This document shows, piece by piece, positions 1 through 64,000 of a stretch of 64,000 nt of DNA. A program made the position numbers and the translations under genes. A model generated the notes under the pieces. That model saw nothing but the letters and a program-made list of their open reading frames with translations. It was not told the origin of the DNA and searched no databases. Origin of the DNA: an uncultured Poribacteria bacterium (GTDB lineage: Bacteria > Poribacteria > WGA-4E > WGA-3G); NCBI GenBank assembly GCA_951813565.1, contig OX638351.1, forward strand, positions 5,088,001-5,152,000. The letters run 5' to 3'. Numbering within the stretch: position 1 is the first letter of the stretch; each line of letters starts with the position of its first letter.

Positions 1-286
1 AATCTTCAATAGCCTTTTCAATAAGGTGATCAAGCCTACCTGCTTCCATATCCTCTTTGATCTGCTGATCCCATGCTTCTTCTTTCGCAATTAGGGTTTT
101 CTCAAGCATATCTGGCAATTTTTCTTGCACAGCTTCGGCAGTTTCCGCAGTGTATTCTATTTCGGGAAGTTCAGCAATAGATCCTTCCCAACAATTCCCA
201 TTTTTTTGGATATATGCGGTATAGGTCTCATCGAACAGTTTATTATAAATATAATAAGTTATCATCCCTTGCCCTGTAATGATCAT
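1..286 (-). CDS. HicB-like antitoxin-domain protein, partial (runs off the window start)
   Basis: Manual translation MIITGQGM...YTAYIQKNGNCWEGSIAELPE...WDQQIKEDMEAGRLDHLIEKAIED; AGGAG RBS 9 nt upstream; N-terminal part resembles the HicB fold. Not in the ORF track. Confidence 0.5.
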   Translation of the reverse strand, partial: MIITGQGMITYYIYNKLFDETYTAYIQKNGNCWEGSIAELPEIEYTAETAEAVQEKLPDMLEKTLIAKEEAWDQQIKEDMEAGRLDHLIEKAIED

Positions 287-309
287 TTTTAACATCTCCT
301 TATTAGATA

Positions 310-677
310 CTATACTTTGGACAATTTTAGCTGTTTTCGTGAGGTTGGGTTAGAGAAAAACATATAGTTTTCATATTGGACACCTGTCGCCCCGCTGGGG
401 CTGAAGCGGGTTGTTTACCGCGTTTCTATACACCTGTCGCCCCGCTGGGGCTGCCCAAAAGGTATTTTTGGACGAGTTCTTTCAGCCAGCAAAATCGCAG
501 AAAATATAAATAATATAAGATGACACCTTAGCCCCAGCGGGGCGACAGGTATATAGAAGAAGGTAATTGCCGCTGTCTAAAGCCCCAGCGGGGCGACAGG
601 TGTCCAATATTTTGCTTTGGACACCTAACAGTTTCTCAGCAAGTCCTCGAACAATATGTAAATTGTCCAAACTATAG
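310..677. mobile_element. 368-bp MITE, family A copy 1
   Basis: 18-bp TIR CTATACTTTGGACAATTT / AAATTGTCCAAACTATAG; 9-bp TSD TATTAGATA; four internal CACCTGTCGCCCCGCTGGGGCT palindromes; inverted copy at 19498-19865. Confidence 0.9.
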
Positions 678-726
678 TATTAGATATTATGATGCGTTTT
701 TTATAGAATCACACTGTTCAATTTTC

Positions 727-801
727 GCACTGTTCCCGTTTCGACTCGGTAAGGTAGAGACCGCCTCAAGCGAGGCAGGTCGAATTCTCTACCAACAGTG
801 C
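727..801 (-). ncRNA. Candidate structured leader RNA or sRNA with pseudoknot
   Basis: Nested stems GCACUGUU/AACAGUGC, GGUAGAGA/UCUCUACC, CUGCCUC/GAGGCGG plus UUCGAC/GUCGAA; TTGCAA-17-TATCCT promoter-like element just upstream. Confidence 0.5.
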
Positions 802-1065
802 TAAGTATAGGATACGGGAAAAAGGCAGGATTTGCAAGTAAAATCTCTTAATGTCGTCTTTGATACGAAAAACGCCATTAAAATATAACAATAAAAATAC
901 TATGCAATAAATAATTTATGTCATAAACTATTTATTGCGTTTAGTTTTAAGAATTCTTAGTTTATGTATATTACTTAGAGTTATAGTGTAGGTAGGTAAG
1001 GTTTACGCGAACCCATAGGCATTAATTTAAGGATTATCTGAGAATGAGATATGCTCTTTAGTCCC

Positions 1066-1099
1066 GCCAAATGCCAAAAGCGCATTTGACGTTGATTTG
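1066..1099 (+). repeat. 34-bp hairpin-TTGATT micro-element inside a GTCCC^GTAGGGAC palindrome (representative copy)
   Basis: Empty palindrome CAGTCCCGTAGGGACGATATG at ~7792; the same site is filled again at 32732-32765. Confidence 0.75.
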
Positions 1100-1529
1100 G
1101 TAGGGACGGAATGTTTATAATAACAACAACTATGACAAACATATCGTTCCTACGGAACTCAAGACGTGTTGTTCATTTTTCTATAAACATATCGTCCCCG
1201 CCGAATACCATACGGGGTATGCCATAAGGCATTCATACCCGGGGAACGCCTACAAGCGCCGAATGCCAACAGCGCATTCGGCGTTGATTCTGTTCATACC
1301 GTTGATTTCTTGATTTGGCAAATGCTGCGTTGATTTGGATTTCTTTGTAGGAGTGACCTCCTAGTCGCGACCACATCAAAATATTGAGAAAAACGTGAAA
1401 ACTGAATGTTCTGCCGCTTATATTAAGCAAGTTGCATAACTCGCAAACTTGTGCTATCATACTTTCACATAAATTAAGATTGTAGGAGCATTGCGGTGTT
1501 CACCGACGTGTGGAAACCGTAGAGAAAAA

Positions 1530-2069
1530 ATGCAATTAGAAACTGCAACATTTGGGGCGGGATGTTTTTGGTGTGTTGAAGCAGTTTTTCAGCAGTTAGA
1601 AGGCGTTCATAAGGTTGTTTCAGGCTATACAGGCGGCACAACTGTAAACCCAAACTATCGCGCTGTCTGTATGGGTATGACGGGACATGCAGAAGTCGCG
1701 CAAATAGAGTTTGACCCTGAAGTGATTTCTTACAAAAAACTGTTGGAAGTTTTCTGGCAGACACACGATCCAACGACATTAAATCGCCAAGGAAATGATA
1801 CAGGCACACAGTATCGTTCTGCCATTTTCTACCATTCCGAGACACAGCAGCGCATCGCCGAAGAATCTAAAGCGGAAATGGATAAATCTGGGATGTGGGA
1901 CAACCCAATTGTCACAGAAATCACGCAGCTTGATGTCTTTTATCCTGCTGAAGACTATCACCAAAACTATTTCCAGTTGAATCCGAGACAACCGTACTGT
2001 CAGTTTGTGATTCATCCGAAGATGAAAAAGTTTACAAAGGATTTCAAGGATAAACTCAAATCCAGCTAA
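1530..2069 (+). CDS. msrA: Peptide-methionine (S)-S-oxide reductase
   Basis: GAGCFWC active site, GHAEV, QGNDxGTQYRS, FYPAEDYHQNY motifs. Confidence 0.97.
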   Translation: MQLETATFGAGCFWCVEAVFQQLEGVHKVVSGYTGGTTVNPNYRAVCMGMTGHAEVAQIEFDPEVISYKKLLEVFWQTHDPTTLNRQGNDTGTQYRSAIFYHSETQQRIAEESKAEMDKSGMWDNPIVTEITQLDVFYPAEDYHQNYFQLNPRQPYCQFVIHPKMKKFTKDFKDKLKSS

Positions 2070-2124
2070 GGTTTTCATAATAAAGACCGTGAGAATGCGT
2101 TCTTTATTATGAAAACCTTTATTT
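2068..2124 (+). terminator. Long hairpin after msrA, likely intrinsic terminator
   Basis: 19-bp perfect inverted repeat AAGGTTTTCATAATAAAGA / TCTTTATTATGAAAACCTT followed by a T-rich tract. Confidence 0.55.
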
Positions 2125-2479
2125 ATACTGAACTTTAGAATTAACAGGACATTTTGAGTTGTCCGAGGGAACTCCGGGGAATGCCAAAAGGCATTCATAC
2201 CGTTGATTTGGATTCCCGACTATCAGTGAGTTTCGTCGCGATTCGGAGATCGCTCTTACAGAAATGTGCCTCTTTAATTTCAAAGTTCACCATAAGAATC
2301 TCAAGCACAAATAATAGCAGCCCCAACGGGGCGGAATGTTTATAGATACATCGTGAAAAAACTCTTTAGCCCCAGCGGGGCGAAATGTGTATCAATAAGC
2401 CAACATTGATGTCAAAAGATGTTCTATTAACCCAGAAGATTAGTCAAAAACCAAAATATTGTCCAAAGTCTTGTATTTT

Positions 2480-2635
2480 TAACCCAAGTTGCTACCTATA
2501 TCGCGAATGCTCTTGTAGGAGGGGTTTCTAACCCCGATTTAGAAAAGAAAGCATAAGAATTAGCTGGAAATCCTTGTTTTTCAGTAAAAAGCAATGTCTG
2601 CAAGCTTGAAATCTTGTCCGTAGCAACTTAGGTTA
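2480..2635. mobile_element. MITE family B copy
   Basis: TIR TAACCCAAGTTGCTAC / GTAGCAACTTAGGTTA; internal GTAGGAGGGGTTTCTAACCCCGA REP; related copies at ~7427-7640 and 40134-40290. Confidence 0.8.
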
Positions 2636-2653
2636 TTTTTAGGAGGTAGAATA

Positions 2654-4264
2654 TTGAAACCTTATTCTATAGTCATACTATGTATCACGCTCTTTATATG
2701 TTATTTTAGTGGAAGTAGTAATGTGATATCCCAAGAGGCAGAACAACCAACAGAGGCAGCGCAACCAACACCTGTCCAAGTTGAAACGCCACGCCGTGTT
2801 ACAATTGTCTCAGAAAAGAGTTACAACGGTTTTTTACAACCGCGTGCAGAAGTGAAGGTGTTTGCTAATATTGCTGGTAAAATCATTGCACTCAATGCGG
2901 AAGTTGGACAGAAGGTAGCAAAAGGGGATATGCTCGCCCAGATCAGTGCGCGTGAGGCAGGCATCGCAGCAATAAAGACTGAAGTAACATTAAGCGTTGC
3001 CAAATCGCAACTCACAACGACAGAAGCAAACGCGCAGGCGCGTGTTGAAACGCAACTTGTGACAGCGAAAGAAGCCGTTGCAGAGGCGGAAGCGAAACTT
3101 GAGGAGACAAAATCACTCGCTGAGATCCGGATTCGTAATAAGTTATTACAAGCGGAATCTGCCCTTAAAGTTGCCGAGTCGAACTTGGAGCGCGCGAAAG
3201 TCAGTTCGGAGCAGGGACTGGAACGGGCAAAAACAGAATTTGCCAAAACGACATCGGACTATGAAAGAAATAAAGAACTTCACGAAAAAGAACTTATCAG
3301 TGACAGCGATTTTGAATCATCAGAAACGCGTTACAAACTGGGTAAAAGCCGATATGAAGAGGCTGTCGCATCAGCAAATCAGTTTAAAGATGGTTCAGCG
3401 CAACTGGCAGTGGAAAAAGCAAAAGCAGAATTAGTTGTAGCCCAGAAAATAGTCGAGAGCAAAGGATGGGAACGTGAAATTGCTGCAGCTGAAGCTAAAG
3501 TTACGCAAGCGAAAGCCAATTTGGTTACTGCTCAAAAACTCGTTGACGCAAAAGCATGGGAACGCGAAATTGCAATCGCGAAATCTGCTGTCAGTGAAGC
3601 AGAAGAACAACTAAAACTGGCGCGGGAACAGGTGAATCAAGCAGCTATTATTTCCCCAATTGACGGTGTGATTGCGCAGCGTCATCAAGAACTTGGGGAT
3701 TACGCCAAAACTGCCGCTTCTTCTGGTACACCAGTGTATACGGTTGTTGCTGTAGATGTTCTCAAAGCCGTTTGGACAGTGCCTGTGAGCGATATAAACC
3801 GAATTAAGAATGGAAATATGGTGCTTATCTCTGCAGCATCCGGTATTCAGAACATTATTGGAACAATTGATTTTATCAGTCCAACTGTAAAACAGGGAGA
3901 GAATACGGTTGTTGTTCACGCAACACTACGTAATTCAGCAGGCATGAACGCTGAAAACAGTTCTCCAACGCCAATTGACAATAGCGCATTAAAACCGGGC
4001 ACATCGGTTACTATCTCTATCAAAACAGGTGAACGGAAAAATGTCTTGTTGCTACCGCGTCGTGCTGTTGTGCAGATTCAGAATGGAAAAGGGAACATTT
4101 TTGTCGTTGAGGGAGATGTGGTGCGTCTTAAACAAGTAAATGTAGGCGGTGTATACGGTAACGAAATAGAAATTAACTCGCGTCTCGCGCTGGCAACGCA
4201 AGTGATTATTGACAATCAGCACCTGCTTAAGGATGGTATGGCAGTTTCAGTTGTGAAGGATTGA
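2654..4264 (+). CDS. Efflux RND transporter periplasmic adaptor (membrane fusion protein)
   Basis: Signal peptide; lipoyl-like halves (GKIIALNAEVGQKVAKGD; IISPIDGVI); long coiled coil; LLPRRAV beta-barrel; AGGAGG RBS. Confidence 0.85.
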   Translation: MKPYSIVILCITLFICYFSGSSNVISQEAEQPTEAAQPTPVQVETPRRVTIVSEKSYNGFLQPRAEVKVFANIAGKIIALNAEVGQKVAKGDMLAQISAREAGIAAIKTEVTLSVAKSQLTTTEANAQARVETQLVTAKEAVAEAEAKLEETKSLAEIRIRNKLLQAESALKVAESNLERAKVSSEQGLERAKTEFAKTTSDYERNKELHEKELISDSDFESSETRYKLGKSRYEEAVASANQFKDGSAQLAVEKAKAELVVAQKIVESKGWEREIAAAEAKVTQAKANLVTAQKLVDAKAWEREIAIAKSAVSEAEEQLKLAREQVNQAAIISPIDGVIAQRHQELGDYAKTAASSGTPVYTVVAVDVLKAVWTVPVSDINRIKNGNMVLISAASGIQNIIGTIDFISPTVKQGENTVVVHATLRNSAGMNAENSSPTPIDNSALKPGTSVTISIKTGERKNVLLLPRRAVVQIQNGKGNIFVVEGDVVRLKQVNVGGVYGNEIEINSRLALATQVIIDNQHLLKDGMAVSVVKD

Positions 4265-4277
4265 GGTATGATTCTGT

Positions 4278-5411
4278 CTATTTCTTACTGAGAACATAAA
4301 CCTGAATGTGTTCCCACTTCCGTTTAGACCGATGCGTTGCAACGCGTCTTTTAAAAAGGTCTTTGCAGACAAAACCTGACTCATCTATTATCGCTTCAAG
4401 GTTAGCGATTGCTTTTGGGCCGGACGCATCCGCATAGCCTAATATTAGCAGTCCATCAGGTTTCAGGAAGTCCGCCACCTGTTCAAAAAACCGTCTCAAT
4501 GTTTGTTGTTTTTCGTCGTGGATTGCTAACTCCGCTCTGTTTCGCACACGCGCAACAACCCACGGTGCGTTGAAAATGATAATGTCAAATTGGACTGATG
4601 GAAACGGATCAAACAGGTCTCCAGGCGGCATAACCTGCACATTGTCTGAATTTGATAACACCTGCTGAATGTTCAATTTCGTTGTTGCTACTGCTTCAGG
4701 GAGAATGTCAGACGCATATATCTTCGCTTTTTCCCCTAATTCCTGCTGTGCAAGTAGTGTCAAACACCCACTTCCACAACCGACATCTGCAACTATGGGA
4801 TTGCTGGGTAAGTTTTCATTGTACACACTTTGTAGTGCTTCTTGAAAGCATTCAATTGTTTCTTGGGAACGCGGGGCAAGGACATTTTCAGACGCAACAA
4901 GGGACGCTTCTAAGGCGTGGATAGCATAAGTCCCTTCAAGTGCGTTCTGAATACGTTGAATAGTAACGACAGGCACAAGAAACGGACAGTCTTCGTTAGC
5001 ATCGGGCGGTTCACCAATCAACTCCAATAAATAAGGTCCAACAGGAACGGGTTCAACCTGTAAATTTCCTTCCTGATTTGCCCAACACATCAGTTTAGAC
5101 AGTGCTGCTTCTCGATCCTGTTTCGGATTGTTACGTTGATGACGTGATTTTCCTCTCTTAGCTCGGTCAGTATTTGGCGCGGATAATTCCTTTTTATGTC
5201 GCTGGATGTAGTCCATTACGGCAATAATTTGTTCCCATCCCCCTTCAACAATTGCAACACCACCGCGCTGAATATGTGTGAAAATACGTCCAAGATTTTT
5301 TAACTCTTGATGCGCAAACAGCCTTACACTTCCACGTGCAAAGACAGCATCGCGACATTCAGTAGGAACGTAGAGTTCCCCGATAGGACTAACGGAATAG
5401 AATTTGTTCAT
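4278..5411 (-). CDS. Class I SAM-dependent methyltransferase (MTS/HemK-like)
   Basis: VADVGCGSG motif I; FNAPW motif IV. Confidence 0.85.
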   Translation of the reverse strand: MNKFYSVSPIGELYVPTECRDAVFARGSVRLFAHQELKNLGRIFTHIQRGGVAIVEGGWEQIIAVMDYIQRHKKELSAPNTDRAKRGKSRHQRNNPKQDREAALSKLMCWANQEGNLQVEPVPVGPYLLELIGEPPDANEDCPFLVPVVTIQRIQNALEGTYAIHALEASLVASENVLAPRSQETIECFQEALQSVYNENLPSNPIVADVGCGSGCLTLLAQQELGEKAKIYASDILPEAVATTKLNIQQVLSNSDNVQVMPPGDLFDPFPSVQFDIIIFNAPWVVARVRNRAELAIHDEKQQTLRRFFEQVADFLKPDGLLILGYADASGPKAIANLEAIIDESGFVCKDLFKRRVATHRSKRKWEHIQVYVLSKK

Positions 5412-5425
5412 TTGGTGCTGTGGTA

Positions 5426-6475
5426 TTAGCGAATTGCCACAATCTCCCCAGTCTTTACCGATTCCGCTTCCTTATAGCAGAGCAGGAGTGCATCTCTCGC
5501 ACCGACACCAGACAACGCTGTGGGTTCTTCCTCCCAATCAATGGCATCAACAGCGTATTGAATCTCAGCAGTGAATGCATCAATTGGGTCCACTTCCCCT
5601 AAATCTACCTGTTCAACGTTGCCATCCTCTGTAATGAGTGTCAATGGCACTGCCGTAGAAGGTTCGCCGGCAAGCGTAGAAAAATCAAACAATAGTGTGG
5701 CTTTTTCAAGAAAGAGCTCAAATCCGTGTGAAAAAGCTCTACCTTTTTGTGAAATTGCGCCTGATGAACAACTCACCGTGAGTTCCTTATCGTTGTAGAT
5801 ATATTGTGTTGTCAAAAAGTCCAAGAAATTACCGCCTGCCAATTTGCCTTGTGAAAACACTGCATCGGGAACACCACACAGCAGTTGAATAAAATGTGTG
5901 TCGTGGATATGTAAATCGATACCAGGACCGCCGCTCTTTTCAATGTCAGCAATGTCCCGCGACCAACTCGGTTTAGAGATAATCCGCTTAAAATGCGCGC
6001 CGAGAAGTTCGCCATATTCTCCACTTTCAACAAGTTTTTTGGCATAAGCATATTCAGCAAAGAAAGGCAGCACGTGTGCAACCATAAATTCCTTGTCTGT
6101 TTGTTCTGCGAGTTCAACGATTTCATTTGCATCGTCAATGTCAATAGAGATCGGTTTTTCAACAAGGGTATGTTTTCCTGCCTGAAGGGATGCAATGCTA
6201 ACGGATTTATGAAGATGTGTGGGTAAACATATATCAACAAGGTCAATCTCTTCATCGGCAAGTAGTGCGTCAATATCGCTATATTTTCGGATGTTAGAGA
6301 GGTCTTCCATACTGCCGCGGGGACCGAAATTACCTTGAATCCCTGTCCAATCACCATCAAGCTTTTTCGGATCACGCGTACAGATGGCGACTACTTCTGC
6401 GCCTGTCCCGCGTTGAATGCCGTAGTAGTGAATCATCCCCATAAATCCGATGCCGACAATTCCGATTTTTATCAT
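5426..6475 (-). CDS. Gfo/Idh/MocA family oxidoreductase
   Basis: GIGFMG Rossmann motif, EKP motif, DLHIHD. Confidence 0.92.
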   Translation of the reverse strand: MIKIGIVGIGFMGMIHYYGIQRGTGAEVVAICTRDPKKLDGDWTGIQGNFGPRGSMEDLSNIRKYSDIDALLADEEIDLVDICLPTHLHKSVSIASLQAGKHTLVEKPISIDIDDANEIVELAEQTDKEFMVAHVLPFFAEYAYAKKLVESGEYGELLGAHFKRIISKPSWSRDIADIEKSGGPGIDLHIHDTHFIQLLCGVPDAVFSQGKLAGGNFLDFLTTQYIYNDKELTVSCSSGAISQKGRAFSHGFELFLEKATLLFDFSTLAGEPSTAVPLTLITEDGNVEQVDLGEVDPIDAFTAEIQYAVDAIDWEEEPTALSGVGARDALLLCYKEAESVKTGEIVAIR

Positions 6476-6563
6476 TTTTCTATCCTTATTTTACAGAAGA
6501 AGGCACAGATGCTTGACTTTTCAAGAACACCTGTGCCGAAAAAAATTTAATGAAAACCACCGA

Positions 6564-7352
6564 TTAATAGGCAATATTTCTTTGCTTAATATTGCCCCAT
6601 GTAGTCGCGGCTTTGTTTTTCGGTGTAACAGCAAGGAGACTACCGCCCATTGCCTCGTTGATTTCGTCTTCGCTGAGTGCGCGACTCCAAATCGCAGCAT
6701 CGTCAATTATACCGTTTTCGAACGTGTACTGAGGCCGGTCTTTGGAGCAACCAATCCGTAAGTCTTGGTCATTAGTGCCAGTAAATTTAATTGCTTGCGC
6801 ATCTTCAAGTGCCAGATCGCCATCAACGTAGACTTTCATAGCGCTACCGTCATAGGTTCCAACGACGTAGTGCCATGTTTTCTCCTTCAGTGAATGTGGT
6901 TGGTCTAATCTGGGACGGGCGTTACCTGTTCCCAAAAACATGTTGATATTCTTACCGTCACCGAAAGCGCCTATACCGTAAGAGGTATGCTCACCTCCGT
7001 TATGGCAATTTTTATCGAACCATTGTGAATCGTTATTCCACGCTTCCTGATATATCCAGGCTGCCATGGTAATTTCACCGCTAATTTTCAATTTTTCGTC
7101 AGCGGGGACATTCACACAATCCGCGCCTTCAGCAGTGATTTTGATCGCATCGCCGTTTTTGCCTTTGACAATTTCAGTGTTTGCTACGATGTTTGCATCA
7201 AGTCCGTTGCCGGAACTGTCAAGAATCGTTTTACCTTCAACATCGTCAAAAGTGAAGTAGACGACGAGATCATCTTCAAGTGCTGCCATGAGTGTGCTAA
7301 CTGTGATTAACATGAGTATGGTTAAGAGAGAAAACATTATTGAACGGACCAT
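6564..7352 (-). CDS. Secreted LamG-like jellyroll protein
   Basis: Signal peptide; VYFTFD, WHYVVGTYDG, GIIDDAAIWSRALS; C-terminal AVTPKNKAATTWGNIK. Confidence 0.88.
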   Translation of the reverse strand: MVRSIMFSLLTILMLITVSTLMAALEDDLVVYFTFDDVEGKTILDSSGNGLDANIVANTEIVKGKNGDAIKITAEGADCVNVPADEKLKISGEITMAAWIYQEAWNNDSQWFDKNCHNGGEHTSYGIGAFGDGKNINMFLGTGNARPRLDQPHSLKEKTWHYVVGTYDGSAMKVYVDGDLALEDAQAIKFTGTNDQDLRIGCSKDRPQYTFENGIIDDAAIWSRALSEDEINEAMGGSLLAVTPKNKAATTWGNIKQRNIAY

Positions 7353-7426
7353 CAGAGTATTCCTCCTATGTAAGGTTACAATGGAACTTTATACTTTCCC
7401 ACTGCTGCAGCGGGAAGATACTCGTA

Positions 7427-7640
7427 AAACTCAAGTTGCTACCTATTTACAAACGCTCTTGTCCGAGGGATTTGTAATCCCGCCAAATCATGCGGAATGC
7501 CAAAAGTGCATTCCACCAAGCGCATTTGACGTTGATTTGGATTTATAACAGATGACACCAGAATCAACGAAAAACCCTCGTTTTTTCAGTAAAAAACAGT
7601 ATTTTGCCACTCGGAATCTTGTCTGTAGCAACTTGAGTTA
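7427..7640. mobile_element. MITE family B copy with nested micro-element
   Basis: TIR AACTCAAGTTGCTAC / GTAGCAACTTGAGTT; internal REP interrupted by a hairpin-TTGATTTG unit. Confidence 0.7.
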
Positions 7641-7684
7641 GTATATCAAAAGAGTATCTAAATTGCAACTCTTTTATGTGATTA

Positions 7685-7960
7685 GTGTGTGTAAAGTTTT
7701 TGGCAAAATAAACCCACTGTTATTGTGGGTATGTGTTTCTGTTCCCACTTAGGTGTTGTCTTATGCACTTTATTATTTGAAATATGCCATTCAGTCCCGT
7801 AGGGACGATATGTTTATAGAAAACGTTAACACCACCTTAATTGAGTTCCGTAGGAACGATATGTGCATAATTAACTCGGACGATAAAATACAACATATCG
7901 TCCCTACGGGACTAAAGAGAACAAAAGTTTGTGCCTCTGTGCCAAAAACTTTACACACCC
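7685..7960. mobile_element. 276-bp MITE family C
   Basis: TIR GTGTGTAAAGTTTTTGGCA / TGCCAAAAACTTTACACAC; 8-bp TSD TGTGATTA; internal GTCCCGTAGGGAC palindromes. Confidence 0.8.
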
Positions 7961-8189
7961 TGTGATTATATCAGAAGTATGTTCTGTTATAGTCAATTAT
8001 AAAATTAACGAGTTGTGCTAAATAACTTTTTGTAACATATTATTTCACATAAGCAGAACGTTTGTCCGTGTTTGCTACTGGTTGATATGCTCTTCAGTCC
8101 CGCCAAATGCCACAGGCGCATTTGGCGTTGATTCAGGCATTCATAGCGTTGATTTATGGAGTTTCGCTCCGCTCTACCCAACCTAGGGA

Positions 8190-11100
8190 CTAATCAACTG
8201 ATGCATCGCCAATTTTCAAATCTTCAAAAGGTTTTCCATCAGCATCAGTAATTCGTAGATAGAATCCCCAGCTTAGTTCCTTATTGCAGACCTTGACAAG
8301 TATGGTGTTTTTACCAGCCTTGAGCGTTACTGGAATAACGTTATCATCAATGACTGCCCATCCACCATTTGGTTTTGCAAACACTTCTTTACCATTCAAC
8401 CAAATTTTACCTTCATCATCACTACCAAATCGGAATTGCACCTCACGTTCATCAGGGGATATCACGTTTGCCCATGCGTAGGAAACACGCCAATTAATGT
8501 CCTTCCCTAAATCAACGAAACCATCGAAAGCGTCATCCGTAAATGTTTGCCAACTTATCTGCCCATCTGCGCCTTCATATTTGGCAGTTGGGTCAAATTG
8601 CGTAGTATCTTCGGAGATGTATTTGGTATTATATCCGATTTCTGCAGTATTGTCAAATGGTCCGAGAACAAGCCACGCATTTTCATGAACTATGCCGGTT
8701 TGCAGCATCTGTTCCATTGCCTTATCGGGCATGTTGTTTTTACTATAGTACTCAGCCAAGCCGAGGTTGACATTTAGGTGGAATGATGGTTTAGGCGGGG
8801 GCGCGTTTAGTAACTCTTCCGCCGTTTTAAATTTCAGATCGGTAAAAGGAGTCCCATCTTCGTCAGTAAGCCGCAAATAAAAACCCCAAGATTGCGTTGA
8901 ATTGCAAATCTTCATAAGGATAGTATTTTCTCCTTGCTTCAAGGTGACAGGAATCGTATAACGGTCAAATGATATTCCGCTGGTTCTATCATGCTTAAAC
9001 ACATGTTGACCGTTTAGCCAAATTGTTCCCTGGTCATCGCTATCAAATCGGAATGTAATGTCGCGTTTATCTGGAGAGATAACAATTGCCCATACATAGG
9101 CTGCCTGCCCATCCTTATCGCTGCCGAAATTGTAATGTCCATCCAATAATACATATTCAGATTCTTTCCAACTGATGAGTCCATCTTTTCCATAGTATTT
9201 TGCTGTTGTGTCAATTTGTGAAGTTTCTTCAGGGATATACGCATTTCTATGGCCTATTGAATCTACATTTTTAAACGGTCCAAGGGTTATCCAACGAGTT
9301 TCAGGCACAAAACCTGTTTTTGAAAAAAGGTAGCTTTCCACGTTCTCAGGCGTATCATTTTCACTGTAGAATTGCGCTAACGTACGGTAAGCGTGTGCAC
9401 GATTACTTGAACTTTCTGGTGGAATAGTTTTTATCAACCCATCCAGCATTTGGGCATAACGTTCTTTATCGTTTGCTTTCTTTCTTAAATCAGCGACTTT
9501 CTTCCAAAACTGCTCCGAGGAATAATCGGAAGTAATGATACTTAAAGCGTATTTGTAATTTCTTAACGCATCATCATAGCGTTCATTTGCAATACACGCA
9601 TGCCCAAGTGTCATGGGATAGTAATAACTCGTTCCCGTATAGCCTTGTAATGCACGTTTCGCGAATTTTAGCGCAATGTCCGGATAGAGACCTTTTTCAA
9701 GGAGTTCTTCAGCAAACCTACGTTGGTAATATGCACTCTGTTTGTTGACCGCTTTCTCTCGAATCTTCAACCACTTCGCGTATGCAAGTTCAGCTTTTTC
9801 CGATTCATCTGTTTTCTTGTAGAGATCGCCTAATAGTTCGTGCAGTTCAGCACTTCCTTCTCCTTTCGGAATCAGCTCTTCAAGGATAGCGATGCGTTTG
9901 TTTTCTTGCCCTTCATCAGTGTAAAGGTCGGCGATAGCGCGAATTGCTGAATTGTGGTTGCCTTGTGTCAGCGGTGCGTCTAATGCGCGACGATATACTG
10001 CTTGAGCTTCTGATGTCAGGTTCTGTTTTACAAATAATTTTGCTAACAGATCGTAGGACTGGTATGATTTTGGTTGAAGTTCAATCGCTTTTTCGTAAGA
10101 GGATGTCGCCTTTATCAAGTGCTCAGTCTTCAAACTTCCAAAAATTGGACGGGTGTAAGATTCAAGTTTAGCATTTCCAATGAGTTTCCCATCATTTTTA
10201 TGAGGTGAACTATCGGAAACGCGACCATCCGTTTCTGCGTCAAATTTCCAATAGCCGACTAATCCTGTTTCATCTCCATTCAACTGCTTGTTCATATCGG
10301 AACGAATTTGTTTTTCAGTACGCGCGATGTTCCAAATTCGCACTTCATCAATGAGCCCAGCAAAAGATGCGTGCTCAGATATTTCTTCTTCATGTGAACA
10401 ACCGATACGAAATGGCAGTGTGGTTTTACGTAGACTGTTCGCCTGTTTAAAGTCATTTCTTCCAACTTCAAAACCGTTGAGATATAACTTCATGATGTCA
10501 TTTTTAGCATCAATGGTTCCCGCAACATGGTACCATTTATTTTTTTCAATCGTATTTGGCGGAGACCAAATAAATTTTTGTGGATGTCCGCCCGGGGATG
10601 CATTAAAGAGAATTTTACCTTCATCAAACAACCAAAGTGTGAATTGACGATGCGAAATGTCCGGAATCCGTTTGTCACCTTTGAATAACACAGTCGTATA
10701 GGTGTTTAGAAAATCTGTGGGTTTGATCCATGCTGATACTGTCACTTGTTCCGTAATCTCATTCAAAGACTCGCTGCCGTTGATTTCGACGTAACTTCCG
10801 TTGCCATCTAAGCTAAGTGCTGTGTCTCCAACACTCTCAAAGACTGGACGGGTATAAGGTGAAAGCGTGGCATTTCCTATGAGTTTGCCATCATTTTTGT
10901 TAGGTGAACTATCAGAAACGCGTCCCTCCGTTTCTGTGTCAAATTTCCAATAGCCGACTAATCCCTGTTCATCCCCATTGAGTTGCTTGTTCATATCAGC
11001 GCGAATTTGTTGCTCAGTACGTGCAACGTTCCACACACATACTTCATCAATTTGCCCGACAAAAGCTGTATGTGCAGACACCTCTTCATGAGTCCATCCA

Positions 11101-14100
11101 ATACGAAGTGCGAGATTGCTTTGATATATTCTCTGTTCGCCCTTAAAATCTCTCTGATTAACCTGAATTCCATCAATAAAAAGTTTGATGATGTCGTTCT
11201 TTGTATCCACAACACCCGCAATGTGATGCCAAGTGTTGGGTTCAATAATACCTTTTGAAGAATAAATAGATGCGTCACTTTCGCCATCGGGCGATGCAGC
11301 AAATTGAATCGACCGATCATCTTTAAGATTTAGGAAAAAACTTCGTTTCTTGAAATTGGAATCCCACTCATCAGTTTTAGAAATAAAAGGTGAATATCCG
11401 TTTGGGAATTTTGTCGGTTTAATCCACGCTGATACTGTCACCTGATCCGTAATGTTGTTTAATGACTCGCTGTCACCGATTTCAACGAAACTCCCATTGC
11501 CGCCAAGCGTAAGCGCAGTGCCTTCAACCACTTCACCTGTCTTCCGTCTCTCAGACGCAGGCGGCAGATTTTGATAAAGGTCACCAAGTTTTTTGTGCCA
11601 CTGCGTTTTTTTGGGTTGCAGTGTGGAAAGTTTTACATATTGCCCAATCGCTTCTTTAGTTTTATTGGTGGCTTCATAACTTTCGGCAAGTTTCAAGATT
11701 AGCTTGGAATCGTTGGGGTTCTCCTCAACCTTCTTAAGCTGTTCCGGTATCCATTTTTCGTAAAGTTTTCCATCTTTAGCGATTTCACGGATTGCATTTT
11801 TTGCCTTATTTTGTGTGCTGTCAGATGTGGCTCTGCTTGCCATCTCCTGATATGCATCAATAGCTTCTTCGTAGCGCTTTGCCTCACGGTAGCTTTTCGC
11901 AAGCATTTCGCGCAAAGTATCTTGAATCGAACTACCGCTGTAACTGCTACTTGCATCAATCGCGGATTTAGTCAGTTCAATCGCTGGTTCGTACATTTTA
12001 TTCTCAATGCAGAAAGTTGCGACCGTGCCAAGAAACCACATATCAGTTCTTTTACTACTGGATGCAAGTGCCTTCTCAGCTCGTTTGAGCGTCTCTTTCA
12101 CCAATTCAGGTTGTTTGTTTTTTTCCAAAGCAGCCGCGGCATAATATAAATTGCGCAAATCATCAGATTTTGCTTTGCCAAGTGCTTTATACATTTCAGC
12201 AGCTTTTTGATAGTCCTTTGCATCCCAATATATTTTTGCCATCACTCTGAGTGCAACAGAATTTTCTTTATTTTCTTCAAGTTTACCCTCATAATGCGTC
12301 TTCAAATCATCAAGTTTAATTTGATCATTGAAAGCACTAATCAAAGTATCACGTGCGGTATCTACATCGTATCTCGCTGTAATACCTAACGAACTGTACG
12401 ACGAACTGTACCTGAGTGTTCTACTGTTTGTATTTGTATTCGCCTGTGTTTCATAGGTTTCTATTACTGAGTCCATTTCACCGAGTTCCACGTATACTTT
12501 GAGCAATTCAGCAGAAATTCTTTCTTTCTCATAAGAGCTGGTTGTCATGTCGCGTGCTCTCTTATAAGCATCAACAGATTTTTCTAATTCGCCGGCATTC
12601 AGAAAGTGTTCGGCACGGACTTTTTGCATCTCAAAAGTAAGTGTGCCTTCATCTTCAGCCTTTTGTAGCATCTCTTCTAAATTTCCCTGATAACGATAAA
12701 GGTTAATCAATTTCCGTTCGATATTTCGCCGATCATAATCTGATACCGTGTACTGAATGGCATCCCTGAATGCCTTTTCTGTCGCAGCTACGTCGTCATT
12801 AGAGAAGTAAAGTGCTGCCATATCGAGATGAATTTGTCTATCTCCAGGCGCTAATTCAATTGCTTTTTGATATGTGGTAAGAGCCTCATCCGGTTTATTT
12901 TCGTCGGCATAGAGTTTTGCAAGTCGTACGTAATGGACACCAATTTCCGGTTCAGCTTCAATGTATTTCTGTGCAAGTTCAAGTGCATCGTTGGGTTTAT
13001 CAGCATCTTGATAACTTTTGACAAGTCCATCCTGATACTTTGTATTCTCTGGGTCAGCTTCAAGCAGTTCAGTCCACGTCTGGGCAGCTTTTTCGTGTTG
13101 ATCCATGCTTGTATAGAGCTTTGCCAGTTGCGCTCGGGATTTAAAGTCTTCGGGTACCGTTTCAACGATTCGTTCATAAATTTCTATGGCTTTATCTTCT
13201 TCGTCACGCTGCACGAATTCTTCTGCCATCGCGCGCTGCATACCGATACTCATCTCTTGCGTTTTTTCGGCAAGTTCTTCTGTGGCATCAAGATCGCCGC
13301 GTTGCTGTTTTATCCGCATGAACCTATCTTGTGCATACTCACGGTTATACGATGATGCAGAAAGATCGTTGATAATTTCGGTAAAGATAGCCTCGGCATC
13401 ATCCCACATTTGGTGTTGCATGTATTTTGAGCCGAGTTGTCTTTTTTCATACACGCTTCTTGAACTATCTTGCATAGTTTGGATCGTGCCCATTTTACGG
13501 AATGCATTTTGCGCTTTTTCCAATTCATCTATCTTGGCATAAGCCTCTCCCAGTTTCTTGTAACATTCTTCGAGTTCCCATGAATTTTGACTTTCAAGTT
13601 TCTCTGCGGCAGCTTCAAGGAGACGGAATTGAAGTTCGTTCCCTTCACATGCGTTAGCAAGATTATAAAGCCACTGGGTGCTAACAGACGTGAGTGCATT
13701 CTCAATCAGATGATTGACGTGCAAACTTGCGCCTTCAATATCATCCGCCTTAAGTTTCATGGATGCCACAAGATATAGGAGTTTAGCGTCTGAAGGACTT
13801 TCGGCAAGTTTCGCTTCATATTCTGCAATAAAACTTTCTAATTCATCACTTTTCTCATCTTCTGATTCATCGTTTTTCTTATAGAGATTAGCGAGTCTTA
13901 ATACATAAGATACTTGGATGTCAGATATATCGTCAGTTTTGGATTGTTCGCGCAAGTATTGGATTGCCTTCTCACGTCCACCTGCTTTTTCATGAAATTC
14001 CGCAAGTTTCAATACAAACTGCGTTTGGGAAAGTGAGGTCTTACCAAGTTTTTGCTTTTCGGTTAAGTACTGAATCGCTTTTTCAGGGTCACCAGCAGCA

Positions 14101-17100
14101 ACATAAGCTGAGGCTAATTCCCGGTGGATATAGTCCCAGCTCGGGTGAACTTGAAGAATTTTTTCGAATATATCAACAGCATCTTGCGGTCTATCTTCGG
14201 TCAGACAACGTTGCGCAACTTCTTGGGTGAAATCGTTGCCGGCGTATTGTCCAACAGGCAGAATTATCTCTTTCGTGAGAGCAATAAGTTCATCCATTTT
14301 TCCTGCTTCAACAAATGCGTCTATGGCATTGCGATAATTGTATCCGAGAGCAGTTGAGTTATTTTTTAGAAGTATGGAATATTCAGGGACAGCATCCACT
14401 GCTTTCCCATTTCGCTCCAACATCTGGATGTGTCGGAGGCGGGTTGCACTGTCCTTCGGTTGTAATTTCAACGCTGCTTTGAACGCCTCTGAGGCTTTGT
14501 CAATCTTATTAGTGCCCTCATAGAACATTGCGAGTCTGATTTGCGCTTGGAATGACTCAGGATTCTTTTCGACCTCAGCGATAAAGTGGTTTTCACGGTC
14601 CTGCATACTTTGTGAACGACCAACAATATTTGTAGCCTGTTGAAAATTCCATGCGTACATCGTCCGTCCATAGCGATCAGGTTGGTTAGCAAAACGTAAT
14701 GCACGCTCCGCGAGTAACGCTGCATCCTGCCCTCTGCCGAGTTGTCTAAGATGTTGACTTAAATTCATCAGAAAATTCGGGCTGCGCTGTGTCATTGCTA
14801 ATGCCATCGCTTTTTTCGCAGCAGCAATCGCGTATTGTGTGAAACCAGCATCTTGAAGACTTTGTGAGAAATCATAAAGCTCTTGCGCACCAGTTGGTGA
14901 ATTCAGAATTTTTGCGATCAAGTCACGTATAGTGACTGCATCGCCTGTATGAACGGCAAGCTGCAGTAAAAGATCATAATACTGGCGACGGTTTCTTGGT
15001 TCTCTCTCAGCAAGATCCTCAAGCATAACCAATGCCTCCCTAAATTCCCCAGTCTGAATAGAGACAAAAGCGGTGTTGAGTTTCAGTGTAAGGTCATCTG
15101 GAAATTCCTTTTGCAAGGTAGAGAGAACCTCTTGTGCCAGATCGCGTTTGCCATCCCACCAATAGCAATAACTGAGTGCCAAACTCGGATAGATACGGTC
15201 CCGCCCCTCTGCCGCGTCTAATTCTTTTTGGAATTTTTTATATAACACTTCCTGTTGATCCCGCATCCAAAACTCACGAAAAATTGATCGGAGATAATTC
15301 AAACGTTCCTGATTGAAGTATGCTGTTGGGGTGGGAAAAGTAGACTGAACTCGTCTATAACTTCCGTAATAATAGTTTGCCAGGGAAAGTGCAGCAACAC
15401 GTCTGGGATTCGATGCGTTAGGTTTTGTTCGTTCACAAAAAGTCCAAAAAAGCGCAACCGTTTTGTTGAGTTCACCTTGATCTATGTAAGTATCTGTGAG
15501 TCTTTCAAAAAGGCGCCTATACTGCCCATGCTGCTTTTGCGGCGGGATAGGGAGATTAATAAGGATTTTCTCTGCGATATCTATCTTTTTAGTCACATGG
15601 AAAGCATCAACTAACTCATAACCTGTGCTGAAGTCAGTGACTTTTATATCCTCAATTTCACTCAATAGTTTTTTGGCATCTTCTTTTTTATCGTCACGAT
15701 AAAGCTCTTTGGCGTATTCACCGATATATCGGAGTCTTGCTTCGGGAACCAACCCAGGCATATCAGCAAGTGATTCTTTTAACGTTTCGTAACTGAGGTC
15801 CTCTTGTATTAATCGTTGCAATCGTAGCGGTTGGTATGCCAAGTCGTTGGGTGAGATTTCAATCAACTTGTCAATAACATTTTTAGCCTTGTCGTTGTTC
15901 TGAATCAAGGTATAGAATTGTGCTAAGGTTTCAAGTGTCTTGATGTTTGTAGGATTTGTCTCGGCATCAGTTTCAAAATGTTTGACGAGTTCAGGCAGTT
16001 TTCCCTGCTGCTGCGCAATTGTTGTTAATTGCACGAGAGCGCCAGCTTGTGCCTCTTCAAAAATTTTCGGCATCCACGGCATACTGGCACCCGCAAAAGT
16101 CGGTTTACTCTGAATCCGTCCGATACTTCCACGAGAAATCTCGAATTTATTTATTTCAATTCCAGGAATGGAAGAAGAAGCGAAAATCGTAGGTCTTGCA
16201 TCCTTCTGTTTTGACATATTTTGAGGGGGTTCAGGCATGTCGAGAATCTTGTGAAAATACGTGGTCGCGCGTTCTGATTCATTCATTCCGACCAACATAA
16301 CGCCAAGCCGGTAAAGGGGGATGTGCGCGTCAGTGCCTGTAATTTTTTCAGCTGCCCGGTCAAGCACCAAAAATGCTTCATCTGACAGTCCATGGCGTAG
16401 CAATAAAGCAGCGAGTTTCACATCCGCTTCAAGCGTCTGATTTTTCGCGTGTAGCAGTTTCGTCCATGCTTGAATTGCTTCCTGTTCACGTCCTGCATCA
16501 AACAACAATTCACCGAATTTTTGTTGATGAAAGCTTTCGGGGTGTGCCTTGACGAGACGTTGTTGATATGTGAGCGCATCCTGATTATCACCAAGATCAA
16601 GGCTAATTTCTACAAGTTTTGATAATAAATCCGGATTTTTGCGATCCTTATCTAACGCCCTTGCCAATTGAAAGCGCGCGTTCGGTAGGTCGCCATCCAT
16701 TCGGTAAAGTTCTGAAAGTGCTAAAACCGGTGCTACATCAGACGTGCTGGATTTAGATAATTGCTTCAATTTTTCCTCAAACTCTCCACGTCTACCGAGG
16801 TCATAATATGCTTCGGAAAGAGGTCCAACAAAAGCAAGTTTTTCACTCACGGTCCTGCTCAAATCCCAACACCGCCAATACTGTGCGAGTGCTTGCTGAA
16901 GTTTGCCTGAAAGTTTATAAATAGCTGCTAATTCAGCGCGTGTATCAATCGCTTCTGGTCGTAAACGAATTGCCTGTTTTAGACTGTCTATAGCCGTATC
17001 GTAGTTTCTGGATTGTTTAGCGATTTGTGCAAGCAGTTGATGTCCTTCAGGATTGCGAGGACTGTTTGCAATCACCTGTTTTGCCGCGGTTGTTGCCGCG

Positions 17101-19115
17101 CCAAAATCCATCACGTTGAGGTAAGATTTGGCGATGTTAGCATGGTATTCGCGAGCATTCGCGCCGTCTACTTCTATCAAGTGCATGTAGATGGCATTTG
17201 CCTCATCACGTCTACCTTGGCGGGAATAGACTTGGGCGAGCCATCGGTTCACAACAACATCATTAGGTTTGAGTTGCTTCGCTTTCAAAAGAACTTCCAA
17301 TGCATAAGTTACATTCCCTAACTTCAGATACATTTTGGAGAGTTGCTTTTGGTGCGTAAATTTGCCCGTATCAGTTAACCCTGGCTTTTCAAGTTCGGTT
17401 TCCAAAGCTTCGATCTTGTCAACGAGTGTGCCTTGCCTACGATAAAGTTCAATTCTTTTATCATCCATCTTTTCGGCAAAAAACTGATTTGGTGCAAGTT
17501 TCATCGCCGCTGTGTATTCCGTGAGCGCTTCATCAAACTTTCTATTGTCCATCAAATGCTTTGCCAATGTTTCGCGATAACGGTATTCATCTGGCATCAA
17601 CTCAACGGCTTTTCGAATTGCAGCTATAGCCTCAGTTTTGAAATTCTTTGCGTTAAGCAACTGTGCTAATCGGTCATAATTCACCGCGGTAGCTTTATCA
17701 TTGGCAACCATCCGATTCCATGTCTCAAGTGCTTTCTCACGATTTCCTTGACGGAAGTAAAATTCTCCAAAATACTCAATATAATCGAGATTATTCGGTG
17801 CAAGCGAGATCGTTTTTTCATATTGTGCAATGGCATCGTCTATCCATTCGTGTCCAGCGTAAATCTCTGCCAAGATGAGGTGTGTACTGGCATTGTTCGG
17901 ATCACGATCAATCATCCGCTGATAAGTTGCCTTTGCTTTGTTCTCACTTTCTATTTGCAAATACAACTCACCGAGTTCTCTGTAGATACCGAAATTGTCA
18001 GGGTCTTGTTCACTGAGGACTTCGTATTCCGCTGCTGCTTCCACAAATTTCTCAGCATTGCGAAGGGCGGTGATAAGGTTTAAACGTAGGTTTGCATCTG
18101 TTGAGGCAAGTTCAAGTCCTTTACGGTATGCTTCAATACCTTCTTCAAGTTGTTGATTCTCTATATATGCTGCTGCAAGCAATCCGAGCAGTTCCGGTTC
18201 ATTAGGGCTGGTTTCGAGTTTTTCCTGATAGTATTCTATTAAACCTTTCCAATTACTATCAGCTGCGAAAATACCGATGATACGGTGTTGGAGGTCTTTA
18301 CGTAGCCAATTGCCTGGGGCGGTTAATGTCAGTGCAGCATCGTAACTTTGGATTGCATTTTGATAGTCGCCTTTTGACTCATGGATATTGCCAATTTCTC
18401 TATGACTTAAGCAGATTCTGTAAGGGTCATCCTTTTTCAGTTGAATAATTGCCTCGTGCTGTGCGATAGCTTCTTCGTATAGTTCCTGTTCACGGAAAAG
18501 GTCTGCAAGTTCAATACGGGCAAAAATATCTTGCGGATCAAGTTCTGATATTTTTTGCCATGCCTGAATTGCTTCATCAACCCTATCTCGGCGGAAATAG
18601 GCGTTTCCAAGTGCCTTGTATATTGCTGTTAATTCTTCGGGAGGGACATCTTGTGTTTGTTCAGACAGTGCTGCTGCCTTTGTCAACGCTTGGATTGCAT
18701 CTCCATGTTGACGCAGGGCTTCATGCATCTGTCCCAGGGCAAAATGGGAGTAATATTTGCTCGGTGCGAATTCGACAGCACGTTGATATGCTGCAACCGC
18801 CTCAGCGTCTTTGCCAAGTCGTTTGTAAATGTGTCCTAAAATAAGTTGGAGATTTGGATCGTTAGGTTTGGCTTGTGCTTCTGCCTGATAGTCTGCGACC
18901 ATGGCATCTAAACCTGCACCTTCAAGGTAAAACTGATAAAGACGGTCAAATGTACTCCCCTCTTTTGGCTTACGACTTAGCATCAGTTTATAGCGTTCAA
19001 TGATTTTCTCATTGCTCGCTTCATCTTGGGAATTAGCCATAAATGGGAGATATAAGGTAGAAAATATAAGACACAGCAAGCATGCGACAGTTAAAAAGTG
19101 TATGCGTCTAAACAT
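8190..19115 (-). CDS. Giant secreted TPR-repeat protein with two LamG domains and two C-terminal PA14-like beta domains (~3640 aa)
   Basis: Signal peptide; dozens of TPR-like helical repeats; two LamG modules (VTVSAWIKP...GxIDEVxxWN); two repeats of WxxLGPF...SDDxGxIWLNG...LKxGxNTIL. Confidence 0.9.
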   Translation of the reverse strand: MFRRIHFLTVACLLCLIFSTLYLPFMANSQDEASNEKIIERYKLMLSRKPKEGSTFDRLYQFYLEGAGLDAMVADYQAEAQAKPNDPNLQLILGHIYKRLGKDAEAVAAYQRAVEFAPSKYYSHFALGQMHEALRQHGDAIQALTKAAALSEQTQDVPPEELTAIYKALGNAYFRRDRVDEAIQAWQKISELDPQDIFARIELADLFREQELYEEAIAQHEAIIQLKKDDPYRICLSHREIGNIHESKGDYQNAIQSYDAALTLTAPGNWLRKDLQHRIIGIFAADSNWKGLIEYYQEKLETSPNEPELLGLLAAAYIENQQLEEGIEAYRKGLELASTDANLRLNLITALRNAEKFVEAAAEYEVLSEQDPDNFGIYRELGELYLQIESENKAKATYQRMIDRDPNNASTHLILAEIYAGHEWIDDAIAQYEKTISLAPNNLDYIEYFGEFYFRQGNREKALETWNRMVANDKATAVNYDRLAQLLNAKNFKTEAIAAIRKAVELMPDEYRYRETLAKHLMDNRKFDEALTEYTAAMKLAPNQFFAEKMDDKRIELYRRQGTLVDKIEALETELEKPGLTDTGKFTHQKQLSKMYLKLGNVTYALEVLLKAKQLKPNDVVVNRWLAQVYSRQGRRDEANAIYMHLIEVDGANAREYHANIAKSYLNVMDFGAATTAAKQVIANSPRNPEGHQLLAQIAKQSRNYDTAIDSLKQAIRLRPEAIDTRAELAAIYKLSGKLQQALAQYWRCWDLSRTVSEKLAFVGPLSEAYYDLGRRGEFEEKLKQLSKSSTSDVAPVLALSELYRMDGDLPNARFQLARALDKDRKNPDLLSKLVEISLDLGDNQDALTYQQRLVKAHPESFHQQKFGELLFDAGREQEAIQAWTKLLHAKNQTLEADVKLAALLLRHGLSDEAFLVLDRAAEKITGTDAHIPLYRLGVMLVGMNESERATTYFHKILDMPEPPQNMSKQKDARPTIFASSSIPGIEINKFEISRGSIGRIQSKPTFAGASMPWMPKIFEEAQAGALVQLTTIAQQQGKLPELVKHFETDAETNPTNIKTLETLAQFYTLIQNNDKAKNVIDKLIEISPNDLAYQPLRLQRLIQEDLSYETLKESLADMPGLVPEARLRYIGEYAKELYRDDKKEDAKKLLSEIEDIKVTDFSTGYELVDAFHVTKKIDIAEKILINLPIPPQKQHGQYRRLFERLTDTYIDQGELNKTVALFWTFCERTKPNASNPRRVAALSLANYYYGSYRRVQSTFPTPTAYFNQERLNYLRSIFREFWMRDQQEVLYKKFQKELDAAEGRDRIYPSLALSYCYWWDGKRDLAQEVLSTLQKEFPDDLTLKLNTAFVSIQTGEFREALVMLEDLAEREPRNRRQYYDLLLQLAVHTGDAVTIRDLIAKILNSPTGAQELYDFSQSLQDAGFTQYAIAAAKKAMALAMTQRSPNFLMNLSQHLRQLGRGQDAALLAERALRFANQPDRYGRTMYAWNFQQATNIVGRSQSMQDRENHFIAEVEKNPESFQAQIRLAMFYEGTNKIDKASEAFKAALKLQPKDSATRLRHIQMLERNGKAVDAVPEYSILLKNNSTALGYNYRNAIDAFVEAGKMDELIALTKEIILPVGQYAGNDFTQEVAQRCLTEDRPQDAVDIFEKILQVHPSWDYIHRELASAYVAAGDPEKAIQYLTEKQKLGKTSLSQTQFVLKLAEFHEKAGGREKAIQYLREQSKTDDISDIQVSYVLRLANLYKKNDESEDEKSDELESFIAEYEAKLAESPSDAKLLYLVASMKLKADDIEGASLHVNHLIENALTSVSTQWLYNLANACEGNELQFRLLEAAAEKLESQNSWELEECYKKLGEAYAKIDELEKAQNAFRKMGTIQTMQDSSRSVYEKRQLGSKYMQHQMWDDAEAIFTEIINDLSASSYNREYAQDRFMRIKQQRGDLDATEELAEKTQEMSIGMQRAMAEEFVQRDEEDKAIEIYERIVETVPEDFKSRAQLAKLYTSMDQHEKAAQTWTELLEADPENTKYQDGLVKSYQDADKPNDALELAQKYIEAEPEIGVHYVRLAKLYADENKPDEALTTYQKAIELAPGDRQIHLDMAALYFSNDDVAATEKAFRDAIQYTVSDYDRRNIERKLINLYRYQGNLEEMLQKAEDEGTLTFEMQKVRAEHFLNAGELEKSVDAYKRARDMTTSSYEKERISAELLKVYVELGEMDSVIETYETQANTNTNSRTLRYSSSYSSLGITARYDVDTARDTLISAFNDQIKLDDLKTHYEGKLEENKENSVALRVMAKIYWDAKDYQKAAEMYKALGKAKSDDLRNLYYAAAALEKNKQPELVKETLKRAEKALASSSKRTDMWFLGTVATFCIENKMYEPAIELTKSAIDASSSYSGSSIQDTLREMLAKSYREAKRYEEAIDAYQEMASRATSDSTQNKAKNAIREIAKDGKLYEKWIPEQLKKVEENPNDSKLILKLAESYEATNKTKEAIGQYVKLSTLQPKKTQWHKKLGDLYQNLPPASERRKTGEVVEGTALTLGGNGSFVEIGDSESLNNITDQVTVSAWIKPTKFPNGYSPFISKTDEWDSNFKKRSFFLNLKDDRSIQFAASPDGESDASIYSSKGIIEPNTWHHIAGVVDTKNDIIKLFIDGIQVNQRDFKGEQRIYQSNLALRIGWTHEEVSAHTAFVGQIDEVCVWNVARTEQQIRADMNKQLNGDEQGLVGYWKFDTETEGRVSDSSPNKNDGKLIGNATLSPYTRPVFESVGDTALSLDGNGSYVEINGSESLNEITEQVTVSAWIKPTDFLNTYTTVLFKGDKRIPDISHRQFTLWLFDEGKILFNASPGGHPQKFIWSPPNTIEKNKWYHVAGTIDAKNDIMKLYLNGFEVGRNDFKQANSLRKTTLPFRIGCSHEEEISEHASFAGLIDEVRIWNIARTEKQIRSDMNKQLNGDETGLVGYWKFDAETDGRVSDSSPHKNDGKLIGNAKLESYTRPIFGSLKTEHLIKATSSYEKAIELQPKSYQSYDLLAKLFVKQNLTSEAQAVYRRALDAPLTQGNHNSAIRAIADLYTDEGQENKRIAILEELIPKGEGSAELHELLGDLYKKTDESEKAELAYAKWLKIREKAVNKQSAYYQRRFAEELLEKGLYPDIALKFAKRALQGYTGTSYYYPMTLGHACIANERYDDALRNYKYALSIITSDYSSEQFWKKVADLRKKANDKERYAQMLDGLIKTIPPESSSNRAHAYRTLAQFYSENDTPENVESYLFSKTGFVPETRWITLGPFKNVDSIGHRNAYIPEETSQIDTTAKYYGKDGLISWKESEYVLLDGHYNFGSDKDGQAAYVWAIVISPDKRDITFRFDSDDQGTIWLNGQHVFKHDRTSGISFDRYTIPVTLKQGENTILMKICNSTQSWGFYLRLTDEDGTPFTDLKFKTAEELLNAPPPKPSFHLNVNLGLAEYYSKNNMPDKAMEQMLQTGIVHENAWLVLGPFDNTAEIGYNTKYISEDTTQFDPTAKYEGADGQISWQTFTDDAFDGFVDLGKDINWRVSYAWANVISPDEREVQFRFGSDDEGKIWLNGKEVFAKPNGGWAVIDDNVIPVTLKAGKNTILVKVCNKELSWGFYLRITDADGKPFEDLKIGDASVD

Positions 19116-19497
19116 CAAAAAACCTCCATTGGGAATAGGGCAAGAGTGAACAGAAATCTTTTTATAATGAATATTTCTTAGCGTTTACGGCGTTTGTAGT
19201 CGCGCAATTCATTGCCAAATCAACGGTCCGAATGCCCTTTGGCATTCCCCGTCCGGCATGCTGCCAAATCAACGCCAAATGCGCTTTTTGGCATTTGGCG
19301 GGTGTAAACTTAAGCACATAATTACCAGATTTTCTCTTGTGGGAGGGGTTTTCAACCCCGATTTCTGATGCTATATTATATCGGGCGGACAAGGTCTCCC
19401 TCCCACAAGAGAAAATACAGCATTTTTTCTTAAGTTGACACTTATGGGTAGAGCGAAGCGAAACCCAACAATTCAACCGTCTTGGAAGTAATTTATA

Positions 19498-19865
19498 CTA
19501 TAGTTTGGACAATTTACATATTGTTCGAGGACTTGCTGAGAAACTGTTAGGTGTCCAAAGCAAAATATTGGACACCTGTCGCCCCGCTGGGGCTTTAGAC
19601 AGCGGCAATTACCTTCTTCTATATACCTGTCGCCCCGCTGGGGCTAAGGTGTCATCTTATATTATTTATATTTTCTGCGATTTTGCTGGCTGAAAGAACT
19701 CGTCCAAAAATACCTTTTGGGCAGCCCCAGCGGGGCGACAGGTGTATAGAAACGCGGTAAACAACCCGCTTCAGCCCCAGCGGGGCGACAGGTGTCCAAT
19801 ATGAAAACTATATGTTTTTCTCTAACCCAACCTCACGAAAACAGCTAAAATTGTCCAAAGTATAG
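19498..19865. mobile_element. 368-bp MITE, family A copy 2 (inverted)
   Basis: Reverse complement of 310-677; its own 9-bp TSD TAATTTATA. Confidence 0.9.
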
Positions 19866-19870
19866 TAATT

Positions 19871-19984
19871 TATAGTAAAATCCAATAATATGTTCACATT
19901 TCAATGAACAGCAATTCCCACACGCATGCGCTGGCGAGGTTTCCTAACCTCGCCAATGTAAAGGTAATTGTGAATTTTACTATA
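19871..19984. mobile_element. 114-bp MITE family D copy 1
   Basis: TIR TATAGTAAAAT; central TGGCGAGGTTTCCTAACCTCGCCA palindrome; inverted copy at 49125-49238. Confidence 0.8.
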
Positions 19985-20155
19985 AAGTTGAGTTTCACTC
20001 ATTTTCCTGTTATTTCGGCATCAAATGGAGAAAAAATCGCTCTTTTATGTCCGATTTTTTGTTTATTCCGTTCTACCCAACGGACAGTGGTTATTAAATT
20101 TTATTATCAAACTCACGTTAGGTTATAATATCATGGATTCGATGATAAAGTATAT

Positions 20156-20983
20156 TTAAGCAGAAGCAAGCACACTGTCCATCACCTCTTGCCATCTACC
20201 CTCAAACTTCTCACCAAACTCTTTTTTACCACCCGTTGCCAAAGGACCGGTAATCATCGGTTTAGTAGCGTTATTCCGTTCCCAGAGTTCCTTACCACCG
20301 AAATCGTTATGGAGAAAATGCAAGGCAACGCCAGCGCGTTCTTTATCTGTGAGATTCGATCTGGTGCAGTGCGCAACGCCATAACAAAAGAAAAGCACGC
20401 CGCCTGCCTTTAACTCAATCGGCACAGCGCGTTCTTCAGGTGGATCGCAACGAATATGGTGGTCGCTCAACGGGTCTTTATAGTGTTCATAGGATTCCCG
20501 ATGGCTACCCGGAATAACGTGAATACACCCGTTTTCCACGTTTGCATCGTGAATAGCGATCCACATCGCAGTGCCGCGCAACGGGTCAGCAATTTTGAAA
20601 TAGGCGTTATCCTGATGCCAACTTGTACCGATACCGACTTTCGGCGGTTTCCAAAACGCCTGATCCAGTTCCAACATAAATTCATCTCCGATGAGCTGTT
20701 TGACAGCAGAGACAACTTTCGGATGAAAAGGTAACGCTTTGTGCAAGTCGCTACGATTGTTTAGCGGAATAACCTGAAGGTTCTGGCGTTCACCTTCATT
20801 ATCGCGTTTAGTGCCGTCCTCTTGCACTGCGCAATTGATGCCGGTTCCTTTTTCGAGCTCGGTGTTGTATATCCGTTCCAATTCAAGTCGAAGTGCATCT
20901 GCTTCAACAGGGGAGAAAAAACCATCAATTGCCAAGAATCCATTTTCTCGAAATTGGGCGAGTTGTGTGTCTTTTAACTGCAT
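20156..20983 (-). CDS. Phytanoyl-CoA dioxygenase (PhyH) family protein
   Basis: WHQD (HxD), NGCIHVIPGSH, distal His and Arg. Confidence 0.92.
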   Translation of the reverse strand: MQLKDTQLAQFRENGFLAIDGFFSPVEADALRLELERIYNTELEKGTGINCAVQEDGTKRDNEGERQNLQVIPLNNRSDLHKALPFHPKVVSAVKQLIGDEFMLELDQAFWKPPKVGIGTSWHQDNAYFKIADPLRGTAMWIAIHDANVENGCIHVIPGSHRESYEHYKDPLSDHHIRCDPPEERAVPIELKAGGVLFFCYGVAHCTRSNLTDKERAGVALHFLHNDFGGKELWERNNATKPMITGPLATGGKKEFGEKFEGRWQEVMDSVLASA

Positions 20984-21077
20984 ATTAATCTATTTTTCCT
21001 ACTTTCACTTGATTGGGAATTTAAAAATAAGCCGATTGTTAGGATACAAAACCTATACATATATATATAAACTAAAT

Positions 21078-21423
21078 GAGGGGTGTGAATAAATAATTCC
21101 GATGTTAAATATGTGTTTAAAGGTAGTCCGCACACGCCGTGGGCTTCCGTCCACGAGTTCAAAGAGGCGCAGCATGTCGGACGGGGAATGCCATAAGGCA
21201 TTCGGACCCGGTGAATGACTAAAGACGAATGCGCTTGGTAGAATACGCTTTTGGTATTCTACATGATTCGCCATGATTCATACCGTTGATTTCTTGATTT
21301 GGCGCATGCTGCGTTGATTTGGCAATGAATTGCGCGACTACAAACAGCATTTCTATAAATCAAGCGGCACATGGCGTCTGTCCCTGTCTGTGTTGATCCG
21401 CCAAATATTTATGCACACTCCTC
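21078..21423. mobile_element. MITE family E copy 1 with nested micro-elements
   Basis: TIR GAGGGGTGTGAATAAATA / TATTTATGCACACTCCTC; near-perfect 8-bp TSD AACTAAAT/AAATAAAT; shorter copy at 62856-63151 and left end at ~46249. Confidence 0.8.
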
Positions 21424-21602
21424 AAATAAATTGTATCACATTTCAGATTTATTTTCTATAGATTTTAAAATTCTTGGTTTATGGAAGAGATACGCTACAA
21501 TCTATAAGGTTGCTCATAATTTACCGAATGCTTCCAAAGATTAGCGAACTTTTTCTAATTTGAATTGACTAAATGACAAAAAGAATATTTAGAAGGATTT
21601 TC

Positions 21603-22766
21603 ATGTTACGTAAAACTTTATTCATACTCATTATTCTGTTAGCAGCGTGTTTCGTCGCACTCACGCTCAACATTTTCGATTCTGCTGAAGTTGAAGCAGA
21701 GAAAGCAGTAGAAATCGCCGAAATATCAACAAAACCTTCCATTGTAGCATTGGCAACTGTCATGAAAAGTTTTCGCAACTCACTGAGCGAAGAACTACTT
21801 GCTGATGCTTCCTTTCCACTTGGACATAAAGAATCGTATTCATGGTCAAATTTACCGCCAGCAAGGGACGAGGACCGTGGGGGTATTGCTTTCGGTAAGT
21901 TGTCCGTAGATCAATTGACTCTTTTCCATAAAGTTTTAGATGCGTTCTTGAGTGATGAAGGTTACACAAAAGTTTCTCTGGTTACCACAAAAGCTGAAAC
22001 AGATATCAGCAAAATAAGACACAGTTTTTGGAATTCACGACCTTACTTTATCGCACTGTTTGGAAACCCTGAGACAGACGGATCGTGGGGATTTCAGCTG
22101 GACGGCCATCATTTATCTCTCAATTTTCTGGTACACGGTGATGAAGTCTCTATTGTCCCATTCCATATCGGAACGCAACCAACAACTATCAATGGCACTG
22201 TAGTACTTAAGGACGAGAGAGGAAAAGCATTAGCATTACGCAACAGTCTCAACGCGAAGCAAAAAGAGATGGCAATACAAATAGGGAGACGCGGTTTAAA
22301 AGTTGGGCCGGGTAGTACAACCGACCCTTACCTGAATTACGATTATTCACACTTCGTGGGTGTCGGTTTAAAGGCATCAGACATGAACGATGCACAAAAA
22401 GAAAACCTTCGGAATTTGATTAAAACGTACGTCTACAATCTTGAAACAGAGTTTGCGAATGTTTGGATGAAAGATATTGATGCTGGATTTGAAGACACCT
22501 ATTTTGTCTGGATCGGTGGCACAACAGAAAACGATTACATTTACTATCGTGTCTTCAACCCCGCTGTCTGGATTGAATTCAACGACGAAGGTAGGGGACG
22601 TGGTGCCCCGAACCATATTCACACAATTACAAGATCACCGAATGGAAATGACTACGGCATTTTTGCCTTAAATAGCGGACCAAAAACACTCTTGGAACAC
22701 TATGCTATGGCAGATCATCACAAAGTAAACAACGAATTATTTGATTATTACATTTCTGAAAAATAA
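21603..22766 (+). CDS. DUF3500 domain secreted protein
   Basis: Signal peptide; WSNLP, WGFQLDGHHLSLN, YFVWIG, NHIHTITRSPNGNDYG. Confidence 0.85.
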   Translation: MLRKTLFILIILLAACFVALTLNIFDSAEVEAEKAVEIAEISTKPSIVALATVMKSFRNSLSEELLADASFPLGHKESYSWSNLPPARDEDRGGIAFGKLSVDQLTLFHKVLDAFLSDEGYTKVSLVTTKAETDISKIRHSFWNSRPYFIALFGNPETDGSWGFQLDGHHLSLNFLVHGDEVSIVPFHIGTQPTTINGTVVLKDERGKALALRNSLNAKQKEMAIQIGRRGLKVGPGSTTDPYLNYDYSHFVGVGLKASDMNDAQKENLRNLIKTYVYNLETEFANVWMKDIDAGFEDTYFVWIGGTTENDYIYYRVFNPAVWIEFNDEGRGRGAPNHIHTITRSPNGNDYGIFALNSGPKTLLEHYAMADHHKVNNELFDYYISEK

Positions 22767-22965
22767 CTGCTCATTAACAAAAAGTGTGTTCGTAGTCGCG
22801 CAATTCATTGCGCCTCTTACACCATTTCTGAAAAATAACTGCTCATTAACAAAAAGTGTGTTCGTAGTCGCGCAATTCATTGCGCCTCTTACACCATTTC
22901 TGAAAAATAACTGCTCATTAACAAAAAGTGTGTTTGTAGTCGCGCAATTCATTGCGCCTCTTACA
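22751..22965 (+). repeat. Three tandem 72-bp units, each with a GTAGTCGCGCAATTCATTGCGC REP
   Basis: CATTTCTGAAAAATAAC recurs at 22751, 22823 and 22895. Confidence 0.95.
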
Positions 22966-22999
22966 TTAACACAGATGCTGCAAATCTGAAGGAGCACTA

Positions 23000-23599
23000 A
23001 TGTTTGATAAAGTCTTAGAAGAAGTTGAGCAACAATGTCGCGCAGAACGAATTCCGATGCTCGGCCCCAATAAGGCGAAATTGCTCGCAAGTTGCGTTGA
23101 AAAAGCGAAACCATCCATCATTGTGGAGTGTGGTACTGCCATCGGTTACTCTGGGTTGTGGATGTTACGCGTGTTAAAAACTTTAGGCACAGGACGTTTG
23201 ATAACGGTAGAGATAGACACAAACAATGCACACCGTGCCCGTGATAATTTTGAAAAAGCAGGTATGGCAGACCTTGTTGATTCACGTATTGGCGATGCCG
23301 CAGAAGTCCTAAAAACTATTCAAGACCCTGTTGATTTTCTATTTCTTGACAACAATAAAGATGGTTATTTTGCATGCTTCAAAGCAATTGAATCCCGGTT
23401 AACCGATCCTGCAACCATTGTAGCAGACAACGTCGGTAGAGCGGACCAGATGGCAGATTATCTGGAGCATGTCCGTTCCAACTACGACTCCGAAACGCAC
23501 TGGTTTGAAAGTTGGCGGCGAAGACGTGGCGGGAACGAAGGAGATAATCAAAGGGAACGAAGGCGCGATGGGATGGAGATTAGCATCTATCGCAGTTGA
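23000..23599 (+). CDS. O-methyltransferase (Methyltransf_3/24-like)
   Basis: VECGTAIGYS, GDA, FLFLD, VADN motifs. Confidence 0.88.
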   Translation: MFDKVLEEVEQQCRAERIPMLGPNKAKLLASCVEKAKPSIIVECGTAIGYSGLWMLRVLKTLGTGRLITVEIDTNNAHRARDNFEKAGMADLVDSRIGDAAEVLKTIQDPVDFLFLDNNKDGYFACFKAIESRLTDPATIVADNVGRADQMADYLEHVRSNYDSETHWFESWRRRRGGNEGDNQRERRRDGMEISIYRS

Positions 23600-23610
23600 T
23601 GAATGCAATG

Positions 23611-23785
23611 TAATACCATTAAAAAAAAATAACGCCTCTTGAAAGAAATAGACCGTTGGTAGTCGCGCAATTCAACGCCAAATGCGACGAGTGCCATACG
23701 CGCGCTCGGCGTTGATTCTGCGTATGGCATTTGGCGCCTCGGACATTTCTTTTTAAAAGAGAAAATAATTCATAGAACTGGTATA
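23611..23785. mobile_element. MITE family F copy with nested micro-elements
   Basis: ATACCA...TGGTAT ends; the copy without the nested insert is at ~48016-48128. Confidence 0.65.
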
Positions 23786-23806
23786 AAATTTAAATAGGAG
23801 GATTAG

Positions 23807-24829
23807 ATGAAAAAACACACAACACCAATTTTTCTATTGGGTTGGTCATTAAGCATATTAAATGTCCTTACTTTTATAAATGGTGTCAACGCGCAAGAAT
23901 GGTCCCAGAAAGCAGATATGGTTAATCCGAGGCTTTTTTTCTCAGTTGCTGCGGTTGACAACGAAATCTATGTAATCGGTGGCATGCTTGCATCACCAAT
24001 TGATAGTGTTGAAGCCTACGTTCCGGATACGAATAAGTGGGTTGAGAAGACGAGTTTACCATCTGCACGGGCAGGCGTAGTTAGTTGTGAAGTCGACGGA
24101 AAAATATATGTAATTGGCGGATGGGACGGGCAAAATCCAGCTCTCGGCACAGTTGAAGAATACGATCCAAAAACTAACACTTGGACACAAAAAGCAGATA
24201 TGCCTACCCCGCGTTCATTCTTTTCCGCTGTTGCCGTAGAAGGTAAAATTTACGCATTCGGTGGAGTGGCTCAAAATGTTGGTCCTGTGTTATCGACTGT
24301 AGAAGAATATGACCCGAAAACTGATACTTGGACAAAAAAAGCAGACATGCCAAACACACGTTCGGGGATGGCTGCAATCGTGTTTAGGGACAAAATATAC
24401 CTCATCGGTGGAGTCCAAAACGTGCAAGGCCCCGCAGTTAAAAACGTAGAAGAATATGACCCAAACACTGACACTTGGACAAAAAAAGCAAATATGCCTA
24501 CCCCAAGGACTGCTCTTGCAGTTAGTAAAGTCAATTCAAAAATCTATGCGATTGGTGGGACGTCTGTTGTCCAAGGGCCTGGATTGACAACAGTTGAGAT
24601 TTACGATCCATTAACAGATATATGGGAGAAAAGCACGGATATGCCAACAGCACGGGTTTTCTTGGGAGCAGGAACCGTCAACAACAAAATCTACGCTGTA
24701 GGAGGTGTGGTTGAAGGGCTTGGTCCCCAAATTTTGCCTACCGTAGAGGAATTCACATCCGATAGTCTAAGCATAGCAGCATTGGATAAATTTCTCACGT
24801 TCTGGGGAAATATAAAAATTGAGAATTAG
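23807..24829 (+). CDS. Secreted Kelch-repeat beta-propeller protein
   Basis: Six repeats of KIYxxGG...VEEYDPxTxTWxxKADMPTPR; C-terminal DKFLTFWGNIK. Confidence 0.92.
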   Translation: MKKHTTPIFLLGWSLSILNVLTFINGVNAQEWSQKADMVNPRLFFSVAAVDNEIYVIGGMLASPIDSVEAYVPDTNKWVEKTSLPSARAGVVSCEVDGKIYVIGGWDGQNPALGTVEEYDPKTNTWTQKADMPTPRSFFSAVAVEGKIYAFGGVAQNVGPVLSTVEEYDPKTDTWTKKADMPNTRSGMAAIVFRDKIYLIGGVQNVQGPAVKNVEEYDPNTDTWTKKANMPTPRTALAVSKVNSKIYAIGGTSVVQGPGLTTVEIYDPLTDIWEKSTDMPTARVFLGAGTVNNKIYAVGGVVEGLGPQILPTVEEFTSDSLSIAALDKFLTFWGNIKIEN

Positions 24830-25040
24830 CCTGTTATTCCTACAAGAACATATATCCTTAAATTGACATTCACGGGTAAGAGTGGTTTCCTAACCGCTCC
24901 GTATTCTCCTAAAATGCTCTTGTGGGAGGCGTTTTCAACTGTACCCTGCTGGCGAGGTTTCCTAACCTCGCCAAATTACCGATTTATTTTCTTAAACTTC
25001 ATCAAAACACGCCTACCAAGAAGTGAAAATTGGCAAGCAG

Positions 25041-26450
25041 TTATTTCCTTTTGGCACACGGCACAATAATGGAATCCACCATCCCGTGTAATATCTTCTT
25101 ATCTGCTGGACAGACAGCCGCCTGAATTCCGCCAAGTTTCACTGTATCACCTACAACAAAATAGTATGGGCGCAGAAGCGGACGGGACGGCATCTCTTGC
25201 ATATCCTTAGTCTCAAAATCGTAGTATTGCATCCGTACCCGTTTTGCGGTGTGAAACTGCTGGAGGACATGGGGCGTTTTCTCAAAGTCTTCCAAAGCGT
25301 TTTCAATTACAGATTCCCATTCCTCTGTAGGCAAATCATGCCCGATGGCTACGCCACGGCTTCCCCATGCCAGCTCCGAAAATCCTGAAGGTTTGATAAC
25401 CAATTCCCGTTGTTTTTGTGTTACAGTGCTCAGTTGTCGCCAGTCTGTCACAGGCATATTATCTATTTCCAAGTTTGGAATTACAGCATGCGGCGGTAGC
25501 GGACGAGAATCAAGTACCCATGTCTGTGGGATCGCTTCCTGTAGAAACGGATAGGTTTTTTTCCCAAGTTGACGTTGCCAAAACGGTTGGAGTGACGGAT
25601 GGTGGAAAAGCGCGAGACACAATTTTTCTTCTAAGTACGCTTTCGGCGGCGGCGTCATGACAACAGTGCGTTTCTTGGCACTATAGAAGATTAACTCTGC
25701 TTTCGGGATGTTGGGAAGATCAAACAGTTCATAGAAACGGTAAACGACATCAACAGCCATTCTACCATCTTCACTTTCAGCAAAGAGTCCATCTTCTGTA
25801 AAGATAATCTCGTGCGGTTTGACAGCGGCAGTTTTGAGTCCTGCATCACAAAGCGCATTCGCGAGCCACACCATCTCCGGGCGATAGTCCTCAGATTCAT
25901 CTGAAACAACAATCGCAAGCGTAGGATCGTCTTTCTTTGCTAAAGCACGTATCATCTCAGCGTATCCAATTACCATCCCGTCTTTACCACCGATGATGGA
26001 ATATCCGAGTTTCGTATATAGCCTTGCCAGACAACCTGTCGCACCGATGAAACCAGGGATAGAATCCAACTCTGTAATTACCCTGGTGTTGTCCGTAGTA
26101 GGCAAAATATCTGGACGTATAACACCGGGCAGTTGACTTTTAAAGCGGTTCATCCGTCCCTGCTGAATGACACTCTCTGGTTTGCCAATATCTAAATAAT
26201 TTGCTACCCAGGCAGGTTGAATGCCTCTCGCACTTTGCGAATAGAGTAAGTTACAGGCACGATAAAAACTTAACAGGTGAGTACCCAGTTCTTCAAACCA
26301 ACTAAACTCTTCTTGTGAAATCCAGAAAGGTTCTGGTGAGATTCTCCATGAGGTATTACAATCAGGATGAACATCTCGTTTTTCGCTGGAAAATAACCTT
26401 TCCTTCGGTATCTCATCGTTAATAAACAAACATATCTGTTTTACATCCAA
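25041..26450 (-). CDS. Uncharacterised ATP-grasp-like ligase (glutathionylspermidine-synthase-like or circularly permuted)
   Basis: IRPD...ITELD metal/ATP motif; VIKPSG...WGSRGVAIG; VLQQF. Confidence 0.55.
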   Translation of the reverse strand: MDVKQICLFINDEIPKERLFSSEKRDVHPDCNTSWRISPEPFWISQEEFSWFEELGTHLLSFYRACNLLYSQSARGIQPAWVANYLDIGKPESVIQQGRMNRFKSQLPGVIRPDILPTTDNTRVITELDSIPGFIGATGCLARLYTKLGYSIIGGKDGMVIGYAEMIRALAKKDDPTLAIVVSDESEDYRPEMVWLANALCDAGLKTAAVKPHEIIFTEDGLFAESEDGRMAVDVVYRFYELFDLPNIPKAELIFYSAKKRTVVMTPPPKAYLEEKLCLALFHHPSLQPFWQRQLGKKTYPFLQEAIPQTWVLDSRPLPPHAVIPNLEIDNMPVTDWRQLSTVTQKQRELVIKPSGFSELAWGSRGVAIGHDLPTEEWESVIENALEDFEKTPHVLQQFHTAKRVRMQYYDFETKDMQEMPSRPLLRPYYFVVGDTVKLGGIQAAVCPADKKILHGMVDSIIVPCAKRK

Positions 26451-26485
26451 ACTAAAACTCCCTTACAGTGTGCAATTCTTGCTAA

Positions 26486-28069
26486 CTAAAGGATAACCTG
26501 CTTAACAAAATCAATTTTTTTCTGCGCCGCAATCGTTTTTATAACATTCCGTGGCACCAAACTATCCACATTAATAAGTGTCAGTGCAACTTCTCCGATG
26601 CGTGAACGTCCGACCGTCATATCCGCGATGTTGATGTTATGCTCACCCAAAATTGTGCCGATTAGTCCAATCATACCCGGTTGATCGCTGTTGTAAATAA
26701 GCAGTATATATCCCTCTGGCGTCGCGTTCAGATGAAGTTGGTTAATACGGACGATACGGATATCTTTTCGTCCGAAGGTTGTCCCAGCAAGGACTGCATC
26801 GCCTCTATCTGTGGTAACGGTAACGGTCATCAAGTTCGCAAAGTCTGCCTGTGAGTCGCTTTTGGTCTCAGTCACCGAAATGCCGCGTTGCTTAATTAAA
26901 AATGGCGCGTTTACGTAGTTAACCTCTGTTAGCACGGGTGATAATAACCCTTTCTGTAAAGCAACAGTGATAGGTGTTACATCTTCTTTCTGAAAAAGCG
27001 TGCCGCTATAATGAATTTTGATAGCCGAAATTTGCCCTTCAACAATTTGGGAGTGAAAACTTCCAATCTTTTCAGCAAGTTGAAGATAGGGACCCAAAAT
27101 GTCAAACATTCTTGGATCAATTTTGGGTTGATTAACAGCGTTAGCGACCGGTTTGCCTTGTAAGGCGTTGATTACCTGTTGTGCTACTTCAATAGCAACA
27201 TGCTCTTGTGCTTCGGTCGTTGATGCGCCGAGGTGTGGTAGCGCGAGAAAATTATCCAATTCAAGGAGTGGGCTATCAATTGCGGGTTCATCTTCAAACA
27301 CATCAAGCGCAGCGCCCGCTATCTGTCCATCTTTTAGTGCGTGATAGAGTGCCTTTTCGTCAATAATACCCCCACGGGCACAGTTGATTAGACGGGCAGT
27401 GGGTTTCATCAATTGGAATTCGGTTTCCCCGATACTATGGTATGTCTCCGCATTGAGATGGGTATGAATAGAGATATAGTCCGATTCTCGGAATAAGGTT
27501 TCGCTGTCAACGAGACGGACTCCCATTTTATCTGCAGCATTAGCAGAGATATAAGGGTCAAAAGCGATGAGTTGCATGCCGAAAGCGTGTGCACGCTTCG
27601 TGACTTCACGCCCAATTCTGCCGAGTCCGACAGTGCCGAAAACCTTACCGTATAACTCAACGCCAATAAAGTCGTTCCGTTGCCAAGTTCGGTTTTTGAG
27701 AGAGATACCAGCAGGCACAATGTTACGTGCCAACGCTAATAATAGCGCTACGGTATGCTCCGCTGCTGCAATCGTATTACCGGTAGGCGTATTGACGACT
27801 AAAATCCCGTTTTGCGTTGCCGCTTCTACATCAATGTTATCTACGCCAACCCCCGCACGTCCGATAACTTTTAGCCGTTTTGCTGCATCAATAACATCTG
27901 CTGTCACTCTCGTCTCACTTCTAATCAGTAGGGCATCATAATCGGCAATACGTTCCAACAATTCCTCATCGGTCAACGCCAACGCAACATCAACCTTGAA
28001 ATCGCCGCTTTTGATTAAAACATCTAAACCCCGCTGTGATAGCAAATCGCTAACCAGCACTTTGTCCAT
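26486..28069 (-). CDS. serA: D-3-phosphoglycerate dehydrogenase
   Basis: GRAGVGVDNID, GLGRIG, NCARGG, PHLGAST; C-terminal ASB and ACT domains (DQPGMIG). Confidence 0.96.
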   Translation of the reverse strand: MDKVLVSDLLSQRGLDVLIKSGDFKVDVALALTDEELLERIADYDALLIRSETRVTADVIDAAKRLKVIGRAGVGVDNIDVEAATQNGILVVNTPTGNTIAAAEHTVALLLALARNIVPAGISLKNRTWQRNDFIGVELYGKVFGTVGLGRIGREVTKRAHAFGMQLIAFDPYISANAADKMGVRLVDSETLFRESDYISIHTHLNAETYHSIGETEFQLMKPTARLINCARGGIIDEKALYHALKDGQIAGAALDVFEDEPAIDSPLLELDNFLALPHLGASTTEAQEHVAIEVAQQVINALQGKPVANAVNQPKIDPRMFDILGPYLQLAEKIGSFHSQIVEGQISAIKIHYSGTLFQKEDVTPITVALQKGLLSPVLTEVNYVNAPFLIKQRGISVTETKSDSQADFANLMTVTVTTDRGDAVLAGTTFGRKDIRIVRINQLHLNATPEGYILLIYNSDQPGMIGLIGTILGEHNINIADMTVGRSRIGEVALTLINVDSLVPRNVIKTIAAQKKIDFVKQVIL

Positions 28070-28230
28070 AATTGATCCCTCCTGCTAACGCATAAGGCGT
28101 TTAAAATTGTAGCACCTTAACCCCACAGTGTCAATAAAAAGAATTATGGCAGATAAATTTGCAATCCTGTCTACCAATGTGTAAAGATATACGTAACCTT
28201 AGTCTTGGTGGTTACTTCTATCCAATCCCT

Positions 28231-28452
28231 GTAGGTCGGGTAAAGCGAAGCGAAACTCGACAACTCTTGTAGGAGGGACCTCTTGTTGGATGGCTTTCTA
28301 AGCCCGATTTCTTCTTGTAGGAGCGACTTCTTGTGTGCCTTCTTCTTGTAGGAGGGACCTCTTGTGGGAGGGCTTCTAAGCCCGATTTCTTCTTGTAGGA
28401 GCGAGCTCTTGTGGGAGGGACATCTTGTTGGATGGCTTTCTAAGCCCGATTT
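28231..28452 (+). repeat. Cluster of truncated GTAG-type REP units (TCTTGTAGGAG / CTAAGCCCGATTTC)
   Basis: Repeated TCTTGTAGGAG/TCTTGTGGGAG motifs and three CTAAGCCCGATTTCTTCTTGTAGGAGCGA blocks. Confidence 0.8.
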
Positions 28453-29079
28453 CTTCTTGTAGGAGCGAGCTCCAGCTCGCGACCGCAGCACCAACCGTAA
28501 AAACGCGCATCTTCCACCCATAAAACCCCAAAAATCCAAACTCAAATTCCGCGCAATCCGCGTCCTCCGCGATTCAGACAAATAACGCGTTTCATCGCAA
28601 TTCATTGCCAAATCAACGCCAAGCGCGCTTGGGCGAATACGCGTATGGTATTCACCATGACTTGTCGCCTCGGACATTCTGTAGGAGGAACCTCTTGTGT
28701 GCCTTCTTCTTGTAGGAGCGAGCTCCAGCTCGCGACCGCAGCACCAACCGTAAAAACGCGCATCTTCCACCCATAAAACCCCAAAAATCCAAACTCAAAT
28801 TCCGCGCAATCCGCGTCCTCCGCGATTCAGACAAATAACGCGTTTCATCGCAATTCATTGCCAAATCAACGCCAAGCGCGCTTGGGCGAATACGCGTATG
28901 GTATTCACCATGACTTGTCGCCTCGGACATTCTGTAGGAGGAACCTCTTGTGTGCCTTCTTCTTGTAGGAGCGAGCTCCAGCTCGCGACCGCAGCACCAA
29001 CCGTAAAAACGCGCATCTTCCACCCATAAAACCCCAAAAATCCAAACTCAAATTCCGCGTCCTCCGCGATTCAGACAAA
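28453..29079 (+). repeat. ~2.5 tandem copies of a 253-bp unit
   Basis: CTTCTTGTAGGAGCGAGCTCCAGCTCGCGACC at ~28453, 28706 and 28959; identical spurious ORFs offset by 253 bp. Confidence 0.93.
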
Positions 29080-29136
29080 ATTCCAAACCTATTGGATATC
29101 TATTGGAAATCTATTGTTCCCAACGCCACAAAAACT

Positions 29137-29165
29137 TTCAACACCCTCCCACCTTCAGTTATAAT
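29137..29165 (+). promoter_or_regulatory. Sigma70-like promoter, probably giving a leaderless terminase mRNA
   Basis: TTCAAC-17-TATAAT ending 6 nt before the ATG at 29172; no Shine-Dalgarno. Confidence 0.45.
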
Positions 29166-29171
29166 ATCAGT

Positions 29172-31097
29172 ATGAAAAATCATACACAACCGCATCAAGA
29201 CAAAAAACAAAAAAATAACCAACAAAACCACGTCGTTGAGCTGGAACGCAGCATGCATGAGAGAATGCTGAAATTGCTTGACAGAAGATTGCACAGAATT
29301 GAACAGGATCCAGACACCGACGAGAACGACAAAAAACTGACAATATGCATAGACGACTACGCCAAACTTATACGCGCAAAAAACACAAAAATGAAACGCG
29401 ACAACATCGAACAACGAGGATACGACACAAACGCACAACTCACAGATAGGAAATATAAAGAAAAACAAAAGGCAAAACATAACGCAAAGTTCCCAGAAAC
29501 CAGTGCATCACAGCACAACTCTGCACTGAACGAGCAGCCAGAACAATCCGACAATGCCGAACAGACCGACGAAATAGAACAACCTGATGAAGAACCCCAT
29601 CAACTCACACATCTACATCCTGATATGGAGCAGTATCAAGCCGTTCTCCCCGAGTCGGAGGACAAAAACGACACCAGGAGGTGCAATCTCCGACTCGCGA
29701 CTGCCAGCAAACAACCAACACCCAAACAAAAACCACCCATCATAGAATACAACCCGAACGGATTCCGTCCACACGGGCAGATGCAAGACCTATTCAAATC
29801 ACACGCAAACATAAAAATAGCTGGCGGCACCTACGATGCTGGCAAAACATATAGTTGCGTCGCATACATAGACCAGTTAGCAAGGACATATCCCGGCGCA
29901 CGACTCACCTTCGTCCATCGCAGCCTCAACAGAGTATATCGCAACATCATTCCAACTTACGAAAAATATCTCGGATTCCGACCCAGAAGTCGCGCCGACC
30001 CGAATACCACACCCATCACACGATACGGCGGCGAACATCCCGACTTCTTTGAATACTGGAACGGCACTCGCATCTACATGAACGGATTAGACAAACCGCA
30101 GAACTTGCTATCCGACTTCTTTGATGCAGCCTTCGTCAACCAAGCAGAACTCGTATCCTTTGATACATGGGACGAACTCACCGCACGAGTATCCGAACGC
30201 GCAGGCACACTGCCAATCGCTTTCCTACTCGGAGATTGTAATCCCAGCACACCGAACCACTGGATTCGGCAGCAGACAAAAGCCGGAAAACTCGCATATT
30301 TCGAGATGACATTCAGAGACAATCCCGAAATATACAATCAACAAACAGGCGAGCTAACCGAAAAAGGCAAGCGCCGTGTTGAAAGGTTACAAAATCTTGA
30401 AGGTTTGCGATACAAACGCGGATACGAAGGCAAATGGGCATCGGGAGAAGGACTCGTATTTGACACATTTCTGCCTGAAGTGCATGTCATCGACAACTTC
30501 ACCATCTCAACCAAATGGGAACGTTATATCAGTATCGACTGGGGATTTCGTAATCCATCTTGCTGTATATGGTGGGCACGGTCACCAGATGACCGCATCT
30601 ATGCATACAAAGAGATATACAAAACGAAACTCACAAAACCCGATTTCATACGGATGATAAAAGCAAATTGTGACGCTTCAGACCGCATCCGATATGCAGC
30701 CGTAGATAGCGCGGATCAGGATGCCGTTGAGCAGCTACAACGCGCCGGTTTCCGTGTCAACCAACCCAAAAAATCGCGTACCACACAAATTGACGCTATC
30801 AAGGAACGGTTAAAAGTAGACAGAACGGGCGCACCTGCAATCTTTTTCCTGCGAGACAGACTTGTACATCCGCCAGATCAAGATTTGAAGGACACATATC
30901 GTCCCCTTGAAGTCACAGATGAGTTCTTGAGTTGTACTTATGATGAAAATATGCGTGGCACAAACAAAGATGACGAGGCAATCAAAGGCGATAACCACGG
31001 CATAGATAGCACCGCATATTTGATATTGAGTCTACAAGGCGGGCAACGTCTCGGCAGTGGACGCGTCCTCCATGCAAGTGTGCAGATACGGTCATAG
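29172..31097 (+). CDS. Phage terminase large subunit-like protein with N-terminal extension (orphan)
   Basis: Walker A GGTYDAGKT, Walker B-like AAFVNQAE, coupling motif GDCNP, nuclease motifs SIDWGFRNP and NHGIDSTAY. Confidence 0.85.
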   Translation: MKNHTQPHQDKKQKNNQQNHVVELERSMHERMLKLLDRRLHRIEQDPDTDENDKKLTICIDDYAKLIRAKNTKMKRDNIEQRGYDTNAQLTDRKYKEKQKAKHNAKFPETSASQHNSALNEQPEQSDNAEQTDEIEQPDEEPHQLTHLHPDMEQYQAVLPESEDKNDTRRCNLRLATASKQPTPKQKPPIIEYNPNGFRPHGQMQDLFKSHANIKIAGGTYDAGKTYSCVAYIDQLARTYPGARLTFVHRSLNRVYRNIIPTYEKYLGFRPRSRADPNTTPITRYGGEHPDFFEYWNGTRIYMNGLDKPQNLLSDFFDAAFVNQAELVSFDTWDELTARVSERAGTLPIAFLLGDCNPSTPNHWIRQQTKAGKLAYFEMTFRDNPEIYNQQTGELTEKGKRRVERLQNLEGLRYKRGYEGKWASGEGLVFDTFLPEVHVIDNFTISTKWERYISIDWGFRNPSCCIWWARSPDDRIYAYKEIYKTKLTKPDFIRMIKANCDASDRIRYAAVDSADQDAVEQLQRAGFRVNQPKKSRTTQIDAIKERLKVDRTGAPAIFFLRDRLVHPPDQDLKDTYRPLEVTDEFLSCTYDENMRGTNKDDEAIKGDNHGIDSTAYLILSLQGGQRLGSGRVLHASVQIRS

Positions 31098-31182
31098 GTA
31101 CCCACTACCTAAAGGTAGGGGCTTGTGCTTCCTTGCGACTGCGGTTTTCGCTTAGCGTCCACCGTCTTAGTGTCGCTCCACT

Positions 31183-32295
31183 TTAGGCAGCCAAGCCTGC
31201 CTGTTTGATATTGATAGCAGCGTTGGTGTCTCGGTCGTGGTGTGAACCACATTTGGGGCATGTCCACTGCCTATCAGAAAGAGAGAGTTCTTTGTTATGG
31301 TATCCACAATCACTACAAGGTTTTGTTGTTGCTATCCATTGAGAGATTTGGACAAGTTTTTTGCCGTGTTTGGCACACTTCTGTTCCAATATCTGAAGAA
31401 ACTGGTAGAAAGAATGGTCAGAAACTTTACGTCCCCAAAGCCGTTTCATACCGTCAAGGTTCAGGGTTTCCAAAATGAGTGTGTCAAACTCTACACAAAG
31501 TTTTGAGGCAAGTTTCCATTGCCAATCTTCTCTTTGTCGGGCAATTTTTCTGTGTTGCCTTGCCAAAGCACGGCACGCACGATAATAGTTGTTAGAACCT
31601 TTGACTTTACGACTGAGTGCTTTGTTGAGAGATCGCAACGTGTTGAGTGATTGTTTGAAAAACTGCGGGGATTCTATTGTGTCCCCTTCGTCGCTTGTGA
31701 GGAATGTTTTGTTTCCGTAATCAAATCCTGCGCTCTTACCCGTCTTGGGTTTGGGTTCGGAATCGTCAACATTCTCGCACGAAAAGCATATCCAATAGTC
31801 ACCGCACCTATCGCGTTTGATTGTGATCGTCTTGATGACACCTTTGATTTCACGGTGTTTGTGAAAGGAAAACCATGTGTCTATACAGTTGATTTTGATA
31901 CGGTTCCCTTCAAGTTTGTAGCCCGCTTGTGTGAAGGTCATGGCGTTGTATTTGTGGCGGGGTTTGATTTTCGGTCTACCCACTTTACGCGTTGTTTTAC
32001 CTGATTTGCGGCTTGCTATATTTTGGAAAAATGCGTCTTGTGATTTACCATAACGTAGGACAACGTCTTGCACAACTTGACTTGGCAAGTCCGCCCAGTG
32101 TGGTTTAGTTGTTTTTTTGAGTTTCGCAACATGTGCCTTCAGACGATACGCAGACAAATTTTTGCCGAACATGCGATAATACCTACGTGCCAAACGCATG
32201 ATATGCACATGGATTTCCCACATATCATCAAGCATATTGCCGAGTTTGATTGTGTTCTTTTGGTTTTGTCCCTTATATTTATAGGTTTTTCTCAT
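31183..32295 (-). CDS. tnpB: RNA-guided endonuclease TnpB
   Basis: RuvC-I GFDYG, RuvC-II ILETL, Zn finger CSDC/CPKC, RuvC-III DRDTNAAINI all present. Confidence 0.95.
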   Translation of the reverse strand: MRKTYKYKGQNQKNTIKLGNMLDDMWEIHVHIMRLARRYYRMFGKNLSAYRLKAHVAKLKKTTKPHWADLPSQVVQDVVLRYGKSQDAFFQNIASRKSGKTTRKVGRPKIKPRHKYNAMTFTQAGYKLEGNRIKINCIDTWFSFHKHREIKGVIKTITIKRDRCGDYWICFSCENVDDSEPKPKTGKSAGFDYGNKTFLTSDEGDTIESPQFFKQSLNTLRSLNKALSRKVKGSNNYYRACRALARQHRKIARQREDWQWKLASKLCVEFDTLILETLNLDGMKRLWGRKVSDHSFYQFLQILEQKCAKHGKKLVQISQWIATTKPCSDCGYHNKELSLSDRQWTCPKCGSHHDRDTNAAINIKQAGLAA

Positions 32296-32379
32296 GATAT
32301 GCCGTTTCTGTGAAGAGCCCGTTTCCCATTGTAGTGGTGTGGCAGCTGCTACAACAACTACCACTGAAACGGTCTAATT

Positions 32380-32408
32380 AGTATATCATGGTTTCATTTC
32401 AATGTCAA
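32380..32408 (-). promoter_or_regulatory. Sigma70 promoter of tnpB
   Basis: TTGACA-17-TATACT on the minus strand inside the left end. Confidence 0.7.
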
Positions 32409-32638
32409 GGGTTTTGCCCGTCTACATCCCACAAGCTAAAGCATCGGGATTTGACGGGAAGAGCGTTAAACTCTTCGTAGGTTGGGTAGAGCTTGCGAAA
32501 CCCAACAGGGCTAAACTACCCTCGGTAGGCGCGTATTGTAAACGCGCCGTTTCACAAAATGCACCAAAAAATAAAAATTTATACAATTTACTTGACAAAT
32601 TTATTTTAAATAATATATGATAGAATTAACCTTAAATA

Positions 32639-32844
32639 ACGAGTTGTGCTAAATAACCATTTGTAGAACTTTATTTCACAAAAGAAAATGTTCGTAAGTC
32701 ATTATCATATATTTATATGTTCTTCAGTCCCGACAAATGCCATAAGCGCATTTGGCGTTGATTTGGTAGGGACGATATGTTTATAGCATAAATGCAAATA
32801 TATGTGAAAACCAACAAAACAAAATGTTAACTGGCACAAGTCGT
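32639..32844. mobile_element. MITE family G copy
   Basis: Imperfect TIR ACGAGTTGTGCTAAATAAC / GTTAACTGGCACAAGTCGT; flanking TTAAATA duplication; relatives at ~8008 and 54523-54745. Confidence 0.7.
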
Positions 32845-32881
32845 TTAAATAAATTGAACACATAGATAAGTTTTCTATTTT

Positions 32882-34399
32882 ATGACATCAAACAAAAAAA
32901 GCATCCGTTTGTGGCCCCTATTCATCATCGTTATTCTCACCGTTTTAGCGTTCGGATTAGTGTGGTCATTGGATGCGGGTCATCGCCAAGACAAAGTGGC
33001 ACTAACGGTTTTACTACTCATCATAACGGTTTTTCTTAGTCTAGTATGGTTGTTATGCCTTTCCCGCTTGGCATGGCGAGTTAAATTCTTATCTTTTGGT
33101 GTCATCCTTTTGTGCATCGCTGCGTTTGTAACCCTATTCCGATTTGATGGGTTCAGTGGTGACCTTGCCCCGAAATTTGAGTGGCGGTGGCGGGCGGAAC
33201 CTGAGAGTTATGTGGCATTAGCCGAGGTGCAGACCACACCAGCTGCAGAACTTCAAACGGATTTTCCACAGTTCCTCGGACCGGACAGGAATGCTATAAT
33301 CACCAGTATAAAACTCAACACGGATTGGAAGAATAATCCGCCAGAATTAGTGTGGAAACAACCTATTGGTGCTGGATGGTCAGGTTTTGCTGTTGTAGAC
33401 AACGCTGCGATTACACAGGAACAAGAAGACGAATGGGAAAAGGTTGTCTGCTATGACTTACACAACGGCAAAGAAAAGTGGACACACAGAGATAGGGCAA
33501 GGTATTATACGGCACTTGGTCAACTCGGTCCACGGGCAACACCAACTATTGACGGTGACCTTGTCTATACTGTCGGAGGCACAGGTATCCTAAACTGTTT
33601 GGATTTTGAAACAGGTAAACAGATTTGGTCAACAAATATCTTTGAGGAAAACGGAGCAAACACGCCGCCTTGGGGCGTGAGTATTTCACCGCTTGTTCTT
33701 GATGAACTCGTTATTGTGAGTGCTGGTGGCGCGGTAGCTTATCACAAAGATACTGGCGATATTGCATGGACAGGACATAGACATCGGAGCGGATACAGTT
33801 CTCCCGTACTTCTAACCTTGGCAGGGACTGAGCAGGTTGTGTTATTTAACAACGGTCTTGTCACATCTCATGAACCTGCTACCGGCGAACTCCTATGGAA
33901 ACAGCCGTGGCCAGCCGTAGAATGTGCTGCACAACCGACCCCGCTTCCGGGAAATAAACTGCTCGTTTCTACCGCTTACGGTATCGGTGCTAAATTATTT
34001 CAGATTTCAAGAAGTAACCCATCACAAGAATTCAACGTTAATTTGCTATGGGAAACTACATACTTCAAAGCCAAATTCACTACGATAATTTATTACGAAG
34101 GCTATTTATACGGTCTTGATGATGGAATATTCGCTTGCATCAACCCTGCAGATGGGACGCGTCAGTGGAAACGCGGTCGTTATGGTCACGGACAGACAAT
34201 TTTAATATCAGATGTCTTGTTGGTGCTTACTGAATCTGGTGACATTATTCTTTTAGAACCGAATCCAGAGGCACATAAAGAACTTGCGCGATTCCCCGCG
34301 TTAGAAGGACAGACATGGAATAACCCGGCACTCGTTGGTAATTACCTGCTCGTTCGTAACAGTCGAGAAGCAGCCTGTTACCGGTTACCTATAAAATAA
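32882..34399 (+). CDS. Membrane-anchored PQQ-like beta-propeller protein (BamB-like)
   Basis: Three N-terminal TM helices; FPQFLGPDRN, GPRATP, SGYSSP, TWNNPAL. Confidence 0.85.
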   Translation: MTSNKKSIRLWPLFIIVILTVLAFGLVWSLDAGHRQDKVALTVLLLIITVFLSLVWLLCLSRLAWRVKFLSFGVILLCIAAFVTLFRFDGFSGDLAPKFEWRWRAEPESYVALAEVQTTPAAELQTDFPQFLGPDRNAIITSIKLNTDWKNNPPELVWKQPIGAGWSGFAVVDNAAITQEQEDEWEKVVCYDLHNGKEKWTHRDRARYYTALGQLGPRATPTIDGDLVYTVGGTGILNCLDFETGKQIWSTNIFEENGANTPPWGVSISPLVLDELVIVSAGGAVAYHKDTGDIAWTGHRHRSGYSSPVLLTLAGTEQVVLFNNGLVTSHEPATGELLWKQPWPAVECAAQPTPLPGNKLLVSTAYGIGAKLFQISRSNPSQEFNVNLLWETTYFKAKFTTIIYYEGYLYGLDDGIFACINPADGTRQWKRGRYGHGQTILISDVLLVLTESGDIILLEPNPEAHKELARFPALEGQTWNNPALVGNYLLVRNSREAACYRLPIK

Positions 34400-34498
34400 A
34401 AAGGTTTCAGGTCAACAGCATCACGACAATACTTCAAAAGTTATTATACCCCACATTTATCGGGGACATTTTATATAAAAAGAGGAAGACAAATACTA

Positions 34499-35404
34499 AT
34501 GAAAGCATATCTTAACAATCTCTTCAAATTATCGGTTTGCTGTGGATTTGCCGTCTTACTCTGCGGAGCCACAGTAATTTATGCAGCTGCTTACGATCCT
34601 TCAATAGATTCTCCACTTGAACAAAATATTGACGGCTTTGTCAAACAATTCCGTCGTAAAGGACCTTTGGCTTCAACTGATAGAACCAGTTTTGTTGTTT
34701 ACGATATCTCAACGGGAAAGAAATTGGTTTCTATCAACGAAGATACGCCGAGAATGGCTGCTTCGTTAATAAAAAACTTTGTGATGCTTGCATATTTTCA
34801 CGAAGTGAAGCAGAAACGCTTACTGCATACAGATAAAAATCGTTATCATTTAAAGCGGATGATTCAAGCCAGCTCAAATACTTCAACTAACTATTTTATT
34901 CGCTTGATAGGGGGACCGTATGCTGTAAATCGTCGATTGAAAGCCAACTATCCTTACTTCGAACAGACTAAAATTGTTGAATATATTCCCTCAAATGGGC
35001 GCACTTATCGTAATCTGACGAGCGCACATGATCTGAACAAATTCTATGTGCAATTATGGCATGATAACCTTCCACACTCCACTAAAATGAAGTATTACCT
35101 TGAACTTCAGAACGGAGATTATATATACAAAAAAACCCGTATACCTGCATCGGTAAAGGTTTACAATAAAACTGGGACTGTTTACGGACTGATAGGAGAT
35201 AGCGGAATTTTAGTCATGCGTGATCCGCAGGGAAAACTTCGCCCTTATGTCTTTACTGGACTGATAGAAGATAAAAGCAAAACAAGCACACGAAGACGGC
35301 GTATCTCCTTCGGTGCTTGGGTTGGTCAGCGGGCGAATATCCTGCGTCGTGTTTCAGAAAAAGCTTACGGCTACATTTATAAAAGCTACGGTGGACGGTG
35401 GTAG
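34499..35404 (+). CDS. Class A beta-lactamase-like serine hydrolase
   Basis: SxxK (ASLIK), SxN (SSN), KTG; signal peptide. Confidence 0.82.
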   Translation: MKAYLNNLFKLSVCCGFAVLLCGATVIYAAAYDPSIDSPLEQNIDGFVKQFRRKGPLASTDRTSFVVYDISTGKKLVSINEDTPRMAASLIKNFVMLAYFHEVKQKRLLHTDKNRYHLKRMIQASSNTSTNYFIRLIGGPYAVNRRLKANYPYFEQTKIVEYIPSNGRTYRNLTSAHDLNKFYVQLWHDNLPHSTKMKYYLELQNGDYIYKKTRIPASVKVYNKTGTVYGLIGDSGILVMRDPQGKLRPYVFTGLIEDKSKTSTRRRRISFGAWVGQRANILRRVSEKAYGYIYKSYGGRW

Positions 35405-35440
35405 TTTTATCGCTCGCAAATTGTTTATTCAAGGAACGTC

Positions 35441-36079
35441 ATGGCATCTGTTGTTAACATCGGTAGGCGAATCGAACTCGTCCCGATAGATCCGCATTTC
35501 AACGATATTACGATAGCACTCTACCGCCAACAACACGGTGAGCGCGCTGTTTTCCGTGTGCATACCTACAGTCGTATTGAAGGTGCTGCTACGCGAATTG
35601 AAGATGTCGTGCAGTCAATGAAAATATTAGGTGGCATGCTGGAAACTTCGGATGGAATGCTCTATTTCTCTTGTGGTGAAAAACATGAAGCAGCATGTCG
35701 GCGTGTATTTTTAGAGGCATGCAAACTTCCCTCAAACACATCTGCCGAACCACGCCCGTTGAGGACGCTGGATAAAAAATCTAAGTTAACCATTACCGTC
35801 GATTCTGTAGGAAACGGTACCTACCGTGTTAATTCAAATGGTGAAGGTCGTAGAGTTGAACGGCGAGTTTCTGCGATTGCTGGGGGTTTAATCAAATTGG
35901 GTGAAATGGAAGCTGCTCAGGAAGATGAAGATGATTCTGTCGCCTTCCCATGTGGGCAGTCGCACGACGCCCTTGTCGGTCTGTTATTAGTCCGTGCGCC
36001 AAATGTCCGAGTCATCATGCGTGAAGAAGAAGCGGGTGCTGCGCGCGGTGTGTTATCTGCACCAAGTCAGCAAACATGA
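35441..36079 (+). CDS. Hypothetical protein with duplicated F-x-C-G-x-x-H motif
   Basis: Long ORF within the operon; FSCGEKH and FPCGQSH repeats. Confidence 0.7.
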   Translation: MASVVNIGRRIELVPIDPHFNDITIALYRQQHGERAVFRVHTYSRIEGAATRIEDVVQSMKILGGMLETSDGMLYFSCGEKHEAACRRVFLEACKLPSNTSAEPRPLRTLDKKSKLTITVDSVGNGTYRVNSNGEGRRVERRVSAIAGGLIKLGEMEAAQEDEDDSVAFPCGQSHDALVGLLLVRAPNVRVIMREEEAGAARGVLSAPSQQT

Positions 36080-36090
36080 GGTAATCCATA

Positions 36091-37140
36091 GTGCAAAATA
36101 AAAAAAAACAGGTTGTTAAACCGATGTCCGGACGCGAACGTGTTCTCGCCGCCCTCCGAAACGAACCCACTGACCGCACCCCTATTTGCAATCCTACCTC
36201 TGTTGCCACCGTCGAATTGATGGACTTGGTAGACGCACCCTTTCCGCAGGCAAATCGTGAACCAGAACTGATGGCGAGACTTGCTGCGACTGGCTATACC
36301 GAACTCGGATTTGACACGATTATGCCAGTGTTCACGATCATCCAAGAATCAAGTGCACTCGGCTGCAAAATCCAGTGGGAGCAGAAAGATAACTGGCCGA
36401 CCGTCAAGATGCGTGAACCGATTTGGGAAGACGTTGACGACATTACTATTCCCAGCGATTTCTTAACGCATCCCGATACCCAATGTGTGCTTGAAGCCAT
36501 TAAGATTCTGAAGAAAGAATATGGTGACGAAGTCGCTGTAATCGGAAAGACGATGGGACCCTGGTCGCTTGGGTACCACTGCTTCGGTGTTGAACCTTTT
36601 CTATTATTGTCGCTTGATGATCCGGGAAAAACAAAACTTGCTTTAGATCGAATGAAGGAAGCCACTGTGCAATTCGGTATTGCACAAATAGAAGCAGGGG
36701 CGGATGCACTCACACTGCCCGACCATGCAACGGGCGACCTCGTAAGCGGTGAGTACTACCAACGTTATCTTCGCGACCTGCATATTGAATTTGTGGAACG
36801 GATTCCTATTCCTCTTATCCTACATATTTGCGGACGCACTGTAGACCGGATGGAGTACATCGCGCAAACTGGCATGGCAGCGTTCCATTACGACTCCAAA
36901 AATGAACCGCAAGAATCGATGGATATTGTACAGAAGCGTATCGCGCTGGTTGGTAATATCAACAATCCTGAAACACTCTTCGCTAAAGAACCGGAAGATG
37001 TTAAAGCAGAAGTGGTAAAAAACCTTGAGGCAGGTGTCCCGTTGATTGGTCCTGAGTGTGCAATTCCCCTCCAAACAACAATCGAAAACCTGCAAGAAAT
37101 TCCAAAAGCGGTTCAGGAATGGCATAAAGCGCAGCCATAA
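36091..37140 (+). CDS. MtaA/CmuA-like methyltransferase (uroporphyrinogen decarboxylase fold)
   Basis: LHICG Zn motif, LVGNI, GPECAIP. Confidence 0.88.
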   Translation: MQNKKKQVVKPMSGRERVLAALRNEPTDRTPICNPTSVATVELMDLVDAPFPQANREPELMARLAATGYTELGFDTIMPVFTIIQESSALGCKIQWEQKDNWPTVKMREPIWEDVDDITIPSDFLTHPDTQCVLEAIKILKKEYGDEVAVIGKTMGPWSLGYHCFGVEPFLLLSLDDPGKTKLALDRMKEATVQFGIAQIEAGADALTLPDHATGDLVSGEYYQRYLRDLHIEFVERIPIPLILHICGRTVDRMEYIAQTGMAAFHYDSKNEPQESMDIVQKRIALVGNINNPETLFAKEPEDVKAEVVKNLEAGVPLIGPECAIPLQTTIENLQEIPKAVQEWHKAQP

Positions 37141-37210
37141 TCCACAGATTGTTGCTACGCCCTTGAAAATCTGCCAAATAAGTCTACCATAATCCGCAAC
37201 ATCCTGACGG

Positions 37211-38257
37211 TTAAATCGCAAGTTCAGACAACTTAACAGCCCGTCCCCCATCTTCTGCTGATTGGTCAGCAGCAAAGACAATACGGTGCGTTTCAAAGGC
37301 AGTATCAAAATCGGTCAGCGGCATCGGTTCGTTTCGTCCAATGCTATCTATGAATGCTTGGAACTGCGGTTCATACGGATGGTCACTTACATCACCAGAG
37401 TCGATGAGCGAAGTTTCAAGATTGCTCCATTTGCTTTTGTCCATGCCTTTAATTTTGGCTGAATAGATACGATTGTCAAGCAGACTCCCTTCACTTCCAA
37501 CAAGGTGAATGTGGAAATAGTAGGGCTGCAAACAATCTACACAAGAGGTGACCTTGCCGATTTTCTGTCCATCTTCAAACTTAAGAAGGCTTACACTGGT
37601 TGTTTTATATTCGTAAGGTTGGAATGCTTCACCACTAGATTGGGTGTGATAGCTGGTGACCTCCTCAACATTGCCATCCATAAAAAAGAGAAGTGCGTCA
37701 AGTGCATGGCATCCCGCAGTGAGTAAAGTGCTACCGCCAAAGTTCTTTTTGATGTTCCATTCATATTGCCCGTACCAAGGTCCGATGCCGTGATAATAAT
37801 CCACCTCTGCATAATGAAGTTCTCCGAGCAATCCGTTGTCAATTACAGAGCGGATCATTGTAAAATGAGCACTGTAGCGGCACTCAAAACAGACACATAC
37901 GTTGACGCCAGTGGTTTTTACGGCATCACGGATAGCTAAGGCATCTTCGTAAGTCAGGCAGATCGGTTTTTCTATGATGAGATGTTTTCCTGCTTTCGCT
38001 GCAGCGATTGCTTGTTCCGCGTGAAAAGGATGTGGTGTGCAAATATCTATGATATGAATATCTGGGTCAGCGAGCATCTTTTCATAGTCAGTGTATGCCT
38101 TAAGCGGTGTTCCATAGGTATCCGCCAAAACAGATTCATCATGTTCACGACGTGAACAGATAGCGGTGACATCTGATCCAGTGACTGCTTTAAAGGCTTC
38201 AATATGCGCGCCTGCGACCCAACCGAGACCGACAATTCCAACGTTTAGGTTACCCAT
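37211..38257 (-). CDS. Gfo/Idh/MocA family oxidoreductase
   Basis: GLGWVA, EKP, AGCHALD. Confidence 0.92.
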
Positions 38258-38397
38258 TTAAAAACTCCTTTTTTTAATGGTTTCAGATATTTTAGCACAG
38301 TTACGGAATTTATTAAGTAAAAATCTGTTGATATAATTTTAGTCTTTTTTTACAATGTTGATAGTGCCATTTGTTTTATAAAAATGCTAAAAATATT

Positions 38398-38426
38398 TTG
38401 ACATGAAAGAGAGAATATGCTATAAT
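38398..38426 (+). promoter_or_regulatory. Consensus sigma70 promoter of guaB
   Basis: TTGACA-17-TATAAT with extended -10 TG. Confidence 0.8.
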
Positions 38427-38503
38427 ACATTACAATTGGCGAGACGTGTTTTTTAGGGAACATTAGTAAATCTTCTTACCCACCTCAATCTGCCTTAAAG
38501 GAG

Positions 38504-40015
38504 ATGATTCCGATGGACACCAAAATTTCCGATGACTTCCCCCCGAAGTTTGAAAAAGAAGGGTTAACTTTCGACGATGTTTTGCTCATTCCTGCGGAAT
38601 CGAGTGTGCTGCCGGATGACGTTGATACAAGCACGCAGTTGACGCGGAATCTTCGGCTTAATATTCCTATCTGCAGTGCCCCGATGGATACCGTCACTGA
38701 ATCTACCCTTGCTATTGCAATTGCGCGGGAGGGTGGTATCGGAATAATTCACTACAACTGTTCTATTGAAGAGCAAGTATCTGAAGTTGATCAGGTGAAA
38801 CGTTCTGAAAGTGGGATGATAAGCGATCCGATTACGTTAACAGCTGATAAAACGATCCGTGATGCGCTTGAAATAACAGCGCGTTACCGCATCGGCGGTG
38901 TGCCTATTGTAACCGAAGACGGTTACCTTGTCGGTTTGATTACCAACCGGGATCTCAAGTATGAAGACAATCTGGATATTCCTGTAACCGCTCGGATGAC
39001 ACCAGCTGACAAATTGATTACCGCATCCCCAGGCGTTACACTTGAAAACGCGAAACAGGTGCTTCACAAGCATAGGAAGGAAAAATTACCTATTATTGAT
39101 AGTGAATCCCGGCTATGTGGATTGATCACAATAAAAGATATAGATAAAGTGCAGATGTTTCCGCACTCCTGTAAAGATGAAACTGGCAGGTTACGGGTTG
39201 GTGCAGCGATTGTGCCATCAACCTCTTTGGAAAACGTTGAAATGTTGGTGAAAGCAGAAGTAGACGTACTTGTGTTAGACACCGCGCATGGTCATTCCAA
39301 AAATGTAGTTCGGTCAACAGAGTACATTAAATCAGAATTCCCGGATGTTGAACTTGTTGCTGGAAATGTTGTTACGCCTGAAGCGACGCGAAGTTTGATT
39401 GACGCTGGTGCTGATGCTGTGAAGGTTGGCGTCGGTCCAGGTTCTATTTGCACAACGCGCGTTGTAGCGGGTGTCAGTATTCCACAAATCACTGCGATTT
39501 ACGATTGCGCACAGGAAGCAGATAAAGCAGGTGTGCCGATTATTGCCGATGGCGGTATCCGTTATTCTGGTGATATTGCGAAAGCCATCGGTGCAGGGGC
39601 AAGTTCCGTGATGATTGGTAGTCTACTTGCTGGCACGGACGAAAGTCCGGGGTCTACAGTCATCTATCAGGGCAGAACTTATAAGATTCACCGCGGGATG
39701 GGTTCATTGGGGGCGCTGCGAAAACGAAACATTGAACTCGGAGAGCAAACGAGTGATGAAGAAATGGCGAAATTAGTACCTCGCGGTATTGAAGGCAGAG
39801 TTCCCCATAAAGGCAAACTGAGTAACTATGTTTATCAGTTAGTGGGTGGGATCCGATCTGCCATGGGATATTGCGGCACGCCTGAGATTGAGTCGTTACG
39901 CAGAGATGTCCAATTTGTTCGGATGTCAAGCAGCGGTTACCGAGAAAGTCATCCCCACGATATTGATATTACCGAGGAAGCCCCAAATTACACAGTCGCA
40001 AATCTAAATACATAA
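38504..40015 (+). CDS. guaB: IMP dehydrogenase
   Basis: [11 protein letters not shown] pair, GPGSICTTR catalytic Cys, IIADGGI. Confidence 0.98.
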
Positions 40016-40133
40016 TGTTTGCTTGTACGAAAAACGTATAGATCATAGGATATAGGAGGCGCAATGAATTGCGCGACTACAAAAGGTGCAAATCCTTAGA
40101 TGAAGATGTGTAGTTGTTTTAAATTTCACTATA

Positions 40134-40290
40134 TAACCTAAGTTGCCACCTATTTCGCAAATGCTCTTGTAGGAGGGGTTTCTAACCCCGATTTAGAACA
40201 AAAAACATAAGAATCAGCGAAAAAGCCTTGTTTTTTCAGTAAAAAGCAGTGTTTGCTAACTTGAAATCTTGTCCGTAGCAACTTAGGTTA
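40134..40290. mobile_element. MITE family B copy
   Basis: Closely similar to 2480-2635; TATA flanks. Confidence 0.8.
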
Positions 40291-40404
40291 TATAGTAAAA
40301 CGATTAATGGGACACTTCTATTGTCCATTATCTTTCCAAGACAAGTTTAGCAAAGTGTCCCAATAATTTCAAAGTTCACTATAATTCAGAAAGGAATTCC
40401 GCTT

Positions 40405-40953
40405 ATGAAAGTTAACGAAGAGATGTCGTTTTGGGATAGACTCTATATCCCAGCGTTGATTAAGGGGATGTTTACAACGTTAAAACACATCCCTAAGAAG
40501 AAACTAACAATTCAGTACCCTGAGGATCCGCGAAGCGTAAATGAAAGGAATGATCGGTATCGAGGGGTTCATAAACTAACGACAACTGACAAAGATGAAA
40601 TTAAGTGTGTTGCCTGTTTTTTATGTGCAACCGCTTGTCCCGCAGATTGCATTACGATACAAGCTGCACCTGCACCGGAAGGTTGGACAACCAAAGAGGG
40701 GTACCAACGTGAAAAATATCCGGATGTTTTTGAGATAAACATGCTGCGTTGTATATTCTGTGGTTATTGTGTTGAAGCGTGTCCTGAAGACGCTATTCGC
40801 ATGACAGGATTAACGCTGCCACAATATTTCCGTGAACGTCAGGAAGAAGGTGAAAAACTCGGAAGTGCGCGTAGTGATTTCATCTTTAACCGTGATATGT
40901 TGGTTGCAAACAATGACATCGTTCAAGAAGGACTTAGCGTTGAAGCACAGTAA
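40405..40953 (+). CDS. nuoI: NADH-quinone oxidoreductase subunit I
   Basis: TIQYPE, RYRGxH, two CxxCxxCxxxCP clusters, INMLRCIFCG. Confidence 0.9.
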   Translation: MKVNEEMSFWDRLYIPALIKGMFTTLKHIPKKKLTIQYPEDPRSVNERNDRYRGVHKLTTTDKDEIKCVACFLCATACPADCITIQAAPAPEGWTTKEGYQREKYPDVFEINMLRCIFCGYCVEACPEDAIRMTGLTLPQYFRERQEEGEKLGSARSDFIFNRDMLVANNDIVQEGLSVEAQ

Positions 40954-41037
40954 GAACTATGTAAGCATAATGCTTAGCGCTTGTAATACAGTCGGCGCCA
41001 CTGTTTTAGGAAGTAAGGTGCTGTCTGTAAACGGACT

Positions 41038-41637
41038 ATGATTTCACACCCCCCGTTTCCGAATAAGCAATATCAAATTCTCTACGCGGACCCACCTTGG
41101 GATTACAAAGGTCAACTCCAGCATACAGGTTCTGGAGGCAAAGAAAGTGGTGGAGCGATTAGACATTATCCGACCATCTCTGTATCAGAAATGGCACAAT
41201 GGAATATTGCGGCTATATCTGCTAAAAATTGCCTGTTGTTTATGTGGAGTTCATCGCCGCACCTTGACCAAGCAATTTTGTTAGGAAAAGCCTGGGGATT
41301 TAACTGGGCAACAGTGGCGTTTGTTTGGGATAAGTGCCGAGTTAATCCAGGATTCTATACGATGAGCCAGTGCGAATTGTGTCTCGTTTTTAAACGCGGT
41401 ACAATTCCACAACCACGAGGTATGCGAAATATTCGGCAGCTTGTCCAATCGAAGCGGGCACGACATTCGGAAAAACCGGATGAGGTGCGACGTCGTATTC
41501 AAGAGATGTTTCCTGAACAGAGCAAACTGGAACTTTTCGCACGCAAGAAAGTTAAAGGTTGGGATGTGTGGGGACTTGAGATTAAGCAGGAATTATTGAA
41601 CACGGAAAGAATTTTGAGTATCCCAGCTACTGAATAA
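41038..41637 (+). CDS. MT-A70 family adenine methyltransferase
   Basis: ADPPW, HSEKP, LELFAR motifs. Confidence 0.9.
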   Translation: MISHPPFPNKQYQILYADPPWDYKGQLQHTGSGGKESGGAIRHYPTISVSEMAQWNIAAISAKNCLLFMWSSSPHLDQAILLGKAWGFNWATVAFVWDKCRVNPGFYTMSQCELCLVFKRGTIPQPRGMRNIRQLVQSKRARHSEKPDEVRRRIQEMFPEQSKLELFARKKVKGWDVWGLEIKQELLNTERILSIPATE

Positions 41638-41663
41638 TTGGAGGACACATACTAATTGATACA

Positions 41664-44423
41664 ATGCAAGGTATATCGCTAAATTTTCACTCTGACTTAC
41701 TTTTTACATTAACAGAAAAAATCAAAGCCAGTGTTGAGGGACGGATGAGTTGGGGAGACACTTTTGGAATCGGGCTCGGTGGCAAGAACAATAAACATTT
41801 GATTGTTTGGACACCAAAGGTAACATCCGAGAGTCAAATTCTTCCCGGTTTTGACTCCGAAGATGGAGAACTCACTTTAAAAATGAAGCAGCGTCCAGGG
41901 GCTTGGGTATCCTGGATTGACGAAGCAAAGGTACAAGCTTCCGCACTTGACGATTATGATCGCGTTCACAAAAGTGTACAAGAGTTAGAACGCAATACGC
42001 GCCAGATTACCGATTTCGCTGACGGTGTTCTTGCTAACATTACCATCCAACACTTAGGAAAATCCCTTACACTCTCTGAACTGGCTGAAGAAGTTTTACA
42101 ATCCCGTTTGATAGTACCGAGTACCATCAAAACAGGTGGTTTTGTTCTTGCGAAGACAGCAGACACCGAACGCCCTTCCGCAAAAGTCGTTATTCCTGAG
42201 CAAACCCATATCCACAGAGTACATCTCAACGAAGATGTTGTGCTTACAGAGGTTGAGAAAGAAGGGGACGACACGGTTTTGGTAGTGCTGCGCACTCATA
42301 TTAAAAACTATCCTGATCTCGTTGACTTAGGATACAGCTTAACGCTGCATGAACGTTTTCTGGAGGACGATGATTCAGAAACCTCACCACCTGTACGAGT
42401 ATTGTCAACAGCCGCAGTTTACGATCCACTTGAACCCAAAACGCTAAGACTTGTGCCAATAGCATTCAACGCGCCGCCTAAAGAAATTGAGGAAGCGATA
42501 ACTAATAGTTCTTCAAAAATTGAAGACTATATGGTCAAAGCAAGCCAACATGCATACCAGTTGATGACGCAATTCCAACAAGGTGTTGAGAGCCGACTTA
42601 AAGCACTAATGCTAAATCGTGGACAACGAATTCATAATAAAGTGTGGGATGACCTCGTCATTGGTGAATTGCGTAATACGATAGGTACATTTTCTGATTT
42701 CTACGCGGACTATCTTGGCGAACATTTTGAGGAGGAAGCAACAAAGACAACGACGAAGATATTTAGCGAAAGTATTGATCCGATGATTGAGTTTTGGCAG
42801 CTACAAGATAACCAACAGTTTACGCTCAACCACATGATTCAATCAAGTTACACCTTAACTAATCAAGTATTAGATAAGGCAGCAGCACTTTTCCACGACC
42901 TCGTTTTTGAAACTGATTTCATCGCAACAGAGCTTGTCGTTCCAGTTGAAGCAAAAATTTTTGAAGGTGACGTACTGTTAGACGAAATCTATCTACCTGA
43001 ATGGACATCTGGTACTGTGCGTGAGAAGATGACTCGTATCGGTCTTCGATCCACTTTGCATCCAATGCAAATTGAAAGGATGCGGAACGTCTGGCTAACG
43101 CTTCTTGAAATCGCTAATTTTACAAGTCAACATAACCAGGATTTTGAAAAGGTTATCCAGCCGCTTGAGAATATTCTGTTAGCCACGAAACCCGCAACGG
43201 CTCAGCGGAATAACCGGACGAACCGGCAAACGCAACCAAAATTTCCAGGATTTGAGGTTGCAGACGCTGAGTTTGAAGAACTCCTAACCCATGTGAAAGA
43301 CCATTTGCCAACCATAAAGCGATGGATTGAGCAGGCACCACGAGAAACTGATAAACTCCAAACGTATTACAATACGTTGTGGACATTGGTCCTTAATGGA
43401 AAATATCGTGAGAAACTCTTAGGAGATTTCAAACCTATCTGTGACATCAATCTCAGTGTGCCAGACCAGACGAAGCGATTAATGAACCTTACATTGGAAA
43501 GTCAACTTGTAGTTGAGAACGAGAAGGATCGAAAAGTTTTAGAACGCAACCTCAATCGCGCACTTGTTGCAAAAACAGGACACAGCCTGCGCGACATAAC
43601 AACATCCGAGAAACTCGCTATTCATGGAGATGTTACACTATCTCTACTCCGCCAAGAATTGGTTCGATACGATGAAACGTTAGCCAAACGTGTCACCCGT
43701 CTGACAAGCCTAACACGAAAAGGCAAAAAACGGAACGCTGTTCAAGCACGCAATAACGGTAACCCTACTTTTGAGGCGATTCAAGCAGAACAGACAAAAG
43801 TCAGTGAAATGATTGCGTTTTTGAAACCTTATGGAGAATCAGAGGTTATAAGTACGCTCGTTAACGCGGGACTTAGTAAAAGTGCCGCTGAACTTGAAGA
43901 AATTCGGAAACAACAGATATTGAGTTTCGATTTAAGTGAACTTCCTTCAATAGGTGAAACGTGGCTCACCGAAATCAAGACGTTGGAGGATTATCCAAAT
44001 CTCCGAATGTTCCTGCTTCAAAATAAGTTGCCAATTTCAACTACGGGACGTATTTTGATGGAATTACGCGATATTTTGTCCGACTCCCTTTTTAATCAGG
44101 TATTAGGACTAATTCAAGAGGTCAAAGAACTCCAAAACAGTAGTTATGAAGGGGAAGTTTTAGACCAATTTATTACCTATATTTCTGAAAAAGTGTGGCG
44201 TTGGGAATTAACGCAGATTACGTCTGAGGAACTTCCGGTTGTCGTTAAGGAAAAGGTTTTAACTTCAGCAATATGTTACGAGAAAGAGGTAGAAACCTTG
44301 ATGGAATACGTTGAACGCTACGATGAATTGCTACAGACTAAACTGAAAGCCGACTCTAAGATGAACGTTGAGCGTGAAAACCTTGAATCACGATTTCAAG
44401 AAATTGTTGAGAGTCTTTTATAG
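41664..44423 (+). CDS. Large hypothetical protein (919 aa, mostly helical)
   Basis: Long ORF with upstream GGAGG; no motif recognised. Confidence 0.75.
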   Translation: MQGISLNFHSDLLFTLTEKIKASVEGRMSWGDTFGIGLGGKNNKHLIVWTPKVTSESQILPGFDSEDGELTLKMKQRPGAWVSWIDEAKVQASALDDYDRVHKSVQELERNTRQITDFADGVLANITIQHLGKSLTLSELAEEVLQSRLIVPSTIKTGGFVLAKTADTERPSAKVVIPEQTHIHRVHLNEDVVLTEVEKEGDDTVLVVLRTHIKNYPDLVDLGYSLTLHERFLEDDDSETSPPVRVLSTAAVYDPLEPKTLRLVPIAFNAPPKEIEEAITNSSSKIEDYMVKASQHAYQLMTQFQQGVESRLKALMLNRGQRIHNKVWDDLVIGELRNTIGTFSDFYADYLGEHFEEEATKTTTKIFSESIDPMIEFWQLQDNQQFTLNHMIQSSYTLTNQVLDKAAALFHDLVFETDFIATELVVPVEAKIFEGDVLLDEIYLPEWTSGTVREKMTRIGLRSTLHPMQIERMRNVWLTLLEIANFTSQHNQDFEKVIQPLENILLATKPATAQRNNRTNRQTQPKFPGFEVADAEFEELLTHVKDHLPTIKRWIEQAPRETDKLQTYYNTLWTLVLNGKYREKLLGDFKPICDINLSVPDQTKRLMNLTLESQLVVENEKDRKVLERNLNRALVAKTGHSLRDITTSEKLAIHGDVTLSLLRQELVRYDETLAKRVTRLTSLTRKGKKRNAVQARNNGNPTFEAIQAEQTKVSEMIAFLKPYGESEVISTLVNAGLSKSAAELEEIRKQQILSFDLSELPSIGETWLTEIKTLEDYPNLRMFLLQNKLPISTTGRILMELRDILSDSLFNQVLGLIQEVKELQNSSYEGEVLDQFITYISEKVWRWELTQITSEELPVVVKEKVLTSAICYEKEVETLMEYVERYDELLQTKLKADSKMNVERENLESRFQEIVESLL

Positions 44424-44425
44424 GA

Positions 44426-44775
44426 GTATAGTTAGACAATTCTTGTCTCGTGGAAGTTGAGTTTCAACAGAAAATCTATTTTTCTACCAGTTTCGTATAT
44501 CAGTGGAACAACGTGAAATGCCGCACTCCAGCGGAGTGCTATGTTTATAGAAAACGGTATGTACATATTCTCGCACTCCAGCGGAGTGCTATGTGTCGGA
44601 AATCACATGCCGCTCCGCTGGAGCGGATATGTCCGTTCATAATGTGGCTATAAACATATTGCTCCGCTGGAGCAAAGAGGGTTCCATTTTGTCTATCGTG
44701 TGTTGATTTAGCAACATAGGTCGTGAACCAATTTCTTATATCAACTCATATTTGAAAAAATTGTCCAAACTATAG
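44426..44775. mobile_element. 350-bp MITE with family A ends and different internal palindromes
   Basis: Ends GTATAGTTAGACAATT / AAATTGTCCAAACTATAG; 9-bp TSD TTTATAGGA; internal GCACTCCAGCGGAGTGC palindromes. Confidence 0.82.
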
Positions 44776-44793
44776 TTTATAGGAACAAATGGC

Positions 44794-45717
44794 ATGAAAA
44801 TCGCATTATTAGGATCTGGTCAGTTGACACTTTCAGTTGCTTGGGGTATTTGTCATTCTGAGTTAGCGCAGGAAGTTGTTTTTTTTACAAATACGCAATC
44901 CGGTGGCAAATATGGAAACCGTAGTCCAAGAAATTCACGTCCAATAGCCGATAGTATAGAAGATATTACGTTCGCAACTGCTATGAGTGCCAGTGATACT
45001 GCCGTTTCTTTAACAAGTTCTGGTGAAGAACTATCCGATTCTGACGTGGTTGTTCTGTTGCCCGCAGCCGTTTCTTTCGGTTTTCACTCGGCACAAGCAT
45101 TGAAAACAACTAATCTTTCAATAACTCGTCAGATCGTGCCGAAGGTACTGGAGCATACGCAAAATGCTAAAGTACTGGTTGCGATGCCTTTTGCGAACTA
45201 TATCTCGGCATGGATACATCAGACCCACAGGACAAACAACATAATCGGTATTGCAAATGGTGTTTCCACAGCACATCTAAAATCGGAAATAGCAATTCGG
45301 CTTGGACTCTCAGTAAAGGATGTGTCCGCATTGGCAATCGGAAATGACGAAGTGACGTATCCATTATCGCAGTATTGCAGGGTGAATGGTGTTCCGCTAA
45401 AACAATTGATGGATGAATCCGACATCCAAAATCTATCGGCAGTTGTTACTGAACGTTGCCCATATACTTCAGCGAGTGAATATACTTTGGCAAGTCATAT
45501 TCTTCAAGTGCTGTCAGCAATCAGTCTTGATAAGAAGCGGGTTATGAGTGTTGGTACACGGATTTCAACGGACACGACATCGGTTTTCTTGAATGTTCCA
45601 TCAAAAATTGGTAGTGACGGCATAGAACAGATTATTCCATTAGATTTGACAAATCCACAACGCGATCAATTTAAGCAACTGGTTGCACAAAGTGCAGCAG
45701 CGCAAAACTTTAGTTGA
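44794..45717 (+). CDS. Degenerate lactate/malate dehydrogenase-like protein
   Basis: MKIALLGSG N-terminus and LDH/MDH layout (SDVVV, RVNGVPL, DKKRV, VPSKIGSDGIE), but catalytic motifs are altered. Confidence 0.7.
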   Translation: MKIALLGSGQLTLSVAWGICHSELAQEVVFFTNTQSGGKYGNRSPRNSRPIADSIEDITFATAMSASDTAVSLTSSGEELSDSDVVVLLPAAVSFGFHSAQALKTTNLSITRQIVPKVLEHTQNAKVLVAMPFANYISAWIHQTHRTNNIIGIANGVSTAHLKSEIAIRLGLSVKDVSALAIGNDEVTYPLSQYCRVNGVPLKQLMDESDIQNLSAVVTERCPYTSASEYTLASHILQVLSAISLDKKRVMSVGTRISTDTTSVFLNVPSKIGSDGIEQIIPLDLTNPQRDQFKQLVAQSAAAQNFS

Positions 45718-45919
45718 AGAGGCGTTTTTAACATTAAACATACATCGAATGTGTGAAGTTTGTCAAAGTCTCACACCTCTTATTGTAGGGGCGGATTTCT
45801 GTGCTTGTCCGTTGTTCCGGACCTAAACGTGGCGAGGCACAGGAGCCCGCTGAATATCGGACGCGTATTCAGCGTTGATTCCGCCCTACAAGTTATTTAT
45901 GAGATAGGTTGAAATTAAA

Positions 45920-46201
45920 ATGATCATATCTAACATCGGTGAGAAACGTTTTGGCTCAGTTATAGGTGCAATTAATATCGAATTTGTACGGGATATACTT
46001 GTCGTGCCTATTTCAAACACAGAACATTATAGTCTTGCTGTTGTAATGCCAACAATGGATACAAAAGACAAACTTATACATATCAAAACTTACATCAATG
46101 AAGACGCAGCCACAAACGCATATTACAACTTAATGGATGCGATTATAGATGGAGAAAGAGTTTGGGAAGCACCCAACGATTTTGCTGTTCCTAAAAACTG
46201 A
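45920..46201 (+). CDS. Small hypothetical protein
   Basis: 93-aa ORF with ATG start, located between repeats. Confidence 0.55.
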   Translation: MIISNIGEKRFGSVIGAINIEFVRDILVVPISNTEHYSLAVVMPTMDTKDKLIHIKTYINEDAATNAYYNLMDAIIDGERVWEAPNDFAVPKN

Positions 46202-46505
46202 TTATGAACTTTACAATGCCATATTACAGAAAACAGTGACAAATAACTGAGGAGTGTGCATAAATAATTCCGATGTTAAATATGCGCTTAAAGGTAGTCC
46301 GCACATGCCGCTGAATGCGAAAAGCGCATTCACAGCGTTGATTGGGTTTCGCTTACGTTCTACCTACCTATGAACTCGATTTACAGTTTATACCAAATTA
46401 CCCTAAATCGTAGGGGCGGGTCTCTGTGCCCGCCCTTACCATCGGCAGTGAAAACAATACAATTCTCGTTAATTTGGTATTAGGTCCGAGTTAAAAATAT
46501 AGCAA

Positions 46506-47606
46506 ATGAGAGAAATATATCAAAAAATCCCAGAATTAATTGAAGCGGATCAAGTCGGTGCCTACTGCACTGTTGTTGAAACCAAAGGTTCAACACCGCA
46601 AAAACCGGGGGCAAAACTGTTGATCCTTCCGAATTTGCGTAATATCGGTACGCTCGGTGGTGGTTGTGTAGAAGCTGAAGCGCGCCGACAAGCCATTGGG
46701 CTAATGCAAGGTGGTACGCCTCGGTTGCTCCAGTTTCAATTGGATAGTGATTACGGCTGGGACGATGGTCTTATCTGCGGTGGAAATATGAAAATCTTCA
46801 TAGATTTGCCACAAACGCGTGTTGAAGCGGAGATGTTCATTCGCTTACAGGAACTGAACGCAGAAAAGGTGCCTCTTATTTTTGCGACCGTTGTGGAAAG
46901 TGAGCAGCAAAGTGTAGATGTTGGCATGAAGATGGTCTTTGCGACGAATGGTGAACGGATCGGCACATTAGGCAATTCGGATTTAGAAGCGGATGTGGAG
47001 AACCAAATCTCTACTATTCTTGAAGAAAACCGTGCAGGCATGTTCCAACAGACCGAAACTACGTCAATCTTCCTTGAACCGCTTCAGCCAAGACCGACTC
47101 TACTTATTGCAGGTGCAGGACACGTCGGTCAGGCACTCTGCCATCTCGGAAGTTGGTTAGATTTTGATATAACAATCATTGATGACCGGGCAGATTTTGC
47201 TTCAACTGAGCGGTTACCTGAGGCAGACGAAATTATCATCGGAGACATTGCGGAGGAACTCCGAAAATATCCAATTAACCATTTAACTTATGTGGTGATT
47301 GTAACACGCGGGCATCAGCACGATGAGTCTGCACTCCATAGCGTTGTTGAGTCGGATGCACAATACATTGGATTGATCGGTAGCCGTAGGAAAATAAAAT
47401 TGATTTTCGATGATCTGTTGGAGGTTGGTATACCGATTGAAAAACTGCAGCGAGTTTATGCACCGATTGGGCTGGACATTAATTCCAAAACTGTGCCAGA
47501 GATAGCGGTAAGCATCGCTTCACAGTTAATTCAGGTGCGCAACGGGGCGGAAAAGAGACAATCTTTTGAAGCACAACCTGCTCGGATGCCTACCATCAAA
47601 TTATGA
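46506..47606 (+). CDS. XdhC/CoxI family Moco maturation protein
   Basis: GSTPQKPGAK, GTLGGGCVE, GLICGG, GAGHVG, YIGLIGSRRK, APIGLDI. Confidence 0.93.
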   Translation: MREIYQKIPELIEADQVGAYCTVVETKGSTPQKPGAKLLILPNLRNIGTLGGGCVEAEARRQAIGLMQGGTPRLLQFQLDSDYGWDDGLICGGNMKIFIDLPQTRVEAEMFIRLQELNAEKVPLIFATVVESEQQSVDVGMKMVFATNGERIGTLGNSDLEADVENQISTILEENRAGMFQQTETTSIFLEPLQPRPTLLIAGAGHVGQALCHLGSWLDFDITIIDDRADFASTERLPEADEIIIGDIAEELRKYPINHLTYVVIVTRGHQHDESALHSVVESDAQYIGLIGSRRKIKLIFDDLLEVGIPIEKLQRVYAPIGLDINSKTVPEIAVSIASQLIQVRNGAEKRQSFEAQPARMPTIKL

Positions 47607-47615
47607 GGTATTAAA

Positions 47616-47957
47616 ATGAATCATATTAATTTGGATAAAGATAAATCCTATACACTTGCTGAGGTTGTTGAGTTTGTGCAGAAAACACTTGAAGCAGTAA
47701 AGGAAAAATCCGAACATTGTGATTTCCAATACACACCAACGGATGTCTATTGGTTGTTGCATGATATGCTTGGGTATGTGAACCAGAATGTTACTGGCGA
47801 GTTTGCTTTGCGGCGACTGGAGAAAGGAACTTACCGAGTACAATATAGGACTGAAGAGGCACAGAAACAGAGAGCGGCAAGAAAACTTGAAGATGAAGTC
47901 CGTCAAACAGCAACGTATTTAGAAAAGTTAACAGGACGCCGCCCACCGTGGGGTTAA
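47616..47957 (+). CDS. Hypothetical protein
   Basis: ORF directly after the XdhC-family gene, with GAGGT RBS. Confidence 0.6.
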   Translation: MNHINLDKDKSYTLAEVVEFVQKTLEAVKEKSEHCDFQYTPTDVYWLLHDMLGYVNQNVTGEFALRRLEKGTYRVQYRTEEAQKQRAARKLEDEVRQTATYLEKLTGRRPPWG

Positions 47958-48153
47958 TTCGTAAGTTCGCTTTCTTTTGAGACTTCTGCTTTTGTGCTTC
48001 ATAGATCACTTATAATACCATTTCTAAAAAAAACTTCTCTTAAAGAAATAGTCCGTTCGTAGTCGCGCAATTCATTGCGCCTCGGACATTTCTTTTCAAA
48101 AGAGAAAATAATTCATAGAATTGGTATAAAATGACTTCTAAGGAGAATAGTTC

Positions 48154-49050
48154 GTGAATCAGCAACAAAAGGTAGCAGTTGAAGATATTGAAATGTCGGT
48201 AGACGCGTTAGATGCTGAAAAAGCTGCCAGCATCTTTGAAGAGCATGGATGTCTTGTCGTGCGAGGTCTGATGAAACCGTATGTTGAGGAAATTCACCAA
48301 GATGCTGAAGCTGCCGCTGCTGAATCTTTGTCGCTGCTTGACGAAGCACAGCAGATTGTTGAAGGGTGGAGGACACCGAACGGAACGCTTTTCATTCCTG
48401 CGCCACAAGGATACGATCGAGATAAACAGATCATGGTTTTGGCAATGAATTATCAGACAAGCGCAGCATTTTTCCATTCAGCTTTTGATGAAAATGCAAT
48501 AAGCATCGTTGAAGCGATATTAGGACCAAACGTTGAAATTTTCGGCAATGGACAGTGCCTCTATAAAGAACCAGTTGGTGGACATCCGAAGCATCTACAC
48601 CAAGACTCCGCGTACTTTGAGCATCGCTATCAGGGTCCCGTCGGTATTTTGAACTATGTTGTGGATACAGACCTTGTGAACGGTGCATTATATGTTGTAC
48701 CGGGATCACATAAACTCGGACAACTGAAGCACGTGGATACTTTCTCACACCTTGGCTTGGAGGAAGATGAATGGCCCTGGGAGCGCGCGTTCCCTGTAAT
48801 TGGTAATGCTGGCGATTCTATCTTCTTTAATGTTAAAACGGTACACGGTTCTAAACAAAATATGTCAGACAAACCGCGTCCGGTTTTCATCAATCGTTAC
48901 CGACGGACAGATGACTTTGTGAAAGTTGGTGGGACAACAACCACAAATCGAGCAGAAGCAGAAAAACGTGCAGCGGCTGCAGAGGAAGCGAAGAAATCTA
49001 ATAGTGATCGCGGTTTGATGGTGCGAGGTTTTCGTCCCTATTCTGTATAG
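48154..49050 (+). CDS. PhyH family dioxygenase
   Basis: LHQD, NGALYVVPGSH, TVHGS, distal Arg. Confidence 0.92.
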   Translation: MNQQQKVAVEDIEMSVDALDAEKAASIFEEHGCLVVRGLMKPYVEEIHQDAEAAAAESLSLLDEAQQIVEGWRTPNGTLFIPAPQGYDRDKQIMVLAMNYQTSAAFFHSAFDENAISIVEAILGPNVEIFGNGQCLYKEPVGGHPKHLHQDSAYFEHRYQGPVGILNYVVDTDLVNGALYVVPGSHKLGQLKHVDTFSHLGLEEDEWPWERAFPVIGNAGDSIFFNVKTVHGSKQNMSDKPRPVFINRYRRTDDFVKVGGTTTTNRAEAEKRAAAAEEAKKSNSDRGLMVRGFRPYSV

Positions 49051-49124
49051 ATAGAAATTGATTCTTACACAAAACCGCTCTAATATTGGAGTGGTTTTTC
49101 TATACAATAGACATTATAACGTTT

Positions 49125-49238
49125 TATAGTAAAATTCACAATTACCTTTACATTGGCGAGGTTAGGAAACCTCGCCAGCGCATGCGTGTGGGAATTGCTG
49201 TTCATTGAAATGTGAACATATTATTGGATTTTACTATA
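49125..49238. mobile_element. 114-bp MITE family D copy 2 (inverted)
   Basis: Reverse complement of 19871-19984. Confidence 0.8.
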
Positions 49239-49310
49239 ATTGTGAGTTATTGGTCTGCGGAAAAATCTTATGTTTGTCCGTTGGGCAGATGAGGCATCGC
49301 GCGCAACTTT

Positions 49311-49489
49311 CTGAATCGCGGATTTATCGGATGACGCAGATGGCACGGATTATTGGATACTGGTAACAACAAGTCGTTTTCATAATGTCCGGTCAATAAC
49401 AGAAGGCGTGCATGCGTCCGTTGAATGTGCGGATACAAAGTTCTTAAAATCCGCGTCATCCGATAAATCTGCGATAATCCGCGATTCTG
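49311..49489. repeat. Inverted pair of AATCCGCG-type short repeats
   Basis: TCTGAATCGCGGATTTATCGGATGACGC ... GCGTCATCCGATAAATCTGCGATAATCCGCGATTCTGA; same motif occurs in the 253-bp unit. Confidence 0.6.
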
Positions 49490-49525
49490 ACAACACAACG
49501 CAGATTAAATCATTAGAATGTCTAA

Positions 49526-49945
49526 TTAACCCATCTGATACAGCATCAGATAAATAAGTACACCTGTAACAGACACATATAGCCAGATCGGAAAGGTGAT
49601 TTTTGCGATGCGACGGTGTTTATCAAACTTTTCGCGCCATGCTAAGTAGAGGGTGCGTAACGCTAACGGCACTATCACAAACGCCAAAATGATGTGCGAA
49701 ATCAGAATAGTAAAGTAGACAGGACGGACCCAACCCTGCTGTGTAAACTGGGTTGACCCCGCATTAACATGATAGATAACATAACTGATAAGGAAAAGTA
49801 CTGACACTGTAAAAGCTGCGAGCATACATTTCTTATGCGCCGCAATTTTCCGCTGTCGAATTAACACATAACCTACTACCAACAGGATAGCACTGATTGA
49901 ATTCAAAGTTGCATTGACAGTTGGCAGATCTGAAATCTCAAGCAC
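49526..49945 (-). CDS. DUF420 membrane protein
   Basis: LPTVNATLN, HKKCM, ISHIILA, WLYVSVTG; GTG start after GGAG. Confidence 0.9.
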   Translation of the reverse strand: MLEISDLPTVNATLNSISAILLVVGYVLIRQRKIAAHKKCMLAAFTVSVLFLISYVIYHVNAGSTQFTQQGWVRPVYFTILISHIILAFVIVPLALRTLYLAWREKFDKHRRIAKITFPIWLYVSVTGVLIYLMLYQMG

Positions 49946-49958
49946 GTTTTCTCCTTTC

Positions 49959-50837
49959 CTATCGGGGCCACCGATATGCCTGCACGCCTCTGGAATTTTC
50001 CAAAGCAAATTCCCACCGTTTACACCATGTTTCATAATCGGTATTGCACGCTTCTGGACGTAAACGACTCCGCATCAAAAACGCAGGATAGTAAGGTCTT
50101 CCTGTTGGCTGATAAACATCATGATAACGTAGATCGAAACTCCATCGGACAGTTTCCGATTCATTCGGTTTTGCACTGTGGAGCGTATAGTTGTGGAATA
50201 GAATAACGCCACCTGCCCGAATCGGCAGCACTTTCGGTGTCAGGTTCGGAGGTTGATGTTCAGGTGTAACTGCCAATCCAGCGTCGTTCCAAGTGTGCGT
50301 GAACAACCCCATCTTATGACTGCCGGGCAACACTTGCAAACATCCATTTTTCAACGTTGCATCCACAATTGGTATCCAGATGGTTAGCATAAAATAAGGA
50401 TCAATATCGGGCCAACAAACGCCTGCGTCCTGATGCCACGGAGTCGGATGGCGTTGCGACTCCCGTTTTGGTAAAACCGCGCGGATGTGTTGGATGGGAT
50501 TACATACTATCTCAGAACCGACAAAAGATTCAGCAAGGTTAAGGATTTTAGGGTTTTTGAGGAAGTTAAACGTCGCTTCCCCGCGCGCACGCATAATATC
50601 TAAGTTTGCAGTTACCTCTGGTGCTTCAGCAGCAAGATGAAGCAAACGTTCTGTGAAGGGCTTATCAGCGTAGGTAGAGGTAACCTTTCCCTCCTTGTGC
50701 AATTTTTCAGCGCGTTCAGCGATTATTTCTGAGTACTCCTTAATAACAGGACCTAAGTCGTTTTCATCTAACACATCTTCAAACAGTAGATACCCGTTAT
50801 CATTGAAAAACGAAACTTCAGATTCGGTTAAACGCAT
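49959..50837 (-). CDS. PhyH family dioxygenase
   Basis: PWHQD, NGCLQVLPGSH, LHSAKPN, RWSFDLRY. Confidence 0.92.
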   Translation of the reverse strand: MRLTESEVSFFNDNGYLLFEDVLDENDLGPVIKEYSEIIAERAEKLHKEGKVTSTYADKPFTERLLHLAAEAPEVTANLDIMRARGEATFNFLKNPKILNLAESFVGSEIVCNPIQHIRAVLPKRESQRHPTPWHQDAGVCWPDIDPYFMLTIWIPIVDATLKNGCLQVLPGSHKMGLFTHTWNDAGLAVTPEHQPPNLTPKVLPIRAGGVILFHNYTLHSAKPNESETVRWSFDLRYHDVYQPTGRPYYPAFLMRSRLRPEACNTDYETWCKRWEFALENSRGVQAYRWPR

Positions 50838-51009
50838 AATTGTGTTCTCCTTGTGTTATACTTATACCATTCTAAAAAATATAATTTCATAATGAGATCA
50901 TAGGTTCAAACTGAGGTGAAGAATGTCCGAGACACAATGAATTGCGCGACTACAAGCACCTCTAACCTATAGAGAACTGTAAAGGTAATTTTAGATTTTA
51001 CAATATGCT

Positions 51010-51813
51010 TTATCCCCATCTTTGTTCAGGTGGATCGAAGACAAAACCGTGAAAAAACTTCCGTTGTGCAGGTGAGAGTTGTGAGTTATAAAAGGCTTTC
51101 GGATACCCCCAATGCTCCTGTGAAGCAATCATCCACGGATGTTCATAGGCGTAATAGAGCATTTCACGACATCCTTCCGGCTTTGTAAAGATACCCGCGG
51201 AGTGCCAAAGCGCGTTATGAAACAGAATCGCGCTTCCCGCTGGCGCACAGACTTCCAACGTGCCAGGGTATTGATATGGATACCGAAGGTCTTCGTGGTT
51301 CGGGTCATGCATGGATTTGTGGCTGCCCGGTATGAGCCATAGATTGCCTTGTCCACCTTCCGTCATATCTGTTAGATAGTAACCGACTTTGAGTTGTAAA
51401 AATGGTATCGGGCGCAAGTTACGATAGCCGTTATCGTGTCCATCAATGTGCCATCCCATCGGACGGTCCATAAGTTCCGCACCGTGTTCAACTATAGCAT
51501 CGGATGCGTGGTGGTGTGGCATCTCATTAAGCAAACCTGTGACGTAAGGCAGCATCGGTTGCCAATCCAGCAGTTCTAAGAATAATGGATGATCGCCAAG
51601 AATATAGAAAATACGGGTACTTTTCTCTCCGTGGATATGTGTCATTCCTGTTTGCGGTAAACCTTTTGCTTCACATTCCCGGCGTTTCTCCATAGATTCA
51701 GCAAGCGCGTTTCTGAGGGCTGCGATATGTGGCCGCTCAAGAAAATGATCTAACACTAAATAACCATTATTTTCAAAAAAGAATCGTTGTGCATCAGTTA
51801 ATTCATGTGTCAT
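51010..51813 (-). CDS. PhyH family dioxygenase
   Basis: WHID, LIPGSH, LWHSA. Confidence 0.9.
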   Translation of the reverse strand: MTHELTDAQRFFFENNGYLVLDHFLERPHIAALRNALAESMEKRRECEAKGLPQTGMTHIHGEKSTRIFYILGDHPLFLELLDWQPMLPYVTGLLNEMPHHHASDAIVEHGAELMDRPMGWHIDGHDNGYRNLRPIPFLQLKVGYYLTDMTEGGQGNLWLIPGSHKSMHDPNHEDLRYPYQYPGTLEVCAPAGSAILFHNALWHSAGIFTKPEGCREMLYYAYEHPWMIASQEHWGYPKAFYNSQLSPAQRKFFHGFVFDPPEQRWG

Positions 51814-52001
51814 ATTACCATCCTTCCTACCGTAATCCTCTGTAGCGCGCTGAGTGCCGAACGCGCATTTGGTGTTGATTTAAATTATAATACGCAGCGT
51901 TTGTAGTCGCGCAATTTATTGTGCCTCTTCGGGTTTAGTTACGGCACGCGGAGCGTGCCTACTACTTTTAAGAACCATTTGAATCGGTTATTGGTATATA
52001 A

Positions 52002-52973
52002 TCAGATTAAATCAAACAATTTTGCAGCGTTTTCTCCGAAAATACGCGCGCGGGCGCTATCGGGAATGTCCATTTCTTCAATTAAATCCACGAATCGCGG
52101 CATATCAACCCACGGGTGGTCTGTGCCGAATAGTAAACGATGCTCACCAACAAACTGATATGCATAGTGCAGTGCTTGTAATGATGGCGATACAGTATCC
52201 AAATAGATACGATGCAGATAAGCACTCGGCGGTTGTGTAATATGCTCCCTCGCTCTGCCCAAGACTTCGGTTTGATGGTCAATACGACCGCTCATATAGG
52301 GTAAAATGCCTCCTACGTGTGGCATTACAAGTTGTAAGTTTGGATGACGTTCAAGAATCCCGCTCAAAATCAATCGTAACAACGCGAAACTATTATCTAC
52401 CTGTAATCCCATCATACCGATCATCCAGTGGTCTTTGATTGCCTTACCCCAAGTTGGCACTGTGGGATGCATCACAATCGGCATCAGCAGTGCTTCGGCA
52501 TGCGTATAAACCTGTTCAAAGTGCGGCGTATCAACCGGTTTGCCACCGATATGTGAATAGAGCATTATCCCGCGAAATCCCAACTCCTTTACTCTATTCA
52601 TTTCTGTGATTGCCTCATCAGGATTTTGCCACGGAAGGCATGCTAACCCTGAAAATCGATTTGGATATGTGTCCACAAGTTCTGCGATAGCGTTGTTAAT
52701 CGCTTGCGCGCCTTTATTTCCAAGTTCAGGTGAAAGCATGCATGGGGGTGGTATGTTGGTACTGATCAGTGCCATGTCTACACCTGCTGTGTCCATATCC
52801 TTGAGTTTACGTTTTGGGTCGTAAACCTCGTCTTGTAGGCGAAATTTTTGGACATCGCCATAAGTAACGATAGCCTCATTGCCGTGGCGAATTACCTGTG
52901 GAGGATGCGGGTTTTGCGCAAGGATTTCAATATAGGATTTTGGGAATATGTGGCTTTGGCAATCGATTCGCAT
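52002..52973 (-). CDS. Amidohydrolase-2 family protein (ACMSD-like)
   Basis: IDCQSH, MHP, PHVGG, LFGTDHP. Confidence 0.9.
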   Translation of the reverse strand: MRIDCQSHIFPKSYIEILAQNPHPPQVIRHGNEAIVTYGDVQKFRLQDEVYDPKRKLKDMDTAGVDMALISTNIPPPCMLSPELGNKGAQAINNAIAELVDTYPNRFSGLACLPWQNPDEAITEMNRVKELGFRGIMLYSHIGGKPVDTPHFEQVYTHAEALLMPIVMHPTVPTWGKAIKDHWMIGMMGLQVDNSFALLRLILSGILERHPNLQLVMPHVGGILPYMSGRIDHQTEVLGRAREHITQPPSAYLHRIYLDTVSPSLQALHYAYQFVGEHRLLFGTDHPWVDMPRFVDLIEEMDIPDSARARIFGENAAKLFDLI

Positions 52974-53058
52974 TTTTCAAGTCAATGTTCATTTTTGTAT
53001 GTCTCTTAGTATGCCATGTGTAGTCTTTTTTTTCAAGATGTCTTTGCCAAATAGCAAG

Positions 53059-53169
53059 GCTATTTAGTTTTAAGAATTTTATCCAATTTAGCCGCAAAGT
53101 CGCGATTCGGAGATCGCTCCTACAGCGAAGAGTCTAAATCAGATCCAGATTGTTGGAAAACTAAATAGC
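53059..53169. mobile_element. Small TIR element with a central REP
   Basis: GCTATTTAGTTTT / AAAACTAAATAGC ends; internal GTCGCGATTCGGAGATCGCTCCTAC. Confidence 0.6.
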
Positions 53170-53309
53170 TTGCTTTATATTCCAAGTTGAATTGAATCTT
53201 AAGACAGAATTTGATATAATCATATAAATTTGCACACATGTTTGTTTACCAAATGCGACAACGGGCAAACGCCCAAAAAAAATCACTATGACCAAAAGGA
53301 GATACACCT

Positions 53310-54089
53310 ATGAATACCAAGCAAAAACTACTTTACATGTTTATTGGATGTGTATTTACACTTGCAGGATACTTCCTCGCATCACTTACAAATCACCAAC
53401 CACAAAACGCACACGCACAAGAAAACACAAACAAAGTCTTTGATAAAATCGTTTGTAAAGAATTAGAGGTTGTCAATGATACAGGAAAAAAGTTATTACG
53501 AATGGGAGAAGCAGATGGGGGAAGTGGATTTATTTTAGTCTATAACAAAGAGGAGATGGCAGTAGTTGGAATGGATGGTATTGATAACGGAGGAGGGGCT
53601 ATAGTTATCGGGAACAAAGAAGGAAAAATAACAGTAGCAATGCGTTCAAAAACCTTTTTGGGAGGCGGGGGTGAAATTGAAGTCAAAAACTTTGATGGAA
53701 ATAGAGGTGCTACAATAAGCGTTGATGGCGGCAGCGGGGTAATACAAGTCTATGACTGCATCAAAGGGGTAAGACGGGTAGGCATTTGGGGGAAAGCGGA
53801 TGTTGGAGACGCTGGAATGGTAGCCGTCTACGGTAATAATCAAAGAAACCCAGTTGTTGTAATGCGGAAATCCATAGTGAGTGGTGGTGGCATAATAACG
53901 GTCGCAAATGAAGGAAATAAAGTCGCTGCTACAATGGGGGCAGATGTAGATGGAAGAGGCTATACTGTAGTTTCCAACAAAGAAGGCAAAAGTCTTGTTT
54001 TCATTGGCGCAGAAGATGACCGTCCAAACGATGGTCTTATCAACGTCTACAACCATAAAGGAGAATGGCGTTCAATCAGTAAAGACTGA
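53310..54089 (+). CDS. Secreted or membrane-anchored Gly-rich beta-repeat hypothetical protein
   Basis: N-terminal TM segment; repeats of G-x-I-x-V-x-N-K-E-G-K. Confidence 0.7.
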   Translation: MNTKQKLLYMFIGCVFTLAGYFLASLTNHQPQNAHAQENTNKVFDKIVCKELEVVNDTGKKLLRMGEADGGSGFILVYNKEEMAVVGMDGIDNGGGAIVIGNKEGKITVAMRSKTFLGGGGEIEVKNFDGNRGATISVDGGSGVIQVYDCIKGVRRVGIWGKADVGDAGMVAVYGNNQRNPVVVMRKSIVSGGGIITVANEGNKVAATMGADVDGRGYTVVSNKEGKSLVFIGAEDDRPNDGLINVYNHKGEWRSISKD

Positions 54090-54104
54090 TTGTTCCAAAC
54101 AATA

Positions 54105-54554
54105 ATGCAACCAGAACAAACTAAGGAAAAGCAATTAAAATCTTATGTAAAGAAGAACTGCTATAAGTTTTTTGGTGAAGAATTTAATCTTGTAAAAGAG
54201 TATAATCTTAATGGTCAGAAGGTTGATCTGAAGGGAACGGATGCCGAGGGTAGAACTGTTCTCGTTGAGGTAAAAGCTGATACTACGAAGCAACCCAGTG
54301 ATGCTCTTCATGAAGTTGTAGGGCAAATATTAAATTATGCTGTTAAGTATATGAAACTTGAAAAAACTGTTGATTTGAAAGATCACGCGAAACACTTGCG
54401 CTTATTCATCGTTCAAGAGCAACCTAAAGAGGAATACCGAAAAGCACTAAAAGATGTGCTTAACTTTTTACGTATGCATGGTATTGATATAAAACCTATC
54501 TTTGTAGATGATACCTATCTTCACGACTTGTGCCAGTTAACTAATTGTTTTTGA
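54105..54554 (+). CDS. PD-(D/E)XK nuclease, NucS C-terminal-like
   Basis: KEY...VDLKGTD...VLVEVK...VGQILNY. Confidence 0.7.
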   Translation: MQPEQTKEKQLKSYVKKNCYKFFGEEFNLVKEYNLNGQKVDLKGTDAEGRTVLVEVKADTTKQPSDALHEVVGQILNYAVKYMKLEKTVDLKDHAKHLRLFIVQEQPKEEYRKALKDVLNFLRMHGIDIKPIFVDDTYLHDLCQLTNCF

Positions 54555-54745
54555 TGTTTTCACAGATATTAGGTTTTATCCTATACACATATCGTCCCTA
54601 CGGGACTAAAGAAGTTTTGAATGACGTTTTCTATAAACATATCGTCCCTACGGGACTAAAGAGCATATCTATCAATGGGAAAACTCGCTGAATATTGGAC
54701 CTATGTGAAACAATGTTGTACAATAAGTTATTTAGCACAAGGCGT
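54523..54745. mobile_element. MITE family G copy overlapping the nuclease 3' end
   Basis: ACGACTTGTGCCAGTTAAC ... GTTATTTAGCACAAGGCGT; two CATATCGTCCCTACGGGACTAAAG units. Confidence 0.7.
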
Positions 54746-54750
54746 AAACG

Positions 54751-57700
54751 CTACATACTGCTATTTGGACTCCACTTTATCATATAATCAGGGGGCATCT
54801 CATAAATGAACATAGACGCAGAACGCTCACGGTCACCATAACGATAGATAGTGGAAGATAGATAAAGTTGATCCTGTGCACGCGTCATCCCAACATAGAA
54901 CAGACGGCGTTCCTCCTCAATCTCCTCTTGTGTTATGTCTCGTTTCCACATTGGAAAACTTCCCTCCTCCATACCGATGATGACAACAACCGGAAATTCT
55001 GTGCCTTTTGCAGCGTGCAACGTCATTAATGTGACTTGTTCAGTGTTATCATTCATTTCATCAAAATTAGTAAGCAATTTCTGATAATCCAAGAAGTCGG
55101 AAAGGCTTTTGCCATCACTGACTTTATCAAATTTTAACAATAGATTTCGGAACTTTGATCTGGCTTCTATCCATTCTGTATCTTCTCGGAAAATTGGCAC
55201 ATCGGATTGCTGCAACTGATTGATGAATTCTTCAGCTTGTTCTTTCTCTGTGAAGTCAAAGGGAAGGTCGTCAGGGAGAGTAGAATGATGCGCTTTGACA
55301 AACCGCTTTGCAGCATTCAGGAATGCGCTTATTTCTGTCAAAGTATCTCGTTTGTCAGGGACATCTGTTTTGGAAAGGATACCAACGCCAACGAGCGGTA
55401 GAAATTCTGTGAGCGATTTTACTTCTCGTTTCTGTAAATCAATCCTTATCAATTCTTTAAAGATTTGTCTATTGGTTTCAACATCTTCCATTGCTCTGTG
55501 CAAACGTCCATGTTCAATTCCAAATTTCTCAGCGAGTGCATCAATTCCACGTCGCTGCCGTGGAAGAAGTTTGCGCGCCGTAACAAGTGTATCGTAATAC
55601 GGGTTTGTTAAATTAATCTTCAGATAATCCTGTAAGTCACGTTCAAGAATCGGATTATCATACCGAGCCACATTATGTCCTATTAGGATGCGATCTTGGA
55701 TGAAACTACAAAATTCGGGCAGAACTATTTCAATACTCGGCTCATCTTTGACATCTTCTGTACTAATTCCGTGAACACGTGTGACCGCTGGTGGAATGTA
55801 TCCGCCAGGTGGTTTTACCAATCTTTCAAAACTTTCTATTTCATTACCGATTACATTGAGACGTTTCGCGGCGATTTCAACAATGTTAGCATTCTTCGGA
55901 TTGATACCTGTCGTTTCCAAATCGTAGATAACCATATCCGCCATGTTTGGTGTTTCAAAACGGCTCAAAAGACGTTGGCATAGCTTTAGCGCAGTGATGC
56001 TCTGAACCGTATTGGATCCGAGTTGAATAACATCGGACTGTCCAGAAGTGGTTGTCCCAATAAGAATTGTTCGTGTTTCCGTCCCCATTTTCCCAAGTTC
56101 GCCGAAATCCCCAATAAGTAGATTGACAGTGTTTTCGTTTAGTATCTGGTCACTTCCGATGGCACTTTTAGGCTGAGATTCCTGGTCCTCAGATTTTAAT
56201 TCTTTAGGCAAAAATTGGATTTGCACGTTCTGATTCAGATAGGTTTTAAGCGTCTCTCGGATAATATACGCTGCACAGTACGCATCAATCCCATAACTTG
56301 CTGTAATCTGAATAGGTTGACCACGGTCAAGCGCACTATAAAGCACATCCTGCGCTAACCCTAAATTTGACATATCAGCTTGGTTTTCAATAACCGACAA
56401 TTCTTTAGCACGGTAGGGGGAACGGAAAAGCTCTAATCGTGCAAAGAGTTTTTGCACGATTTTATCAATTGTTTCAGCTTCAATATCGTCCACTAATGCT
56501 TCAAATTGCTCCCAGAATCGGCGGATATTTCGGCGTGTTAAGGGTCCGACATCCTCTGGATAGTCTTCAATATTCTTCAAGAGTTCTGCCAGCGTCAACT
56601 CTTTTCGTTGTGCTAACCATTTGAGGCGAACCCATGTCAAATCGTCAATCCGTTTCTCAGGAAAATTGATGGCGTATTCAAGGTCGCGCCGGAGCTGCCA
56701 TTGGACAAAACAGAGATAGGAGAGGATACCTTTAAGATTTTCATCATCAAAGGAATTGGTAGCTCTAATCCGCTGAAATTCAATACCGGTTCGTAATAAC
56801 TCTTCTTCCAAAACATCTGCGAGTCTATGTGTCCGATAAAAAATTGCAATATCACGATAAGAGAAGTTGCGTTGTTTTACCAGGTTTCGGATGATCTTGA
56901 TGATGGAGCGTGCTTCTTCAGTGGGAGTAGTGAATGTATAGTGAAAGATATTTCGCCCTTCATCCTTGTGGGTTATGAGGGTGTGCTGTTTTTGCCGCAC
57001 CGGATTTTTTGCGATTACCTCCTCAGCAGCGCGTAGGATCGTCTCACTACACCGATAGTGTTCGTCTAATTCAACGGTTTGCGGTGTGAAATCATCTAAG
57101 AAATTCTTAATATACTGCGGATTCGACCCGCGCCAACTGTAGATAGATTGATCTGCATCCGCCACAACCATCAAATTATGTTCTGGAGCAGCACAAAGCA
57201 GTTGTAGGAGACGATATTGGACTCTGTTCACATCGTGATATTCGTCTACAAGGATATGAGATATTTGCTGATGATATTCCTGCTGCACCTCTGAAACCTG
57301 TTCAAACAGCGTAACAGTTTTTATGAGGAGGTCGTCAAAATCGAGGGCATTGTATTCGGCGAGTTTATGCTGATAAGTTGTGAACGCATTTTTAACATTC
57401 ATTTCCACATCCGGATTGTCTATTTCAACGAGAACATCTGGATCTATAAATAGGTCATCCGTTTCGTTTCCAAGTTTGCATTTTGCATCGCTGATGATAT
57501 TCCGTAGTCGCCATGGCGGGTAGTTGTCCGAATTTAGATTGAGTTCATTGACGACTTCCAATAATATTTCGTCTTGGATTTCCTGATCGAAGATAGCAAA
57601 GTTTTCACTCAATCCAATATGGTGGGCATGCTCTCGAAGAACTTTAACACAAAAAGCATGAAAAGTATTGACTTTAATGTTAGAACCGTGTGGTTCACCG

Positions 57701-57924
57701 ATTTCGTTGTTGACGCGTTCGCGCATCTCTTGTGCGGCTTTATTGGTAAAGGTGATCGCAAGGATGCTTTCCGGTTTGATTCCATGCTGGCGAATTAGGT
57801 AGGCGATGCGGTGGGTGATGACTTTTGTCTTGCCGGTGCCGGGGCCCGCAATTACAAGCACGGGACCGTTGTTATGGATTACTGCCTCCACCTGTTTTTC
57901 ATTCAAATCATGGAGAATGTTCAT
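54751..57924 (-). CDS. UvrD/PcrA-like SF1 helicase with inserted RecJ-like remnant and DEDDh 3'-5' exonuclease
   Basis: AGPGTGKT, TFTNKAA, LVDEYHD, DQSIYSWRG, TLHAAKGTEF, EERRLFYVGMTRA; insert has YDLETTG, GHNVARYD, HRAMED. Confidence 0.9.
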   Translation of the reverse strand: MNILHDLNEKQVEAVIHNNGPVLVIAGPGTGKTKVITHRIAYLIRQHGIKPESILAITFTNKAAQEMRERVNNEIGEPHGSNIKVNTFHAFCVKVLREHAHHIGLSENFAIFDQEIQDEILLEVVNELNLNSDNYPPWRLRNIISDAKCKLGNETDDLFIDPDVLVEIDNPDVEMNVKNAFTTYQHKLAEYNALDFDDLLIKTVTLFEQVSEVQQEYHQQISHILVDEYHDVNRVQYRLLQLLCAAPEHNLMVVADADQSIYSWRGSNPQYIKNFLDDFTPQTVELDEHYRCSETILRAAEEVIAKNPVRQKQHTLITHKDEGRNIFHYTFTTPTEEARSIIKIIRNLVKQRNFSYRDIAIFYRTHRLADVLEEELLRTGIEFQRIRATNSFDDENLKGILSYLCFVQWQLRRDLEYAINFPEKRIDDLTWVRLKWLAQRKELTLAELLKNIEDYPEDVGPLTRRNIRRFWEQFEALVDDIEAETIDKIVQKLFARLELFRSPYRAKELSVIENQADMSNLGLAQDVLYSALDRGQPIQITASYGIDAYCAAYIIRETLKTYLNQNVQIQFLPKELKSEDQESQPKSAIGSDQILNENTVNLLIGDFGELGKMGTETRTILIGTTTSGQSDVIQLGSNTVQSITALKLCQRLLSRFETPNMADMVIYDLETTGINPKNANIVEIAAKRLNVIGNEIESFERLVKPPGGYIPPAVTRVHGISTEDVKDEPSIEIVLPEFCSFIQDRILIGHNVARYDNPILERDLQDYLKINLTNPYYDTLVTARKLLPRQRRGIDALAEKFGIEHGRLHRAMEDVETNRQIFKELIRIDLQKREVKSLTEFLPLVGVGILSKTDVPDKRDTLTEISAFLNAAKRFVKAHHSTLPDDLPFDFTEKEQAEEFINQLQQSDVPIFREDTEWIEARSKFRNLLLKFDKVSDGKSLSDFLDYQKLLTNFDEMNDNTEQVTLMTLHAAKGTEFPVVVIIGMEEGSFPMWKRDITQEEIEEERRLFYVGMTRAQDQLYLSSTIYRYGDRERSASMFIYEMPPDYMIKWSPNSSM

Positions 57925-58080
57925 TTCTATCGCCTCTGTTTTCTTAAGACAAATTATGTTGTTTTTTAAATTTTATGCCACAATATTACATAAGGGTAAA
58001 ATCCACCTGCACGGGAGTTTAGTATATCTAATTTAACACAAAAATACAAGCATTTTGTCAATAAACTTGAGTTAAAATAC

Positions 58081-58110
58081 TTGACGAATCACAAATATAT
58101 ATGCTATACT
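58081..58110 (+). promoter_or_regulatory. Sigma70-like promoter of the LamG gene pair
   Basis: TTGACG-18-TATACT with extended TG. Confidence 0.55.
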
Positions 58111-58193
58111 TGCTGGTAATCTCAAAATGTCTGTAGCGAAGCAATACCAATATGAGATAGTTCTCAGAATAGAAATTCAGCTTAGGAGGGCAA

Positions 58194-59033
58194 ATGAAGA
58201 ATTTGATAAGAATTGGCATAGCAGTGCTTATTGCATTCTGCTGGATAATTGGCACAAGTTCTGCCGCTATAAATCCGGTTTCAGTCTGCTGGGTAATTGG
58301 CACGAGTAATGGTGCAATTGATCCGGACAATATCATGGGTATGTGGCTCTTTAATGAAGGGTCTGGTAATACTGCCAAAGATTCGTCAGGTAACAAGAAT
58401 GACGGTAAAATCAACGGTGGTGTTAAATGGGTAGAAGGAAAGTTTGGAAAAGCACTTGAATTTAATGGGTCCGACGGTTGGGTTGAAGTTTCGCATTCAA
58501 ACACTGTCGGGTTTAAAAAAGGCGTTTCCTTCACGATTACCGTCCATTTTAAAGGCACAAAAGTTGGCGGTTCGCTTGTCGGCAAAAACTACGAGGATAC
58601 ATCGCAAGCACTTCCATGGTATCTGCTTTGGAACGGTGGTGGGGACAACAAAGTAACACTTTACCTGCGAAATTCTGCTTCAACAAGTTTTAGGGCAGAT
58701 AGCACAAGCGAAATTGGTGATGACGAGTGGCACTTTGTTGTTGGTAGAGCAGATGCGAGCTCCGGGAAGGCCTCAATATGGATAGATGGTGAGATGGAAG
58801 CCGAAGTTGATTTTGATAAAAATGATGGATATGGTACAAGTGACGGTGTGCTCCATATTGCACGGCACTTCGACCGTTACACTGCTGGGATCATTGACGA
58901 TGTTGCGCTCTTCAATGTCGCCTTAAGTGAAGACGATATGGAAGCTCTCATGAACAATGGTGTTGAAGAAGCTGCCGCCGTTGAACCTGCGAATAAATTG
59001 ACAACAAAGTGGGCAAAAATCAAACGTCAATAG
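58194..59033 (+). CDS. Secreted LamG-like jellyroll protein
   Basis: GMWLFNEG, GKFGKALEF, GIIDDVALFN; tail AVEPANKLTTKWAKIK. Confidence 0.9.
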   Translation: MKNLIRIGIAVLIAFCWIIGTSSAAINPVSVCWVIGTSNGAIDPDNIMGMWLFNEGSGNTAKDSSGNKNDGKINGGVKWVEGKFGKALEFNGSDGWVEVSHSNTVGFKKGVSFTITVHFKGTKVGGSLVGKNYEDTSQALPWYLLWNGGGDNKVTLYLRNSASTSFRADSTSEIGDDEWHFVVGRADASSGKASIWIDGEMEAEVDFDKNDGYGTSDGVLHIARHFDRYTAGIIDDVALFNVALSEDDMEALMNNGVEEAAAVEPANKLTTKWAKIKRQ

Positions 59034-59054
59034 TTAAAATAAGGAGAAATATTA

Positions 59055-59861
59055 ATGTTATTACCTAAAAGTGTGGGAATTACGTTTGCAATTCTGGTTG
59101 GTGCTTTTTTGTTGATTGCACTGCCCGGCTACGCTGAGTTTGGCTTTGAGAATATCACGGGGATGTGGCTTTTTGACGAAGGTGAAGGCACAGTTGTAAC
59201 GGACTCATCAAACGAAGATAATGAAGGTCAAATACACGGCGCGAAGTGGGTAGATGGTAAATTCGGCCAAGCACTTGAATTTGATGGGACAGACGATTGG
59301 GTTGAAATTCCACACTCCGACAGTGTTGGGTTTGAAGCAGGAACATCATTCACCTTGACACTGCATTACAAAGGCACCGCGGTTGGTGGTTCGCTTGCGG
59401 GCAAAAACTATGAAGATAAATCGCAAGTTTTACCTTGGTATATGCTTTGGAACGGTGGCGGTGATAAAAAGATAACCTTCTTTTTACGGGATGCTGCTGG
59501 AACGAGTTATAGACCACAAAGCACATCCGATATCGCTGATGACAATTGGCATTTTATTGCTGGCATAGCAAACACTGACACAGGCAAGGCGAGTTTGTGG
59601 GTAGATGGTAAAATGGAAGCCGAAATTGATTTTGACACTGACAGCGGATATGGCAATAGCGAAGGTGTTTTTCATATCGGACGACATTTTGACCGTTATA
59701 CCGCTGGCATCATTGACGATATAGCGCTCTTTAATGTTGCTTTAGATGAAAGTGATTTGCAGTCAATTATGAACGACGGTCTTATGACTCTCACGGCTGT
59801 TGAAGCTGCTGGTAAACTTACAACGACGTGGGGCAGCGTTAAACAGCGTATCGCACGATAG
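59055..59861 (+). CDS. Secreted LamG-like jellyroll protein (tandem paralogue)
   Basis: Highly similar to the upstream gene; tail AVEAAGKLTTTWGSVK. Confidence 0.9.
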   Translation: MLLPKSVGITFAILVGAFLLIALPGYAEFGFENITGMWLFDEGEGTVVTDSSNEDNEGQIHGAKWVDGKFGQALEFDGTDDWVEIPHSDSVGFEAGTSFTLTLHYKGTAVGGSLAGKNYEDKSQVLPWYMLWNGGGDKKITFFLRDAAGTSYRPQSTSDIADDNWHFIAGIANTDTGKASLWVDGKMEAEIDFDTDSGYGNSEGVFHIGRHFDRYTAGIIDDIALFNVALDESDLQSIMNDGLMTLTAVEAAGKLTTTWGSVKQRIAR

Positions 59862-59934
59862 ATCTCAAAAATGGATGGGAATTTGACGTGAATAAACGTT
59901 TTAGTGAAAAACGTGCTAAAAAGCAGGTTTACAT

Positions 59935-60049
59935 TATACCATTTCTCAAAAATGTTGTCGCATTATCTGGTTGTATGGAATGCGGTGGAATACGGCACAA
60001 ACTAAAAGTTTGTGCTACATAAGAGAGATATATTATCAGAAATGGTATT
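59935..60049. mobile_element. Small element with family F-type ends
   Basis: ATACCATTTCT / AGAAATGGTAT ends; internal GCACAAACTAAAAGTTTGTGCTAC palindrome. Confidence 0.55.
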
Positions 60050-60083
60050 ACTATGTTTGCATCAGATTCCTAATAAAAAATAA

Positions 60084-61491
60084 CGCAATAAGTAGTTTTG
60101 GACTTGCAACAAAATTTTAAAAATCGCTCTAAATCCTTGTTTAGACTACATTTTTCGCTTGTTTTAATTGTGAAAATATGATACAATTTAGATAAGAAAT
60201 TAGAGGGCTGTTAACCCCCTAATTGAACACAAAAAAGCGAGTTGCTTTTCTGGCATTCTGTCTTATCTAGTTATTGTATCAGAAACCTGTCAGAAAAAGC
60301 AACTCCTAAAAAGGAGTTTTCTGATGGATTTGTTGAAAGTGATGGAACGATTCCCTGATCAAGAGAGTTGTATTGAACATTTAGAGAGTATTCGGTGGAA
60401 GGGTAAACCGAAGTGTCCACATTGTGATTGCCTAAACGTGGCAAGACGAACAGAAACGGAATTGGGACGCATCGGACGCTTGCAATGCCACGATTGCACT
60501 GCTACTTTCAAGGTTACTTGTGGCACGGTGTTTCACGGGACAAAGATAGCACTTCAGAAGTGGTTTTTGGCTATCTCGTTGATGATGAATGCTAAAAAGA
60601 GCCTTTCAAGTCATCAGTTGGCAAGAGATTTGGACTTGGATCAAAAGACTGCGTGGCGTATGGGAACATGTATCCGTGCTGAAATGGCTAAAGATAATAT
60701 CCTCTTACAAGGTATCATAGAGGCTGACGAAACTTATGTCGGGGGTAAACCTCGCAAAGCGAACAAAAAAGAGGACAGGGATCCTGCTAAGCGTGGGCGT
60801 GGCACTGATAAAGATGCTATCATCGGAGCGATTGAACGCGGTGGGAAAGTTGTGGCAAGACTCGCAAAAGATTTGACGGGACGGACTATCTTAAATTTTA
60901 TTCGCGAAGTTGTTAAAGTAGATAAATCGCAGTTGATGACTGATGAGTATAAAGCTTATCTCACACTCGGTAAAGAGATGAAGCACCATATCATTGATCA
61001 TCAAGAACAATTTGTTGACGGTGATGTCCATACCAATACGATTGAAGGCTTCTGGTCACTTCTCAAACGTGCTTGGTATGGAAGTCATCACCACTATTGG
61101 ACTGAATACACGCCCCTATATGTCGCAGAGGCGTGCTATAAATACAACTATAGGAGCATTGAGAGCATTTTTGATAAGTTTGTCAATGAGAGTATGAGAT
61201 GAAGACTCACTCAACGATGGCAGAAAAACTTAAAGAATAAGGTCTTGACAAGCTGGACCACACTAATATCACAACGGCAAAACGATTAGAAGAATTGTCT
61301 GCCGTTGCAAAGTATCTATCAAGCGCGCTCAACTTTTATACCGATGTGAGTTGGAGGGGCAGAAGTTCTCACAGATTAGAGTTAGACATTAGTCTTCGCC
61401 GTTTAGTGCTTTTCCGAATTCTCATACCCTATTAAGTATAAATTTCCATAACGCTTAAGGGCTTTTTGCAAGTCCAAAACTACTTATTGCG
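60084..61491 (+). mobile_element. IS1595-family insertion sequence
   Basis: Perfect 26-bp TIR CGCAATAAGTAGTTTTGGACTTGCAA; 8-bp TSD AAAAATAA. Confidence 0.93.
60324..61202 (+). CDS. IS1595-family DDE transposase
   Basis: Zn ribbon CPHC/CHDC, HTH, IEADETYVGG, MTDE, HTNTIEGFWSLLKR. Confidence 0.95.
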   Translation: MDLLKVMERFPDQESCIEHLESIRWKGKPKCPHCDCLNVARRTETELGRIGRLQCHDCTATFKVTCGTVFHGTKIALQKWFLAISLMMNAKKSLSSHQLARDLDLDQKTAWRMGTCIRAEMAKDNILLQGIIEADETYVGGKPRKANKKEDRDPAKRGRGTDKDAIIGAIERGGKVVARLAKDLTGRTILNFIREVVKVDKSQLMTDEYKAYLTLGKEMKHHIIDHQEQFVDGDVHTNTIEGFWSLLKRAWYGSHHHYWTEYTPLYVAEACYKYNYRSIESIFDKFVNESMR

Positions 61492-61534
61492 AAAAATAAT
61501 GAAGCAAGTGATACACTTAAGGAACTAATTAATC

Positions 61535-62635
61535 ATGAAACAGAAACTGACACACCTCGCATTGGCATTTTTGCTATTGGCTGCAGTCGGTTGTGGAACT
61601 TCAGGGGATACGACGGACCCTGTCCCAATTGAAATCATGACAGGCTCCCTGCAGGGAGAGGTAGAATCTATTAAAGGCGTTTCAATTCAAGTCCGCTTGC
61701 TAAAAGCGGGCCAACTCGTCTCACAAGCCGAAGCACTTGGCAGTTACGAACTTGCAGAACTTGAAGAAGGGGATTATACGATACAAATTTCAGCCAAAGG
61801 CTTTGAAACTGTAGAAATGAACGTGACTGTCGTTGCGGGTCAAACCGTTTCATTGGACAAAGTGACACTCGTGGCATTGGCAGCGCCTGTATCACATCTG
61901 CGCGGGGTTTTAACCGACTCGGAAACGGGGGATACACTTTCTGATGTACTTGTCCAACTTACGGATAAGGCAGGTGAAGAGTACGAAACGTTAACAACGA
62001 AAGACGGTGTTTTTACCTTTGAGAACCTCCCTGTTGACCAAGTATTTACCTTGATGGTTCAGCATAAAGGTTATGAAGATAACACAGTTGATGTGGACCC
62101 GATTTCTGCCAATGAAACCTTTGAACTGGATGTAGCACTCAAAGCAATACCTGAACCTGAGGAGTTAGACCCAGGTCAAGGACTAAGTATTGGTAGTCAA
62201 GCACCGGAATTTCAGTTGTCTGATGGTAATCGTAACGAACACGCGCTTGCGGACTATGTCGGCAGCAAAAATGTGGCAATTGTTTTTTATCGCGGTGGTT
62301 GGTGACCGTTCTGTCGTGGACAACTCGGAGAGTTGCAAGATAATTATGATAAATTTAAAGCTGCAGGAGCAGAACTCATCGCAATTAGTTCCGATAGCGT
62401 AGGGGATACAAAACAGACGATTGATAAAGAAGGTCTCAAATTCGTAGTACTCGCTGATAACGACAGAGAGGTAATTAACGCTTACAACGTTGTTGATCCC
62501 GGTAACAACAGAATAGCTCGGCCTGCATCCTATATCATAAAACAAGATGGAACTATTGCATGGAAATTTCTTGATGTTCGCTTAGGAAATCGTGTGCCAA
62601 CTGCAGAGATTTTAGAGGAATTGGGTAAGCTTTGA
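61535..62635 (+). CDS. Putative selenoprotein: lipoprotein with carboxypeptidase-regulatory-like domains and an AhpC/TSA (Prx-like) domain, UxxC
   Basis: Lipobox LAAVGC; in-frame TGA at 62303 gives FYRGGW-U-PFC and the frame continues as the 62333..62635 ORF. Confidence 0.85.
62321..62335 (+). promoter_or_regulatory. Candidate SECIS apical hairpin
   Basis: CAACTC-GGA-GAGTTG, 15 nt after the UGA. Confidence 0.6.
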
Positions 62636-62855
62636 TAAACCTGTAGATGTCAATTTAGCGTTGATTTAAAGGTAGCAGGCACGCGCCGCGTGCTGTCTCC
62701 GCCTCATATGCTTTGGTATAATACGGCACACGGCGTGTACCTACTACTTTGCATACGCATTTATCGGCGTTGCAAATGCTTCCACAAGAGGTTGTGCTCC
62801 TTAACTCCTTAAATTAACATTTATGAGGTAGAACGCAGCGAAACCCAATTTATAT

Positions 62856-63151
62856 GAGGGTGTGCATAAATAATTCCGATGTTAAATATGCGCTTAAAGG
62901 TAGTCCGCACACGCCGTGGGTTTCCGTCCACAAGTTCAAAGAGGCGCAGCATGCCACACGGGGAATGCCATAAGGCATTCGGACCCGGTGAATGACTAAA
63001 TGTCATTCATACCGTTGATTTCTTGATTTGGCGCATGCTGCGTTGATTTGGCAATGAATTGCGCGACTACAAACGCATTTCTATAAATCAAGCGGCACCT
63101 GGCGTCTGTCCCTGTCTGTGTTGATGCGCCAAATATTTATGCACACCCCTC
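62856..63151. mobile_element. MITE family E copy 2
   Basis: TIR GAGGGTGTGCATAAATA / TATTTATGCACACCCCTC; 8-bp TSD ATTTATAT. Confidence 0.85.
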
Positions 63152-63202
63152 ATTTATATAGTATTTCAAATGCACATTAATACAAAAGAAAATTTATTAT
63201 TT

Positions 63203-64000
63203 ATGAAACAGATACAGATAATCTTTGGACTGGCGTTTTTGCTGTTGGCTGCATTGGGTTGCGGAACAACAGATAATCCTATCGGTGACGGAGAAAAAAT
63301 TGATACTTTAACAGGCACACTGCAAGGGGAGGTGCAGTCAATTGAGGGAGTAGCAATTCAGGTGCAGTTGTTAAAAGATGGGCAACTCGTAGCGAATGCC
63401 GAAGCACATGGCAGTTACGAACTGAATGATATTGAAGCAGGAGATTACACACTCCATATATCAGCCAATGGATACCAAGAAACGGAACTCAACGTCACTG
63501 TCGTTGGGGGAGAAACTGTCTCATTAGATAAAGTGTCACTTGTTGAATTAACAATGCCTAAACATGATTTGGATCCAGGTGAAGGATTGGTAATCGGCAG
63601 CCAAGCCCCAGAATTTGAACTGCCTGATGAAAATGGTGAGTTACACTCCTTTGCAGACTATATCGGAAATAATAAGAAGGTGGTGCTGGTCTTTTACCGA
63701 ACCGGTGGCTGAGGACTTTGCACAACACAACTCGTGGAGTTGCAAGAGAATTACGAAAAAATTCAAGCTGCAGGCACAGAACTTTTCGCTATCAGTTCAG
63801 AAAACGTGGCGTTAACGCAAAGGACAGTTGAAAACCATGGACTCAAATATCCTGTGCTCTCTGATAACAAAAAAGAGATGATTATTGCTTACAATGTGCT
63901 CGATCCATATAATACGAGAATTGCACGCCCTGCCGCGTATATTATTACGCCAGATGGAAAGGTTGCTTGGAAATCACTTGATACTGCGGGCGTGCGGGTA
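63203..64000 (+). CDS. Second putative selenoprotein paralogue (lipoprotein + Prx-like UxxC), partial at the window end
   Basis: Lipobox LAALGC; TGA at 63710 gives FYRTGG-U-GLC; frame stays open to the end of the window (QLVELQENYEKIQAAG...IARPAAYII). Confidence 0.85.
63728..63742 (+). promoter_or_regulatory. Candidate SECIS apical hairpin
   Basis: CAACTC-GTG-GAGTTG, 15 nt after the UGA. Confidence 0.6.

Follow-up and report, generated by a model that had tools for sequence, protein, structure and literature searches.

Hairpin-plus-tag units of 34-36 nt inserted without target duplication in the genomes of one Poribacteria family

Several described systems come close to the repeat unit reported here. 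The small dispersed repeats SDR1-8 of Nostoc, presented by Elhai et al. in 2008, are said to be very small (21-27 nt) and self-nesting, with compensatory changes in their stems and no enzyme of their own. The unit is likewise very small and enzyme-less and inserts precisely into palindromes and into its own copies, as the Nostoc SDRs are reported to do, but it differs from them in its length (34-36 nt, against 21-27 nt for SDRs), its phylum, its fixed 3' tag with a variable tail and the rule that it follows a C. According to the accessible part of one report, SDR5 inserts precisely into HIP1 (PMC4390886). The REP, BIME and REPIN repeats that go with RAYT proteins resemble the unit as short, extragenic, high-copy hairpins with a junction after C and no target duplication (accessible parts of PMC8266576, PMC3333891, PMC6006769, PMC3733652 and PMC3116915). 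Unlike REPs, the unit has no 5' GTRG/CGTC guide, and the hairpin foot reads AATCAAC on one strand and consists of variable target DNA on the other; the unit flanks no Y1 gene, stacks head-to-tail, invades REPs instead of being one, and carries its tag 3' on the strand favoured by wobble pairs.

Non-autonomous derivatives of IS200/IS605 elements share with the unit the absence of a target duplication and a hairpin with the end about 9 nt downstream, as in a right end, whereas the unit is a single hairpin with no left end, no tetranucleotide target (only the last C of the target word is constant) and an uneven junction on the tag side. It is neither a MITE, being asymmetric and devoid of terminal inverted repeats and target duplication, nor an attC site or integron cassette, since the best match to the integron integrase profile scores 33 bits against a cut-off of 265 and the boundaries lie off G^TT in all families except one. 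RPE-1 of Rickettsia is much longer than a 36-nt unit. Rickettsia RPE and intragenic REPs are in-frame palindromic inserts (PMC3733652, in the part available), and 36-nt copies of the unit add 12 residues, but the unit is rarely intragenic. The unit is a variant of the small dispersed repeat or REP-like kind; a literature search, whose reach excluded most subscription journals, returned no description of such a repeat in Poribacteria.

The window, i.e. the whole 64,000-nt stretch of DNA that was analysed (G000:C1:5088001-5152000), belongs to a 5.43-Mb genome (G000) in one contig, the host of which is likely a sponge-symbiont member of the Poribacteria, two of the sequencing runs with this window being labelled as sponge metagenome. 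Read with its tag at the 3' side, the unit consists of a 5' G..C hairpin of 9-10 bp, a GTTGATT tag and a 2-nt tail; it is 34-36 nt long and non-coding, and its fixed part is the 7-nt tag. Type A stems have 9 bp plus a further C-G pair above a bulge, and type B stems have 2 bp, then a 1x3 loop, then 7 bp. The window holds 29 copies of the tag CGTTGATT, where 3.9 would be expected and none of 100 shuffles reaches 29, and reading of the sites assigned 20 of the 29 copies to units. All the sites named in the original prediction proved, on re-reading of the window, to lie at the coordinates given for them, including the empty and filled versions of GTCCC^GTAGGGAC (Table 1). For GAGGC^GCAATGAATTGCGCGACTAC, the empty copy at 40056 and the filled ones at 21169-21321, 62946-63050 and 28609-28666 stand, whereas the filling claimed at 19216 does not, its left flank being half of another unit.

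Table 1. Units, nests and empty sites in the window.
Feature	Position in window	Strand	Details
Host palindrome GTCCC^GTAGGGAC split by a unit	1061..1107	+	Unfilled version at 7794
Type A unit, 34 nt	1066..1099	+	G..C hairpin, GTTGATT tag, TG tail; precise at C^G
Outer unit of four-level nest	1200..1337	+	Stem arms mismatched (chimeric)
Level 2 of nest, type B	1214..1317	+	Collapses to 35 nt; lies in the outer unit's loop
Level 3 of nest, type B	1241..1309	+	TC tail; host G before TTGATT replaced by C
Level 4 of nest, type A	1258..1291	+	CT tail
Type B unit, 35 nt	2176..2210	+	Precise at CTCC^GATT; 66 empty copies of the 20-nt site
Type A unit inside MITE	7482..7539	+	Holds a flipped-hairpin unit (CAT + hairpin, 7489-7516)
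Empty GTCCC^GTAGGGAC site	7794..7806	+	
Type A unit, then 3' half of a type B unit	8102..8156	+	Type A unit at 8102-8135, CA tail; chimeric flanks
Type A unit, half unit, type B unit	19216..19299	-	Type A at 19265-19299; type B at 19216-19250, ending in REP
Five-unit nest in GAGGC^GCAATG	21169..21321	+	Three tagged units, two flipped-hairpin units
Type A unit	23686..23719	+	Enclosed by a unit on the opposite strand that has its tag fused to the REP
Type A unit with inner flipped-hairpin unit	28609..28666	-	In GAGGC^GCAATG; duplicated at 28862-28919
Type A unit	32732..32765	+	At GTCCC^GTAGGGAC
Empty GAGGC^GCAATGAATTGCGCGACTAC REP	40056..40080	+	Same REP family flanks a RAYT in G003 (L241)
Type A unit	45849..45882	+	CC tail
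Type B unit, 36 nt	46310..46345	+	GG tail; chimeric flanks
Three-level nest in GAGGC^GCAATG	62946..63050	+	

A genome-wide count of copies found 891 arm-plus-tag units, in which the tag lies directly behind a hairpin arm, among the 1270 tags of G000, against 0-6 with each of 30 shuffled tags. Intact simple units number 560 (281 of type A with 34 nt, 116 of type A with 35, 123 of type B with 35, 36 of type B with 36, and 4 shorter) and include 183 distinct bodies; the same classifier takes 108 of 42928 random C positions. The units are distributed over both strands (420 vs 471, the GC skew being too weak to place replichores) at 4-40 per 100 kb, with no density peak along G000 that would mark an enzyme locus. 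Eight of the 891 lie within long ORFs and the rest are mostly extragenic. The Rfam search of the window gave no match at the gathering score and only sub-threshold ones, with a miRNA-like hairpin at 2051-2144, and the unit has no match in phage collections, plasmid collections or IMG/VR. The pattern is present in all 30 genomes of the genus, in 1 to 316 copies each (316 in G006), and in 56 of 73 genomes of one Poribacteria family, and in none of 47 genomes of three other families in the order; a scan of a genome collection returned at least 114 stretches, and 79 of the 80 matches listed were Candidatus Poribacteria. Other features of the window include a MITE-like repeat with CAAGTTGCTAC..GTAGCAACTTG ends at ~7425-7636, which has at least 10 copies, some of them carrying the unit, and an internal CGTTGATT of its own outside any unit; a gene for a 3642-aa TPR and laminin-G protein at 8190-19118 (-); and a TnpB gene at 31183-32364 (-).

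The stem is conserved as a structure. A set of 34 distinct type A units, taken from the window and from other species with search patterns that placed no constraint on stem columns 2-5, has 95.9% of its cells paired and 34 cells changed on both sides, a value that none of 500 shuffles reached, and slid controls pair in 20-43%; the stems covary, with paired base changes of the kind noticed in the window. Genome-wide sets of units agree on the pairing, at a rate that is inflated because their collection tolerated at most two mismatches. On the strand with the tag at 3', G.T exceeds A.C in type A units (40 vs 17 in G000 and 20 vs 3 in relatives), which suggests that this is the folded strand; type B units have no such bias (9 vs 9).

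Comparison with related genomes yielded precise filled/empty pairs between species. In a lipoyl-ligase-family gene, a 36-nt type B unit is inserted in frame at TTCC^GA (G000:C1:4511630-4511665, L204), adding 12 residues near the C-terminus; it is kept in three species (G000, G006 and G052) and the site is empty in 11 of 14, in an alignment of the best 13 relatives' loci out of 37 matching genomes. A 36-nt unit is present in the G000 copy of an ISAs1-like transposase gene and missing from a G006 copy, and a 34-nt, frameshifting unit lies in an IS982-like gene in L030, the G000 copy of which is empty; both pairs are copies of transposase genes and are thus homologous rather than strictly orthologous. 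The step entered in L030 is probably CCC^A, the empty G000 copy differing by one base beside the site, and the insert ends in a TG tail before A, i.e. without microhomology. One REP that is filled in G006 has an empty counterpart at the corresponding locus of G000, and, as originally noted for the units, none of these four pairs has a target duplication. Three further unique sites were compared with relatives, one of them being filled in 5 of 5 and the other two having ambiguous junctions, and 2 of 21 rows of a large orthologue comparison were clean, the others representing turnover of whole repeats or chance tags. For the unit at 32732..32765, the matching region of G006 (L017) holds a unit of the same sequence in the same host palindrome. 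Contigs from four runs break at repeats over positions 500-20400, and no unit with long unique sides is bridged among the 15 joints listed; strain-level polymorphism was not seen in these contigs, so that activity may be past. Within the gene for the TPR and laminin-G protein, the stretch at ~8.5-15 kb has little or no contig cover in three of the four runs and may vary between strains, contigs being evidence of presence rather than of absence.

We consider it very likely that the unit is mobile in its own right, now or formerly, and it is likely one of the smallest mobile DNAs. The micro-element is real, structure-selected and family-restricted: filled and empty orthologues between species and covarying stems bear out the idea of a very small, structure-defined mobile element, and the units, hosted by many REP families as well as by transposase genes and one housekeeping gene, are not constant components of a single larger repeat.

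The junctions follow a one-sided rule. The base on the hairpin side is C in 430 of the 446 units that have no unit before them (CCC in 262), and the stem can be lengthened by pairing of this C with the tag's G. C^G, proposed at the outset as the insertion site, is indeed the commonest target step, but others occur, and the constant feature is the C on the hairpin side. The junction on the tag side is less strict, and the tail there tracks the next base (n=560; TG|G 335, CA|C 93, CG|C 30, TA|T 17, TC|T 15, CT|G 13 and CC|A 12). Among 240 flank contexts, drawn from 423 events in G000 after tandem members were dropped, 33 have a precise empty site, 29 a changed junction and 30 an ambiguous one, and 148 have no empty copy. 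Insertion is precise in the host families GTCCC^GTAG, GAGGC^GCAA, CCCC^GATT, CATAC^GCGC and ACCC^CTCC, and 1-2 target bases are replaced in three others, GCTCC-TA-CAGA (TA in 59/60 empty copies, C..CA in 5/5 filled ones), ACACC-TA-TGGG (TA in 75/81 empty copies, C..TA in 11 filled ones) and ATACC-G-TTGA (G in 154/157 empty copies, C..TC in 54 filled ones). Two families have their junction at CC|TA. The imprecise families could be few founders carried along by their hosts.

Units also nest several deep, as first noticed in the window, with four levels at 1200-1337, where the left and right flanks of the outer unit come from different repeat families. Iterative collapse of the G000 units removed 547, 62 and 9 in rounds one to three, missing chimeric outer units and those that hold members of a second family, in which the hairpin is flipped relative to a CATGATT tag. 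This family has 102 copies in G000 and inserts in the arms of main-family units, replacing 2-4 nt and joining at a shared ATT; an ATTGAT-tagged variant of it was seen in L238. Composite nests recur as blocks in G000, one of them in 33 identical copies, and of 91 tandem pairs, 20 consist of identical units, where 2.4 would be expected. The 91 units that directly precede another intact unit all end in TG, as expected if the recreated C^G step is entered or if circles recombine in the tag. Chimeric flanks are common and chimeric arms also occur; together with the composites that recur as blocks, the chimeric flanks indicate that passive spread certainly adds copies.

Which enzyme might move the unit was approached through gene searches. 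G000 has 10 Y1 matches, of which 5 are of the IS605 type, 3 exceed the cut-off for RAYTs and 2 are subclass-1.2-like, with a stop in one member of each of the latter two groups; in agreement with the original reading none lies in the window, the nearest RAYT being 17 kb upstream. RAYT genes of G000 are located at C1:242059-242472 and C1:5070821-5071234, and a subclass-1.2-like Y1 gene at C1:3098010-3098354. The host palindromes invaded by the unit are cognate flanks of RAYT/Y1 genes in G000 and relatives, and are thus true REPs of these genes; the family of the palindrome at 1061..1107, for instance, flanks a subclass-1.2-like Y1 gene in the relative G055 (L309). The search proposed at the outset, for a Y1 or RAYT gene flanked by the unit's own hairpin, was negative at all 31 loci read (10 in G000 and 21 in relatives, with L302 not parsed): at Y1 loci, the unit is present only as an insert in other REPs. 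Y1 proteins with subclass-1.2 motifs in L006, L007, L305 and L309 are flanked by hairpin-plus-3'-tail repeats, and the accessible part of PMC6006769 lists no flanking repeats of that sort for subclass 1.2.

Other enzyme classes were also searched for. A Y2 search gave no match in 41 genomes, its positive control likewise being without match. With a completeness of 73-99% for these genomes and the possibility of enzyme loss, blanks in the enzyme searches weaken each route and exclude none. G000 has three copies of an IS607-like serine transposase; this and DDE transposases were rejected as movers, the unit having neither a shared core at both ends nor a duplication. The IS608-type guide rules gave no consistent fit on either strand of the unit. 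An origin from CRISPR repeats was rejected for G000, the repeats of its three arrays being unrelated to the unit; one array, of ~54 repeats, lies side by side with cas1 and a separate reverse transcriptase (RT) gene at G000:C1:3989138-3996451, and the two others are at 1198128 and 2830674. G015 and G016 have 12-17 RT matches each, mostly within ~3 kb of contig starts, perhaps reflecting host contamination of the bins.

We tentatively favour a model in which the 34-36-nt units, inserted without duplication, are moved as single strands by HUH nucleases of the Y1/RAYT type that they have borrowed from the invaded REP systems. The cut made by RAYTs is a single-strand nick after C (C|T, C|A, and C|C with a GTGG guide), for which the last G of GTRG serves as guide, and its 3'-OH can prime synthesis or attack a tyrosine-linked end (accessible parts of PMC8266576 and PMC3333891). 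By analogy, the nuclease would nick single-stranded target DNA after C, and the freed 3'-OH would be joined to the hairpin end of the unit or prime the copying of that end; a second transfer or a repair step would then seal the tag end, in some cases with donor flank carried along and 1-4 target bases lost. Every insertion would remake a C^G step, allowing units to stack, and much of the copy number would then come from passive spread with REPs and MITEs and from recombination between units. The constant C before the hairpin, the looser tag end and the crowding in REPs match one-ended transfer at RAYT nicks, and the presence of Y1 genes flanked by the host palindromes, with some Y1 in each of six high-copy genomes checked, lends further support. 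Against this, C|G, the commonest step, is not among the RAYT sites given in the accessible part of PMC8266576, the unit carries no GTRG guide on its 5' side, and no Y1 locus read has it as cognate flank. There is no preference for the tagged REP strand either (relative to the nearest GTRG tag, units lie on the same strand in 63 cases, on the opposite one in 118, with tags on both in 21 and none in 125), RAYT-profile matches are found in 19 of 24 genus genomes, but 11 of 16 genomes from unit-free families have them too, the six high-copy genomes share no one Y1 clade, and pure strand transfer leaves the replaced bases and the flipped-hairpin family unexplained.

An alternative that we regard as unlikely is that a dedicated or host-encoded enzyme of the family, neither Y1 nor RT, reads the hairpin and tag and pastes the unit at CC steps in single-stranded or cruciform DNA. 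This would account for its restriction to one family, for the fact that no mobile enzyme tracks the unit, and for its entry into REPs of several Y1 clades and into ordinary genes alike. The searches nevertheless provided no candidate, IS110 being absent from G000, the integron integrase match lying below its cut-off and type IB topoisomerase being found in 0 of 41 genomes, and no conserved master locus emerged from 30 loci read in 22 low-copy genomes, including those with a single copy.

It is about as unlikely that the unit is RNA-templated, with a short hairpin RNA and its 3' tail being copied into nicks by an RT or a repair polymerase, which would be primed at the tag end by 1-3 nt of microhomology. 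The match between the tail and the next base would fit this route, as would the joining of the flipped family at a shared ATT with loss of 2-4 nt, the wobble pairs favouring one strand and the sharp 5' G start. RT genes, however, were found in 10 of the 24 genus genomes searched and not in the other 14, including G006 with its 316 copies; G000 has two RTs, an apparently Abi-like one and one whose gene is flanked by cas1 and a CRISPR array; the orientation to flanking genes is near even in G000 (253 vs 211), and the L030 insert was joined with no microhomology.

We judge improbable an origin from few accidental founders, created by template switching at hairpins and then amplified passively with REPs and MITEs, by gene conversion and by recombination in the tag, with no dedicated mobility. 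The 33-copy composite, the chimeric flanks and arms and the excess of identical tandem pairs all speak for passive amplification, but the occurrence of complete, precisely inserted units of one design in genes and at unique sites with no relation to each other does not, nor do the 183 distinct bodies with compensatory changes and the 240 flank contexts. Finally, classical IS200/IS605 peel-and-paste with TTGAT/TCAA as cleavage or guide words, at which the foot of the hairpin had originally been taken to hint, is highly improbable: the lack of target duplication, the subterminal hairpin and the multi-copy IS605 in the genome would suit it, but the unit is one hairpin rather than two ends, its junctions are not uniform and no consistent boundary falls at TTGAT/TCAA, the resident IS605-type elements (~25 related copies in G000, most without TnpA) mostly follow TTAG or TTAA and end in TGAC, and the Y1 matches of G006, with its 316 copies, appear by score and sequence to be subclass-1.2-like or RAYT, none reaching the IS605-type TnpA level of other genomes (L302 left out).

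Beyond the borrowing of RAYT-type nucleases, it is possible, if rather doubtful, that the unit represents a distinct minimal class of mobile DNA, in which the element amounts to no more than a hairpin and a 7-nt tag and is attached by one end after a C, through an undescribed enzyme or an RNA-templated route that one Poribacteria family has conserved; the same machinery might move the Nostoc SDRs and similar orphan micro-elements. In either case, the unit gives an idea of how small mobile DNA can be, and its hundreds of junctions, 56 genomes and clean empty sites bear on the open question of how tiny repeats spread without an enzyme of their own. Hijacking of RAYTs would mean that REP systems have parasites of their own and that short hairpins can be written into genomes at RAYT nicks; the involvement of a different enzyme would amount to a new, scar-free way of inserting ~35 nt. 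Within these genomes, the units add in-frame peptides to enzymes and break transposases.

Follow-up and report, generated by a model that had tools for sequence, protein, structure and literature searches.

The stretch of DNA analysed here (the window) comprises 64,000 nucleotides from an uncultured Poribacteria bacterium (GCA_951813565.1, OX638351.1:5088001-5152000). Its last part carries two neighbouring paralogous genes, each interrupted by one in-frame TGA (Table 1). As the initial annotation had noticed, this TGA falls in both on the first Cys of the CxxC motif of an AhpC/TSA domain, and the thioredoxin fold goes on in frame beyond it: the Pfam AhpC-TSA profile (PF00578) spans the site with E values of 5e-33 in gene 1 and 4e-31 in gene 2, the domain scores being 114 and 108 bits for a cut-off of 26. 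The two proteins are 60% identical in the redox domain and 69% in the beta domain. An ORF lister starts gene 2 at position 63170; the ATG at 63203 was chosen over it because the lipobox Cys then becomes residue 20, as in most orthologues. Both genes show 0 differences from a contig of a public run, which probably consists of DNA and may be the source sample.

Table 1. Features of the two genes (window coordinates) and in-frame TGA codons of other predicted selenoprotein genes of the genome
Feature	Position	Strand	Description
Gene 1	61535..62635	+	ATG at 61535; 366 aa with TGA as U257; stop TGA-TAA at 62633-62638; lipoprotein signal, then two CarboxypepD_reg-like beta-sandwiches, then the AhpC/TSA domain (U257-P-F-C260)
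Predicted lipoprotein signal peptide, gene 1	61535..61594	+	Ends at lipobox Cys20; by sequence inspection
Two acidic, Cys-free beta-sandwiches, gene 1	61643..62143	+	Residues ~37-109 and ~122-203; PF13620 x2; all-beta in the model
Predicted Sec257, gene 1	62303..62305	+	In-frame TGA; motif FYRGGW-U-PFC
SECIS-type hairpin, gene 1	62321..62335	+	CAACTC-GGA-GAGTTG; stem +16..+30, loop +22..+24 after the UGA
Pro330, gene 1	62522..62524	+	Position of thioredoxin cis-Pro / Prx catalytic Arg in the 2cx3 alignment; precedes strand 331-335 of the model
Intergenic spacer	62640..63200		Mosaic of short repeats with many copies in the genome (as many as about 110 overlapping BLAST hits)
Gene 2	63203..64000	+	ATG at 63203; 278 aa, U170; ends at genome C1:5152039, 39 nt past the window's end; lipoprotein signal, then one beta-sandwich, then the AhpC/TSA domain (U170-G-L-C173)
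Predicted Sec170, gene 2	63710..63712	+	In-frame TGA; motif FYRTGG-U-GLC
SECIS-type hairpin, gene 2	63728..63742	+	CAACTC-GTG-GAGTTG; distance from the UGA equal to that in gene 1
Other selenoproteome TGAs, G000:C1 (first 8)	4611836, 660557, 4232556, 1806488, 4462206, 4462776, 360117, 1111075		
Other selenoproteome TGAs, G000:C1 (last 8)	4948687, 3262206, 4296954, 4297404, 782925, 2064961, 1853941, 4298908		

The products had been described as lipoprotein-anchored fusions with one or two carboxypeptidase-regulatory-like domains, and two lines of evidence agree with this, lipidation being a prediction. Pfam CarboxypepD_reg matches two stretches in gene 1 and one in gene 2, and Cys20 is invariant in 35/35 aligned proteins, preceded, on inspection, by a basic N-terminus and a hydrophobic stretch. 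Judged from these signals, export as a lipoprotein is highly probable. In the AlphaFold2 model (pLDDT 88.6, pTM 0.53), a tether of low confidence is followed by two domains made entirely of beta strands and by a redox domain of alpha/beta type, and the model's low pTM together with the high pLDDT is consistent with domains that may be independent of each other. Relatives have 0, 1, 2 or 3 beta domains and keep the redox domain; some bear other C-terminal extensions, and a signal peptide or lipobox is present in most of those inspected. CarboxypepD_reg is a common module in this genome (34 matches). A Foldseek search with the beta string gave a weak match to a Gram-positive surface protein, and the beta domains, searched by sequence against the PDB, gave a single weak match, to a TonB-linked receptor (E 0.008). 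Shallow searches for an intact Cys version of the fusion found none among 69 matches from 250 candidates, none in the 14 scanned of 150 representatives, and none among the genome's 25 further CarboxypepD ORFs.

The UGA of both genes is almost certainly read as selenocysteine. The genome encodes selA (E 2.5e-182), selB (E 1.2e-102) and selD, all three above curated cut-offs, as well as tRNA-Sec (ARAGORN: tRNA-SeC), which selB adjoins; an in-frame TGA also lies inside the genome's own selD. The TGA column is occupied by Cys in 138 of the 150 best distant representatives, the remainder having Ser (4) or Trp (1) or being unaligned there (7); the unaligned ones that were inspected are downstream halves. 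A whole-protein query found matches in 37/41 related genomes, with one TGA in every match that includes the redox domain. The redox-domain query matched in 113/121 genomes of the phylum, and exactly one TGA is present in 150/150 of the matches listed, 147 more lying beyond these. U and the Cys three residues further on (Cys+3) are invariant in 52/52 extracted genes, and pN is equal on either side of the TGA (0.23 upstream, 0.22-0.23 downstream). Six weak redox-domain matches have no TGA and lie in frames of 159-165 aa. In a single genome (G060, 95% complete), neither selA nor the family was recovered with these queries.

The opposite reading takes the TGA for a genuine stop, the genes for split or decayed ones and the hairpin described below for a by-product of the peptide QLxEL. 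The databases seem to speak for it: the best 120 of 533 database proteins all end just before U, covering at most 70% of the query, which is the splitting by gene callers that the initial annotation had predicted, and the downstream half, of 100 aa, is annotated by gene callers as a protein of its own. Moreover, a TTG or GTG lies 8-10 codons past the TGA. Such a split, however, would lose Cys+3 and cut the fold in two, and the TGA is never replaced by TAA or TAG in any of the 52 genes. Nor does the downstream half give any sign of its own start: an SD-like motif upstream of the +10 TTG is absent in 52/52 genes, and an ATG occurs within 40 codons past the TGA in just 1/52. Finally, the synonymous sites of the stem are nearly frozen, and they covary. 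A true stop is thus hardly credible. One relative's copy (L118/L140, G102:C2:3547893-3549069) has an apparent frameshift, with short frames flanking the TGA and the hairpin kept, which reflects either an assembly error or decay.

Both genes carry the inverted repeat CAACTC-NNN-GAGTTG at the same distance from the UGA, as first reported: TGA-N15-CAACTC-NNN-GAGTTG occurs exactly twice in the window, a number reached by 0/100 shuffles (shuffle mean 0.00). A scan of the whole genome (5.4 Mb) gave three matches, the window pair and one paralogue, a lipoprotein without beta domain (C1:4467097). The initial annotation had cautioned that the encoded QLxEL peptide could by itself account for the hairpin. 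This caveat is largely answered by the covariation, the frozen synonymous sites and a within-genome control, and the hairpin is under a real RNA constraint, more than a by-product of QLxEL. In 70 distinct UxxC genes, all 420 of the 420 stem cells are paired, while slid-window controls are paired to 16-45%. Two-sided changes (A-U to G-C, C-G to G-C, C-G to U-A) affect 20 cells, at 3 of the 6 pairs, and 0/500 shuffles reach as high; since the genes are kin and not independent, these 70-gene counts overstate the number of events. Nine distant loci (UxxS, BCP-type, off-target TGA), one truncated gene and three duplicates had been left out before the count. RNAalifold recovers the identical stem unprompted. 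At synonymous sites, pS is 0.078 in the stem versus 0.67-0.79 in the flanks (21 gene-1 orthologues), and codon choice in the stem across the 52 genes is CTC in 50/50, TTG in 52/52 and GAG in 51/52, whereas a Glu 14 codons further on is encoded by GAA in 44/48.

How often the peptide would create the stem by chance can be estimated. Given QLxEL and the codon use of the genome, six Watson-Crick pairs are expected in 0.7% of cases (2.5% with G-U), and the stem arises at 0/45 QLxEL sites within the genome's long ORFs (1/45 with G-U). Among the best 150 distant representatives, 17 Cys proteins keep QLxEL; plasmid sequences gave matches in 162 records, 25 of them listed at 30-37% identity, and the within-genome QLxEL control, together with the covariation, stands in for the DNA of the Cys homologues that have QLxEL.

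The bacterial SECIS model given in PMC13188914 has a loop of 3-9 nt, a stem of 4-16 bp and a G in loop position 1-2, at 16-37 nt from the UGA. The hairpins fit this geometry, with a 6-bp stem, loops GGA and GTG and a spacing of 21 nt, and a G stands at loop position 1 or 2 in every one of the 70 aligned genes. The same source sets a minimum free energy of -7.5 kcal/mol or below. The hairpin of gene 1 folds with -8.2 to -8.3 kcal/mol; that of gene 2, when constrained, has -5.4 to -6.7 kcal/mol and falls short of -7.5, although the folding window used in that paper may differ. In its full context, gene 2 has a rival fold of lower energy, the hairpin having a pair probability of about 0.01, and the hairpin becomes dominant (0.89) only with the first 11 nt occluded. 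At three other UGAs of the genome (one in a TlpA-like gene and both sites of a double-BCP gene), picked through protein similarity alone, the stem sequences are different and the loop is likewise at +22. An Rfam search gave no family above threshold. A cytoplasmic-looking UxxS subfamily (W-U-P-N-S; L132, L141-L144 and G000:C1:782925) has no +16..+30 stem, its predicted loop starting at +14 to +17; the UxxS genes (n=5) leave the stem described here unused, with 3-4 of 6 pairs.

The genome has a large predicted selenoproteome, whose members were selected by visual inspection of 82 filtered candidates and of BLAST hits (Table 1). It includes SelD, FdhA, MoeB, DUF3179, three HMA UxxC proteins, two Trx-like proteins (one of them dockerin-fused), an ArsC-like protein, a double-Sec BCP, a UxxS Prx-like protein, a TlpA-like protein, DUF5069 and one unassigned short frame. 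DUF5069 receives 0 mentions in the available text of PMC13188914, and its 2026 family table, as available, does not contain a further family with the motif C-U-G-S-G and a conserved in-frame TGA. The latter consists mostly of frames of 350-700 aa (G000:C1:2856737(+), 2853863(+) and about 1718061-1718303(-); further loci L108, L109 and L148-L153). It is present in 16/21 genomes, in up to 9 copies in tandem arrays, with one TGA in 75/76 listed matches, and has no match in Pfam, NCBIfam or PDB. The family may resemble eukaryotic selenoprotein N.

On the strength of its FYRGxWCPxC motif and of passages in PMC3514251, the redox domain may belong to CDD PRX_like2 (cd02970). The Prx-like UxxC family to which the two proteins belong is already known; their stalked lipoprotein form is new as far as the papers searched go. 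A Prx-like thiol:disulfide oxidoreductase (PF00578, UxxC/UxxU) is listed in Table 1 of PMC13188914 as predicted with high confidence, and that table names no experimentally tested function for it; 'Prx-like 1' of the GOS survey comprised 225 marine sequences (PMC2398784, Table 2), and the family is treated also in PMC9312934. Like these published proteins, those of Poribacteria have PF00578, a UxxC motif with Sec first (UPFC, UGLC), Cys homologues and a bacterial SECIS. Unlike them, as far as the published passages go, they add a lipoprotein signal, 0-3 CarboxypepD_reg beta-sandwiches and an organization as tandem paralogues. The words 'carboxypep' and 'lipoprotein' occur 0 times in the available text of PMC13188914, and the fusions named in the corresponding passages of PMC2398784 are others, with no CarboxypepD_reg fusion. 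The latter fusion with a Prx-like selenoprotein is absent from the literature passages searched, though supplements could list it, and the passages found on Poribacteria selenoproteins or selenocysteine, or on carboxypeptidase regulatory-like domains with thioredoxin, do not describe this protein.

Other known systems resemble the two proteins in part. ResA, TlpA and CcmG (PDB 1st9, 3c71; NF002854) share the thioredoxin fold with a Prx-like insertion, the CxxC-type dyad, the cis-Pro and a membrane tether (TM-score to target 0.81-0.85; E 4e-14), but here Sec takes the place of the attacking Cys, a lipid anchor and beta-stalk are present, and gene 1 scores 69.5 bits against a cut-off of 170. The closest fold is that of BCP/PrxQ and AhpE (PDB 3hjp, 2cx3, 1xvw), with TM-scores to target of 0.86-0.91, an rmsd of about 2 A for 3hjp and the AhpE chains, and Cys260 at the peroxidatic position; yet the Pro/Thr/Arg triad of these enzymes is missing and the score is 58.9 bits for an NCBIfam cut-off of 140. 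With the redox domain alone, Foldseek places Bcp4 (E 4e-13) and AhpE ahead of ResA (1e-10). Gene 1 also scores 51.4 of 120 bits with the SelL-related redox protein (NF040769) and 20.2 of 300 bits with WAxxUGC (NF041054), and no NCBIfam model exceeds its cut-off for either gene. Sec in lipoproteins has a precedent in SaoC and SaoX (Haft and Gwadz), whose SECIS is described as a 7-bp stem with a GGU loop (bioRxiv 2022.07.06.499078); their folds are unrelated, however, and according to the same source they sit in a Firmicutes ABC-transport context.

What these proteins do may be read from their active site. When the protein is aligned to the BCP 2cx3, U occupies the Ser/Thr column of the Prx motif, the peroxidatic Cys is matched by Cys260 and the catalytic Arg by Pro330, so that the PxxxT/SxxC motif and catalytic Arg of true peroxiredoxins are absent. 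The label 'Prx-like', used in the initial annotation, thus holds for the fold but not for the chemistry, as Sec and Pro occupy the Thr and Arg positions. Pro is found at its position in 27/35 Sec proteins and 123/150 distant relatives, Ala or Ser replacing it in 8/35 rows, and Trx and ResA-type proteins are described as having a cis-Pro where peroxiredoxins have Arg (PMC2757866). Arg329 is present in 31/35 rows and Arg353 is invariant; these two might stand in for the Prx Arg. PRX-like proteins have been inferred in PMC3514251, in a passage that invokes no experiment, not to be disulfide oxidoreductases. Since the peroxiredoxin triad is absent, we regard a disulfide reductase as a rather better guess than a peroxidase on this active-site anatomy.

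Our preferred picture, which we hold with somewhat more than even confidence, is that each gene encodes one Sec lipoprotein reducing disulfides of envelope proteins outside the cytoplasm. Conservation argues strongly that SelB and Sec-tRNA would bind the 6-bp hairpin with its G-containing loop, 16-30 nt past the UGA, and insert Sec. The chain would then be exported and, to judge from the lipobox, lipidated at Cys20, and in the model its one or two acidic beta-sandwiches may form a stalk and so determine how far the redox domain reaches. By analogy with the active sites of ResA and TlpA, the Sec selenolate would attack the substrate disulfide, to be resolved by Cys+3, and the three-domain DsbD that the genome encodes could re-reduce the selenenyl-sulfide.

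The same selenoproteins could instead be envelope peroxidases, in which peroxide oxidises Sec and Cys+3 resolves, a GPx-like chemistry on a Prx scaffold that would shield the symbiont surface from oxidants. Selenolates do react with peroxides. The nearest solved folds and sequences are the BCP/AhpE peroxiredoxins, Arg329 and Arg353 are conserved, and the Pro is missing in those 8/35 rows; SelA and SelB are, moreover, reportedly present in the majority of sponge symbiont bins and absent from their references (PMC5649159). Against this, the PxxxT/SxxC...R triad is missing, Sec-containing peroxiredoxins carry TxxU rather than UxxC, and the genome encodes a separate double-Sec BCP with a signal peptide and Sec in the TxxU position. 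We consider a peroxidase function unlikely. A still less probable proposal gives the UxxC motif another job: it would act on secreted proteins as a disulfide isomerase or oxidase, or bind and detoxify soft metals, with the beta-sandwiches binding the substrate instead of serving as spacers. The inner dipeptide does vary among paralogues (UPFC 26, UGLC 6, UGSC 5, UGAC 3 and others, n=52), which would tune the redox potential. Conservation is the same in the beta domains (63-64%) as in the redox domain (63%), and HMA UxxC and ArsC-like selenoproteins exist in the genome. On the other hand, metal binding is reportedly disfavoured by a cis-Pro (as cited in PMC2757866), and the redox domain is kept whether 0, 1, 2 or 3 beta domains are present.

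The neighbourhood of the genes suggests a possible partner for the proposed disulfide reductase. The start of a DUF362 gene overlaps the stop of gene 2; its product has two conserved Cys and, by eye, a twin-arginine-like motif, which makes export by the Tat pathway likely. Of the 39 relatives with DUF362, 29 have it no more than 110 nt downstream from a member of the family; in 2 the distance is 1.5-2.4 kb, and in the other 8 it lies elsewhere. Coordinate comparison gives adjacency in 24/24 same-genus genomes and 5/5 of genus g5. DUF362 is placed in the LarA clan (PMC11770544). This linkage suggests, speculatively, that the DUF362 protein is a candidate client of the selenoprotein. The spacer between the two genes lies outside the selenoprotein element and varies in length among relatives. 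Contigs from RNA runs (n=3, shares 0.05-0.12) fall mostly on intergenic repeats and on the upstream IS; gene 1 received a single piece, of 151 nt, and gene 2 none. As the upstream IS is covered too, this coverage is evidence neither for nor against expression. A scan for promoters and terminators gave results at chance level.

Directly upstream of gene 1 lies a transposase of the IS1595 family (ISXO2-like; window 60324-61202, element about 60100-61490), with some 16 near-identical copies in the genome; it is absent from this place in the relatives' loci inspected. Further upstream are two tandem genes for secreted LamG-domain proteins (58194-59033 and 59055-59861), a synteny found in most relatives inspected. 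Their C-terminal K-L-T-T-x-W motif, possibly a sorting signal, recurs at the end of a distant family member (L137).

It is very likely that these two neighbouring Poribacteria genes, cut at the UGA in databases, are hidden selenoproteins of a stalked lipoprotein form typical of the lineage; the chemistry and the family themselves are not new. The finding corrects an annotation error that is phylum-wide: the named entries among the best 120 of 533 are called 'hypothetical' or 'carboxypeptidase regulatory-like domain-containing protein', and because all 120 stop at the UGA, a redox family present in 113/121 sampled genomes goes unrecognised. It also provides an unusually clean series of in-frame SECIS elements, in which RNA and protein constraint are separable. 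One may go further and imagine a selenium-based extracytoplasmic reduction system of Poribacteria, in which lipid-anchored UxxC reductases fed by DsbD, with 0-3 stackable beta spacers, are dedicated here to activating the co-transcribed, Tat-exported DUF362 (LarA-clan) enzyme. This is a long shot; if true, it would give a first function both to the Prx-like UxxC family and to DUF362, along with a naturally occurring series of 70 minimal SECIS elements, 15 nt long and covarying. More generally, the two genes point to redox control that depends on selenium in the cell envelope of this phylum, whose members are mostly sponge-associated.
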